Below are positions 1 to 64,000 of a DNA stretch of 64,000 nt, piece by piece. A program made the translations under genes and the position numbers. Under the pieces are notes generated by a model. That model did no database searches. It was not told the DNA's origin and was given only the letters and a program-made list of their open reading frames with translations. Origin of the DNA: Fistulifera solaris (taxonomy: Eukaryota); the NCBI GenBank assembly GCA_030295235.1, contig AP026128.1:248001-312000 (forward strand), in the 5' to 3' direction. Each line of letters begins with the position of its first letter. The stretch's first letter is position 1.

Positions 1-829
1 GAATTCGAACAGATGGAAGTTGAATACTTTATTCCGCCGGGCGATGATGTGTGGCCGGAGTTTCATCAAAAGTGGATGGACGATTCGCGGGACTTCTTAC
101 TGTCGATTGGTTTACGGGAAGATTTGATGGGGTGGGATGTTCATAAAGGCGACAAGCTAGCTCATTATGCTCAGGCTTGTACAGATATTACATTCAAATT
201 TCCGTTCGGTGAGCAGGAACTCATGGGCATTGCAGCGCGTGGCAACTACGATTTGACCCAGCATACCGAAGGCTCTGGGAAAAGTAAGTTATTGTTTGAG
301 TCGAGTTTCGCTTTGGGAATTTTCGAGGATACGCTAATTCATTTCTGCTCGTTCCAAAGGTCTTGACTACTTCGACGAACTGACTAAGGAAAAATACATT
401 CCGTATTGTATTGAACCGTCTCTGGGTGTGGATCGTTTGATGCTTGCCTTGATTTGCTCAGCATACGCAGAAGACGAAGTTGGTGGTGAGAAACGCAGTT
501 TACTGAAATTCGATCCCAAGGTGGCGCCCATCAAAGTTGCCGTTCTGCCGCTAGTAAAGAACAAAGAAGCTTTAGTTACGGTGGCCCGCGAACTTTTTGA
601 TAAACTTCGTGTTCGATGGAACTGTCAGTGGGATGCCAGTGGTGCTATTGGACGAAGATACCGTCGTGCGGACGAAGTAGGCACTCCTTTCTGTATTACA
701 GTTGACTTTGATACAATCGAGAAAGATAACGCTGTCACGATCCGCGACCGTGACACAACGGAGCAGGTTCGAATTCCAACGGACGAGGTGGTATCGTATC
801 TTAGTAAGCAAATCGATGGCTACGCGTAA
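1..829 (+). CDS. GARS: Glycyl-tRNA synthetase, alpha2 type, 3' part (gene starts before the window); intron 284-359
   Basis: [28 protein letters not shown] and, after splicing GTAAGT(284)..AG(359), [14 protein letters not shown] (motif 3) and anticodon-binding domain [25 protein letters not shown]. Confidence 0.95.
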
Positions 830-944
830 GAATTATGTTAAACAATGCAGTTTTAAATAGGCTCTGTCGTATTACTAAAATGGAACACGGTGTTATATAA
901 GTTATATAATCACGAAATACTATTGAACATGGATTATTGTGTAA

Positions 945-3900
945 CTAGTTTGTGGAACGCTCAATCATTTCCATATCAAATGCAGTCTTTGCTAGGCCAT
1001 CGATCAGCTCACGCAAGTCAGTGTCGATGGGGCCATTTCCCTTTGCAATTTGTTCTTTGTATCTTCAATGCGGCCCATCAAAGCATCTAAAGCTTCAGAC
1101 TCTAGCGACACCACGCCACTACTAGATCCTTGAAGTTCTTCAAACGAAAGCTCGTGAAGAGCAATGGCATCTTCACAAGTACCAGACCCCACTGATCTAG
1201 TTGAACGGGGGGCCAAAACCGCTTTGCACTAGTATTCGTATGGCTTTTGCTGGATGGAAGACGTGTGTTGTGATGCGTGTTGGCCGATTTTTTAATATCG
1301 TCCCCTGCACCAAATCTGTCTGCTCCGCTGAATGGATTGTCATTGAACGTGGATACCGATATATTATCTTTCGAAGCGCAATACATGAGCCCGCTTCCTT
1401 TCGGGCGTGGTGCAGTTTCGGGAGTGATCGGTGGTCGGGAACCGCATTGGCGAAAGCTCTGTGGTGAATGAATACCGGGTACTTTTGCATGTTCCATACC
1501 AGGCGAAGGCTGAGGCCTTCTCACACCAAGTAACGAACACTCCTCGAAATCCGGGGCTGTTTTGGCTGCCTCAATAAGGTCCCGAAGGCTTTCTTCGTCC
1601 CCTAAGTCGAAAGTATTTGGTATCTCGAGAGTCAAAATACCTGTGTGTTTCGGTGATAGTGGCAATGGTGTAACCAGATTATCTTCGTCATCGTTTTCTA
1701 ACTGCGCTTCCTCTTGCTTTAAATAATAAGGTATTTGTTCTTCTGGCTCGCGTCTGTCCTTTCTGGTGTAACAAGCGCCAACCGATGCCTGAGGGTCTCG
1801 ACTTTTCGCACTTGATTCTTTTTGGTAGTCAGGAATCTCGATGGATCTCCGAGTTGAGGACTGAAGAGGGAAATAGAAAGAACCTTCGTGTGCTTCCGGG
1901 GGGTCACTTCGAGGAGGATTGTGGGATGAAGCACATGGCTTTATTTCACTTTCTATTTCAGCGCCAACTAGCTGGGCTGCATCAGCATAGCCAGTTTTTG
2001 GGGCGTCGTTACATAGGGCTGGTACCTCTTTGCTCGCCGTGGGTTCTATTTTGTTCGTGTGTTCGCTGACAATTTCTTTCCTCTTTCCAACTACACCACA
2101 TAAAACGCAAATTTCGTCCATTTGTTTCTTGTTTGTCATTAGTGGCATCACGCAGTATGGACATGCCTTGTCGAGAAGCGTCCACCCTTTCAACAGCCTT
2201 TTGCCTACTTCTTTGCTAACAAGCTTTCTCTTTGATTCGAAGTCGCTTTCGGCTTCGTGTCTAGGAAACGTGCGAGTCTGTTTGGACCTTATCAAAACTT
2301 TGGCTCTCTTTGGGTTTATTCAAATGATACTCAGGATCCGGGAAGACTTTCTTACTCGAAACGCTGCCTTCACTTTGACTATAAATTCCGTCAAAACCTG
2401 TACCACTTCCAGCGCACACCATGCACTCATTTTGTGTACCGTTGGTGATAAGAGGAAAGCCATGGCAATCTTTCCCAGCACATAATTTTCCCGTTTCCTT
2501 CCAGCCTTTCAGCACACGTCTAGCCTTTGCCAGTCTTCCTTCTGAACGCAATAATTCCCACTGTTCCTCGTGGAGGACTTCAGCAGCTGTATCGTATGAT
2601 CTGACAGACTCGACCCTGTCAAGTTGACAATTACTGTCATGGCTCTTTGACGGCTCTGGGTCGAGCATACTTTCATGTCGTGTTACTTTGACTTTGTTCA
2701 AAGCTTCACGGGCTTTTTCCATGGCTTCCCGAGCTTCTTTCTTCATATCTGTTGCTGCGCGTTTCTTTTCGAGTTGCTCTTCTCTGTCAGAAGCCTTCTT
2801 ATCGACAATTTGATTGGATTTATCTCCTTCATTCTCATTGTTTTGCTTTTCCAATGCAGCTCGCCTTCTCAAGATAGGACAAACGACGCAGGTGATTTTC
2901 TTGCCAAAGTCCATCAATGGCATTTCACATGTTTCGCAAATATCTTCTTTCAACGTGTACCCTTGAAGCATCATCGCGCCTAGAGTTTTCGTGGCTATTT
3001 CTCGACTGTGGCGAAAAAGATTGTTAGTCATTGCGAGAACATTGAAATATCGACACTTCAAATGCATCTACTCACCGTATATTATATTCCGGGATATCGA
3101 AGTCGTATCCTCCCTCTGAACTACTGGCGTCACTCTGAGAGCCGTCAGAGGAGACAGAGGGTGCTTTCAAATTTCTGGCATTTTCCGCAACCTCAACCAC
3201 TTGTACTTGAACACTCGTTGTGGCTCTTGTTGATTCGCATTCTTCATTGGAAGCTGCTTTACCTTCACAGTGAATGAGTTCAATCGTTTCAACAGTTTTC
3301 AGCTCCCCCACGGGTTCTTCTTTCGAGCCGAACAGTCGATCAATATCGTCATCCTCGGTATGGGTAGCACCAAGAAGATCCATTTCATCCATTGTATTAC
3401 TGGCTTCATGCGTTTCCTCCGGATCTTTACGTTCCGCATCGTCAACGCGCTCGTCGTCTTCAGAGGGCAAACACGCATTGCACGGAGAAATCTCTTGTTC
3501 CGTCAAGAACCTGAGTGGAGAATTTGGTGCTGTATTACTGTCACTCTCTTTAACAGTACTCGGCGTTATCGTCAAGTAAAGATTATCATCGTCCGGAATC
3601 AACGCCATCTCCACTTCTTCCTTCGACAAGTTCGATGCCGCTTGGAAGTACTCAATCATAAGCTCATGTTCCTCCTTCAATTTGGGTGACGCGGGCCAAG
3701 CCTTGTTGTTATTGCGTTTGAGCTTAATGTGACTTGGTGTGGCAACAAGAATTGCTCCTTTGTGGGCAATGCGAGTATGACCCGACGCCCCCAGCTGAAT
3801 CAACGTTTGTACTTGTTCCGCATTGCACACCACGTGTGCCTTGCATCCGAAGCAGAATGGCACTTCGGCAATTGGAGCGGTTCCCTTGGGTGACGAGATA

Positions 3901-4046
3901 CTGCTATTGATGTTCTTGGAATGGTCGATCATGACCAAATTCGTCGAACAAGACGGACAGAACACTTTATCGATCTCCATTCCGTCATCAAATTGATCTT
4001 CCGTCTCAAGGGATCGGGGGGATGTTCTCAGCGATGTAGCCACCAT
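945..4046 (-). CDS. Large protein with several SSSCA1/Auto_anti-p27-like zinc ribbons; introns 3006-3075 and probably 2261-2330; apparent frameshifts ~1210 and ~1037
   Basis: Repeated units LGAMMLQGYTLKEDICETCEMPLM..CVVC, RRVLKGWKETGKLC..C.GFPLI..CMVC, VGKRLLKGWTLLDKACPYCVMPLM..CVLC plus N-terminal CPSC..CFGC; ORF pieces join through GT-AG introns and 1-nt homopolymer shifts; helical end LRELIDGLAKTAFDMEMIERSTN*. Confidence 0.7.
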
Positions 4047-4615
4047 TTTCCACGAACGTACTACTTTGTCAATGGAAGATATTACAGTAACGTTGCAAGT
4101 GGACGCTTTTGTCAATGTAAATAGAATGCGAAGCACACTCGACGACGTGCTCGACGAAATGTGAGCACTTGCTCCTCCAGCGATGTGATTTCGTCGCTCG
4201 AGCTCTAAGTATCCGTATCCGCCTTTAACTAAAAAACAATAAGGTACTAAGTAATTTTTTAGTCTATGGTACGATGTACACGGCGCACATCCTGCGATAC
4301 TTGCGATTAATTTATATAGATGACCGCTGTAAACGAGCACTGATTAAACATTGCGTTCGGTACTCATTCCCTCCAATATTTCGCAAGCATGCGCGATGCG
4401 CGATGCGCGATGACGCTGTCTGGTATTTCCGTCTGTCAGTTGTCAGCTCCTTTTGAGAACCGTCTGTCGTCCGTACATTCCATTTACCGCTCTACTACTT
4501 TCTAGAGCGCCGCCGCTCAACAACAAAACGACAGCAACATCGCGGCACCTGTGCGGAAGGTTGAAATTGTTTTTAGCAATCGTCTCTTGTCCTAAGCAAC
4601 AACTTACAATACACA

Positions 4616-5250
4616 ATGGAAAGGTATGTTTCATCGATACCTGAATTTGGGAAATAAGTCTGCTTTTCGGTTTCGTTTCGTGCGAAGAGGAGGACGTCAA
4701 AATGAAAGCTCTGAGAGAAAAGACGGATTTTTCCTTTGTTATTCGACTTTTTGATTCGGTTCATATTGCAAATTCAGATCTAACACACTCTTCTTTATGA
4801 TCATTGGTTCTAATTTACAGTGAAGGAAAAACCCAAATGATGGGCGGCATCAAGCTGCTCGAAAACGAGGATGTTTTCGGTGTGGCTCACTTGTTTGCCT
4901 CATTCAACGACACTTTTGTGCACGTTACAGACTTGTCGGGACGCGAAACCTTGGTTCGTGTGACCGGAGGAATGAAAGTTAAGGCGGATCGTGACGAGAG
5001 CAGCCCGTACGCTGCCATGTTGGCCGCGCAAGATGTTGCGGCCCGATGCAAAGAATTGGGCATTACGGCCCTGCACATCAAGGTCCGAGGGACCGGTGGA
5101 AACAAGAGCCGATCTCCGGGCCCTGGTGCCCAAAGCGCTCTTCGAGCATTGGCCCGAAATGGATTGAAAATTGGACGTATTGAGGACGTAACACCTATTC
5201 CCAGTGACAGCACTCGTCGCAAGAGTGGTCGACGTGGTCGCCGCTTGTAA
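4616..5250 (+). CDS. RPS14: 40S ribosomal protein S14 (uS11); exon 1 4616-4623, intron 4624-4820
   Basis: [70 protein letters not shown]...TTACAG|T gives in-frame MESEGKTQ. Confidence 0.97.
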
Positions 5251-5456
5251 TTTTCAAGATTCAATAAAACTAATAATACAATATCTTGTAGCGGCGCCTT
5301 GTGTGTTTTGAAAGGTGGGAAAGTGGTTGTAGAGTGAGTGAAAGAGTCAAGATGTTTGTGCTTAGAAGTTTTGACTAGTGTAGTTAAAGGATTAAAAGAA
5401 AAAATGGCTGCATAAATATCACATGCAAGACAAACCAATTTCGCAAGGACTGCTCC

Positions 5457-6306
5457 CTAACCCGCATAAAATGAACTATCATAACGATCATCGACCGCAT
5501 CCGTCAATGTCACCTCACAATTAAGAGTATCCCCCAATTCTTCCATCTCTTGTTTGATTTTTGTGGGCATCGAATCCGGCCGCCAAGGGTGCCGCGGCCG
5601 TCGCCACACCGCGCATTTTGAACAACATGGAACCACCGTAGGGTGCAATCTCTTGATCGGTTTCCATTTTATCAATGGAAAGACCCGCTTTGGCGAGTGC
5701 TGCCGTGATTTTGTGTACAATACCGGGATGATCGGCTCCTTCCAGTGTAAAGTACGCGGAGTCTAGCACGATGGTCAGAGTGGGGTGTCGAAAGAAAAAC
5801 GATATAGATATGTCAGCAAACTTACATCCAATTTGGGGAGTGAATTGGGAAGAGCCTAGTTTGGATTCAAATACCGTCGCATTCATGTCGGGCATGGACT
5901 GAAGCCTGGATTGCAAATTCGTCAACTCTTCCGTCGGTACCGATACCATCATCATGAGAGAAAAATGCGGACCCAATTTCGCCGCTTGTGAATCACCGAC
6001 ATTGCCACCGGCATCGATTACCATACCGGTAATATCGGAAACAATCCCAAGACGATCTTTTCCGACCGCATTGATGATCAAGTCCGTCGATGAAGAGAGC
6101 CATGCCTATATTTTGTGGTGTTATGGTGTGAGAATAAGAAGGTCACTAACACGATCCAAAGCTTTGCCACAAAGAATGGTACCGGGCAAGTTTTCGGAAA
6201 GATTTCTGAAGTTGCAAGCCTCGGTCGTGAAGCAACCAATGTTTCTTACCCTTTTCAAAGCAGGCTGCCGTTGCCAGTTCCGAGCCAATGTGCGAGCCGT
6301 AAACAT
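5457..6306 (-). CDS. Tandem ACT-domain protein (GcvR-like), possible mitochondrial presequence; introns 6106-6249 and 5763-5825; apparent frameshift 5558-5562
   Basis: IINAVGKDRLGIVSDITGMVIDAGGNV and FTLEGADHPGIVHKITAALAKAGLSI are ACT signatures; Arg-rich N-terminus MFTARTLARNWQRQPALKR joins by a phase-0 intron. Confidence 0.8.
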
Positions 6307-7045
6307 ATCGAGAAGTTGCTACAAATCATAGAATAACAACAAGAGAGAAAGATGTGATAACTCTTAGAACCGACAAGAAAGAGAACGAATTGATGTGAAA
6401 TTCAATTCTTCAAGGATACAACCTCGACGTCAAGATGACGTATGTCGCGTGTTCTTTTGCGCCATTTTTGGGTTGCGTACGAACACCGGACGAACTACGG
6501 TTTTTGACACGCACGGCACAGCTATCTACCTGGTAACTCAGCAAAGGTTCAATGTTTGCAGTCTTCTCCTTCTTTGACTGCCTTATTGACCATCATGATG
6601 CATCTTAACTTTCAGCAACATTTGTTGCGAGCGCCTCGACTTCTTAACGTCGAAATTCATGCGGTATATTGTCCTTCCTTTGACTGTAGGCCCAAAATGT
6701 GGAATGTGTAGACGACCCTTTCCCACGACCGCATTTCAGTCATGAATCGGAAGGCTAGTCCTTTTAAGCGATGCAATAAGCTAAAGAGCACTTACAATGC
6801 ACATATGAATTGGTGTTGATGAGAATTCGTTTTATCGAATTGTCTGTTTAGGCTCATAACATCACCACGATTTCAGTCATCAGGTGGCGGGGCACACACG
6901 GTTATGACGTCAGCCGTTCGCGCAAGCAGTCCGATATCGAGTTTTTTGTTGTTTCAAAATTTCCTCCAACCACTTCTTTTCATCGGCAAAAGAGGGATGC
7001 GAAAACTGTTTCGGGGTGTAACGAAAGGGAACAGTCACCCAAAGC

Positions 7046-8146
7046 ATGCCGCGGTGCTTTATTGGTAAATGGATACGGCGCTTCACAATAGCAACCCTTT
7101 TCGTTCACATGACGCCATGTTCATTGGCCTTGCTCCGATGTCGGCCACCTTCGCGGCAGTTTCGGTGCTTTTCTTCCATGACGAACTTTCCATCCGATAA
7201 CTCAACAATACCTTCCTTTCACATGTACTACAACGATGTGTACGAAGTTCCATTGCCTCCCAATCATCGTTTCCCGATGGGAAAATACAAACGAGTCCGA
7301 AAATTAGTACAACATCAATTGGCCGGATCGGAGAATCTACAATTCCTGGTATCACCCTTGGCCACGACGGAAGAGTTGACGACCACACATGCGTTCGAGT
7401 ATGTTCAAAACTTTGAAAAAGGTTATCAAACACCCCAAGAACTCCGCAATGTGGGATTTCCTTGGAGTCCGGAAGGTGTCCTGCGGGCGTTCAGTTCCGT
7501 CGGTGGAACGGTGGCCGCCGCGTGTCACGTTTGTTCCCAGCCCAACCGTTGGGCGGCCCATTTGGCCGGTGGAACGCATCACGCCTTTTATGATCGGGGA
7601 GAAGGATTTTGTGTCTTTTCCGACATGGCGGTCGCGGCGAATGTTGTGTTAGAGCGTTATCCACACATTCAGCGCATCCTCTTGTTGGATCTCGATGTGC
7701 ATCAAGGAAATGGGAATGCGGTCCTGTTTCAAAACGATTCACAAGTGTTTACCTTTTCGTTGCATTGTTCTGCCAATTACTTTTCGGCCCGACAAAGATC
7801 CGATCTCGATATTGAATTGCCACCCAACTGTTCCGACAATACGTATTTGGTGACATTGCGTTATTGGTTACAACAACTGGAGCAACAATCATATGATTTG
7901 ATATTCTTCCAAGCGGGTGTCGATGTACTGAAAGAAGATCGATTGGGACGGATGGATTTGTCCCTAGAAGGTGTCCGACGACGCAATGGGTTGGTGTACG
8001 AATTTGCGCAGCGCCATCAAATACCGTTGGTGATTTGCATGGGTGGTGGTTATCCGCGCAGTGAGGACTGGGAACCCATTTTAGAAGCACACGCGAGTGT
8101 GTACGTGGATGCTTATGAATTTTGGAAGAGTCATGTTGCGGCGTGA
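7046..8146 (+). CDS. Zn-dependent histone deacetylase family protein (HDAC11/AcuC-like)
   Basis: HRFPMGKY, AGGTHHAF, GEGFCVFSD, DLDVHQGNG, QAGVD..D.LG, MGGGY motifs; single exon. Confidence 0.92.
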   Translation: MPRCFIGKWIRRFTIATLFVHMTPCSLALLRCRPPSRQFRCFSSMTNFPSDNSTIPSFHMYYNDVYEVPLPPNHRFPMGKYKRVRKLVQHQLAGSENLQFLVSPLATTEELTTTHAFEYVQNFEKGYQTPQELRNVGFPWSPEGVLRAFSSVGGTVAAACHVCSQPNRWAAHLAGGTHHAFYDRGEGFCVFSDMAVAANVVLERYPHIQRILLLDLDVHQGNGNAVLFQNDSQVFTFSLHCSANYFSARQRSDLDIELPPNCSDNTYLVTLRYWLQQLEQQSYDLIFFQAGVDVLKEDRLGRMDLSLEGVRRRNGLVYEFAQRHQIPLVICMGGGYPRSEDWEPILEAHASVYVDAYEFWKSHVAA

Positions 8147-8633
8147 TGGTGAGATGCGCGTGGCGGAGGTTTGGACCGTTGTGTACATAATAAGACAACA
8201 GGCGCTCCTATCGACTTGCTTTTTGAAGTCCTTTTGATAAAATCTCAAAACTAGCGAAATAATAAAGTCACAGAAAATTTCCCTAACAGGTCTTTTTTGA
8301 AGTGTTGTTACGTAAAACCATTCCAGCTCAGGAGGCAAACTCCATCCGTTTTCGTCGCTAAGTAATCTTTAGTGGGACGGTGATTGACACTGGAGAGAAG
8401 AATTGATTTTAAAAATCACGAAAGCCTTTTATAAACACAGGTTCTCTTTGTACTGTACCGGCTCATAGCTAAGACGCGAGACCAAAGAATAGGCCCCTCG
8501 TGACTGCGGTGCCGATCGGAATTTTTACTTTTGTTGAAATCATAATTATTTTTCCGTTCTCTATTTATATTATTTTTTAGTTACCACTCTCTTTATTTGT
8601 AACAATCATCCAATCCACATAAATCGAACCAAA

Positions 8634-10610
8634 ATGGTGCGGCAATTGTGGTTCTTATTCTTCCTCCTGCTGAAAAGTGCAACGGCACGAGACCGGACGG
8701 TCATGAAATTGCAAGCCGATGGCAGTGTGTTAGAATGCACCGTGACGAAGAATGGCAAAGAACGTTGTATCGATCCGATGAATCCCATGATGGTGTTGGG
8801 GAATGAAGAACACATTTTGCGACAACAGAAGAAGGAACGAGAGAAAAAGGAGGAGGAGGAAATGAAGAAAGAGGAGGAAATGGGGAAAGAAAAAGAGAAG
8901 CAACTCGACGATGAAGAAGAGGAAGCGCCGCCTCCGAAAAAAGGAATGGATTTAAATGCACTCCTCAATTCACCCGAAGCCAAGCGACAAATCAAACAAG
9001 CACTCGATTCGGGAGAACAAGTTGATTTGAGTGCCGTTGTCGGTTCCACAATTTCTCGAGCCTTTGCCAACCTGGGGAAACCTTCTGTTGTCGAAGAAGA
9101 GGATGACGATGACGGACCTTCGGGTGTCGAATTGTTGATGAACGCTGCATTACGAGCCGCGGCACATGCCTCCGGAGATCCGTTTCAAAGCTTCAGCAAC
9201 CACTCCCAAACGGATCAAAGTGAATTCTTTGCCAAAGTCGCCAAAGTACTTTCGCGATTCAATGATCGGGATCTCGATATGGAATTGTTTTTAGAAGATC
9301 TCATCTCGATTGCGACACCCGATCACGTGGAAGGGGAACCGATTGAGTTGGAAAATATTGTACGGACCAAGCAGAAACTGAAAGATACCTTGCAACATTT
9401 GTTGGGTCAATTGGGATTGCAGTACTTTCATCCCCTACAATTGTATTATTACATGATCGATGAGGAAACACGCAAGAATTCTGTATGGAAACGTCATCGG
9501 CATCGTTATTTGCCACCCGTTCCGAAAGAAGAAGTACTTCAAATGATGGACGGATTATATCTGTCGCAGCTCGCGTATAGTAAGAATTGTAAAACGATTC
9601 AAAGGCAGGTGGAGCAATTTCAGATCGATCCCATCTCCGGTAACGGTCTTTGGACGTTACGGAATTGTTCCGTGCATTCGGAACGCTTTCAACCAGCGCA
9701 TTATATGATGGTGCAGCAATCCAAGAGCTCGACGCCACTGGAAGTGGCCTTGATCATTCGAGGATCACAACAACAGGCCGATTATCTATCGGCCGGAGCG
9801 CTCCGTGCCGTTCCGTATCGTGGTGGTTTCGTTCACGAAGGCGTGCGGAACAGTGCGCAGTGGATTCGTGATTTGTACGAAAACGACTTGGAATTGCTTT
9901 TGCAGGAACATCGACAATGGAATAACAAAGTACCACTCAAGTTGTATCTCATGGGTCACTCGCTGGGGGGAGCAACAGCGTCGGTAGCAGCAATGGAGTT
10001 CAACGACGTGCCCGAATTCGAAGCGTTCGCCGTTGGTTTTGGGAGTCCAGCGTCCTTGTCACCGGATCTGTCGCGGGCCATGAAAGATCGGATCACCACG
10101 GTGGTGAATGACGCAGATTGCGTACCCCGCATGTCAGCAAATTCCATTGTGGATGCTTGGAAAAGGGTTTTACAGTTTGACTTCACGAGTCTGTGCCTCG
10201 ATGACGTGAATCAGTTGGAGCCGATTCTTCGAAGCAAACTTTCTATCCTTGGAAATTGGACCGAAAACATGCTTAGCAGTATGCGGACGACGGTGGAGGA
10301 CAAGATTCGAAAGGAGGCTAAGAAACAGTTAAGCAATGCCCAGAAAGTTTTGGCAAATGCGAGCAGCGACCAGTATGAATCATTAGTTCCAGCGGGTGAT
10401 TGTGTTCATTTCTACCGGGATGGGACGTCGTGGCAAAGCGTTTACATCGATTGCCAACAGTTTTACGAAATTGAAGTTGTTCCGCACATGATCGATGACC
10501 ACTTAGTTGCAGGAGGGTATTATCATGGAATGCTTGCCTATTTGAGAAAGCTTGAAAAGAACTCAAACTTCAGGCCGTTGCATGAGGTAGATAGTTTATT
10601 GCGCGTCTAA
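8634..10610 (+). CDS. Secreted class 3 lipase, copy 1
   Basis: Signal-peptide-like start; IIRGS, VHEG, GHSLGG nucleophile elbow, VNDADCVPR, MIDDH. Confidence 0.88.
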   Translation: MVRQLWFLFFLLLKSATARDRTVMKLQADGSVLECTVTKNGKERCIDPMNPMMVLGNEEHILRQQKKEREKKEEEEMKKEEEMGKEKEKQLDDEEEEAPPPKKGMDLNALLNSPEAKRQIKQALDSGEQVDLSAVVGSTISRAFANLGKPSVVEEEDDDDGPSGVELLMNAALRAAAHASGDPFQSFSNHSQTDQSEFFAKVAKVLSRFNDRDLDMELFLEDLISIATPDHVEGEPIELENIVRTKQKLKDTLQHLLGQLGLQYFHPLQLYYYMIDEETRKNSVWKRHRHRYLPPVPKEEVLQMMDGLYLSQLAYSKNCKTIQRQVEQFQIDPISGNGLWTLRNCSVHSERFQPAHYMMVQQSKSSTPLEVALIIRGSQQQADYLSAGALRAVPYRGGFVHEGVRNSAQWIRDLYENDLELLLQEHRQWNNKVPLKLYLMGHSLGGATASVAAMEFNDVPEFEAFAVGFGSPASLSPDLSRAMKDRITTVVNDADCVPRMSANSIVDAWKRVLQFDFTSLCLDDVNQLEPILRSKLSILGNWTENMLSSMRTTVEDKIRKEAKKQLSNAQKVLANASSDQYESLVPAGDCVHFYRDGTSWQSVYIDCQQFYEIEVVPHMIDDHLVAGGYYHGMLAYLRKLEKNSNFRPLHEVDSLLRV

Positions 10611-10682
10611 AAAATTTGCTGTAGTGTTTTTTGACTACATTGTTTTTCTTATAAATAAACCTTACTGTAATTATTTACATGT

Positions 10683-10770
10683 TTGTCTACGATACTTCGA
10701 CTTAATTAAACTTTGTCTGGTTCCTGGTTCTGACAATGGGTGTGTTGCGTTTTGTGCCGACTCGTGGTCA
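10683..10770 (-). pseudogene. Degenerate relic of the last codons of the GBF1-like gene, co-duplicated with the lipase
   Basis: tttgtctacgatacttcgactt...ctggttctgacaatgggtgtgttgcgttttgtgccga resembles 14102-14170 tttgtctacgatgcttcgacttg...ctggttctgacaatgggggtgctgcttttggtgccga. Confidence 0.8.
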
Positions 10771-10813
10771 TGAGGTGGCGGCGTCAATAGTCTAAGTATT
10801 CTCTTATCTGAAT

Positions 10814-11256
10814 CAAGGGAAATCACTGGGGGACTCGCTTCATCCAGTCACGTGTAACGCTTATTGCCCCCATCCCATGAAAACTACTGTTATTTTCACT
10901 CACAATAAGGAATTTATTGCGGGGTCGTTCATGGTAGACGCGATTCGGAATATGACTTTTGATAATAACTTTAGTCGAAATCCGTTTTCCGTCACCCATG
11001 AACGAACCTGAAATACAATGAAATTCAATGGCAAAGGTTGTCATTCATGCCGTGATGCGTCGTAATGAATTTTTTTCAAAATTTCATCGGAGCTCGTGGC
11101 AGCGAGCGTGGCACACAAAAAATCACAGTTCGATTTTGGAGGCACTCAGGCGTTTGGGGGCAATAAGCGGTCGATTTGCTACAAGGATGGACTATATCGA
11201 AAAGTGTACCTTTTTCTCGTGACTGCAAAAGCGAGTCCCCCAGTGATTTCCCCTTG
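10814..11256. mobile_element. Non-autonomous DNA transposon (MITE), ~37-bp imperfect TIRs, 7-bp TSD TCTGAAT
   Basis: Left CAAGGGAAATCACTGGGGGACTCGCTTcatcCAGTCACG; right CGTGACTGcaaAAGCGAGTCCCCCAGTGATTTCCCCTTG; TCTGAAT at 10807-10813 and 11257-11263; no transposase ORF. Confidence 0.88.
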
Positions 11257-12072
11257 TCTGAATTTTCATTGTTCTTTGTCATTTTCTTTGGCTTCTAGTA
11301 GTTTTTGGTGATCGTTTATTTGACCAAAAAAATTGACGGGTTAACTGTTCGTTTTTTCAGTGTCAAATTCCCTCTGGCTCTGGCTCTGGGATAATATCAT
11401 ATTATGTATCTTATACTCCTTATGATGTACTCCAGTTAAAATTGAGAGCTCCACTCTCTTTTTTGGACGTGAAAATCATAACAAAACGTAACCGGCGGCC
11501 GGCGGTGCGACGTACGACGCTGTACTGTAACATCAAACATCATCACTCATCACAAGCTGTGCAATTCATTTATTACTGTATACAGTTTTTCAAAGTTCAA
11601 AGCAAGGTGCCATCTGCCATCTCCATCTGCCATGCCGTAAACTTTAAAAATTAATAAATAAATTGATCTAATGAGTTATGAGAACGTGAATCACAGGCAC
11701 GAATTGCGAACGAATAACGAATGGATCATTTATCACACTGAGTATATCGGATTGCATGATTAATAAAGAACAAGTTGATCAGGATTTTTGATTCCATCCC
11801 AAATAATGCACAGGAAGGTTCGGGAAAAAGTGTACACTCACGTAGGCTTGCGTAGAAAAATGTACCAAGCAGAGGTGCGTCCCAGTGTCTCCCAGCCGCA
11901 CAGCCCCGAATTTACCAGTACGGCCTACCAGGAGAGGAAAAAATTTGGGAAAAATAGACATGCGGCTCAAGATTTTCTTCCCCCTTTTTGCCCACAAAAA
12001 ATCTGTTTCTCGTATAAGACTCTAGCAAAACGATTTATTTACAAAAGTTTATCAAGGCCTTAGTTCTATTCT

Positions 12073-14044
12073 ATGTGGTCGAAAGCCTCTTCCTACAGTT
12101 TCCTCAGGGTGCGTAAGATATGGCTGTTTTTCCTTCTCCTTCACAATGGGAATGCTCGAGATCAGACCGTTATGAATATACAAGCCGATGGCACCGTTTT
12201 GGAATGCACTGCGCTGAAGAATGATGAAGAACGTTGTATCGTTGTCATGAATCCGGTTCTGAAGAACGAAGAGAATGATATTAAAGACGATTTAGAGGAG
12301 GAGAAGGAGGAGGAGGAACAAGCGTTGGAGAAGAAAAAGTTGGAAGGAATGGATCTAATTGCTTTGTTGGATAAACCCGAAGCCAAACGACAAATCAAAC
12401 GAGCGTTGGATTTGGGAGAACAAGTCGATTTAAGTGCCATTGTGAGTTCCACGTTGTCGCACAGCGTTGCCAAGCTCGGCCAACCGAGCCTTAGTCAAGC
12501 GAAACCAATGGTCGCACTGACAGAAGATAATGATAAAAATGAACTTTCGGGTGTGGAACTGTTGATGACCGCGGCATTACGAGATGCGGCGCAACAAGCA
12601 TCAGGGGATCCGTCTCAATATGTACATCCCGAGCAGATTAAAATTTTTCTCCAAGTAGCCAAGGCGATCTCCCGAAGCAATGATCCTGGTCTGGATACGG
12701 AGTCGTCTCTACAACATCTCATCACCATTGCGGAACCTGATCATCCTATTGAAGGGGAACGGATTGGATTAAGCGAAATTGTGCGGGAGAAGCAGATACT
12801 CCAAGATACATTAAAACATTTGCTGGGTCAGTTGGGACTGCAGTATCTTAATCCCTTGCAAGTACATTACTACATGATCGATGAGGAGATCAGAAAAGAT
12901 CCTATATGGAAACGTCACCTTCATCACTATTTGCCGTCGGTTCCGAAAGAAAAAGTACTGCGAATGACGGATGCATTGTATTTGTCACAGCTCGCCTACA
13001 GCAACAATTGTACACTGATTGAAAGCCTTGTTGCTGGAGAATTCCAGATCGATCCCATCGGCCATAAAGGTCTCTGGACCTTACGAAATTGCTCTGCAGA
13101 TGCCAAACTATTTCAGCCAGCGCATTTTATGATGGTGCAGCAGCCACTACCCAATGGTTCTGTCCCACTCAAGGTAGCCTTGATTATTCGAGGAACACAT
13201 CAGCCAGCTGACTTTTTTTACGGACGGAGCTCTCAATGCCGTTCCTTACCGCGGTGGATTTGTACACGAGGGTGTATGGAACAGTGCGCAGTGGATTCGT
13301 GAAACATACGAAGACGATCTCAAAATGCTCTTGCAGCATCATCGAAGTAATCAAAAGAATGACAAATTGCCACTCAGGTTACATCTCATTGGTCATTCGT
13401 TAGGTGGAGCTGCAGCATCTGTAGCGGCTATTGAATTCAATGACGTGCCCGGATTCGAAGCATTCGCGGTCGGCTTCGGGAGTCCATCGTCATTGTCGCC
13501 GAAGCTGTCGCGGACCATGAGAAATCGGATTACTACGGTGGTGAACGACGCTGACTGTGTACCCCGCATGTCGGCAAGATCCATTGTTAGTGCATGGATA
13601 CAGGTTCTGCAATTCAATTTCACGGATCTGTGTCTAAATGATCTAAATCGGATGATGCCCATCATCAAAAGCAAATATGCTATTTTTGGACCTCTGACCG
13701 ATACGATGCTAAATTTTTGGCGTTCAAAAATGGAGGACCAAATCCGGAAAGAAGCGATAAAGCAATTAAGCAGGACCCAAAAAGCTTTAGTAAACGCGAG
13801 CATAGACCAGTATGAATTGTTGATTCCTATTGGTGACTGTGTCCACTTTTACCGGGATGGGACATCGTGGCAAAGCGTTTACATCGACTGCCTACAGTTC
13901 CAAGAAATTGAAGTCGTTCCGCACATGATCGATGACCACTCTGTTTCAGGAGGCTATTACCCTGGAATGCTTGGCTACCTAAGAAAGCTTGAAAAGAATT
14001 TGAACTTCAGGCCTTTGCATGAGGCAGACAAATTGAGTGTATGA
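12073..14044 (+). CDS. Secreted class 3 lipase, copy 2 (tandem paralog); apparent frameshift in T7 at 13213-13219
   Basis: Collinear with copy 1; removing one T restores ADFFTDGALNAVPYRGGFVHEG and joins the GHSLGG-containing ORF 13325-14044. Confidence 0.85.
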
Positions 14045-14106
14045 TTGTGGTCTAAAAACCTTGTAGTGTCTCTTGATCGTTTAGTATTTACTACCATTAT
14101 TTTTGT

Positions 14107-17100
14107 CTACGATGCTTCGACTTGAACTTTTTCTGGTTCTGACAATGGGGGTGCTGCTTTTGGTGCCGAATCGGGGCTGCTTGGAGTATTGGGACTTGCA
14201 CGAGCATGAGGAGGGCCTCGTCCCTGCGGTGGTTGGCCTCGTCCTTGCAGATTAGGAGGTACTCCTCGCCCACGAGCGTTGAGAACATGAGGTGGGGGCC
14301 CTCCTGGACCTCGATAGTTGGGCGGTGGCTCACCACGTCCGCCGCGAATGGGTCCGCCGCGGACGGGCGGTGGTCCAATTCGAAGATTTGGTGGAGGAAC
14401 GGACCGCGCGTTGGAAGAAGGGCTACCTCTCGCATTTGGAGGAGGGCTAGCTCGTGCATTTGGAGAAAGGATTACTCGTACATTTGGAGGAAGACTTGCC
14501 CGTGATGGTTGCGTAGGGCTCCCTCGGCCGACGGGAGAAGACGGACCTTGTGCACTTGGTGTGTTGACGGTTATTGGTGTCGGTTTCGGTTTTGTCGCCT
14601 TCTGATTGTGCACTGATGCTCCTGCTGCTCCAACGCGCTCAAGCTCTGAAAGCAATATTTCGCTGGCCCATGTGCTGAACTCAGTGTCTCCCTTCCACTC
14701 TTCGGTAACCATGAGGTTCGATAAATAAGTCACCGTCTGCAGCGTTTTCTCGAACAATGGAGACACTTTACCCCGACGCCCCTGTCGTAAGTTTTCTCGT
14801 GCGAGTTGAGCAAACTGTTGCATAATATCAACCAGATCGTCGCGAATTTCTTTGTCGTGGCTCAAATGAGGTAAAACGTGCGAAGCAAGTTGACCGAGTA
14901 ACGAGAAAGTAGTCCCACGACTCGCGTCCGCAGTCACCGGGGTTGTTTGTTTGCCATCAAATACATGATGTCAATCCACTTATCTCCGTTAATCTCACTG
15001 ATATCGGTTCGAATTACCACACGTCTGAAACATTTAGCACCTTCTGAGGACAGTTCAGCATCGGAAGATCTGCAGACCGTGTAAATTGCAACAGCCATGT
15101 TCTGGAAAAGCTCTTCGTTTGGAGCTATTTTTGTAGCGTCCTCAACCTTTCTCTCAGTCTGTTGCAACTCCAATTCGACAATGTGACGATATACTTTCTC
15201 CAAACATAGCATGGCAGGTACCGAAAAAGCGACATCGCCTTGATAGAATGCGAGGACGAAACGTATGAGAATTTTCGAGAATTCGAGCGAAGCATCCATG
15301 GTCAATGTAGAATGTTCTTCTCTAGTAGTAGTATCCTGAGCGTCCACCTGGGGAAGAGCGTATTCGACTGTGGATGCTATTCCATCGAAAACAAACACTC
15401 GAGAATTGTTGAAATGAGCAAGCGTGTCCATCGTATCACCAAGGAACGTCCAGTCATTCGGCGTGTCGAACAAGAAATAACTGTTTCGTAAAACAATCGC
15501 AAGACCACAAGCCATGCGGTCGGCAATGACCTTAATGAAATTTTTTGGGTAAAGACATCATCACGAGATGCAAAGAAGCTTTTAGCTGGCCTCGTGTCTA
15601 AAGCAGATATGACGTGTTAGATATATTGCCCAAAAACCAAAAACGTCCGCCTCCGAGAACTCCTTATTATCCTCTAGCTTACCTCTTCAATATCATATAA
15701 ATGTATACAGCATCGGAGAATCGTAACCACAATTCTTTCGATCACAAACGGAGCAGGTACTTTAGTCGAAGTAACAGTGCTAAGCACCACTTCAAACTTG
15801 TTCAAGAAAGGTATGAACCACTCGAGTGCATGATCTCGGTTCGACAACAGGGCTCTTGTGGCTAATTCAATACTAAAGATTGCATGCTGCTCACCCACAG
15901 GGTCATGTTTGAATGGAAAATCATCCAAGCAGTCGATTTGTAGCTGTATTTTTCGTTTCACATCTGACTGGCCCGTTGCTAGATGCACGACAGCCTCGAC
16001 ATCGGACGCTTCTGCTATTTCCAAGAGAGCTTTCGCAACCTTTGAAAGTTTGTCTCTTCTTCCCGGTAGTCCCAGTGGATCTGCCAACTCGTCTGTGTCT
16101 TTGGAAGTTCTTCTAAAAATTGATCGAAGCCATCCTTTATTCTTTGCTGCCTTCTCTTCTTCGCTGTGGGCACGGTATACTTCTTCTAACCGTCTCTGCG
16201 AAGTTTTTGCAAAGGTAGATTGAGGTAGAACGTTGCCATTACTGTCAGCAAAATCATCCAAGTCCGTCATCCCACCAGGCAGCGCATGTGCGTCTCGAAG
16301 GGCGCAAATACATTCGATAAAAGACGGCCAAGCTGATACAACTCGAGCAGTATACTTCCGGACGACAATGAAACCGCAGTCCAATGCAAGTAGACCTCTG
16401 TGATATGCGCTTCCAGTGATGTCGACGTCCTCCTTGCCTCCGTATGAACAAAGTAATCCATAGGGAATTGGGCGCCCAAGTCCATCACTGTCGAAGTCGT
16501 CTTCCCCCTCCTTGCCAAGTTGCGAATCGCTAGCAGTTTGGCTACCTGAGCTGTCTGTAACTATTGCGTTCATCACATAGTCCGTACCCATAGGGAGTAA
16601 AATATTTAAAACTTCATCAAGAATAGAGCCGCACTCGAAATATGCCGCAACCTTACAGATTGTTTGAAGACCATTGAGTGCCTTCACCACCAAGCCGTCA
16701 TCCCAAGAGCGCTGGAAAATCCCAGCAAAAGCTTGAATGGCTGGCTTTGCGAGTCCAATGAACATCTCTTTGTGATGGAATCCAGCGACCTGACTTGTCG
16801 AACGTGAAACACCCGCTTGTGAAAAGAACGGCAACGCTACTTCCCCTTTCTTCGATATCATGTTATCCCAGACCTTACGGAAGTCCTCTTGCTCGCCGTG
16901 CTGTTTAATAATATCACCCAATTCCTTCCGTACTTCGATTTGCTTGTTCTTGATCTGTTCATAAAGTTCTACAAGAAAGTCTTCCGGTAGATCTTCCCCG
17001 TCATTGATGCCACGGTTATTCCTTACAAATTGCTCCAATGTCATGCGATTTTCTTGTTTGATCATCGGATTGTGCAGGTCAGTGTTAAGCATAATTGTGG

Positions 17101-19900
17101 AAAACGCTAAGACAAAAACAGCATCGGCACTTTTGAAGAAAGACGTTTCTCCTTGTTGCCTGTACAGCTCCTTAGAGAAAGACTCCATGATTCGGTCGAT
17201 GCATTGTGCTTCACCTGGCAATCGAAACTTGGACAAGAATTTGCGCAGCGCTGCGGCAAATGTCATATCTGAAAAGTCGTACCTTCCGACAAACGCATGC
17301 CGAACGGCGGCGTTAAACGGATACGCATCATCCGGTCCCTTGCTTAGATAAATGCCTACTTTGGCTTTGTCTAGCATTGATGCTGTGAATAAAATATCTG
17401 CGACACCCTCGACTGATTCTTTGGACTCCAAAACACCCTCTTTGACCGCAAGATCTAGCCACTCCGAGCTGGAAGATGAAGAATTAAAGACCCGAGCGAT
17501 TTTGACCAGTGCATGCTTTCGGCGCTTTCTTTCGTGTAACTCCTCGGTAGTTATTTGGCTGGCATCATTGGGATCCCACGAGCGCGATGATTCCGCCTCT
17601 GAAATACCGCTATCGGCTCTTGATGACTCTTTGAATGCAGCTGCTTTTCCTGTACATCGTTTAGCAATCGATTCAAGAACGGACAACAATCCCTCCATAG
17701 AGAGACGGTGGAGGTGGGTGACGGGCGAGACCTGGTTACTAACTGCGGGGTCCCGGATGCTAGCGATGACCGACTCAGTAGCACTTGGCTTTTTCGAAAT
17801 CTTGCGGCTCGCCATACCTTCGTCGGAGGGATTGGGAACGCTGTGCTTTGAAGCCATGTCGACTTCCTCGCTCTCCGTGTAGTCAGCGTTGCTTTCATCC
17901 GAGAAAATACCTTCTTCCTCCCATCCAACTGGCGTTGCCGCCTTACCTAACGCGGTGACGATAGCTTCGTATAAATTACTACAAGCCACATCGCAATCGT
18001 AGTTCAAATAGATGTCCTGCACCATATCTGGTTCTTGGCAGAACTCCACCAGCGACTCGAGAGCAACTTCTCGTTCTTCTGGCGAGTGCCGTACACATGC
18101 ATCATCATTAATGATTCGCATATGAATCGACGTCAAGAACACTTCTAAAGGTACTTTGAGCTCATTTCGGATCGACTGAAACAGATTAAAAATCACACGC
18201 AAAGTCAAAGAGAGCAGGGATAAATCATGACTCGAATGACTCCATTGCAACAAGTATCGACAAACGTCATTCTGCAAGATTTGAACTTCTTCACGGGTCA
18301 AAGGTTCACGACACGCTTCCAGAGCAATGTTCACCAAGGTCAAACCATTAGTCACAACCGAATGATTGACTTGCTTCTGCTTGGAGTCAGCACCCTTGGC
18401 CTTCTTTCCAGGAGTTAGAGTGGCATCTCCATTGGCGGCTGCTTCGGTATGCTTGGGATTCAACAATGTGGCGAGTTTTTCCAGTATTTCCTTACGGGCT
18501 TGCATCACGGGTTCATACCCGGGGGCGGCAAAGACTTGGAGAACAATTTGCGAAAGAGCGGAAAACGCCGCGCTCTTCAACAGCGGTGTGGCCTTTTCCG
18601 CTCGGTGACTCACGTGCAAACACGTGTCCATGAGTCGGGAAATGGTACGAGCCTGGACCAAATGGACGGCATCGTCCTGCATGGACGTTCGTACGACGAG
18701 AGCGGCTACGTCCAGCAGTTTCAAGACCGTCTGCTCATCGTCAAACAATAAATCATCCTTGGTACCAGACTTGCGGCGACGAAGATGCGCGAGGCTTCGG
18801 TTCCCAACGGGCCGTAAATGACTTGGTGCACCACCCGAATCGGAGTTGTCGGCATCGCTTTGATTTGCCATAACACCGGCGAACGTTTCCTCGAATGTGC
18901 AACTCAAGAGAGCTTCGGCTATGCGCATAACCGCACCCAGAGGTTCCTTGTTATCTTGATACGATATCGAAGACGACGAGGGAGACACAAAGCCATACAA
19001 CACAAACTTGTGCAGCGACCCGAGAGCTTTCCCCGTAACAACCGCGGAAATTTCAGGTAGCTCAATACATTGGCAAAAGGGTTCCAAGTAGTCCACATCA
19101 ATGACCAGATCCGGTTGCATCGCCACGAGCTCGGCCGCCGCTGTCACCTGCGTCTGTAGATCTTGTAGTGCTTGTACTACCGGGTGCGAGGTAGAATTGA
19201 GGTCTTCATCGTCTTCGACGATTTCTTGCGTAAATCGTGATCGACTGACGTAACGCTGATCTCGAAGGACCGTCAATACATTGTGAATCTCACCCTTGAT
19301 TACCTTGATAGCCGCACGAGAAGGGATGCGATGCTGAGATGTCTTGAGAGAGGTACGTGCCACTGGACGCGTCACTTCATTCTCCTCACACGGTGGCGCA
19401 GTATCCGTCGGTTCGGCGTGCTTTCTGTGCTCCTGTTCTTCAGTTCGATTCTCAACTGGCTCTGTAGGCTTTCGATCGTCGGTACTCTCAGGCACAGCAA
19501 CGTCGGAAGAATCGATCGCAGGAGTGGTCTCTTCCTTGCAAGGGCTAGCCTCTCCATTCTTTTCAACCACATCTTGGGGCATTTTCTCCTCGGTAGGTGG
19601 AGCATCATCCTTTGCGCTGTCGGTTTGCGTATCATCGCTTCGATCCTCCACGAGGTTTTCATCACTAACAACGACATCGTCCGGACCGAATTCTTGTTCA
19701 CAATTGTGGATCAGGTCTTCCGGTACCGAATCTCCGAGTTCCTCGGGCGACGATTCGATCGATACTGCTGTTTCATTCTCATCATCATGCATAGGATTGC
19801 TGTATTCACCATCCGATGTATCGACTGTTTCCATCGTACTCGCGCTCGTTCGTTTCGTTTCAATGCTAAACAAACCCGAGACGATGGTACTGGTGTCCAT
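14107..19900 (-). CDS. GBF1: Large Sec7-domain ARF guanine-nucleotide exchange factor (GBF1/GNOM type); intron 15598-15682; apparent frameshifts 15541-15546 and 14939-14942; Pro/RGG-rich tail
   Basis: DCB region (VTGKALGSLHKF), HUS box (YLNYDCD), Sec7 motifs FRLPGEAQCIDRIMESF and LAFSTIMLNTDLHNP; start codon uncertain (19900 or 19834). Confidence 0.9.
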
Positions 19901-20369
19901 GCCCAAAAACGATACTATTTTCAAGTCGCTGTCCGAATCAAGAAGAAATCAAGTCAAATGCAAAGTCACTTTTGTTTTCTATTTGAATTCACAACCAAAG
20001 CCGAGGAATAATAGAACGGCTTTCCTCTCAATGGTCTTTTTTCTCCACCTTTTTTTGGGTTTTGTTATTCCGCCCGCCCCATCGCAAATGTCTCTTCCAA
20101 ATGTACGAAGAAAGAAGCCGCAAACAGTACAAACCAGACTACATAATAGGCTATACTATTTATAAAAGGGCTTTTTCTATGAGACCAAAAGTAGAATCAA
20201 TGACCCTCTCAGAAAGTGGATCGGCGAAAGGTCATTTCGCGGGGTTTTGGGTCATTGGAGAGTTTATGCGTTCGTCACAAAATTCCCAGTCACGAACTCG
20301 ACATCATCACCCAATGGATAAAGATAGATAATGTATTTGTTTCGCCTCTTTCTCCTCTATACCACAATG

Positions 20370-21311
20370 TCATATCCGAATACCCTGATGTTGCACATCC
20401 ACCAGAAAAAGACCGTGCGGTGGAGCCATGCCGGGAGCCAGCGCACGATTGCGGGCCGCCAACAAGGCCGGAATGTCGTGTGGGTGCAAACGTCCCTTTC
20501 CGACTTGCACCAAGCAGCCGGTCAGATTGCGGACTTGTCGATACACGAACGAGTTTCCCTCAAATCGAATGGTGATGAGTTGACAGCGGGAACTCTCATT
20601 GTCAATGGTTGTACCCCATAGCAATGGTTCGAAATCATGCAAATCCCTAGCAGTCACACGCACAGCAGATAAATTCACTATAGGAGATATTCGTTGACAC
20701 CCTTTGCCCCGAAAGGATGAAAAATCATGTTCTCCAACCAGCATATCGGCAGCTTGTTGCATGGCTTCAAGGTTGAGAGGTTTCTTCGAATGAATTCTCC
20801 AAGCCCGATCGCATTCAAACGGTGCCATCCAATCCAAATCCCGCGAATGAATGATGCGATAGACATACGTCCGTTGGATGGCACTGAAACGAGCATTCCA
20901 ATCCACCAGCAAAGGTTGTGTCGGATCTTCTTGTGCCCACGGATTGGGCATTTGTTGCGGTGCTTCCAGGACACGGAGAATCCGTACATCCCGATCGATG
21001 CGTTCTCCGAGTCCTTTCACTTCCTGTCGTTGCAGGTAATAATTCAAGCCCCGATGAATTTGTTCACACGTCCATTTTTGGTGTCGAAGATCAACATGAC
21101 ACGTATTTTTGAGGGCGTGAACGCCCCGGTCGGTGCGACTACTGACTTGGAGGTTGTACCAGGTCCCCGTCGTCAAGGATTGCAAGGCTTGACGCAAACA
21201 GCCTTCGACGGTGCGATGCTGCTCTCCTTGATACGAAAACCCCAAAAAGGAGGATCCGTGGTATTGGAGACTCAACAAATAACGCTGAAACCCTCGCCGC
21301 ACGGCTGCCAT
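20370..21311 (-). CDS. truA: tRNA pseudouridine synthase, TruA family
   Basis: YHGSSFLGF, SSRTDRGVHA (catalytic Asp), GEHDFSSFRG, FVYRQVRNL, APPHGLFL. Confidence 0.92.
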   Translation of the reverse strand: MAAVRRGFQRYLLSLQYHGSSFLGFSYQGEQHRTVEGCLRQALQSLTTGTWYNLQVSSRTDRGVHALKNTCHVDLRHQKWTCEQIHRGLNYYLQRQEVKGLGERIDRDVRILRVLEAPQQMPNPWAQEDPTQPLLVDWNARFSAIQRTYVYRIIHSRDLDWMAPFECDRAWRIHSKKPLNLEAMQQAADMLVGEHDFSSFRGKGCQRISPIVNLSAVRVTARDLHDFEPLLWGTTIDNESSRCQLITIRFEGNSFVYRQVRNLTGCLVQVGKGRLHPHDIPALLAARNRALAPGMAPPHGLFLVDVQHQGIRI

Positions 21312-21638
21312 GGTCGTTTTGGGATGTCTTTTGATAAAAAAATGAAGGAAAAACGTTGTCTTAATTATAGTGCGGGTCATGTTGACGGATGAGCAGACAA
21401 ACGTATCGTCTAAAGTGTACTGTCTCCTTTTCGTTCAACGACTCAAACTAATGCAGTCCCGGAAATGTCTGAGGTCCGTCCTCCGCACGCATGCAACATC
21501 ACCCACAACGAGAAAAATAAACGAGAAAGGCGCGTTATGCAAGAAAAAAAAAACAAATCGATCATTGCTGGCATCATCCTTACTACGTATTCATCCAAAT
21601 AAAGTCATTCGTCCCCCGTTCCGCCATTTTTCAAAAGA

Positions 21639-22398
21639 ATGATAACCATCGTTTACGAACGGCTTGGAACAATCGTTTTCTGGCTAGTATTTCTCGTGGT
21701 TTGTTACATCACACTAGCTTTGCTCGTACACATTCCCAGTCTCCTTCGTCCTACTATCATTCCGTATCCTTGGCCTTTGATGAAAGAAAAAGAAGATATA
21801 AAAGTTGCTTTGGCGGGTTCGTACAATCCACCGCATCGGGGACATTTGGCTATGCTCTTGTATCTTTCGAAACGATACCGCCACGTCTTGGCCATCTTGG
21901 GAGTCAATCCTCGGAAACAGTATCCAGTTTCGCCCGAAACACGGGCGGCCTTGTTACGGAAAATGTTGCAAGAGGCGGATGTAACGAATGTAAACGTCCA
22001 AGGTACGTTATGACCGTGTGTGTGTGTGTGCAGAACAAACCCGGAATCGAGGACTCAACTTGGTTTCAGTGGTACAAGGATACATATGGAGAAGTGCCAA
22101 ACGACAAGGCGTCCGTCTCTTCTTTCGGGGCATCCGTAGTTGGTCACAGGATGGTCGGGAAGAACGACATTTACAAGTTTTGAATACTTGGGGACCCTTG
22201 TTGTACGGACCTTTGGTTTGGCCCATTCCGACCCGTTATTTGGAAGGGAAACCGGAATACAATCACGTGAGTTCGACATTGGTTCGTGACATTACGGGGC
22301 GGAAGGATGATGCACCAGAAACCGCGTTGCAACAGTTGGTACCCGATTGTGTCGTACAAGACATTACGCGCTTGTATGGCTCCATCAAAGAATCTTAG
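21639..22398 (+). CDS. coaD: Phosphopantetheine adenylyltransferase, bacterial CoaD type, with N-terminal hydrophobic anchor; intron 22003-22069
   Basis: AGSYNPPHRGH (HxGH), GVNPRKQY, FFRGIRS, HVSSTLVR; GTACGT..TTTCAG intron joins both ORFs in frame. Confidence 0.82.
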
Positions 22399-22674
22399 AC
22401 AACAACCCCATACACAACGGAAACGGCGATTCATTCGAGGGAGAGATTAGTGTTGGCATGAAAAGGATGACGATCATGCAGCGCTTTCTGGATGCTAGGA
22501 CGATGTTCTTATTGCTCTTGATCCAGCCAGGTTTACTTTACGAATTAGCACAGATGGCTTCTACCATTGCGATTCTACGATTTACATAGTGTTCTGAAAC
22601 GAAAGTGGATCTTTACCCAACAATAAGAACTTGGCCGCCTTTTACTTCAACATGTCATACAAAGTGCCGATTTA

Positions 22675-23916
22675 TCATTCATTCTCCGTCTCAGCGAGGT
22701 TTCGAGAACTTTGCAATTGCTGCAGAACTGCTTTGTTTTGGTAGATTTTTCGCGCGGCTCCCAAATCTTCCCAAAAGACCTAACAATGCAACGCCAGGTA
22801 CGTCAGACACAGTCATGGAAATCAACAATGGGCATTCAGGAACGTACCTTCTTTTCAATCGGAAGCACTTCTTTCATACTCGAAATCCAAATTAATGCTA
22901 TGTTAGCCACCGTTATGCCTGTTTCGACAAAGAGCGCGTTTTCCGGTGAGGAAAGTCGGTGTCCGGCAAAATGACAAAAACTGCATTTCACTGACCTATT
23001 GAAATTCGACCCATCTGCCTGTAGTCATCGTAATCATAAACTTCTCCGTATCCCGGAATATTGTTTCGGATTTCGGTTTCTTCCTCTGTAATGACCAGGA
23101 CATCCGAATGACGCGTGAAGATATAAGCGACCCAAATGATACCGGTATTGACTGCCGGTGGCAACAGCGACGCGGAAATGGCCACTCCTACCAATGAGCT
23201 CGTGTTATCATCCAGCAGGGATACTGCAACACCCAAGCCGGAAAAGAACGCCACCGGACAGGCCACGTAAAGATTGATGACATCTCCTCGCGATTCCATT
23301 TCTGGTGTGGGCCAATCATCCGACAAACTCGTCGGCCCCGTGACCAATCCGATCAGAGCACCCATGACAATACAGATCACTAGCGAAGCGAACTCCACCA
23401 CCAACGCACGCTTTACCATGGTCCAATCGCGTATGGTGCTTCCGTAGGCCAGTCCGATGACCGGGCCCATGATCGGTGACACCAACATGGACGCTAGAAT
23501 CGTGGCGTTGCTGTTGGACACCAATCCGAGCCCCGCCAAAACAGAAGCCACCAACAGTAGGACATTGTAGTTGAAATTCATATAAAAACCTTCCTTGATT
23601 TTTTTCGTGCACTGATGAAATGAAATAGCAAGAATTGTGAGTAGACGAAAACATTTCAAACAGATGACCGTCCGAAACAACGGAGTGCATGAAGACTGGA
23701 ATCTACGAAACGGGGAAACGTACTCTCTCGAACCCGATTCACTTGCTCAATCGATAGCTCCGCCACTTCATTGTCATCCACAAATATTTTCACAATGTCA
23801 CGAAACCTGACGTTGCCCGTCAAGCTGCTCACTTGTTCTTTGACCGGTTCAATGTGATCACTGTGGACGGGTGCGATCAGTCCGGGTCGACTTGCTGCAG
23901 ATTCCGATACGCTCAT
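22675..23916 (-). CDS. DUF389 multi-pass membrane protein, copy 1 (4 exons; apparent frameshift 23599-23605)
   Basis: ASMLVSPIMGPV and SLVGVAISASLLPPAVN motifs; introns ~23612-23723, ~22919-22995, 22780-22847; last exon VFWEDLGAARKIYQ. Confidence 0.82.
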
Positions 23917-24485
23917 ATTCGTTTATATAATATGTAACGCGGTCTTTGGTTTTCAAAACATAGGAAGATCAGCAACGGCTGAAACAAATCTGGTTTGCTC
24001 GTCAACAAAAGCGCGAAATGGATTTTGGAAACCAGTGATCGCCGACGGCACTATGACCGTTGGAGTAGCACGCCTGCTATTAGGAGAACTTGTGAAGAAC
24101 TATCCGAATTCGCACTATCTGGAGAATTGTACCTGGTTGACACCATTGGCCAACTAGCCCAGAAATGTTGAACACCGCAAAAATAAGAGAAACAACAAAG
24201 CAATAACTTGCCCACATCCTGTCATTCGCTTTGCAGTAAAACAACGTAAAAGAGACATTCACCTTCTTCATGAAAACCATTACGCCGTGTATATCCGACA
24301 AAAAGAGAGCGATGAATGTTCAAACTATAAAGAATCACGTGTCTACGGTATGACAACTGTAACTTCTCGTCAGTTGGTCAATCCGCTTTCCCAAGTTTCT
24401 TCAAATCAATATGCATCGTAAACAACCGGCATCATTATCTCATCGCGAAATTTAGTGGATATGTCGAGTCATCTTCCTTTCAAAG

Positions 24486-25765
24486 TCAATCATCACACAT
24501 CCGAGCGAGATTGCTGGATGACCGAACCGGCTGCAGGACCGCCCGATTCTGGTAAATTTTTCGCGCGGCTCCCAAATCCTCCCAAAAAATCTGACGAAAT
24601 GTGAGATGGAATATGCGTGGGTCAATAGGGACGGAAAAAGACTTGCAAAGCTTACCCTCTTTCCACGGGAAGTACTTCTTTCATACGAAACATGATCATA
24701 CTCGAAATCCACACCAAGAATACGTTTGCTACCGTTATGCCTGTATTTCCGACCAAATCCGTGCATGATGAGTTTCGATGTAATAGCAAAACAGATATGC
24801 CCGTGAAGTATGCTTACCTATAGATGTACGTCCCGCCCGCCGGTAATCATCAAAATCGGGAGGATAAACGTACTCCGATAGCGCGTCATTTTCCGCAACG
24901 TCTACCGGTAGAACAACTCTCGAATCGCGCGTAAATATGTGAGCCACCCAAATAATACCTGTATTGACTGCTGGCGGCAACAGAGACGCGGAAATGGCGA
25001 CTCCGACCAAAGAACTCGTGTTGTCATCGAGAAGAGATACGGCAACGCCAAGGCCCGAAAAGAACGCGACGGGACAGGAAATGTACAAGTTGACGATATC
25101 ACCTCGAATTTCCATTTCTGGAGTAGGCCAATCGTCGGATAAACCTGTCGGACCTGTGATAAGTCCGATCAAAGCTCCGATTGCAACGCAGGCAAATATG
25201 GAAATGAGCTCCGTCATGAGGGCCCGCTTCACCATCGACCAATCACGAATGGTGGCTCCGTACGCCAAACCAATCACGGGACCCATGATGGGAGAGACCA
25301 GCATTGACGCTATCACTGTAGCATTGCTGTTGGAAACGAGACCAAGGCCGGCCAGAATGGAAGCAACAACCAACAAAACATTGTAATTGAAATTCATGCG
25401 GAAGCCGTATCGTATTTTTTCGTGCACTATACAAAAACAAGATGAGAAAAACAGATTCGTGGAAAAGAGGCAATACAAGAATATGCACGAGATAGAAGAT
25501 GATCTCCTCAATCAGTCATTGCATTTCTACAAGACTTACTTTCTCGAATCCGTTTGACTTGTTCGGCCGACAGCTCTGCAATCTCCGTGCAGTCTACAAA
25601 AATCTTGACAAAATCACGCAATTTGACATTGCCTATCAAGCCGGTTGTTTCCTCGACAGGCTCAATGTGGTGCGTTTCCACGGGTGCTGCTTCCGGTAAC
25701 AGCACTGCGGGTAAGCTTATCTCCCCCGCCGGTTCGACGGAGATTCCATCCCCTGAAACACTCAT
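24486..25765 (-). CDS. DUF389 multi-pass membrane protein, copy 2 (4 exons; apparent frameshift 24660-24662)
   Basis: Same motifs and same three intron positions as copy 1; last exon IFWEDLGAARKIYQNR. Confidence 0.82.
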
Positions 25766-26345
25766 CGCACAAAGAATTGATAGAGCAAATCGAGAAAAAA
25801 ATTACAGAGCAGGAAACCGCAGCTTGCAGAACATCAACAAAGCATGAACGAAAAAAGAATGATAATGGAAACGCTTTACCGCCACGATAGATAGCGTTTC
25901 TGCGTATTTTTGTTTGACTCCGTTCCAAACGAATCCCGTTTCAGTACCGCGTTAAGTCCCGTGAGAAACACTTCGATTTCTGACATCCCCACGACTGGAT
26001 TTGCAGTCTAGTTAGGCTATCTTTAGTCGCATCGCGATTGAATAACGCACGTTTGACTGACTCGATTATTCGTCCGAAAAACATCATCGCAACACGCAGC
26101 AAACGATGAATGAATAATAAAGAGTCTGCGCTTTGAAATGATGTAAGCACGCTTCGACCCGTTTCATTTGTATCGAATGCATTTTATTCATCGTCACGCC
26201 GTGTTTTAATCGATTTCTTCTTTTCTGCTTTGACCCTCTCGAACGAAAGCAGCCAGTATATTCTGCGTTGATTGAATGAAATTGGCGCATTTTTTCTTCT
26301 CTGCTACTCACGTGCCGCGCGTGGATAGCGCCTCATAAAACTCGC

Positions 26346-27017
26346 ATGCCCCGCGGAGTCAAAAAGGAGCATCTGCCCTCGAAAATATGTGTCATGTGTC
26401 ATCGTCCTTTTAACTGGCGAAAAAAGTGGGAAAGTTGCTGGGATGAAGTGACGACTTGCTCCAAATCCTGTAATCGACAACGTCGTGCGGACCAACAACA
26501 AATGAACCGGAGACTTGCCACGGCGTTGAGTTCCATTCCCAATGACAACTTAGAAGACGAAGTGACTGATTTCGATACTAAATTGGACGGTAATGATGTT
26601 TTGGTGAGCGAGATACAATCAGCTGTTGATCAACACATGATAGACGATGCAAGTGTCGGATCAAGTTCATCAGTCGAGTGTGCCAGTACTCTCTCCATAT
26701 TGAATAAGGATGACACCAAAGACGAAGACGTTGAAATATTAGACCCTCGAGCCGCCCGCAAAGCTGCCAAGAAACTCGCCAAATTGGAACGAAGAGCGAA
26801 ACGAGAAGGAAAAGCCGATTGCGGACAAAAGTCCTGCGACGTGTGTCAAAAGTCGGTCAACTTACTGATTCGCTGTACCATCGATGCGTCGGGTGAATGG
26901 AAAATGGTGTGTGGAAAATGCTGGCATTCCGTCAGTGGAGGTGTGGTGGACGGCGATGCGAATCATCCTCATTATCGGTACGGAGGGCTCTGGAAAAATC
27001 GTTCACGAAGTGCTTGA
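26346..27017 (+). CDS. DUF2256-domain protein with a second C-terminal Cys-rich domain
   Basis: LPSKICVMCHRPFNWRKKWESCWDEVTTCSKSC; C-terminal CDVC...RC...W.MVCGKCW...YRYGGLWKN. Confidence 0.8.
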   Translation: MPRGVKKEHLPSKICVMCHRPFNWRKKWESCWDEVTTCSKSCNRQRRADQQQMNRRLATALSSIPNDNLEDEVTDFDTKLDGNDVLVSEIQSAVDQHMIDDASVGSSSSVECASTLSILNKDDTKDEDVEILDPRAARKAAKKLAKLERRAKREGKADCGQKSCDVCQKSVNLLIRCTIDASGEWKMVCGKCWHSVSGGVVDGDANHPHYRYGGLWKNRSRSA

Positions 27018-27297
27018 TTATTCATCAGGATGACTTATTTATATTCGGAGCATAAAGACGATTATTAATAGCTCCGCAAAGTTATTAGACAGTTGCGACT
27101 CGACGGAACCGGGGATGGGCACTTTGAATGAATCACGATTGCCAACGCACGGACGGCGGAAGTGCGTTCACACAAAACCACGAAATCGTTTTCAAAGAAA
27201 TATAGCAGCGCAACAACGTAAAAACAGACTCCTGTTTTCATTATACAGTTTGATTTTGTAATATCATCTACCGTAAGAAGACCTAATATTTCCAAAG

Positions 27298-29067
27298 ATG
27301 GATCCTCAAGGTGACAGCAGTACGGGTATGTCACGTGCAGCCAAGAAACGGGCGAAAAAGAAGCAAAAGTTAAATGTTGATCGAAACGACGCCGAGCCGG
27401 CAGACGCACCATCCGGCAGCAAAGAAGAGACATTGAAAGATCCGGAAAGCAAAGCTGTCCAAAAACGTAAATTTGTTCGTGTCAAGGAAGAGGAGACGAG
27501 TGCAGACGACGATGATGATTCATCGCTGCAGCCTTCTCAATCTTTGCAGTACCAGACTCTGGTCGAGATTCTCAGAGATACCAAGAATAGCATGACCGCG
27601 AGTCAAAGATCTCGTGCTACACTCGAATTTCTTCTTGGCAAAGTGTCGGCAGCGGAATTTTATGCCAAGTATTGGGAACAGAACCCGCTTTTCATACAAA
27701 AAACGACCGATACACACGCCAGGCGATTCGAGCACTTGCTCTCCAAAAGCAGAATTAAGGAAATATTACAAGAGAAAGCAACTTACTATGGACGTGACTT
27801 AAACGTGGCACGGTACGAAAAATCGAAAGATGGTGTGAAACGACGTGTCACATTGGATCGGTTGAAGGATAAGGTTGTTTGTGAAGAAGATCCGACGGAT
27901 GTAAGAAATTTTGTCAAGGTAGATCCAGATGATATTTGGACACACTATGAACGTGGCTGCACGATACGACTCCTGTGCCCACATGAACACTCTGATGAGA
28001 TACAAGCATTGCTGAGCACATTGGAATTGGAATGGGGCTGCATGGTGGGAGCGAACGCTTATTTGACTCCTCCCAATAGCTCACAGGGTTTCGCACCCCA
28101 TTATGATGACATCGAGGCATTTTGCTTGCAATTAGAGGGAAAGAAGAGATGGAAAGTGTACGCTCCCCTCAATCCAGAGTCAGTATTACCTCGTTTTTCG
28201 AGTTCCGATTTTAGAGAGGAGGACTTGGTCGGAATTCAGCCCGTACTGGATGTCGTTTTGGAAGCAGGTGATATGCTGTACATGCCTCGCGGTTGGATAC
28301 ACCAAGCGTGTACCTTGCGTTCCGGTGCAGAAGATAATGAACATTCGTTGCACTTGACGGTTTCGGCCATGCAACAATGGGCTTGGGCTGATTTAATGGA
28401 AGTCGTATTTCCTGAAGCAGTTCAGGCTGCTGCAGAAAGTGCAAAGTCGAATGAACTTCGGCAAGGTCTTCCCCGCAATTTCCTTGATTACATGGGCGCG
28501 ATGCACGACAATAATCCTGACAAAATGCCTGAAGCTCTTAAAATGTTGGCGAAGAGAGTCGAGTCACAGGACGAAGTAGATGCCAAAACAAAGGCACTTA
28601 AACGACAAGAAAGGTTTCGTTCAGAAGCGAAAAGGAGAATTATGGCGGTTGCGAATGAGGCCGTGGAGCTTTTGGACGCTGCATGTGATCAAATGGGGAA
28701 GCGTTTCATCTCGGATCGTCAACCGCCTGTCTGGTCCGAAGAAGAGAGGGAGATATTGTATGCTGAAACAAAAATTCTTCCGTCACACCTGTGTCGACTT
28801 GCTCGTCCGGGAATCGCTCGTCTTGTTCTTGAGGACGACAAAGCAGTTGTCTATCATTGCAATGACAATGCTCGTACCTACCGTGCGCATGCATTGAGTC
28901 CTCTTGAATTTGAACTTGACGACGCTCCAGCCATTGAGCAGCTATTGGGAACCACCGAACCACAATGGATATGCGTCGCTGACCTGGTTCATGATACAAT
29001 GGAAGATAGAGTCGGTGTCGCTCAAGCATTGTATGACGAGAACATACTGCTTCTACGAGAAGGATAA
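27298..29067 (+). CDS. RIOX1: JmjC ribosomal oxygenase, NO66/RIOX1-like
   Basis: ANAYLTPP, GFAPHYDDIEAFCLQLEGKKRW, LEAGDMLYMPRGWIHQA, SLHLTVS; basic NLS-like N-terminus. Confidence 0.88.
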   Translation: MDPQGDSSTGMSRAAKKRAKKKQKLNVDRNDAEPADAPSGSKEETLKDPESKAVQKRKFVRVKEEETSADDDDDSSLQPSQSLQYQTLVEILRDTKNSMTASQRSRATLEFLLGKVSAAEFYAKYWEQNPLFIQKTTDTHARRFEHLLSKSRIKEILQEKATYYGRDLNVARYEKSKDGVKRRVTLDRLKDKVVCEEDPTDVRNFVKVDPDDIWTHYERGCTIRLLCPHEHSDEIQALLSTLELEWGCMVGANAYLTPPNSSQGFAPHYDDIEAFCLQLEGKKRWKVYAPLNPESVLPRFSSSDFREEDLVGIQPVLDVVLEAGDMLYMPRGWIHQACTLRSGAEDNEHSLHLTVSAMQQWAWADLMEVVFPEAVQAAAESAKSNELRQGLPRNFLDYMGAMHDNNPDKMPEALKMLAKRVESQDEVDAKTKALKRQERFRSEAKRRIMAVANEAVELLDAACDQMGKRFISDRQPPVWSEEEREILYAETKILPSHLCRLARPGIARLVLEDDKAVVYHCNDNARTYRAHALSPLEFELDDAPAIEQLLGTTEPQWICVADLVHDTMEDRVGVAQALYDENILLLREG

Positions 29068-29181
29068 GAGCAAGTAGCGAGTGCATGTAGCTAAAGAAAT
29101 GAGTTGCTCTTAAATGAATTTCACTACATAAGGGAACTTGTCCTACACTATTTGACATACAGTACCTGGTAAGCCCCCACT

Positions 29182-30929
29182 TCAAATAGTAGCCGTCCTC
29201 TCGGTATCCTGCTGCATTGGCTGGGTAGCAGCCTGAAGTTGCGAAGCTAAATCGAAATTATCAGCACCAAGATCTCCTTTGTTCATACTTTCGTGAAGAT
29301 GACTAAGACCCGTCTCACCCGTCATTCCTTCTCCGGTTGCCGATTGCTGCTGCAAGAAAGAGCCGGCGGCGCCTCCAGCTGCCAAAGCCTCTTGCAGTTT
29401 GTTTAATGTGGCACTATCGACTTGTCCGGACGTGTTGTCCGGCATCAAACCGTTATCTTCCGGAAGGCTCGAATGGCGTTTATCGACCTCCGGGTAAGCA
29501 TGGCTAACACTTTCTTCCTCTTGATTCTTCTCACCGTCGGATCCTCCTGCCTCCTCTGGCACATGCCCTTTCTCGTCATCATCCATATCCGCACCAGATC
29601 CTTTCTTCATGCGCTTCATCTTCATGCAAAGTTGGGGGCAATCACGGACAAACATCTCATGAAAGTACGAATTGTGGTCGTTACCGGAAACGATTCGTCG
29701 GAAGCCCCATCCATTCACCTGGTTGTGAGGAAAGAAAAGCGACAAAAGTGAGTATTCGGGTTGGATTGGATACCCTTATGCAATGAACGAACGATTGTTG
29801 CGACCCAAGGTCGACCTTCAAATGAAGGTTTCGACGCAAGATCGTCCTCCTGCTCTGACAATTTTTTACTTACTTGGCGCATAAATGAAGCATACCTAGT
29901 TGCGAGGAAAGAAAAGCGACAAAAAGTGAGTTTTAAGATCGGCCTCCTGCTCTCAAGAAAACCAAACACTTACTTTGCATGTCGGAAATACAGAGGAATG
30001 ACCACTTGTTCAAAGACAGGAGGCTTGAGGATGCGCCACGATCGTCCGTGAGGGTTCCAGCAAATGCACTCCTGAAATTCCGGGTTCGAAAGGATTTGGT
30101 GCAGTTTCAGAGGGAAGGGCGGTTCTTTCTTGCCCTTGCCCGCAAAGGGTTCGGCCCATTCGGCTTCCGGTTTGTCAATCTTGGGCACTTGAGAATTCAT
30201 GAGCCCCGATCCCGACAAGGCGGAAGAGAGTTGCAACGGAAGACCAGCTTGCGGCGGTCCAGCTTGTCCCAAATTGAGCCCAGCGGCGGCCATGACGGGC
30301 AAACCCTGTTGAAGGAGCTGTTGAGCCATTTGCAACTGTTGGAGCTGTTGCAATTGCTGAGGATTCAGTTGACCCCCCAACATCATTCCCGCGAGCGCCA
30401 TGGGGTTGAACAGACCACCTCCCAACAAAAACTGCTGCGGATTGAACTGTTGCTGATTGTTCTGCTGCTGCTGATTCTGATTAAAAGCTTGTTGTTGCTG
30501 CTGCTGCTGTTGCTGCGGTTGTTGAAAGTTCGGAAATGCCATGGGCTGTTGCGAAGAACCATTGTCATTGGGAGCCGCCATGATGTTGCCTGAGATGCCG
30601 CTACTCGAATTGTCATCTCCGGGTCCCTTTTCTTGAATACCACTGTTGTTCATTGCCTGTTGTTGTTGCTGCTGCTGCTGTTGCTGCTGCAACTGCATCT
30701 GAAGTTGCTGGAGCTGCTGCGGAGTAGCTCCATTGAGAAAGGGAAACCCGGCCGGTGCACCATTGTTTTGTTGCTGTTGAGGCTGAGGCTGTTGAAAATT
30801 CTGGACGGGCACGTTGTTATTGTTTTGTGCTGCTGCGGCGTTTCCTTCTCCTTCATTCTCGCCTTGAGAGGATTGCTGCTGAAGCTGCTGCAACTGTTGA
30901 AGTTGTTGCAATAAAGTGGAGGCGTCCAT
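29182..30929 (-). CDS. Heat shock transcription factor with polyQ N-terminus; introns 29896-29973 and 29719-29873 around a 22-nt microexon (29874-29895)
   Basis: FPLKLHQIL, CWNPHGRSWRI, YFRHAK|YASFMRQ|VNGWGFRR, YFHEMFVRDCP: complete HSF DNA-binding domain after splicing. Confidence 0.93.
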
Positions 30930-31640
30930 GGTATCTTTTTCAAAAGACAAACAAAAACTCTTTTGCTTTCGGTCGATCAGAAGTCTTTTGAATGCGTTTC
31001 TTGTTTGCTTCGCTGGCTGGACCGAAACCGGCGTTGTTCGCTTTGAGATCTTTCTGAAGCCAGTACAAAATGAACGTGGATTTCTACGTGGAAAAGAAAT
31101 TCCGTGCCTCGCTTTCGGAAGGAGATGCGAAAAGATTCTCTTTGACGACCTTCTTTCGTAGACAATCTACTGTTCTTGAGTACATGTTGTTTGATAGTGA
31201 TTAGGTTTATTTAGAGCCTTGCTCCTGAAATTTCAACGGTTGCGGGCCGGCGAGCGCGTGTCCATTCCGAAAATAAAATAAGTAGTACTTTTGGCTTCAT
31301 AGTCGTTTACTCGTAGTACTTAGATTACTGACAGAGAAAGTCTTTCTCCTTCCACCAATCATGACTGCCATCTGTGTCATTTTGTGTCATTCATATGACG
31401 TCATGGACCGAACACCGAACTTCGAAGAAAACCAGAAACGAGGTCACGGATTTGCAGGACCCGAACGTCAGTGAGGCAATGGTTGTGCGAGTACTTTCTG
31501 TGTGATACCAACGGTACAGCTCGGTATAGCTCATTACTTTTTCGCCTCGGAAGGCAATTCAAAGCCTTTCTCATTATTGCATCCATTCCTCATTCTTTGG
31601 TTCCATTTTTTCATCGACCTCAAGAAGGAGTCAAGCAACG

Positions 31641-33315
31641 ATGAGGTTATCGAATGCAATCTTACCCGCGATCGGACGCCATGGCGTGGCGGTTCCAAAC
31701 TACGATCCGGCCAGTATCACACCCGGGATTTTCCATGTAAGTTTCAGTGAAAGCAAATCAAAGCGCATGCGTTATATAAACTACAATCCGTTGAATCTGT
31801 AGCCTCGAATGATACTTTGTCTCACCCTTTCACCAGGTCGGGACCGGAAATTTTCATCGCGCTCATTTGGGAAATTACATGCACGAACTCTTTCAGCAGG
31901 ACCCCACACAACGACATTGGGGGATTATTGGCAGCAGCGTACGACCGGATACGAAAGATGCCAAGAAGAAACGATTGGCGGACCAAGATTGGTTACAGAC
32001 ACTCGTGATTATGGATGGAGCCAACGCTGATGCCCGGATTCTCGGTAGCATGATCGATTACGTGTCCGTCACGGATCCGGACGACACGTCTCCCATTCTT
32101 CATGCTTTAATGAATCCAGACATTCGCATCGTATCCATGACGATTACCGAAGGTGGCTACTTTTGAATCCGCACACCGGAAAGTTTGATCCGAATCATCC
32201 GGCCATTCGTCAAGATGTGGAAGACATCGATCAGGCGTCGACCATTTTTGGTCTCATTGTCAAAGCTTTGGAGTTGCGTCGCGAACAAGGAATGCCCGCA
32301 TTTACCGTCCTGTCCTGTGACAATGTTCCTCACAATGGTGCGTATAAAAGAACCAGAAGAAGGTGTTATTGTTGTGTGTCTGTGTCTCACTTTTGTTGTG
32401 TTAGGCGACGTCTGTCGCAATGTCATTGTCGGTCTGGCCCAATTGGTCGATCCTTCCCTCGCCGACTGGATTCAAGCCAATGCTTCGTTTCCCAATTCCA
32501 TGGTGGATCGGATTGCCATTGCCACGGGCGATCGGGAACGCTCTTTGATTGAGAAAAAGTACGGATACGAAGACGTCGCTCCGGTCGTCTGCGAACCGTT
32601 CACCCAATGGGTCCTCGAAGATGATTTTTGTCAAGGACGACCGGCCTGGGAACAACTCGAGTCCATTCAGTTTGTGGAGGATGTGGAACCCTTTGAACGG
32701 ATGAAAATTCGGATCCTGAATGGGGGACACGCGTCGTTGTGTTATTCGGCGGCCCTTCTGGACATTGACTTTGTCCATCAGGCCATGGAACATCCCGTAC
32801 TGGGTCCGTTTTTGGATACACTGGAACGCAATGAAATCATTCCGACGGTCGGTCAAGTCCCCGGTATGGATTTGACCGATTATTGGGATACGATTCAATC
32901 GCGGTTTGCCAATTCGGCCATGTGCGATACGGTGGCACGAAATGTGGCGCAAGGATCGGACCGTCAAACCAAATTCATCATTCCCGTGATTCAAGCCAAC
33001 CTGGCGGAAGGTCATTCCGATCTGCAAGGACTCGCGACCGTGAGTGCTTTGTGGTGTCGGTATTGTCAAGGAAAAACCGAAAGTGGTAAAGTGATCGAGC
33101 CCAACGATAATTTATGGGATCGATTACACGAAACAGCTCTATCGGCGATGGATAATCCGGTCGTGTGGTTAGAAATGGAAGATATTTATGGTGATTGTGG
33201 AAAGAATCGTTTGTTTGTGCATCATTTTACGGAAGCTTTGCAAACGATTCAGAAGGAGGGTGTCGAAGCGGCTTTGAAGAAATACGTCGAGTCCTTTGCC
33301 GCAGCTGTGGCTTGA
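31641..33315 (+). CDS. Long-chain mannitol 2-dehydrogenase family protein; introns 31737-31836 and 32338-32404; apparent frameshift 32161-32164
   Basis: GIFH|VGTGNFHRAH, IVSMTITEGGY, VLSCDN, FPNSMVDRI, CEPFTQWVLED, KIRILNGGH. Confidence 0.92.
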
Positions 33316-33695
33316 TGATGAACAGAACTGGAGTTCCTGTCTTTGTTTTTAGTTTGTGTAATGAGTAGTAAAGACAATTTTAGCCAAAAGGGAATGAATG
33401 AATAAGTGTCTTTTAGTTGGATGCGATACATGCCGATCGATCGCTTCGTGTTATTTGCTACTCCAGTACTCCGTACTACGTAATTGCTACGCAAGTCGTC
33501 AGTGTCTTAGCGGTAATAGCTGACAATCTCGTTTGTACGTCGTACGGCGTTTTTCATTTCGTCCATCCGACGATTTTTTCCTCGTTTTTTTTTTCGTCAT
33601 TTTGTTGTCCTTGTTCAGAGTTGTCCTTCCTATACACGTTCATTGACTCTTTTGGGATCCTTTTAGTAACCAATTATACAGAAAGACAAGAGATT

Positions 33696-34916
33696 ATGTC
33701 GGTAGATGACGAGATTGATTACGACGAATTGATTCGACAAATTGAATCGGACTGGAATCTCGACGACTGTCAACAAGAATTGTTGGATGCCGCTCGGTAC
33801 GATGATTTGGAGGTCGTTCGGGCCATATTACACTGTCATCCCGAACTAGTAGCGTACCAAGATCCTCATACGGGAAATTCGGCACTCCACATGGCGGCGG
33901 CAAATGGACACGCCGCCATTGTCCAATTTCTCTTGTCGGTCGGAGCCCGTGTGGGTTTGGAAAATAGAGCCGGGAATTCACCCTTGCATTGGGCGGCATC
34001 CAACGGAAAACACGAAATTGTGCAACTACTGCTCCAAGAATCCCAAGCCGATGTGTTGCAACGGAATCGGTTCGGACGTTCGGCCCTGACGGAAGGGTTT
34101 ACGAGTGAAAATACCGATGTGGTGCAAGCTTTGTTGGAACACGCATCGGCATCGGAAGAACGTTTAATGGCGACCGCGGGTTCTTCAAAAGAAGAAGCGT
34201 CGGTGACACATTCATTTCAAATGAGTAATGCCCAGTTTCAAGTCCGTGAATTGGCCATTGCTCAATCGTCGGAAGACACTATTTTGGGTCAAGAATCACC
34301 GGAAGACGATACGACCGGATTGGGAATTTGGGCGGCGTCTCTGATATGTGCCCGTTGGGTGGTCGAATGGTTTTCCAGTAAGGATTATAAGCACGTCTTG
34401 GAGTTGGGAGCCGGCTGTGGTGTCCCAGGTCTCGCGGTCGCTACCATGGGGGTAGCGTCAAAGGTGTATTTGACCGATTTCAATGCGCGAACGGTGAACA
34501 ATCTACAGCACAATGTCGAAATTAATGGACTGGCAGATTGTGTCGAGGTTCTCAATATGAATTGGCAGGATCGATCAACATGGCCTCAGGAAAAGATGGA
34601 CGTCGTGATCGGATCCGACTTGATTTACCAATCCGACATGGCACCCTTGCTGGCCACCACCTTGCAACAGCTGGTGGCGCACCATGGCCGCTTTTTGTAT
34701 GCCGCACCCAAGGAGGGACGACAAGGTCATGCCGACTTTTTAGCGTTGATGGAACAATCCGGATTTCAGTTGTTACGAGAAACGGAACCTCCGTCATCGT
34801 ATTTGGAGAATCCTTTGCAAAATCAGGACGACGAGGATTTTTATTTGCATTTTCATGACCTTCAGAACACTGATATGAATTACAGACTTTATGAATTTTT
34901 GCAAACGAACGCGTGA
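33696..34916 (+). CDS. Ankyrin-repeat (Yar1-like) plus family-16 (METTL21-like) protein methyltransferase fusion
   Basis: GNSALHMAAANGH, GNSPLHWAASNGK; TGLGIWAAS, VLELGAGCGVPG, LTD, LNMNW, VIGSDLIY. Confidence 0.87.
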   Translation: MSVDDEIDYDELIRQIESDWNLDDCQQELLDAARYDDLEVVRAILHCHPELVAYQDPHTGNSALHMAAANGHAAIVQFLLSVGARVGLENRAGNSPLHWAASNGKHEIVQLLLQESQADVLQRNRFGRSALTEGFTSENTDVVQALLEHASASEERLMATAGSSKEEASVTHSFQMSNAQFQVRELAIAQSSEDTILGQESPEDDTTGLGIWAASLICARWVVEWFSSKDYKHVLELGAGCGVPGLAVATMGVASKVYLTDFNARTVNNLQHNVEINGLADCVEVLNMNWQDRSTWPQEKMDVVIGSDLIYQSDMAPLLATTLQQLVAHHGRFLYAAPKEGRQGHADFLALMEQSGFQLLRETEPPSSYLENPLQNQDDEDFYLHFHDLQNTDMNYRLYEFLQTNA

Positions 34917-35397
34917 CTAATGTCAGTTCTTCTTTTTGATGGCCTTACAGCTCAATGCTCGTGTGATCGTCTCTCACGGAAACTTCCTCATTGGACTGGC
35001 CGTAATTGTCCACAGACAAAGATAGAGAGTTTCTGGATTGAGACTAGCATTAATCTTACAATCAAGCTAGCAAGAGCACTGCTTTTAAAAAAAGACGATG
35101 AACGAGAGATCTACCACTTGCTGAAGATCATCATTCGTTACACTTTGCTGTTCACCTTGTCAACGTTTTTTGCAAGCAATTATTTTCTGATCAATTTTTA
35201 AAATTGTAATGTTTTTGACATGATCTGAGCTCCGACATTGGGGATCATGTGAGTGGGATGTTTTTGGCATTTCCTGCCAAACATGTGATCTAAGGAAACT
35301 GTTTTACTGTTCAATCATTACTAGGTGCGAGTACAAGGGCTCGTCTTTCTTTAATCCTTCTTGACATCTATACTTTTACATTTTTAACACTTCATCT

Positions 35398-38300
35398 TTA
35401 TTCATACCACGATGTTGTTTCCATATCTTCCGCGCCAAACTCTCTTGTTTTGGAACGGGAAGACGCACTACTAGCTGTTTCATCGGTCACTGTTCCATCA
35501 ATGACATTTCCTTCTTTGATGGCTCGGTCTAAATCGGCTGCCAACGCACTCCGTCTCCGTTTTCGCATAATGAAGCTGGCAGCGGCCAATGTCATGAATG
35601 CGGAAACCGCCGCTGCTGCAGTAGCTAGTGGTAATACCTTGGCCTTGGAAGCATCCGTAGCGGAAGGACTTGCTTCGGGCACGGACGGTTCAACAGCTTC
35701 TTCTTCCTTTTCACTCGATGGTTCTTCCGTTACTTCAACCTTGTCTTCGGGTACTTCTTTCTTCACTTCATCCTTCTCATCCGACACTTCGTCCGTGTCT
35801 TGACCACGAGCCGTCTCTTCCGGAATTATTTCTATTGCTTCGAATTCTACTTGAGTTGTGCTCGCCATGTTAGGCACTGTTCGTGCGTACTCAAGGATGT
35901 ATCTGAAAAATGAAACAGTCAGTACATGGTCTGACACTATTGCAACAATGGATGAGTTCGCATCTCAGGGCTTACCTAATGTAATCATCCTCCGTGGCGG
36001 CCATGACATCGAAGTGTGTTGCCACATCCGCTATCCCTGGCGATCCCTTGTCATAGAGCACGACGGTATCGAAAGAAATGTAGTAGTTCCATGCCGCTGC
36101 TGGATCATTGAAGGTTTCTGCAGCTGGTAAGGCATCGCCGAAGAGAACATCTTTAGGAGTAATTTCAACACCCACAAAACCTGTCCCCGTACCTCGTAAA
36201 ACGCTTCAAAAAGCGTAATAAAAAAGTCCTGCGTATTGGTAATCAGAGTAGCCAACTGATCATCGGGTAGAGTTTCTTCGAGCAATTCAACGACATAAAC
36301 CAAGTAATAATCGGTGAGACGAACTCTCGTGAATTCGTCGCCAACGGACGGGGCCAGAGACGATCCTGCTGTAGTACCCAAGCCGGATGGCATTAGCGAT
36401 GGAGCGATTGTCGTCCCTCCTGTCGTCGGCGCGGGAGTAACGGCCTGAGTTGGGGCTGCAGTACCTCCTGTCGTCGGCGCGGGGGTAATTGCGGCCTGAG
36501 TTGGGGCGGCAGTACCGCCCGTCGTCGGCGCGGGGGTAACGGCAGTTTGAGTTGGGGCCGCAGTACCGCCTGTGGTCGGAGCAGGAGTGTCGGAAGCCAA
36601 AGTTGGCGCTGAGGTACCAGCAGGGGTAGGTGCTGGGGTAGCAGAAACAGCAGTCGGAGCAGAAGTTCTTCCAACGGAAGGAGCTGCTGTCGGGGATCCT
36701 GGGGCGACTGGACTAGCAGTGTTAGGAGGATCGGTAGATGGATCTAAAAACAAAAGTAGAACAATGTGTCAGTTTTTCAGGAACGAAAAGCGCCCCATAT
36801 CACGCTAACAATACTAACCTGTCGGCAGAACGTCTTCTAGGATGTGAATGATTCCATTACATGCAGGGATGTCAGATTCAATCACCCCAACCCCATTGAA
36901 CTCTAACGGCTCTAATGTCACCGTCACCTCCTCTCCTGACAACGATGGAATTGTGCCTTCTTGAACAACAGTGGAAGACTGCACTCCAGGAAGAATGTGG
37001 AAGAGGAGCAATTCTTGTAAATCCTGCCGATTCTCAGGTAAGAGTAGCTCATCTATCGTCGCCTCATCGATTTGCTCGAAAGCATCATTTGTCGGGATGA
37101 GGGCTGTAAAGGGACCAGCGCATAGGAACACTTCTTCTAAGCCAGCAAGTTCAATCATGTCCACAAAAATAGATAAATCGGGATTCAACTTTGCCGTTTC
37201 GAGCACATTTAGCTCACAAATGTGCCCCGAATACTGTAAGTGTCTCTTGTGAAAGAATCCGTTTCCGTACTCGCGGGAGGATGAATGAGTTGGTCCTCGA
37301 AAGTCAAGCGCCGCGCACTCTTCTGGCAGATACCCATTTTCTACAAGAAATAAAAGGACATGAGACAAAGCGAACAACTCATTCAGAATCAAGTCTTCGT
37401 ACTTACCCGGTGTTATAAGGACGTCGTCAATTTTATGAACGACGCCATTGCAGCCCAACATATCTCGACGAATCACTCCTGCTTGATTAAACATGAGGGG
37501 GTTCGTGCTCACTTGAACTCTATCACCCTGCAGCGTCTTATACCCGTTTTCGCGAAAATCTTGTTCAAGGTAAAGACTTGGAATGATGTGGTAGAGAAGG
37601 AAGTCTTCAAGCTCTTCACTGTTGTAAGGATGCTGTAGAAATTCCAGCAAGAATGGGTTGCGCTCTAACGCCGAATTACTCGGTGCCAACAGCGTAAAAG
37701 GTCCAGCACATTCGAGTACACGGTCGATTCCGGCTTTCTCCATGAGACGGACAAAGATGGAGAGATCGGGGTCGTTGGATGCCGTTTCGTAAACGTTCGG
37801 GCTGCATCCCTCACCGTCAAACTGAAGCGCTCTTGACTGCCACGGCTGGAGTGCAGGCGTTTCGCCTTCAGAGAGTTCATCTTGATCGTCTTGTAGATTT
37901 CTCCATCCCCCTTTTCCTTTACCTTTTCCGCTGTACCCCCCTTTGCCTTTTCCTTTCCCGGAAACGAATCGATATTTGCCGGTAAAGTCGAATTCATCGC
38001 AGAAGCCGTCGCTACTACCACTGCCCTTCTTTCCTTTGCTACTCTTCTTGCTAGAGCTACCGCCCTTTCCTTTTCCCTTTCCTCCTCGATAGCCTTGATA
38101 GCCTTTCCCCTTTCCTTTTCCCCGATTGTAGATACTCGTATATTCTGGATCTGGGTTCGTACTCACGTCAGTGAATGAAACAGAGTCTTCGCCGGTAAAG
38201 GCAGAGGTTGGCGACGAATACCTTGAAGGTCTCGAGTTGAGTCTATCGAAAAATAGGTTCCTTGTGTCTTGTTTTTGATGCAGACGACGCTTTGCTTTGA

Positions 38301-38448
38301 CATTTTCCAGGTTGCTGCCGTTCTGTTCTGATAGAGACACACTGTTTTGGACAAACGATATTTCCGTATTAGTTGCTGTCCCTAAGGACAGTATTAGACC
38401 AACTCCAAGAGTCGTCAAAAGCACTTTCAGGCGCTGATGGAGCGTCAT
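35398..38448 (-). CDS. Type I membrane cell-surface protein: Lys/Gly-rich region, two fasciclin (FAS1) domains, Pro/Thr repeats, C-terminal TM; introns 37341-37406, 36744-36818, 35903-35975; apparent frameshift 36185-36188
   Basis: GPFTLLAPSNSA..YHII..NGVVHKIDDVL and GPFTALIPTNDAF..FHIL..NGIIHILEDVL; signal peptide; hydrophobic stretch followed by RKRRR. Confidence 0.82.
36410..36600 (-). repeat. Coding minisatellite, 48-51 bp unit (TPAPTTGGTAAPTQxxx), about 3.5 copies
   Basis: gtcgtcggcgcggg recurs at about 36422, 36470 and 36521. Confidence 0.9.
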
Positions 38449-39048
38449 CGTGTTTTTTTACAAATACAAATGGCGCAAAATGAAATGGGCTTTCGAAGGT
38501 TTTCTTGGTCGGAACAAAATTTCATCCGTGTTGGATGCAAAATGTGACCAGAAAATTGTTTCACAAGAGCTGCGAGTCCTGAGAAGCCCGCAGAATTTTC
38601 TGTTCAACGCATAGAGCGCATCGCGCATAGGTCTAATAGCAAAAGTAACAGTACTATGTATTCAACGTAAAAATGACTTACCGTTATGCCTTTGAGTGCA
38701 ACGTTTAGCGGTACTATAACCTAAAAAGTAGACGGACTTGAGATTACTGATTGCTGATTGCGGATTAGAGATTGGAGAGTGGTATAGCCGCACCGGTACC
38801 TGGTAAGCCATTTTTATCCTGTAACCTTAAACCTTACCCTTATGCGTGGCTTGTTACCTTTTCTTTCTCATGGACTACCAGCTATCGTCTGATCAGGAAT
38901 CTATTCGCATGATTTACAGGTAACTAAAGAGGTCCTTCAAGAGAAGCTCGAGATGATGAATGATTGTGTATCGTGTGTTGCTATCAAGAATTATGTATTT
39001 ATTTCACCATTACCGAGACTTGACGAGTACTTCAGTTTGTGGTCTGCA

Positions 39049-39807
39049 TTAAACAGCATCAATAGTGAATTCGCAAGTTGATTGAGAGAATGCATCGAAA
39101 CCGAGGGCCGTTCCGACACCGAAGGCAATACCAATCGCTGAATCATCTTCCCTGATAAAGAAGTACGGAATCTCGAGAACTGTAGGAATAATATCAGCAA
39201 CTTCGATCATTTCCCATGTGCCAGTAACGTCCTCGGTAAAGAAGGCGCCAAAGATAGCAGTGGCAGCCACTTCAATACCAAAACCCAAGCCCTGGCATCG
39301 TCCTTGAATCAGACCACTTGGCGAAAGGGCTACCAGGAACTGGGCTTGCGCGCCGACTTGAATTTCGAAGGCTCCCCCGATGAATGGCAGGGTAGTGTCT
39401 GCCTGCATGGTGTCCACCATACCTGGGCATCGAGAGAGCTCGGCCTCGATCGTCTTCATTATGCCAGTCACCTGTCTGGCTACTTTGCTGTCGACTTTGT
39501 CTGTTGAATTGAAGACCTGAGTCGAAATGTCGTTGATCATGTTATCGGTATTCAATTTGTTCAAGGCTGGCTCTACTTTCTTGAGAGCGTTAGCGATACA
39601 ATCGGCAGGCAAGCACTTGTTGAGCCCATCAACACATTCAATGTCATCTTGGCATCCACGGAATCTTCCACAGCGCCCTCCAAGAGGAGAACTTGGGAAG
39701 AGGTTACCGAGTAAGTCAAAACGCTCTCCTTGCTCGCGTGCAGCGGCCAGCGAATGGGCGCTTGTCAAGAGAAAGAATGAATAAACGAAGAGATTCATTG
39801 TATGCAA
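39049..39807 (-). CDS. Hypothetical secreted protein with Cys-rich N-terminal part
   Basis: 252-aa ORF with signal-peptide-like start; no family recognised. Confidence 0.65.
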   Translation of the reverse strand: MHTMNLFVYSFFLLTSAHSLAAAREQGERFDLLGNLFPSSPLGGRCGRFRGCQDDIECVDGLNKCLPADCIANALKKVEPALNKLNTDNMINDISTQVFNSTDKVDSKVARQVTGIMKTIEAELSRCPGMVDTMQADTTLPFIGGAFEIQVGAQAQFLVALSPSGLIQGRCQGLGFGIEVAATAIFGAFFTEDVTGTWEMIEVADIIPTVLEIPYFFIREDDSAIGIAFGVGTALGFDAFSQSTCEFTIDAV

Positions 39808-40486
39808 TTAGATACCGTGAATAGAGTTTGATACTCCTGGCTTTCTGATGGAGTGAAGATAATGAGACGATAACTTTGTTCCATGATTGGCATGAAGATC
39901 GAAAAAATGAAGTGGTGACACATGCAATCACCGGTTGAACGGATCGTTGACGTTTTAGATAAGACAATCATTCGTTAAATACGGCTGTTGAACGGATGGG
40001 AGATCTAACTATTGTACATTGAATGCTCCGAAACTGTGTCTAATTGGATTCTATAGCTTCTTATTACTATGCGAACCGAGTACCGGTACCGGTAATGTGT
40101 GCGCCAACTGCATCGCAGCTATCCAAACCCAAACCCACTTGGGTTTAGGAAGGCGATCTCAATAGATCCTAGCCCCAGTACTTGTATTGCCTTGATAATG
40201 TGCGTTAGCTTCTCAGCAATACACATGCAAATGACGACGCCTATTCAGTTCCAGTAGTTGATGAAAGTCCATTTCATCTGAGTGGTTTTACTCCTGAGTA
40301 TAACCTAGTTGTTGACGGCAACACTTTGCACTTCAAGGGGACGACGATGAAGCATCAGGTACCTCTTTATCAAGTACAATCGACCGAAACGAATCCCGTA
40401 GTTACTATGACGTAAAAGCGTATTATATTGCTCATATGCAGTTCGCCTGTTGAAAATCATGCAAAGCTATTACGAAGTCTCATTAA

Positions 40487-41812
40487 CTAGTTCGTCGGAT
40501 ACAGATTCTGATTGCGGATCACTTCGTACAACTCTTGACGTCCCGAGATGAGTTTGGGTTCACCCTTCTTCTTGGCGTATTCGGCACATTCTTCGAGCGT
40601 AGCTTCACCTCGTTCAATTCTTTGTCCCATATCCTCCGACCACGTCAAATAACGCTGTTGCAGCATTTGCCGCAACACGCCTTGTTCGTGCAGAGCGGCC
40701 GCCTTGCGCAATCCCAACGCGTAGCAATCCATACTACCAATGTGCGCATAGAACAAATCGATCGGATCCACCGATTCGCGTCGAACCTTGGCATCAAAAT
40801 TGAGACCACCACTCAATCCGCCTTGTTGAATGACCACGCCCATAATGGCCGCCGTCTCCTGTACATTCATGGGAAACAAATCCACATCCCATCCCAGAAT
40901 CGGATCCCCCGTATTGCAATCGATACTCCCGAGCATATTGTAGGCACTCGCTATGGCAATGTCGTGTTCGGACGAATGACCCGCCAAGGTGGTATGATTC
41001 GGCTCAATATTGAGTTGAAAGTGTTCCGATAACCCGTATTCGTGCAAGAATGCCATGGCCGTTTGCGCATCATAATCATACTGGTGTTTCGTCGGTTCCC
41101 GAGGTTTCGGTTCCAACAAGAATTTCGCCGTATAACCTTTCTTTTGCTTGTACGCCACCGCCATGCGATACATGGCGGCCATGTGATCGCATTCCTTCTT
41201 GAGATCCGTATTCAACAACGTTTGGTATCCTTCTCGTCCACCCCAAAACACGTGATGCGATCCCTGCAATTTGTGAACCAAATCCATCATGGTTTGAATT
41301 TGTGCCGCCGCGGTACAAAAGACGTGCACATCGGGATTCGTCATGGCACCGTTCATGTACCGCGGATTTGTAAACAAATTTTGGGTGCCCCACAGTAGTT
41401 TGACGCCAGTTTGTTGCTGTTTTTCCAACAAGTAGTCTCCGATAATGGCGAGATTGTGTTGAAATTCTTCCAAGGAATTCCCCGTCGGAGCTACGTCAAT
41501 ATCGTGAAAGGTATAATATTCGACACCGAGTTTGGTCAAGAATTCAAACAAGACATCAATGCGTCGTTTTGCCAAGGCCAGAGGATCCTCCCGTACATCA
41601 TCTTCCCACGGTCTTTGCAGGGTTTTGTCACCAAATGGATCGGATCCTCCACCGCCTGTCAAAGTATGCCAGAAACACACACTGAATTTGAGCCATTCTT
41701 TCATGGGTTTTCCCAAAATGATTTCGTTCGCATTGTAATGACGAAACGATAAGGGATCTTGGGACGTCGGGCCTTTGTATTCTATTTTGGGGGCGTCAAA
41801 GAACTCCGTCAT
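40487..41812 (-). CDS. xylA: Xylose isomerase, class II
   Basis: FSVCFWHT, FHDIDVAP, FWGGREGY, LEPKPREPTKHQYD, NIEPNHTTLAGH, GGLNFDAK; single exon. Confidence 0.96.
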   Translation of the reverse strand: MTEFFDAPKIEYKGPTSQDPLSFRHYNANEIILGKPMKEWLKFSVCFWHTLTGGGGSDPFGDKTLQRPWEDDVREDPLALAKRRIDVLFEFLTKLGVEYYTFHDIDVAPTGNSLEEFQHNLAIIGDYLLEKQQQTGVKLLWGTQNLFTNPRYMNGAMTNPDVHVFCTAAAQIQTMMDLVHKLQGSHHVFWGGREGYQTLLNTDLKKECDHMAAMYRMAVAYKQKKGYTAKFLLEPKPREPTKHQYDYDAQTAMAFLHEYGLSEHFQLNIEPNHTTLAGHSSEHDIAIASAYNMLGSIDCNTGDPILGWDVDLFPMNVQETAAIMGVVIQQGGLSGGLNFDAKVRRESVDPIDLFYAHIGSMDCYALGLRKAAALHEQGVLRQMLQQRYLTWSEDMGQRIERGEATLEECAEYAKKKGEPKLISGRQELYEVIRNQNLYPTN

Positions 41813-42118
41813 GTTGCCGTGTGTTTGTTGTTGTTATGTCTTGTTTGCAATACGTTTGTTATTCTCTTTGGCTTTCTAAGAACCGTGCGAACGATCGTTT
41901 ATTCTTCCCATTCTCGCGTCCTCTTTTTTTTTTGCGCGCAAAAAGGTCACGTTCGTCACACTCTCGTTCAATACGTGTTACTGATGTCGTAACGGTGTAA
42001 AGGACGTTTCGGACCTAGTGCGTAGAGATTGGATGGAGGATAGACAAAAGACGCATCATCCACCAAACGCAGCGAGGAAGGATGAGTCAATGATTCCATA
42101 CAAGGATCTTAGAAGAGG

Positions 42119-42828
42119 ATGTCTCGAATTGATTATTCGAAATGGGATCATTTAGAGGATAGTGACGATGACAATAGTGATGATTCGTCGCCCGAAACTC
42201 GTCCGCGTGTGACGAAATTGGAACAACCGAGTCGGATCACGACACAAGCCGATGGAACCCTTCTCGTGGAGCCGTCCAGCCCTGCCACAAAACAACCACC
42301 CGTCCAGAATAAACAACCCGCAAAGATGAAATACCTTCGGAATGGACCGAAAAAGGTGATCATGTCATTTTGGAAAACAATATCGAATTGTGGTGGTCGC
42401 AAGATCGTTACTCGGTGACAATACGCATGCGACTGGAGGTAAAGGTCCAATCGGTACAAGTTGAACCCATTCTTTCGTACCAGGATCGCCATTGTGCGAC
42501 GGGAACACAAACATTGGTTCTCAAAATTCTTACATCCGATGGCGCTTTGTGGTTCGAAGACTCCTTACCGCATCCCGTGCATTTGGCCGAAGACGATGAT
42601 ACGGTCGATTGGACGATTGTGACTTACCAACAGCACAAATATTTGACCATCATTTTATACAAAGCCACACCCATGGCCAATATGTTTGTTTGGTGGAAGC
42701 GTCCGTTCTTGCAGTGTCCGGAACGCAGTATCGACAACAACGACAAGAGTCGTCGGGCGTTTCATCAAGCCTGGGCCGAAGCGCATCAGCAATTTGCCGA
42801 AACCATTCGTCCTCGACACACCATTTGA
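42119..42828 (+). CDS. Probable co-chaperone: IDYSKWD N-terminal motif plus CS/p23-like domain; apparent frameshift ~42322
   Basis: MSRIDYSKWDHLEDSDD; WWSQDRYSVTI, LPHPV..DDTVDW, LYKA..WW; adding one A joins the two ORFs. Confidence 0.72.
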
Positions 42829-43220
42829 AACGCGTGGTTCAAAAATTCGAACATTTTGAGGTGCGTATTGTTTTTGCGCTTTTCTTCTTGTCAACATCTG
42901 CCAGGACGACATTTTTCTTCTTTAGATAGTAACGAATTAGGGACATCTGAATGCATTGTGAGCGAATTGAGGAAAACAGACGGAGCAGATACAGGTTTCG
43001 TGTGTGTTTTGTGTACGGAATGTATTCTGCTGGACTCACTCCTTCAATCGTTTTCTATTCAGAACGTTTCGTGTAAAAAGTAGCTTCAATATATTGATTC
43101 ATTTAGTTTTACTTCGCCACATAATGCAACTACTTGAAAACGTTTTTTGACGCAAATTTCGAACATAACCCTCTCTTCATGATCAAACGATAGCTTTACT
43201 TTAAAACTAGGTTTCCCACA

Positions 43221-43566
43221 TCAATGCACGGTTGCGGCGGCCGCCGCCGATCCTTCCGGAGTTTCATTCGGAACCAGGACGGCAATTTGATTTCCATTCA
43301 ATAATATTTCCGTATGCAACGGTGTCGCGGTGCTAACGCCCTGGGCGTCCATGGAATATTCAATCGCATCCTCCAACACTAAATTGACCTTTTTCCGGCG
43401 TGAGCGCAAGTAATAATAAATCAATCTTTTGGAAGAAGGCACTTACATAATCATCAAAGCCGCGCAAAATTCCGACCACCTCTTTCTGTCCTCGTAATAA
43501 GATCCAAATCTTGGATCCTATGGCTTGATCGATCACTTCTAAAGGTAACAAGCGTTTGGAAGACAT
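43221..43566 (-). CDS. LSM5: U6 snRNA-associated Sm-like protein LSm5; intron 43389-43446
   Basis: LPLEVIDQAIGSKIWILLRGQKEVVGILRGFDDY|VNLVLEDAIEY...ILLNGNQIAVLVP. Confidence 0.93.
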
Positions 43567-43968
43567 GATTTTATAGGGAGAGAGTAGAAACAACGAATGC
43601 CTTTTGACAACAATTTGAATGCAACCAGCAACACAACAACATCGGCCTTCCTCGTACTGTTGTTGTTTTTCGCGAGAGCCTCGATCGCGATGAGCAGCTA
43701 GCAATCGCTGTACGACATCCGGGACGAGCGACGAAAGCCTCGCGCTCGCAACCCCATACTTGTAGCTTGTAGCCCAAAGCTGGAGAGAGATCAAATACAC
43801 CTTACGATTTACGATGTATTTCAAGGAACAAAGAAAGCAGTAACCTTTGAAATTGAAACGAGACGCATTTCCTATCGACTCAAAAGAAAGTCAAGATAGT
43901 TTTTCATTGCATAAGGCTCAACTATCGGTAACGCAAAGGGGTTTTGTGCTCCTACTCTAGCTAGAATA

Positions 43969-45515
43969 TTAGTCCTCGAAATCGCGGGTACTCAACACGA
44001 CCGTACTGTGCTGACCACCGCCCCCAAAATCGAGAATCTTTTTCGAAGAGCGCAAATTCAATTTCGTAGGACGCAACAAATCTCCACCCTTTTCTCCATT
44101 CGCCGCACGGTGATGTCCCGTGGCACCCATAGTATTGAATCCCCACGTGTAGAGCGTATTGTTCGCATCGAGGGCCATGCCGTGCGATCCGCCCGCGGCC
44201 ACCTTTAGGAGCAAGACCGGTTCTGGGAACGCGACGGGTTGCCATCCAAATTGGGGCGATTTCGAATGACCCAAACCAAGTTGTGCGTACGAATTCTGTC
44301 CACAGGCATACATGAGATGACCGTCCTCGTCGACAATGTACGAATGATATGGACCCGCCGCCACGAGTCCCACATGCTCCCGCACGAGCGTCAATTCGTG
44401 CACTGACTCAATTTCTTCAGGCAATCCCAATTGTCCCGACGAATTCTGACCACTGCTGTACAATGTCGGAATCCCTCCTCCGCGATTGCGTGCCAGCACC
44501 AACAAATGATTGGAACCACACGCGAGCGAAAGCACCTCTTTGCGGGGAAATGGCACCGGTCCCGCAAAACGCGCCGGGGCCGGTGTCAAAAAGTGTTGCA
44601 AAACTTGTGCTTCCGTCATGCCCTGGAGCGCCTCGGTCAGGTTGAAATCACCATTCGGTTCGGGGGCCGCTATATCTCGACTTCGTGCGAGTTCACCTTT
44701 TTCTCCGAAACCTATTGTGTCGCCTTTGTGAGTCCTGCAGTAAAAATCAATCATGAAAACAAGCATGTTACGTACCAAACGTCACCACACTACCATCTTC
44801 CAAGACCGCCGCGGCGAAATTAGAAGCATTCCCCGTTTCGATACGCACTACTTTTTGATTTCCGGGCATTTGAATGGGTACCGGTGTCGCATTACTGCCC
44901 CGACACGATCGTCCTTCCGCCGGATAATGATACTTCTCATCGATCGAAGATCGGATCATGCCGCACATCAAGACCTGGCCCTGTGTGTTGAGAAACAATG
45001 TCTGCGAATCTCCCGTCTTGACTTGGAGTATGTTGCGTAAGTTGGGGACGAGTTGAGGCATGATTTCATCATCGGATTTCACCGAATATCCCAAGGCACC
45101 TTCGTCGGCGACACCCCACACGTAGACATCTCCATCGACCGTCAATGCCGCTGTATGCAATCCTCCCAAACTGACCGATCGCACTCGATCGACGTTCGGT
45201 AAAACGGTCGGTGTGGTCGTTTCCACATATTCCGAGTTCTCATCCATCATGGGCAATCCCAACAAATTGTTGTCATTGTCGCCAAAGACGAGGATCGTCC
45301 CGTGTTCGGTCGCGTACAAGTCATTGCACCGGGTAATTTCTTGCTGTGTCTGTATCGTCAATTGTTCGATTTGATTCGGTGTTTGACAGGATTCCCAGAC
45401 GGATTGATTGAGACGAAACAAATCGTCTATTTCCAAGGCGCGCCATTGTTGCAGTTTTTTGAAAAAACTTTCCCGGCGGGGCTTCGATGGCGTCTTCTTC
45501 GCGAGCGCGTTTCAT
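43969..45515 (-). CDS. RCC1-repeat protein; intron 44712-44775; apparent frameshift 45455-45467
   Basis: Repeats such as VSLGGLHTAALTVDGDVYVWGVADEGALG, VAAGPYHS..CGQNSYAQLGLG, VAAGGSHGMAL..TWG. Confidence 0.87.
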
Positions 45516-46527
45516 TTTCCCGTAAATCAGTTACAAAACTAATTTATTGGATCCAAGCAATCAAGAGGGCTGAAAGGGCGCGCAAGGTCTTTGTATTATT
45601 GGCAGGGCAGAGATAAAGCGATGGCTTCCTTCAAAAAAAACTTTGTGGTGCGGCCCGCCGCCGCTTCTGTTCCTTGCTGTCGCGATCGTTCGAGTAAAAC
45701 TTTTGTCGTTCCATCACCACAATCTACTGTCTGAGTCGCGGACGGATGTCTGTAATGACTAAAATCACAGTCAGTCGTGGCGAAAGTCGTCTACAGTTGG
45801 AGTCTATAGTCAGTATAGGTTGGATCATAACATCCCCCAAATAGATATTGCGAAGTTGTATTTAATGCAAGCATTGCACTTGCTTTTGAATCCACTTGCT
45901 TAATGCAGAAAGCGAAATTTGCTGAACGAGCAAAGGTAGCATTGTGACAGAATCGATTCCGGACGGAAGTTCTGTCCGGAACGGACAACATTTTGGTCGA
46001 TAGTAGATTGTTTGGACGTGAACGATCGGCCCGTCGTAAGATCATCACAACATGTGCAGCTGTTGCATGGTGACAAATGTGCCTTATGAGTTTAGTCGCA
46101 TTATATCGCGAGCCGTTTCGCTCGGCTTCTTCTTATCCTGCATATTATTTTATCTTGAAAAGTAAATCATCGCGCCGATTGTCTTTTCTACATCCGAAAA
46201 GTTTTACTTTCGCTGTGACAAGGGGGTGTGGGGGTGGGATTTTTGAGAATCCATGGACTTATTTTGGACTTTACTTTGGTCGAATGTATGTTAAATGACT
46301 CGCCACAGGTCATTGATACAACTACTATAGGTTATTGTTGCAAAAATTTCAAAATATCAATGAAGTACTAAGATGTATGAAAAATCATTTGTTTTTGTCG
46401 AAAGAAAGCATGCAGTATCACTTATAAAGTGAGCTTATTTATTCCGTTGGAGTCAAATGGACGGCCGGCTTCTTGACCGTTTGTTCCTACAAAAAAGCCT
46501 TATTCCTCTAGCCAATTTTGGCGAATA

Positions 46528-47339
46528 AATATCCGTTGTTAAAGCGTGACTTGACCCACCAAAATTGTGACCCGTGGGCTAATATATTTGTTGCTGGTAA
46601 CACCTGTCTATGAACAAGTGGTGTTCATTGTTCAAGAATCAAGTCTTTCAGAACAAGCTTGTAGATAAATCTTGGAAATTCAATTAATGCTAGACTGTAG
46701 ACTGTCTGAGAACAAGTGGTCTTTTATGACAAGCTTGAATGTTCACTGTTCACTACGCACGGAGAATTTATTGGCTGTTAGTAGAGACTGTCTATGAACA
46801 AATAATGGTGTTCATTACTTCAGAAAAAATTCTTAGCGTCTGTTCTGCGAACAATGAATGTTCACTACAAACAATACAACCATTCCAGAATTTCTGGAAC
46901 GGGCACAGAATTTATGTATGATCCAAACAACTGAATATCCGTTGTTAAAGTGTGACTTGACCCACCAAAATTGTGACCCGTGGGCTAATATATTTGTTGC
47001 TGGTAACACCTGTCTATGAACTAGTGGTGTTCATTGTTCAAGAATCAAGTCTTTCAGAACAAGCTTGTAGATAAATCTTGGAAATTCAATTAATGCTAGA
47101 CTGTAGACTGTCTGAGAACAAGTGGTCTTTTATGACAAGCTTGAATGTTCACTGTTCACTACGCACGGAGAATTTATTGGCTGTTAGTAGAGACTGTCTA
47201 TGAACAAATAATGGTGTTCATTACTTCAGAATAAATTCTTAGCGTCTGTTCTGCGAACAATGAATGTTCACTACAAACAATACAACCATTCCAGAATTTC
47301 TGGAACGGGCACAGAATTTATGTATGATCCAAACAACTG
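46528..47339. repeat. Near-identical head-to-tail duplication, 406-bp unit x2, covering the left border of the satellite
   Basis: aatatccgttgttaaag starts at 46528 and 46934; both copies end in atccaaacaactg and differ at only a few positions. Confidence 0.95.
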
Positions 47340-50300
47340 ATTCCAGATATCTGGAACGACTACAGAATCTCTGTTTGACCCAAAACACCCATTTCAGAAT
47401 TTTCGGAACAACCACAGAGTCTCTATTCGACCCAAATAACCATTTCCAGAATTTCTGGAACTACCACCGAATCTCTGTTTGCGCCAAAATATAGATTCCA
47501 GAATTTCTGGAACGTGCACAGAATCTAGTCTATGTTTGATACAAATCAGCGATTCCAGAATATCTGGAACGGCCAAAGAATCTCTGTATGTCGCAAAACA
47601 ACGATTCCACAATATCTGGAACCCAATACAACCATTCCAGAATTTCTGGAACGAGCACAGAATCTATATACAATCCAAAAAAGTGATTCCAGATATTTGG
47701 AACGACTACAGAATCTCTGTTTGACCCAAATTGCCGATTCCAGAATTTCTGGGACGACCACAAAACCTCTGTTTGTCCCAAAATACAGATTCCAGAAATT
47801 CTAGAACGATGACAGAATCTCTGTTTGACCCAATACAACAGTTCCCGAATATCTGGAACGGGCACAGAATCTCTGTTTGACCCAAAACAATTATTCCTGA
47901 ATTTCTGGAACGACCACAGAATCGCTGTTCGACTCAAGCTTCAATCCCAGAATTTCTTGAACGACCACTGAATCTCTGTTTGTTCCAAAAACTTTCCGGA
48001 ATTTCTGGAACGGGCATAGAATCTCTGCTCGACCCAAAACACCCATTCCAGAACTTCTGGAACAACCACCGCATCTCTGTTTGTCCCAAAATATAGATTC
48101 TATTATTTCTAAAACGACTACAGAATCTCTGTTTGACCCAATACAACAATTCCCGAATTTCTGGAACGGGCAGAATGTCTGTTAGATCTAAAACACACTT
48201 TCCAGAATTTCTGGAAAGACAAAAGTATTCTGTTTTGTCCAAATCACCGAATCCAGAATTTTTAGAACGACCACAGAATCTCTATTTGACCCAAATTATA
48301 AAATTCCGGAATTTCTGGAAACACCACAGAGTGTCTATGCGACCAAAAAATTATCCATTCCGGAATTTCTGGAACGACCACCGAATCTCGGTTTGTGCCA
48401 AAAGATATTCCAAATTTTCTGAAACGGACACAGACTTTCCTATGATCCAATACAACCATTCCAGAATATCTGTAACGGGCGCAGAATCTATGTTTAATCC
48501 AAAAAACTGATTCCAGAATATTTGGAACGACTACAGAATCTCTGTTTCATCCATATCACCGATTCCAGAATTTCGGGAACGACCACAGAGTATCTATGTT
48601 TGTTCCAAATTAGTTTCTGGAACGGGCACAGGATCTATGTACGATCCGAACGACGATTCCAGAATATCTGGAACGACTACAGAATCTTTCTGTTTGATAC
48701 AAATCACCGATTCCAGAATTTCTGGAACTACCACAGAATCTATGTTTGACCCAAAACAACTAGTGCAGAAATTCTGGAACGAGCACAGTTCCAGATTTTC
48801 TGGAACGACCACAGATTCCAGAATTTTTGAAACGACCACAGACTTTCGTATGACCCAATACAACCATTCCAGAATTTCTGGAACGGGCACAGAATCTATG
48901 TACGATCCAAAAAACTGATTGCGGATATCTGGAACGACTACAGAATCTCTGTTTGACCCAAATTACCGATTCCAGAATTTCTGGGACGACCACAAAACCT
49001 CTGTTTGTCCCAAAATACAGATTTCAGAAATTCTAGAACGACGACAGAAACTCTGTTTGACCCAATACAATAGTTCCCGAATATCTGGACCGGGCACAGA
49101 ATCTCTATTTGACCCGAAACAATTATTCCTGAATTTCTGGAACGACCACAGAATCGCTGTTTGACTCGAAGCTTCAATCCCAGAATTTCTTGAACGACCA
49201 CTGAATCTCTGTTTGTTCCAAAACACACTTTCCGGAATTTCTGGAACGGGCATAGAATCTCTGCTCGACCTAAAAACACCCATTCCAGAACTTCTGGAAC
49301 AACCACCGCATCTCTATTTGGTCAAAAATATACCTGGTAGGACATTTTTGGGTACTGATTTATTTTTATCAAAATTCAATGCAATGCTAACAAATTTAGG
49401 CTTGTTAAAAAGCTTAAAATGAGTAATTTCTATCTATATACTTATATTATTTTGAAATTGATTTTCAAAAGGCGAAAATCGAGTACCAAAAATGTCCTAC
49501 CTCTTTTTTTTCTGAGTAGATTCTATTATTTCTGAAACGACCAAGGAATCTCTGTTTCACTCAAATTACCGATTCCAGAACTTCTGGAACGACTACAGAA
49601 TTTCTTTTGGACCCAATACAACATTTCCCGAATTTCTGGAACGAGAGAATTGTCTGTTTGATCCAAAACACACTTTCCAGAATTTCTGGAACGACCAAAG
49701 AATTTCTGTTTGTTCCAAATCACCGATCCCAGAATTTCTGGAACGACCACTGAACCTCTGTTTGTTCCAAAAGACACTTTCCAGAATTTCTGGGACGACC
49801 AAAAAAATTCTGTTTGATCCAAGTTACCGATTCCAGAATCCCGGAACAACCACAAACTTTTGTACGACGGAATACAACAATTCCTGATTTCTGGAACAGT
49901 CACAGAATCTCTGTTTGCCCCCAAAACAACATTCCTGAAATTCTGGAACGACCAATGAATCTCTGTTTGTTCCAAAACACACTTACCAGAATTTCTGGGA
50001 CGACCAAACAAATTATGTTTGATACAAGTTACCAATTCCAGAATTTCTGGAACGACCACAGAATCAATGTTTAACCCATTTACCGATTCCACAATTTCTG
50101 GAACGACCACAGCTCTGTTTGATCCAAATTAATTACCGATTCTAGAATTTCTGGAACGACCACCGAATCTCTGATCGTCCCAAAACACAATTTCCAGACT
50201 GTCTGGAACGACCAAAGAAATTCTGTTTGAGCCAAATCACCGATTCCCGAACTTCCGGAACGGGCACAGAATCTATGTTTGACCAAAAACAACGATCCTG

Positions 50301-51765
50301 AATTTCTGGAACCTCCAAGGACTTTCGTATGACCCAAATTACCGATTCCAGAATTTCTGGAATGACCACAGAATCTCTGTATTACTCAAAACAACTAGTC
50401 CAGAATTTCTGGAATGATTCCAGAATTTCTGGAACGACTACAGAATCTCTGTTTGACCCAAAGCACCGATTCCAGAATTTCTGGAACGACCACAAAACAG
50501 CGATTCCTGAATTTCTGGAACCTCCACAGACTTTCGTATGACCTAAATTACCGATTCCAGAATTTCTGGAATGACCACAGAATCTCTGTATTACTCAAAA
50601 CAACTAGTCCAGAATTTTCTGGAACGACCACAGCTCTGTTTGATCCAAATTAATTACCGATTCTAGAATTTCTGGAACGACCACCGAATCTCTGATCGTC
50701 CCAAAACACAATTTCCAGACTGTCTGGAACGACCAAAGAAATTCTGTTTGAGCCAAATCACCGATTCCCGAACTTCCGGAACGGGCACAGAATCTATGTT
50801 TGACCAAAAACAACGATCCTGAATTTCTGGAACCTCCAAGGACTTTCGTATGACCCAAATTACTGATTCCAGAATTTCTGGAACGACCACAGAATCTCTG
50901 TATTACTCAAAACAACTAGTCCAGAATTTCCGGAACGACCACAGAATCTCTGTATTACTCAAAACAACTAGTCCAGAATTTCTGGAATGACCACAGAATC
51001 TCTGTTTGATCCAAATTACCGATTATTCCAAAATTTCTGGAACAACTACAGAATCTCTGTTTGACCCAAAGCACCGATTCCAGAAATTCTGGAACGACCA
51101 CAGAATCTCTTTTTGACCAAAACAACTAGTCAAGAATTTCTGGAACCGCCACAGAATCTCTGTTTTATGCAAATTACCTATTCCAGAATTTCTGGAACGA
51201 CCACAGACTTTCGTATGACTCAATTACCGATTCCAGAATTTCTGGAACGACCACAGAGTTTCTGTACTACTCAAAACAACTAGTCCAGAATTTCTGGAAC
51301 GACCACAGAATGTCTGTTTGATCCAAATTACCGATTATTCCAGAATTTCTGGAACGACTACAGAATCTCTGTATGACCAAAAACACTGATTCCAGAATTT
51401 CTGGAACGACCAAAGAATCTATGTTTGACCCACAACAACTAGTCCAGAATTTCTGGAACGACCACAGAATCTCTGTTTTATCCAAATTACCGATTTGAGA
51501 ATTTCTGGAACGACCACATTCTTTCGTATGACCCAAATTGCCGGTTCCAGAATTTCTGGAACTAATACAGAATTTCTGTATTACTCAAAACAACTAGACC
51601 AGAATTTCTTGATCGAACACAGAATCTCTGTTTGATCCAAATCACCGATTCCAGAATTTCTGGAACGACAACAGAGGAGTCTTTGTTTGACCGCAAACAA
51701 TTTTTAAAATCCATACAGAATCTCTGTTAAGCTTATGTCGTTAGACACTGATTCCAGAATTCTTT
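47280..51765. repeat. Tandem satellite, 51-52 bp monomer, roughly 80-85 copies, with higher-order duplications
   Basis: Consensus TTCCAGAATTTCTGGAACGACCACAGAATCTCTGTTTGACCCAAATTACCGA repeated with variation throughout. Confidence 0.97.
49333..49516. mobile_element. 184-bp AT-rich MITE-like insertion in the satellite, TA target duplication
   Basis: GGTAGGACATTTTTGGGTACT (49336-49356) / AGTACCAAAAATGTCCTACC (49482-49501); flanked by TA; empty site AAAATATAGATTCTATTATT at ~48088-48107. Confidence 0.82.
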
Positions 51766-52045
51766 CATTTTTTAGGGCTACTCCGGAGTCACGTAGTATT
51801 CTTTCTCATGTCCTTAACCTTAACTTTTCCGCCTCTCACGGGCGCCTGCCACAATTTTGAGCTATAGTAAAGCTTTTTTTAACATTTTAAGCTATAGTAA
51901 AGTTGGGTCTTTGTCTTCATTTTTTCAGTCGACAAACTCAAAAGTAATTCGACCATGTTTTTTCGTATACCAGGTAGCCTTTGACATTACTTTTTTATAT
52001 CTTTCGTTCATCATTCGTCTTCATCTTTCTTACAGAATAGAGAAT

Positions 52046-53802
52046 ATGCCTCGATGCTGGTTGGGTTGTTTCCTTTACGCGGCCGTCGCCTTGGGTCTTC
52101 ACGTTATACCCTTGATTCCGCATCATCGTTTGGTCGAACGACGACGGCACGAACGACGACAACTGATCGATGATTTGCAGATCGATCCGTTGTATCAAGG
52201 CATCGGTGTACGTTGAGCTCGTGTATAGATGATTCGTCGTGCTGTCGCACTCACTTTACTTTGCTTTAGACCCATTATGTGGATTTATGGATCGGATGCC
52301 CACCCCAACGACAAACGGTGATTGTCGATACTGGATCGGCCGATACGGCCTTTCCTTGCTATGGTTGTGAAAACTGCGGAGCGGCTCTTCCTCACTCACA
52401 AAATCCTCATCCCGAACATCACAATCACATTGATTCCGTCTATCGACAAAATGAATCGTCCTGTTTTCAATATGTACAGTGTTCTGAAACCGAGTCCTGT
52501 CCGTATGAAAGTGTTTGCATATTGCACGACAATTCGCTCGAATTGCCCGAAAGTAATGTGCATCCTCCCTTTTGGAACGGCAGCGCGGCCGATCGCGTCT
52601 GTCATATGGGTATGGCGTATATGGAAGGCAGTTCGTGGATTGCCCTACAAAGCATCGATCGGGCGTATACGGGTGGATCTCATTTTTCCGTCGATTCGGC
52701 GGAAGCCGATCACTCCAGTTTCCTGCTCACATTCGGTTGTCAAACGGCCGTCGAAGGATTGTTTGCGACACAATTGGCCGATGGCATCTTGGGCATGATG
52801 AAAAGTCCTCGTTCGTATTGGTGGCAATTGTACACGGCCGGGATCATTCCGGAACAACAATTTTCGCTTTGTTTTACCACCAATCCGGTCATTACTTACG
52901 CGGGAACGGATGCGGGGGCCATGGTGTTGGGAGGTGCCGATCCACGGTTGCATACGACACCGATGGTCTTTGCCGCCATGGCAGACTCCAGCGATGCCAT
53001 GGAGATTGTCTTGGAAAACATTCATTTGCGAATGCACGCGGGAGAAAGTATTATTCCGACGCGAAAAACAGATTGGTATACGCTACGGAATATCACTACG
53101 AGAATAAAGGGTGTCGTCGATAGTGGTGCCACCAGCACCCATTTGACGAATGAATATTACGAGCCGTTCCGCGATGCCTTTTTCAAGTTGACCGGTCTCG
53201 AATACGATACGCAAAAGTCGTATACGTTTGAAAGCCAGGAACAAATGATCACATCACTGCCTACAGTTTTGTTTCAATTCCAAGCGTCCACGCACAATGA
53301 TGCGGATCCGAAATTTGATGGTTTCTTGAACAGTGGGAACAGTATTTTGGTAGCGCTGCCGCCCAGTAGCTACATGAAATATTATCCCAATGAAGATGCT
53401 TATGCGGCCAAGATTTTCTTTCGCGATTTCGGTTTGTCGTTGGGGGCCAACGTACTGTCAGGAAAAGATGTGTTGTTTGATGTCGAACATCAACGGATTG
53501 GGTTTGCGGAAAGTACGTGCGATTATTTGTCCTTACATGATCCACGGTTCAATCACAGTGAAGCGGCCTGGGAAGCTCAACAGCCTTCTGATCCAATATT
53601 ACCTAACGGTCCCAATGTTCCATTGGCCACTTTAGTGGGACTCGTTGCGGTCATCGCTAGCTTTGGCATTCGTGCGTTCTACAAAAAGACACGCACGGTG
53701 GCCTTTCAACCGCTGCGAGATATGGAGAGTTTCGAGTCGTACAGTGACGACGACGTTTTTGAAACCGAAATGGTGCCCACCTCTCCGGAACCTATAAGTT
53801 AA
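52046..53802 (+). CDS. Membrane-anchored A1 (pepsin-like) aspartic protease; intron 52208-52269
   Basis: Signal peptide; YQGIG|THYVDLWIGCPPQRQTVIVDTGS, DGILG, VDSGAT, LGAN..VLFD....RIGFA; C-terminal TM. Confidence 0.92.
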
Positions 53803-53935
53803 TAGCAAAGCATTGCAGAAATCGAATGCTACTAAGTTTCATCTCGAGTGAAATATCAAGCTTGCTTTTATTTTTCTATGCATATAAAAAGAAGTCTGTT
53901 GGGATATGAATGTACTATCAGTTTCCGACGACTCG

Positions 53936-55330
53936 TTACAATTCGTCCTTATCGTTCAATGGAGAATCACTCGTCGGTGAACTGCCTTCGGGAGACAATA
54001 GATACACTCCCACGTAATCATTTTGCAAGGACCCCATGTACAATCGATCCTGCCAGACCGTGGCACTGGTCAACCCCGAAAGATCTTTGCCCGATGGATC
54101 TTGTAGATAAGAATGTTCCCCCGACACTGGATCGACCACCAAGATTCCGGTATACCGCGACGGCAAAGTGGGCAACCACGCCCGTGGCACAATCATGAGA
54201 GTGGTCCGCAACAAGTTTTGCAACAGATAGGGCAAAGCTTTCCACGCCACGTGGATGGCCGCCACGTCCGCCACAATCGCCACATAGCATTTTAAAGTTT
54301 TCGTGGAATCATCGGTAACACAATTTACATTGTCGGGATATCCCGGCAAACCCGCCACCAACACTTCGGGTTGTAAATACTCTTCCGGTGTCAACAAGTT
54401 GACAGATGATTTGATGGAACTGGTGAGATGATATTTGAGAACGGCCAAACCGGATGATTCCGTGACAATCAAATAGTCTTCATTGAAAGGATCGACCGCA
54501 ATGCCATTTGCAAACTGCAAATTCGCCGCCAAGACCCGCGTGATTCCGGTTTTGGGATTGTATTCACACAACCGTCCGGCGGCGTTTCCGCGCAATAAAT
54601 CCAATTTCGAGGCATACAAGAGATCCCATTTTTCCTTGCGGTGATCCGGTGGAATGTCGGTACTGTCCGTAAAGTAAATTTTGTGAGTGATGGGACCCAC
54701 TGTCACGGAATTGGCAAATAGTACAGGAGAAGTGACTTGTGTGTAGTGCGTGTCGCGCTTTTTCAACTTTTTCAAGACCGATACTTGATTCGTAATCAAT
54801 TCCACCAACGACTCCTGTTTATCGAAGTGTTTCAATTGTGTAATTCCCAACACGGCATCCGCCACATACAATGTATCCCCGTTCACGTATCCACCAAGGG
54901 GACGACCCATCCCCAGCTGTTTGTGAACGACCGACGTCGCATTCCAGACTGTTTCATGGGCTTGTAACAGGTCGTCTTCTTGTGCGGGTGTTGGTAAATC
55001 CGTCAATTCGAGCAATTGCGCTTGTTCATTCAATCCAAACAGACGATTCCGCCACGTGAATAACGTTTCGGAACCCTGGATGCCCGGAGCTTCTAGTTTA
55101 TAGGTCCGACGGTGCTTGAACCGCAAGGCATTTTGATATTGTTTGGCAATACTGGATCGGGTCGTATACCACGGCAATTGACGGGACGGTGGTTCGCGCA
55201 CGGGAGATCCGTACGGCAACAACACGGGATGCAATTGTTTGCCCACAAAGTAGCCCACGGCTGCCATCACGACAATGATGCGAAGTAGAACGAGGCGCGT
55301 CGAACCGGGCTGATATCGTGGAACTGTCAT
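53936..55330 (-). CDS. Strictosidine synthase-like / APMAP beta-propeller protein ending in KDEL
   Basis: GRPLGG, YVADA, IYFTDS, GRLCEYNP, LQFANGIAV, LPGYPDNV, LYMGSL; N-terminal hydrophobic helix; C-terminus NDKDEL. Confidence 0.88.
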   Translation of the reverse strand: MTVPRYQPGSTRLVLLRIIVVMAAVGYFVGKQLHPVLLPYGSPVREPPSRQLPWYTTRSSIAKQYQNALRFKHRRTYKLEAPGIQGSETLFTWRNRLFGLNEQAQLLELTDLPTPAQEDDLLQAHETVWNATSVVHKQLGMGRPLGGYVNGDTLYVADAVLGITQLKHFDKQESLVELITNQVSVLKKLKKRDTHYTQVTSPVLFANSVTVGPITHKIYFTDSTDIPPDHRKEKWDLLYASKLDLLRGNAAGRLCEYNPKTGITRVLAANLQFANGIAVDPFNEDYLIVTESSGLAVLKYHLTSSIKSSVNLLTPEEYLQPEVLVAGLPGYPDNVNCVTDDSTKTLKCYVAIVADVAAIHVAWKALPYLLQNLLRTTLMIVPRAWLPTLPSRYTGILVVDPVSGEHSYLQDPSGKDLSGLTSATVWQDRLYMGSLQNDYVGVYLLSPEGSSPTSDSPLNDKDEL

Positions 55331-55750
55331 TGTTGTTGCTCTGATGTGTGAAAGTATATAGCAAGGTAAGTGTAAGGCATCTATTCACTTTTCATGAATG
55401 AAATGATAATGAGAGCCATCATCACAGCGCATCCTGCATCATATCTTCTTGTCGTGTCAAAAGGTCGGAGGGAAGATCTTTTCGAGTGACGTAATGATGA
55501 CGTGTGAATACGTGACTTATTTGATCAAGTCCCGTAGAACGAACGGAAAAATGCGAACTGCAAACTGCAAAGAACCGTGGGGGAATCCTTCGCGCTCCGA
55601 AATAAGAACCACCTTCCAGTATAGAACAATGTGTAGGCTGGACCTGGAGAAAAGATGTCAACACGATGATGGTGGAAAAAGATCTTTTGCATCACAAAAA
55701 AAATACGGAGTAATCAAAACAATCAACATTCAAACCTCTTTCATCTCACC

Positions 55751-56338
55751 ATGAGAACTTTTCTAGCACTACTACTCCTCGCTTTCGCCACAGCCGACGA
55801 AGAACTCAATGTTCGCGAAACCGGCTTGTCCGATTTTGTCGTCGATACCATTTCGCATCCGTGTCACGAAAATGGTGTGATTCGTGGGTGGTGCGACGAT
55901 GTCTTGCATGCGCATTTACGATGTACCATTCATCCGTCTTTGAACATGTACACGTGTCAATGCAGTGGCGATCCTTCGGCCTGTCCTAGTGAATGCATCG
56001 GTGACGGTGACATTGTCAAAAAGATGCCGTACGGCATTCAGTGTCAAGGCATTCCCGACGATGAACCCAATTACATTTTGCGTTCCTCGGTGACAGAATT
56101 GCCATTGCATCACTGCGAAAACAATGCCCGCGTCGCCAATTGGTGCAATGAAAACAGTGGAGATGTCAATTGCTTGTTGTTGCCGGCTTTGGATGAATAC
56201 GTTTGCAATTGTCACGGCAATACCAAGGCGTGTCCGCAAGATTGTGTCGGCGGTTTGGAACCGGACAAGAAAACCAAACACGGGATTCGTTGCAAAGGAA
56301 TTCCGTTGGACAATCCCAATTATGTCTTGACGCAGTAG
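55751..56338 (+). CDS. Small secreted protein made of two 8-Cys repeats
   Basis: Signal peptide MRTFLALLLLAFATA; two ~80-aa units ending CQGIPDDEPNYIL and CKGIPLDNPNYVL. Confidence 0.82.
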   Translation: MRTFLALLLLAFATADEELNVRETGLSDFVVDTISHPCHENGVIRGWCDDVLHAHLRCTIHPSLNMYTCQCSGDPSACPSECIGDGDIVKKMPYGIQCQGIPDDEPNYILRSSVTELPLHHCENNARVANWCNENSGDVNCLLLPALDEYVCNCHGNTKACPQDCVGGLEPDKKTKHGIRCKGIPLDNPNYVLTQ

Positions 56339-56695
56339 TTTTCAAAATAATAATGTAGAGAGAACTTTCTTTTGACTCATTTCTTAGCGCTAAGCTACTA
56401 TTGAATTCGAAGGTTACTTGACGCAGTAGTTTTTAAATATTGTAGAGAAGGGAACTTCTTCTTGGCTTGAGATCAAACGCAAGAACATGGATTGTGGTGG
56501 AAATGCTACAAGATATTGTTGCTAGGAATTCTACCATCTAGTCTATTTCCTTTAGCGATATCTTCTAGTCTACAGGCACTAGCTAGTAGAGTTTTGCCTT
56601 GTCCTCGTGTACCAAAGATGCTTTAACATAGATACGAAAGCTATTTTCCTAACGATATGTCGTCTTATTGTTAAAAAAATTATTACCTGCCTCAC

Positions 56696-58212
56696 TCATG
56701 GTGAAAACATGTTCATCAATTCATCGGAAGCACTACTACTCTTCGGGGCCGCCCGCTCTTCACGCACTTGTTTCGCCGCAAAGTTCCAATGATTAATGAC
56801 ATTTTGTGCCTGACGCCCCCACAACACATCGAGACCTCCACGGGGATGATGAAACGCACTTTCGGTCAAACTCGAAATACAACTGATTGTGTCGTCCTGT
56901 GTTGCACGGACTTGCATGGGAGTTCCGTCCGGAAAGTATCGTACCGACTCTTCTTCTTCTGCTGATTCTTCTTCTGGTCCGGCAATGGTCTGTCGAAAAA
57001 TCATGGATGCGGCAATGGCGGAAGCGGGAAGACCCTTTATGCAATTTGTTTGTTCATTAATGACAATTTCATTCACCGGTTGAACGTCCTTGGGGAATCC
57101 AATTTCACTGAAGGGTTCTTCCATGAATGATGCCGATGCGAATTGAATCTTCTTCACGTCCGGAATGTCGCGAACATCCAAATGCCGACTTTCTGGAAAA
57201 GCGTCGTCTCCAAATTCCTCTTCCCAGTGCTGGTCGAAACTGGGTTGCGATGCCACCTTTGGCGACGGATCTCGCATGCCCACTTGTTTCGGTTTTCGAC
57301 ATTCCAGATCCCAGGAAGATGATTTTTTGGGCCTTAGAATCGAATCGATTAAGGAATTTTGAGAACTTTTCTCGGGGACATTCGCTTCGATCCACTTGGT
57401 TCCCAAAAGATCTCCACTACTACTGTGAGACGAAATGGCGTCAATTGTGAAGGGATCCTCCTTGGCATCGACCTTCTTGCTGCCGACGGCAGTCGTCTCT
57501 TCGGTATACGTCAAAGGTACTCCATCATCAAAGCCCGTAATTGTGGCGTTGGTCACAGATACCACCGATTGAGAAGGTGAAACGACCGACTGGTGTAATT
57601 CGGCATTCTGTTTGGCCATGTTTTCGAAGGATAAAGTAGGAAACTCCAAACTCGCCTTTTTCTTTTGCCGGATGTTTTCCTAGTAGTGTTTTCCAAAGAT
57701 TTCTTGGTATTCACTTCCGGTTCACCAAACATGGCCAACTCTTCGATGCGTGAAAAGTCCGGATCAAACGCGAATTGCACGAAGCTGCTACTACTGCGTC
57801 GATCAACGGACGGGGAACACGCCCGCTGCACTTCTTCGATAGACACGGACGGCTCCAATGCCGCAATGCGAAACGCGGGAGGCTGGTACGAGGCCGTCGA
57901 AGAGGCGTCGGTACTGTGGGTGCCCGTGAGAGTGATCGCCTTGTCCAAAAGGTGCGCCGGCGGCGGCTGGTACGCGTTACTGGGTGAGTCGCAGTCGATT
58001 TCGTCCTGGAATTTGCGAAACACGGGTTTGCTGCGCTGAAAAAAGTTTCGTTTCAATCGTTTCATTGTGGAAGTAGTGGGTTGGATGGAGGACGATAAAG
58101 AAGCTTCTTCACTATCGACCAGCTGTATCATTTGCCAGGCCGCTGGCCGCTTGGCCAGAATCATCTCTCGATCACCTTTGCGTGATGCAAAGAGTCCCAT
58201 TATGTCCTTCAT
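56696..58212 (-). CDS. Hypothetical Ser/acidic low-complexity protein; apparent frameshift ~57657-57661
   Basis: Two overlapping same-strand ORFs (219 and 317 aa) joinable by one base in an A run; no family recognised. Confidence 0.6.
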
Positions 58213-58633
58213 CTTGGGTGATTTGCTAGTTTTCTGTATTGTAGATGTGTTGCAGAATTGTTGTGAAATGGAGGTGGTTTTCTTCGATCGCTTTTGTGTT
58301 GGTTTGCGGAAAAGTGAGAACGCGATCGCTGGTTACTGAACGCGTTCGCTACTTAAATCAAGTCTGTAAATACTCGAATAGCAGAATTCTTATTTATGGA
58401 CTCGTTTCGATACATACAATGTCATCGCTTAAATAATACTTTTATATAGGAGATAACACGTTTTAGGAACGCCTGGCTAACCTCTTCCGGTTGAAGGGAT
58501 TTTTGGCGTCCGTCCGCTCATCCAGGCTCATCGACGTCGTGACTTTTTTTGCGCGTTTCTTCGACGTTCCGTTCAAACCCACACCCTCATTGTGCCGCAA
58601 ATGCTGTTGTTGGAATAGTAAAAGTAAAGCAGA

Positions 58634-59581
58634 ATGAATACTTCTCATGTCTTTCGTTCGCATTTGATGCAACAATTCATGGCGGCGGCACGAACCCAGT
58701 CACGTCCGCCGCTCGCACTCATCGGTGTCACTTCCGATGAATCAACAACAACATCGGAACGCAATACCAATCAACAACGCAATACTCATGATGTTTCATC
58801 AACACGACGAACGTATAATACAGGGCGACTACTATCGGAATCCGAAAGTCGGACACTTTCTTCTCTGGCGTCCATGTTGTCATCGTCATCGGAACATCGT
58901 ATGTTTACATCCTCTTCGTTATCCAGTGATCCACTTTCCACAACAAGTTTGGACTTTCAAAACATGGTCAAAGGACGCAAAACCACCAGTCCCTTCGCGG
59001 TCGACACGCGCGATGTCACGTTTTGGAAGGACGCACTGGATCGTGCCGTGGCGTGCGGTGTGACGGCACCGAATCACAAACGGACGGAACCCTTTCGCTT
59101 CAAGCGGCTTTTGGCGCCGTCGGAATCGACGCAACAATTGGCCGAAATTGCCTTTCAGGTCAGTTTGCGCAAGAGCAGTGTCGAAGAAGCCGAACGGAAA
59201 CGACACAAATGGCAACAGATACCGGCCTTTCTCGTGACTTTGGTCGATCAAGGTGACTCCATGGTACCCGAATACCAGAACGATCGGTACGAACCTCTCC
59301 CGTACGTGGCACCGGCTTCGGAGTTGGCCCTCGAAGATTATGCGGCAGCCTGTGCCGCGGTACAGAATGTGTTGTTGAGTCTGCATGCCGAAGGCATTGC
59401 CTCCAAGTGGGCGACGGGTCCCGTCATTGAAACGCCCGCCTTTCGTCACCTGGTGCAAGCCCGACCGCAGGATCGTGTCGTCGGCATCATTATGGTCGGT
59501 ATGCCGCAAATAACCACACCTGTCGGACCGAGGCGGCGGCGTCGTCGTCATGCGATTGAAGAGATTTTGCAAGATTTGTAA
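58634..59581 (+). CDS. Nitroreductase family protein (YdjA-like) with N-terminal extension
   Basis: RKT, APNHKRTEPFRF, EDYAAACAAVQNVLLSLHAEGIASKWATG, VVGIIMVG. Confidence 0.87.
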   Translation: MNTSHVFRSHLMQQFMAAARTQSRPPLALIGVTSDESTTTSERNTNQQRNTHDVSSTRRTYNTGRLLSESESRTLSSLASMLSSSSEHRMFTSSSLSSDPLSTTSLDFQNMVKGRKTTSPFAVDTRDVTFWKDALDRAVACGVTAPNHKRTEPFRFKRLLAPSESTQQLAEIAFQVSLRKSSVEEAERKRHKWQQIPAFLVTLVDQGDSMVPEYQNDRYEPLPYVAPASELALEDYAAACAAVQNVLLSLHAEGIASKWATGPVIETPAFRHLVQARPQDRVVGIIMVGMPQITTPVGPRRRRRRHAIEEILQDL

Positions 59582-59657
59582 TTTAGAAAACGGTAACATT
59601 CTGTACATACAATTTATTATTTATAGATTGGATGAATTCAAAATTCAACTCTTGCTG

Positions 59658-60960
59658 TCATGCATCGCACGACATGGTCCGGCCCCCTTGATAGTAATTG
59701 AAAAAACAAGACGCATTTTGTGACAACAATACCCCCAATCGACCAAATCCACCACGTCCGTGAGTGATGCATTGGGCCTGCGCCATGATGTACAAATCGA
59801 CAAACGTATCCATGTATTCTTGTACTGGACGTGATTCGGATTGATCCAAATGGACGACCGTGGCTGGTGGGGCGACCCGCAGGTCGGGATGCGCCAGAGC
59901 TGCCTGCAGAACATCGACGGAATCGGACAACAAGACGACTAGTGTTTGGGGACGCAACGCACGAGCACAGTGCAGGGCATGCATCGCCCATGCCTCGTAG
60001 CGTGGGGTGACAGGACGGTACAACGCCCGCACATGCGCTGCCACGTACGTCGTGTCGGTCAGTCCCAATCCGGTTTGACGTTCTTGAAGTGCTTGGGCGA
60101 GCAATGGCGAAGGAACAAAGAGAGTGGACCAGATGGAACGAAAGTGATGTCGAAAGTGTCGTGGAAGGTTGGAGTGAGGTGCGGACGACAACAGGGATCG
60201 AATTATCTCGTCTCGCGCAGAGCCTTGTTGACGATAGTCTTCAATCCGATTGTACCACGAGGAACCTCCGTGTTGATCTTGGAGCGTGACTTGTACGATC
60301 GAAGCGTGGGAATCCCGCAATCCGACCAACAAATCGTGCACCGTGCGGTAGACCGGAGTTGTCGTTAGAGTCAATTTCTCGGGCACCCGCCAATCCAATC
60401 CCGCCGCGGGTTGTAAAAAATATTCCAACGGAGCCGGTCGTTCCCAATGAATGTAAAATATACGGTCATACAAAGATGCCAATTGCAACAAGAGCGGCAC
60501 CGATTTCAAGCGATCCGATATTCCACCACAGACCGCATCCTCGCGGCAGGTCAAGACCAGGAACCGAAATTCGTTTATCGTTTCGTTCTTGCGGAGTTGG
60601 ACCCGTTGCTCGTGATGCCATTCCATATACAATGTCAGCCATGTCGATACTGTGCTATCGGGTAATAGAAACGGCGAATTTTTATATGGTTGCGTAAACA
60701 ATTTTTCCGGTGGAGGAAGCTGGTACGTTGCATTCCACCAATATGACGATTCCGTCGATCGACGGGTATTCCTTGAAGATGAGGTTTCCTGTGGTGCTGT
60801 AAATACGACTGCTGCTGCAGTTGAAGAATGAATTGCGCTTTCTGGTTTTTCTTATTGTGATGATTGGCCTTCCATACGAGATAGACTTGCAAACTGAGGC
60901 AAAGAGCACCCCTGCACTCCAACAGTGTCTACGGAATCTCGCCTGCTTTCTTCCAGTCAT
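59658..60960 (-). CDS. Putative type II membrane fucosyltransferase-like (GT-B) protein; apparent frameshifts ~60902 and ~60850
   Basis: CGGISDRL, AAHVRA, LLSDS, VDLYIMAQAQCI..GRGGFG resemble GDP-fucose-binding motifs; N-terminus reconstructed across two shifts. Confidence 0.6.
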
Positions 60961-61408
60961 AGCAAGATCATTTTCTGCTGATCGATTCCAGTGAGGAAAG
61001 TAAGCTCGAACGTATCATTATTTGTAGATTGTTGTACGTGCGGTTCTGTGTAATGCTTTGCTTTGTTTGTTTTTGCTGGTTGATGAGATGTCGTCGTTTG
61101 TTGTTTTGTTGTTGTCGTCGTTCTTATTTCTTATGGTATGGAGTGTATACGACTTTTTTTGGAATCGCCAACGGTCGACAGAACTATCGCATCGGTACCA
61201 TTCCGGCGTACCTGTACAGTGACAGTTCAACGGTCATCGGTCAACGGTCATCGGTCATCGATGATGATTATTATTTGCACCTCCAACAAAAAAGAAGCCG
61301 CCGACCTTCATCATCGTCGACCTTCATCATCGTCGACCTCCCTCCATTTTCATTCGAATGCCATTTTCACCATCTCTTGTGAGGGAACACCAAGTGAAGG
61401 CAAGAACG

Positions 61409-61885
61409 ATGATGGGTTGGGCCAGTATTCCGTTTCTGGGGGACATTGATGAAACAGACGACGACAAAGAAGAATCAACCGATGAACGGAAGTCCAAAAA
61501 CAATACACCCGAAACACTGGATTTAACGCCCCTCTCCTTTTCAAAAACGACTGTCTCTACTCCAATTACACCGAAACGTCTCTTTCCGAAAACACCCAAA
61601 CGACGACCTACCAAGTCTTCCCCACCGCCTTCCACAATTCATTTGAGCAGCGATCACGGGATACGGATATGTTCACGTGCGAATTGGCGGCAAAGTGACG
61701 AAGTTTTGCGGGGATCACTGCGGCAGTACGAGTCTCGTCCCAGGAATCATCGAATTACCGTTCCGGAACCCTTTGTGCTGCAGACGGCCCTGCGAGCTTC
61801 ACCTTCCAATACAGCAACAACGCCGGAAGAAACATACGTGTTTCGAGCGAGACCTTTGCCGCGCTTTTATGGAACCACTCGATGA
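61409..61885 (+). CDS. Small protein with TPX2-like motifs
   Basis: ITVPEPFVLQTALRA and YVFRARPLP resemble TPX2 repeat motifs; several TP/SP sites; start uncertain. Confidence 0.55.
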   Translation: MMGWASIPFLGDIDETDDDKEESTDERKSKNNTPETLDLTPLSFSKTTVSTPITPKRLFPKTPKRRPTKSSPPPSTIHLSSDHGIRICSRANWRQSDEVLRGSLRQYESRPRNHRITVPEPFVLQTALRASPSNTATTPEETYVFRARPLPRFYGTTR

Positions 61886-62002
61886 TGATACATGTATAGA
61901 TAGAGGTAGATAGAAAGTTAGATAAAATGGACTCATGTACACACGGAGCAATTTTCGGTTATGCAAACACGCACATAATACAAGAAGACAAATTTCGTGC
62001 AA

Positions 62003-62896
62003 TCATACAATCGGAGACTGGATTGAATGTTTCGTCGTCGTTTGTGCATAAATCCAGTCGAAGTAATAGGGTTGGAATGATATTTTTCGGGCCACGCGAA
62101 TGCCTGGGCCCGATGAATCCCGCTTCAATAACCCATCAACTTGGACTTGGAGGGGTATCGTCTCCGACCCGACATGTTCGGGATGTTGGGAAGCAAACGC
62201 GCAGACGGGATCGTACGATACAAAGTGTCCCGACCCATCGTGTTCCAATAAACGCCGAAAAAATTCCGAGTCTCGTTGAGTTCGCTCGAGAAATTCGGCA
62301 AAGGCATCGTCTGTTGGAATAAGTTGTTCGCGACTACTCACACAGGCTGTTACGAGATAAATCTTGTCTGTCAAGTGCTTCATTTGAAGCACTGTTTGTG
62401 CGGCCCTGGGATCCCAATGAAAGTTGAATTCCGGTTGTTGATGATGAGGATGATTGCCACCCATGATCCATATCGAACGTATCTTGATACTCAGGCCACA
62501 TTGAGTAAACCAATGAGCTACATTCGTCAGCGGTCCCAAGCATAATAGGTTTACGCTTTTCTCGGCACTTTGCAACAGATGGTTTCGGACCATTGTCCAG
62601 GCATTTGAAAAAGGAGGACTTTGGGGAAGACCCTGCGTTGCTGGCAATAAGGATGCGACCGTATTCGATCGGTACTGCTGTAGCCAATCCGGCACCGCAT
62701 TTTCGTTCGGACTATCAAGTCCGATCGCAATATCGAGCGAAGGAAACAACTTTTGCAACGTATCCGCCGCGTGAGACGCCGAAAGAACACCACCGACGGT
62801 CGTAAGAATGCAAGGTTGTGACAGGCATTGTATGGCCAGGAGATCATCCATACCGGCATCGGTGTCGATAATCCATGATGTTGTTGTGGTTGACAT
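62003..62896 (-). CDS. Inosine/uridine-preferring nucleoside hydrolase family protein
   Basis: IIDTDAGMDD, LCLGPLTNVA, IMGG, EFNFHWDP.AA, YDP. Confidence 0.9.
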   Translation of the reverse strand: MSTTTTSWIIDTDAGMDDLLAIQCLSQPCILTTVGGVLSASHAADTLQKLFPSLDIAIGLDSPNENAVPDWLQQYRSNTVASLLPATQGLPQSPPFSNAWTMVRNHLLQSAEKSVNLLCLGPLTNVAHWFTQCGLSIKIRSIWIMGGNHPHHQQPEFNFHWDPRAAQTVLQMKHLTDKIYLVTACVSSREQLIPTDDAFAEFLERTQRDSEFFRRLLEHDGSGHFVSYDPVCAFASQHPEHVGSETIPLQVQVDGLLKRDSSGPGIRVARKISFQPYYFDWIYAQTTTKHSIQSPIV

Positions 62897-63358
62897 CTCT
62901 AAAAGGAAAGTATTTTATTTCTTCGGATATACATTCGCTACTTATTATTTTATGATATGATCCGTCGTGTGAATGATGAGAGAATGATGAGGGGCAGTTC
63001 TTTATTGTGACCGCTTGTCGACTGAGGTTACGCGTTAAGTTGAAGAGGATCATCCGGCGCAACCAACTTTTAATGGTAAAACGTGTATTATGATAAAATG
63101 AAACAAGTTATACTAATCGCAATTATATAAATTCATTAGAATAGAGCAAATGTCACGCAGGCATGGCCAAACGCCATACTTTTGTGTTTCATTTGCATTC
63201 ATCTCAATCGACGCAAGCAATATTCGTCTCATTCATTGCGTTTGATTTCATCGACACAACAGAGTGCATAAATCTCTTGAGATCAAGGTGCTGTGATACG
63301 ATCATTGTAAATAGCAAAAGCACTCGCGGAGATGAACACGTCGGCTTCGTCGTTTACC

Positions 63359-64000
63359 ATGGATACTTCCGGAATTCAGAATCATGAGTACGATGATCTG
63401 GGTCTCGACAATCTATTGACCTGTTCGACCCGGTTACCCAGTGACGATGATGAAGATGAACGATACGTTCCCGAATCGTTAGCTTCATTTGTACACGCCT
63501 TTGATGCGGCCTTGGAAGAAGCGAAGCAAAACTTTTTCGAAACCATTGCGTCGCCCCGACCCGCCCTCACGGAAGAGGAAGACTGGAATCGGACTCCGTT
63601 ACCGAACCCGGCCAACCAAATTACGGTCCGTGCGGCGAAACGGGAATTGCAAATTTTCACGATACCGCGGCCGGTTGATCCGCCTTCCACGTGTACTCCA
63701 TCGAAAACCTCGTCGATGAAAGCCATCCGTCCGATGGTGGCTTCGCCGCAAGGCACTCCAGCGCGACAAAAATTGTTTGAATCTCCGGCGACGGATACAA
63801 CAATTAAACAGGATTCATCCAAAGAAATCGCCTCCAAAGGATCCACCAGTCCTACCTGGACGACGGGCATGTCCGCCGCGAGCAAACGACGGACGCAGTT
63901 TATCAAGGCACGAAAGGCATCCAAGCGAGCCACTCCGGAACCATCGACAGTCAAAAGAGACGAGACGACTTGTCTTTCCGCCATGAAAAGTTTGCGATCG
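63359..64000 (+). CDS. Hypothetical protein, 5' part (runs off the window)
   Basis: ATG at 63359 opens a frame (MDTSGIQNHEYDDLGLDNLL...) with no stop to the window end; missing from the ORF track because it lacks a stop. Confidence 0.6.
   Translation, partial: MDTSGIQNHEYDDLGLDNLLTCSTRLPSDDDEDERYVPESLASFVHAFDAALEEAKQNFFETIASPRPALTEEEDWNRTPLPNPANQITVRAAKRELQIFTIPRPVDPPSTCTPSKTSSMKAIRPMVASPQGTPARQKLFESPATDTTIKQDSSKEIASKGSTSPTWTTGMSAASKRRTQFIKARKASKRATPEPSTVKRDETTCLSAMKSLRS

Follow-up and report, generated by a model that had tools for sequence, protein, structure and literature searches.

Introns 1 and 2 of an HSF-type gene, which flank an exon of only 22 nt, are very probably paralogues, and the evidence leans, though with less assurance, toward a local copy of a whole intron rather than membership of a dispersed family. 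The explanation that fares best, to which as a whole statement and leaving aside the certainty of the route we give slightly less than even credence, is a non-segmental same-gene duplication in which one whole intron was copied to a site 22 nt away without exon sequence. The copy would most likely have run from the Gln/Val boundary (the Q/V site, occupied by intron 2 or its ancestor) to the upstream Lys codon that intron 1 now interrupts (the Lys site). Duplication of an intron inside its own gene is a rare but already described type of event, and no new mechanism is revealed here. The origin of new spliceosomal introns is still debated, transposon-like introners being documented, and the main indirect support for reverse splicing is, as presented in PMC3609843, the occurrence in single genes of look-alike introns unaccompanied by exon duplication, of which few cases are on record. 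To these the HSF pair would add a clean case from beyond the fungi and animals; usefully, there is evidence for the splicing of both copies, and both are found in independent DNA samples.

Gene Structure

The gene lies on the minus strand of the window (the whole 64-kb stretch of DNA that was analysed) and comprises 504 codons between an ATG at 30929 and a stop codon at 29182-29184. When the three exons are joined by coordinates (Table 1), their sum of 956, 22, and 534 nt gives an open frame reading ...YFRHAK/YASFMRQ/VNGWGF..., with slashes marking the intron positions; the intron lengths of 78 and 155 nt, the 22-nt microexon, and the sequences quoted in an earlier note on this DNA all match these coordinates and this frame. 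In translation, exon 1 terminates in ...VIPLYFRHA followed by the AA of the Lys codon. The products of exon 1 and exon 3 were searched separately against Pfam, where residues 272-317 of the exon-1 product match HSF_DNA-bind (PF00447) with an E value of 9.4e-7 and a score of 29.7 bits against a curated cut-off of 22, over profile positions 1-46 of 100, and where the exon-3 product alone has no match at E 0.01. PF00447 is also present in the homologues, and an ORF of the protein collection (P0058) is 99% identical to exon 3; P0058 and P0070 are taken to come from other strains of the same species. The peptide YASFMRQ, encoded by the microexon, belongs to the recognition helix by which the HSF domain is characterised. 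A snoRNA suggested by Rfam in exon 3 was rejected as sub-threshold (13.7 bits against a cut-off of 45). The long ORFs of the window are intron-poor.

Table 1. Exons, introns, and shared intron blocks of the HSF-type gene, in order of transcription.
Feature	Position	Strand	Description
Exon 1	29974..30929	-	ATG at 30929; Q-rich N-terminus and first half of the DNA-binding domain; covered by X2 contigs
Intron 1	29896..29973	-	78 nt, GTAAGT...CTAG, phase 2, within the Lys codon of HAK
5' shared block, intron 1 (AGAGCAGGAGGCCGATCTT)	29935..29953	-	19 nt, 18/19 identical to intron 2
3' shared block, intron 1 (AAAACTCACTTTTTGTCGCTTTTCTTTCCTCGCAACTAG)	29896..29934	-	Pyrimidine tract, acceptor, putative branch site ACTCAC
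Microexon GTATGCTTCATTTATGCGCCAA	29874..29895	-	22 nt; last base of the Lys codon and YASFMRQ
Intron 2	29719..29873	-	155 nt, GTAAGT...CCAG, phase 0, Gln/Val boundary
5' shared block, intron 2 (AGAGCAGGAGGACGATCTT)	29838..29856	-	18/19 identical to intron 1
Intron-2-only segment	29757..29837	-	~81 nt, mid-intron; short hairpin ACCTTCA..TGAAGGT
3' shared block, intron 2 (AATACTCACTTTTGTCGCTTTTCTTTCCTCACAACCAG)	29719..29756	-	Aligned to intron 1
Exon 3 (VNGWGFRRIVSGNDH... to ...TERTATI)	29185..29718	-	By translation; inside ORF 29182..29775

Similarity of the Two Introns

Both introns are U2-type GT-AG spliceosomal introns, and their removal restores the frame. They share the 5' end GTAAGT, and, given one gap of ~81 nt, the alignment with intron 2 takes in 64 of the 78 nt that make up intron 1. 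The likeness spans from the start of the donor to the last base of the acceptor, and the flanking exon segments are unrelated. The 3' block reaches the AG and has 39 aligned columns, of which 35 match, 3 mismatch, and 1 is a gap, and in intron 1 it contains the motif that we read as a putative branch site. Just past the donor of intron 1 lie 14 nt with no counterpart in intron 2 (z = 1.12), and the unaligned 5' parts of the introns have no residual similarity to each other or to the microexon. Either intron 1 has lost the segment peculiar to intron 2, or intron 2 has gained it by insertion. From start to start, the repeats are spaced 177-178 nt apart, which corresponds to the 22 nt of the microexon plus the 155 nt of intron 2.

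With splice sites trimmed, the Smith-Waterman alignment of the introns scores 29 (z = 12.4), a value that 0 of 200 shuffles equalled, in keeping with the view of the earlier note that the introns are homologous copies. The 19-mer (with up to 3 mismatches) and the 21-mer TTTTGTCGCTTTTCTTTCCTC are each found in these two introns only within the 64 kb, where 0.01 and 0.00 matches are expected, and none of 100 shuffles reached two matches for either; judged by these counts, chance is excluded as the source of the likeness. The same note had held that the flanking exons are not duplicated, and this is upheld by comparison of the microexon with the 22 nt upstream (z = -0.72) and downstream (z = 0.99): the exon sequence around the introns is not duplicated, and the predicted protein reads as a single HSF domain.

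No third copy of the blocks occurs in the 64-kb window or in 70 related loci (254 kb). The 21-mer has 0 matches among viral contigs, a collection with hardly any eukaryotes, and a degenerate pattern of the microexon with its splice sites has 0 matches in the viral contigs and in prokaryote genomes, both of which hold hardly any eukaryotes. Three partial or isolated matches were set aside, namely 16 nt of intron 1 at 56266-56281 (read as chance, without a preceding donor), 14 nt of intron 2 at 43903-43916 (unrelated flanks), and a single match of the 21-mer in prokaryote genomes, in a Clostridia MAG (chance, with unrelated flanks).

Splicing, Independent Samples, and Haplotypes

One contig of 1100 nt in the run X2 skips exactly 155 + 78 nt, with CT..AC ends on the plus strand, and retains the 22 nt between them; it has 0 differences from the window over the exons, and X2 depth is 0 in the interior of intron 2. 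No run with matching contigs is on record as RNA, and X2 is taken to be RNA because the joined contig equals the exons of the window while the window DNA carries the introns. This contig thus suggests that both introns are removed from the transcript and the microexon is kept, and it bears on inclusion or skipping of the microexon, which the earlier note had put forward for checking: the exons are joined across both introns with the microexon retained. Misassembly of the pair had also been raised there. The unspliced form is present in an X1 contig (29785-30270) and in X3, an unrelated wetland metagenome (29797-30267, plus 29638-29807); unspliced contigs are thus found in two other studies, and the pair is therefore not a misassembly. 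One unspliced contig of 159 nt from X7 is uninformative either way.

Intron 2 also exists in variant haplotypes, which have TAG for CAG at 29721 and, at 29743, more Ts in the T run, both as in intron 1. Among haplotypes of intron 2, one comparison, along a contig whose inferred span is ~117 nt, finds 8 substitutions and 1 indel, and a second finds 5 substitutions and 1 indel across 89 nt. Between introns 1 and 2 themselves, the 58 aligned columns contain 4 substitutions and 1 indel, and two of these five differences (C/T at 29721 and the length of the T run) are polymorphic within intron 2. The variation between haplotypes extends to the shared blocks, the putative branch site included.

Intron Positions in Related Genes

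Intron positions are scattered among HSF homologues. P0072, the closest relative readable at the site, likewise has an intron at the Q/V position of intron 2, as do two HSF clades that are more distant (9 loci in one; P0074, P0075, P0078, and P0080 in the other), and the Lys position of intron 1 is occupied in two further lineages (P0010, P0071, and P0073 in one; P0022 in the other). At least 16 genomic relatives have no intron at either position. The relatives come from aquatic metagenomes. Their loci were found by means of the peptides FRHAKYAS and FMRQVNGW; that none of the 70 loci has both introns is no evidence, because these peptides span both intron sites and relatives with both introns are invisible to the search. 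The exon-1 ORFs of the closest relatives (the P0059, P0070, and P0072 genomes) were not found in either length class of the protein collection.

The timing of the likeness can be approached through P0072, whose exon 3 is 84% identical to that of the gene studied here and whose Q/V intron, over its last 108 nt as translated, has no match to intron 2; the likeness of introns 1 and 2 is therefore probably young. It is the sequence likeness that would be young, and not necessarily the intron positions. The proposal of a recent gain, made in the earlier note, is accordingly retained for the likeness but not for the sites, neither of which is unique to this genome. Similarity of this kind is not a general property of neighbouring introns in the family: adjacent introns are unlike each other in 8 of 8 family loci with two introns 63 nt apart (z below 0). 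Among orthologous HSF genes whose DNA-binding domains are ~95% identical, introns occupy at least eight sites within ~300 nt, and the YFR site common in orthologues lies 9 nt from the Lys site used here.

Origin of the Intron Pair

Within the preferred reading, a whole intron copied inside its own gene, intron 2 is regarded as the source because the Q/V position is the more widely shared and because intron 1 aligns as intron 2 minus the ~81-nt segment. Both insertion sites read AA/GT(A/G) and are donor-like. A route through RNA seems to us the likeliest, although we would hold it at rather less than even confidence. The excised intron would have been reverse-spliced into its own transcript at the nearby donor-like site AA/GTATGC (its home site being AA/GTGAAT), and the product would then have undergone reverse transcription and recombination into the gene. 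Both copies would now behave as ordinary U2-type GT-AG introns, each removed independently by intron definition, with the consequence that the 22-nt exon would be kept. Against a simple gain stands the use of the Lys position in two other lineages, so that the position of intron 1 may predate the species; if it is older, the copying would be a replacement or a parallel gain. The Drosophila review PMC2891723 states that no spliceosomal intron has ever been shown to arise by reverse splicing.

The foremost rival, which we judge unlikely, confines the process to DNA and invokes tandem duplication of the 22-nt exon together with intron 2 (177 nt), followed by deletion of exactly 22 nt. The left breakpoint of the duplication would have put the exonic GTATGC to use as a donor, the first exon copy being spliced out with the first intron copy, and a deletion between two AAGTA microhomologies would subsequently have restored the GTAAGT donor. 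The spacing of the repeats is that expected of such a unit, the microexon starts with the donor-like GTATGC, and AAGTA occurs at the Lys site and again where intron 2 begins. Moreover, PMC2891723 argues that new introns come from tandem duplication more often than from reverse splicing, and half of the fungal same-gene intron duplications described in PMC3609843 are segmental. This scheme nevertheless requires two precise events and an intermediate allele with two competing donors 22 nt apart. A trace of the microexon is also absent from the first 20 nt of intron 1 (score 4, z = -0.63, 1839 of 2000 shuffles as good), a comparison of low power owing to the short strings and one in which a later deletion may have erased the trace. 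The data do not discriminate between reverse splicing and tandem duplication with a 22-nt deletion.

Somewhat less likely again is that a multi-copy introner or introner-like element of this genome inserted twice, independently, to give the two introns, the shared ends being its conserved termini. The confinement of the likeness to two ends around a variable interior is as seen in degenerating element families, the boundaries of the copies are exactly those of the introns, and PMC12130899 reports introners from numerous lineages of algae, at least one diatom among them. An Introner-like element had been among the suggestions of the earlier note, and the searches weaken it: the window, the related loci, and the viral contigs are without a third copy, and the one prokaryote match is attributable to chance. 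Nor do the introns have the expected features of such an element, there being no terminal inverted repeats of 12 nt or more that involve them, no target-site duplication or flanking direct repeat visible by eye, and RNA folds that are ordinary, being no more stable than those of shuffles (z = 1.46, -0.30, and 0.14) and without pairing between the blocks. It would, in addition, be a large coincidence for an intron-poor genome to receive two independent insertions within 22 nt of each other.

An improbable alternative is that two old and unrelated introns were made alike patchwise by ectopic gene conversion or template switching, or that an old duplication was repeatedly converted. Such a history would accord with the occupation of both positions in other lineages, with the patchiness of the likeness (19 nt + ~39 nt), and with the agreement of variant intron 2 haplotypes with intron 1 at 29721 and in the T run, which conversion could yield. 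Conversion needs prior homology, however, and unrelated introns have none; the 3' patch stops exactly at the acceptor, and none of the eight other loci that have neighbouring introns shows homogenisation. Besides, tracts as short as 19-39 nt fall below the usual minimum for efficient gene conversion.

That the shared blocks are selected functional elements, such as splicing enhancers that define the 22-nt exon, a reading also raised in the earlier note, can be given very little weight: the blocks do lie at comparable places in both introns, and microexons often depend on special splicing signals, but an exact match of 21 nt cannot come from convergence, the P0072 intron at the Q/V site gave no match, the blocks and the putative branch site vary between haplotypes, and the blocks match no Rfam family and form no special structure.

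Relation to Known Systems

Non-segmental same-gene duplications (SGD) of near-identical introns have been described in fungi, with three cases from C. elegans cited (Collemare et al., 2013; PMC3609843), and are read by those authors as intron transposition within the same transcript. The HSF pair resembles the SGD cases of that account in being a look-alike pair in one gene with single flanking exons and with no copies seen in other genes, in our case across the 64-kb window and 254 kb of related loci. It differs from them in three respects. The host is not a fungus but a stramenopile-like alga, probably a diatom to judge by the expanded HSF family, the intron-poor long ORFs, and the relatives in aquatic metagenomes; the copies are 22 nt apart and leave a microexon; and the likeness is blockwise (18/19 and 35/39) with an indel of ~81 nt, whereas the SGD introns are near-identical over their full length.

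Introners and introner-like elements (ILEs), as reported for fungal ILEs and for Micromonas, Aureococcus, and other algae, are likewise mutual copies with boundaries at splice sites (PMC3609843; PMC12130899). In these accounts, however, they populate unrelated genes in tens to thousands of copies, whereas the window has two, and many bear transposon hallmarks or, in the case of fungal ILEs, stable folds, neither of which was found in the HSF introns.

The near intron pairs and tandem-duplication introns of Drosophila (Lehmann et al., 2010; PMC2891723) share with the HSF case positions less than 32 nt apart and a donor-like exonic GT at the new site, and the 9 nt between the YFR and Lys sites of orthologues make a further parallel. 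Introns so close rarely coexist according to that paper, whereas here both coexist and appear to be spliced, and the new intron of the HSF gene would be derived from an intron, unlike the exon-derived introns of the Drosophila tandem duplications. The unusually variable intron positions of the HSF family could make the order of events readable from a handful of related genomes. Were the presence of intron 1 polymorphic among strains, the model of gain by reverse splicing would become directly testable in a culturable alga. In 2010, Denoeud and colleagues reportedly found similar introns within one gene of Oikopleura. The reverse-splicing candidates of that animal (Denoeud et al., 2010, as summarized in the review PMC4122922) are comparable in that an excised intron is proposed to have spread by way of RNA.

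It is also conceivable, though unlikely, that the pair is a fresh product of an intron-copying process still active in the lineage, either reverse splicing or a new low-copy introner that lands at AA/GT sites beside existing introns. If so, the active process would explain the number of intron sites seen among the orthologous HSF genes. The HSF family is described as expanded in diatoms (PMC4827209).

Gene structure and splicing

The HSF-type gene lies on the minus strand, where an ATG at 30929 opens a frame of 318 codons that reads to ...VIPLYFRHA and runs into GTAAGT; the product of this first exon matches the first 46 positions of the Pfam HSF_DNA-bind model (E 9.4e-7, 29.7 bits; cut-off 22). 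Removal of both introns yields 504 codons, reading ...YFRHAK YASFMRQ VNGWGFRRIVSGNDH..., and the coordinates, intron lengths, and sequences quoted in the earlier note were all correct.

Features of the HSF-type gene and of its surroundings in the window
Feature	Position	Strand	Description
Intron 1	29973-29896	minus	78 nt, GT..AG
Microexon	29895-29874	minus	22 nt, between introns 1 and 2
Intron 2	29873-29719	minus	155 nt, GT..AG
Exon 3	29718-29185; stop 29182-29184	minus	joined to microexon
JmjC/RIOX-like gene	27277-29067		long single ORF, adjoins HSF gene
Sec7-domain ORF	15674-19948	minus	1424 codons, uninterrupted
Ankyrin-methyltransferase	33417-34916		long single ORF

Eight public sequencing runs contain the stretch, and contigs of four of them were aligned to the window. 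A 1100-nt contig of run X2 matches 29150-29716, 29872-29892, and 29971-30414 with no difference from the window; exactly 155 and 78 nt are absent from it, with CT..AC ends on the plus strand, the intervening 22 nt are kept, and X2 depth in the interior of intron 2 is zero. Because this contig is identical to the exons and lacks introns that the DNA of the window contains, we infer that X2 is an RNA run. In it both introns behave as ordinary GT-AG introns that are removed separately, and the inclusion of the microexon, which had been proposed for checking, is borne out by this one contig. Contigs of run X1 (29785-30270) are unspliced from intron 1 through the microexon into the 5′ part of intron 2, and so are contigs (29797-30267, 29638-29807) from a separate wetland study's metagenome, X3. 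Together with the spliced X2 contig, these exclude the misassembly that the earlier note had raised as a possibility. Retention of intron 1 is predicted to bring an immediate stop (AAG TAA), and skipping of the microexon a frame shift.

The window holds long uninterrupted eukaryotic ORFs, including Sec7, fasciclin, and aspartyl protease ORFs. The genome is intron-poor, and two introns 22 nt apart therefore stand out. The HSF family is described as strongly expanded in diatoms (PMC4827209); this expansion, the occurrence of related sequences in aquatic metagenomes, and an MMETSP transcript among the relatives point to a diatom.

Likeness of the two introns

The GTAAGT with which both introns begin is uninformative, since the ORF ends of many relatives fit the same donor. 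Further in, the introns have a 19-nt block in common, identical at 18 of 19 positions, and a 3′ block reaching the acceptor, whose 39 columns comprise 35 matches, three mismatches, and one gap; the latter block, to judge from its sequence, may contain a putative branch site (ACTCAC), pyrimidine tract, and acceptor. Given one gap of ~81 nt (29757-29837), intron 1 aligns to intron 2 over 64 of its 78 nt, the 14 nt that follow its donor being without counterpart (z = 1.12). The 19-mer (up to three mismatches; expected 0.01) and a 21-mer from the 3′ block (expected 0.00) are each confined, in the 64-kb window, to the two introns, two matches being reached in none of 100 shuffles for either. After removal of the splice sites, the local alignment score is 29 (z = 12.4; 0/200 shuffles). 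Self-comparison of the window revealed no further intron-sized repeat. Two weak additional matches in the window were rejected, as their surroundings are unrelated to the introns. The claim that the introns are copies of each other thus holds, through block identity, alignment score, and confinement to these two introns in the window, as does the claim that the exon sequence is not duplicated (microexon against the adjoining 22 nt: upstream z = -0.72, downstream z = 0.99).

The likeness can be set against variation within intron 2 itself. Of two variant contigs, which reflect other haplotypes or strains, one carries eight substitutions and an inserted AA over a stretch estimated at ~117 nt, the other five substitutions and one inserted base in the 89 intron positions that it covers. 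Both have the acceptor TAG rather than CAG (29721) and a longer T run (29743), which are the states of intron 1. Introns 1 and 2 differ by four substitutions and one indel over 58 aligned columns; of these differences, two are polymorphic within intron 2. Divergence between the paralogues does not exceed that between alleles. A second haplotype or strain, seen in public contigs, diverges from the window by ~3-7% in intron 2 and in some of exon 1 (29638-29807, 30241-30443), and the lengths of the homopolymers at 29743 and 29920 change from sample to sample.

Look-alike neighboring introns are not the rule in this gene family: where related loci carry an intron at the site of intron 2 and a second one 63 nt downstream, the pair is unrelated in all eight (z -1.1 to -0.1). 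None of 22 introns extracted from related loci resembles intron 1 or 2, nothing like them occurs in 254 kb of such loci (E 0.21 or worse), and the 21-mer from the 3′ block is absent from all 70 related metagenome loci. The sole match of this 21-mer in prokaryote genomes (L071, 2001-2021, a Clostridia MAG) has unrelated flanks and is due to chance.

Intron positions in related genes

Residues 235-318 of the exon-1 product, used as a query, retrieved 55 proteins, among them one MMETSP transcript; most of the 55 are 85-98% identical in the aligned part of the domain. They were called as ORFs on raw contigs, so that ORF ends mark introns, and were curated by eye. HSF sequence is left directly after YFR, 9 nt upstream of intron 1, in 29; directly after HAK, the site of intron 1 (Lys site), in two (P0010, P0022); after KLHQ in three; and after IPL in P0030, with P0044 and P0049 unplaced. 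Two additional HAK-type ORFs (P0071, P0073) belong to the P0010 lineage. The remaining 18 are uninterrupted through HAKYASFMRQVNGWGF; 14 of these meet an intron elsewhere (after FKR, RIVS, or LF(V/L)R, or before ILSNPEF) and are therefore genomic, and four without an intron (P0003, P0036, P0047, P0048) may be transcripts. The YFR-type P0018 and P0033, and P0062 from a search with exon 3, have an unbroken HAK..VNGWGF in a shifted frame or after an intron. Hence, of the 55, at least 16 that are genomic lack introns at either site, and P0062 and loci L001, L011, L023, and L052 also lack both.

The exon-3 search further gave P0058 (99%) and P0070 from the same species, and, from close relatives, P0059 (88%), P0060 and P0072 (84%), and P0003 (72%). 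P0072 reads ...NQICSNLPYFFQ|VNGWGFRRIV... and thus has an intron at exactly the site of intron 2 (Q|V site); comparison of its translated 3′ end with intron 2 brought out no likeness, but has little power, since any indel puts the frames out of register. For P0068, whose sequence starts MGSPLT-VNGWGF, an intron end displaced downstream by one base would fit; its contig and that of the YFR-type P0004 have the same length (1,679,170 nt) and are taken to be one. A phase-0 Q|V intron occurs in nine of the 70 metagenome loci, in a more distant clade (L017, L020, L025, L042, L043, L053, L054, L064, L070; boundaries extracted for eight), and a third clade (P0074, P0075, P0078, P0080) diverges directly after ..ARQ. 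This gene alone is known to carry both introns together; the peptides of the locus search (FRHAKYAS, FMRQVNGW) span both sites, so that double-intron loci are undetectable by it. Fifteen uninterrupted sequences read CAG|GT (12) or CAA|GT (3) at the Q|V site. Novelty of the positions is weakened: the Q|V site has a wide distribution, being either old or a recurrent target, and the Lys site, used also in P0010, P0071, P0073, and P0022, is rare among relatives.

Across the HSF orthologues and paralogues collected (P0003-P0094, L001-L070), with domains ~85-98% identical, introns occupy at least eight sites within the domain (after KLHQ, IPL(Y), YFR, HAK, MRQ, FKR, RIVS, YYHE, and LF(V/L)R), a scatter that is unusual for so conserved a stretch.

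Origin of the intron pair

Exact boundaries, the lack of exon duplication, a young likeness, and the lack of a third copy in the searched sequence point to the copying of one whole intron within the gene, recent relative to the pace at which intron sequences turn over. Of the recent gain by copying that had been proposed, the copying and the youth of the likeness stand, but both positions are also used in other genomes. The pair probably belongs to a known, rare kind, same-gene intron duplication. In the fungal survey that uses this category, half of 82 members are without exon duplication, as here, and its authors interpret them as introns that moved within a single transcript; the survey also cites three cases from Caenorhabditis elegans (PMC3609843).

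Intron 2 is favored as the source, given that the Q|V site occurs more widely and that intron 1 looks like intron 2 with a deletion. Excised intron 2 would have been reverse-spliced into the transcript it came from, 22 nt upstream of its home site (AA|GTGAAT) at a donor-like target (AA|GTATGC), which is the route that we favor, though at less than even odds; according to one review, intron creation by reverse splicing has never been demonstrated, and tandem duplication is argued for there as a general intron source (PMC2891723). The same end product would arise in DNA if a 177-nt unit of microexon and intron 2 were duplicated in tandem, with the left breakpoint at the exonic GTATGC, and 22 nt were then deleted between two AAGTA microhomologies; however, intron 1 retains no trace of the microexon (z = -0.63; a weak test).

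Both introns may instead be members of a multi-copy introner family, but no terminal inverted repeats were found, no flanking direct repeat is visible by eye, fold energies are ordinary (z = 1.46, -0.30, 0.14), and the 64-kb window holds no further copy. Patchwise conversion that made two old, unrelated introns alike would account for the use of the Lys site in other lineages, although unrelated introns lack the homology from which it would start. A selected element common to both introns and controlling microexon splicing, also proposed earlier, is not supported by the haplotype variation, the unlike intron of P0072, or Rfam.

Other repeats in the window

Two diverged tandem gene pairs are present, one encoding class-3 lipase-like proteins (8941-10767 and 12344-14176, 72% DNA identity) and another at 23105-23613 and 24921-25428 (75%). 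A satellite of low GC (46528-51697, GC 0.39), some 17 kb away from the HSF gene, consists of a 406-nt unit present twice (99% matches) and then a 52-nt unit repeated ~80 times (67-74% matches). Every 52-nt unit bears a 17-nt palindrome, TTCCAGAATTTCTGGAA, made of two TTCnnGAA dyads, which resemble the consensus of heat-shock-element half sites.
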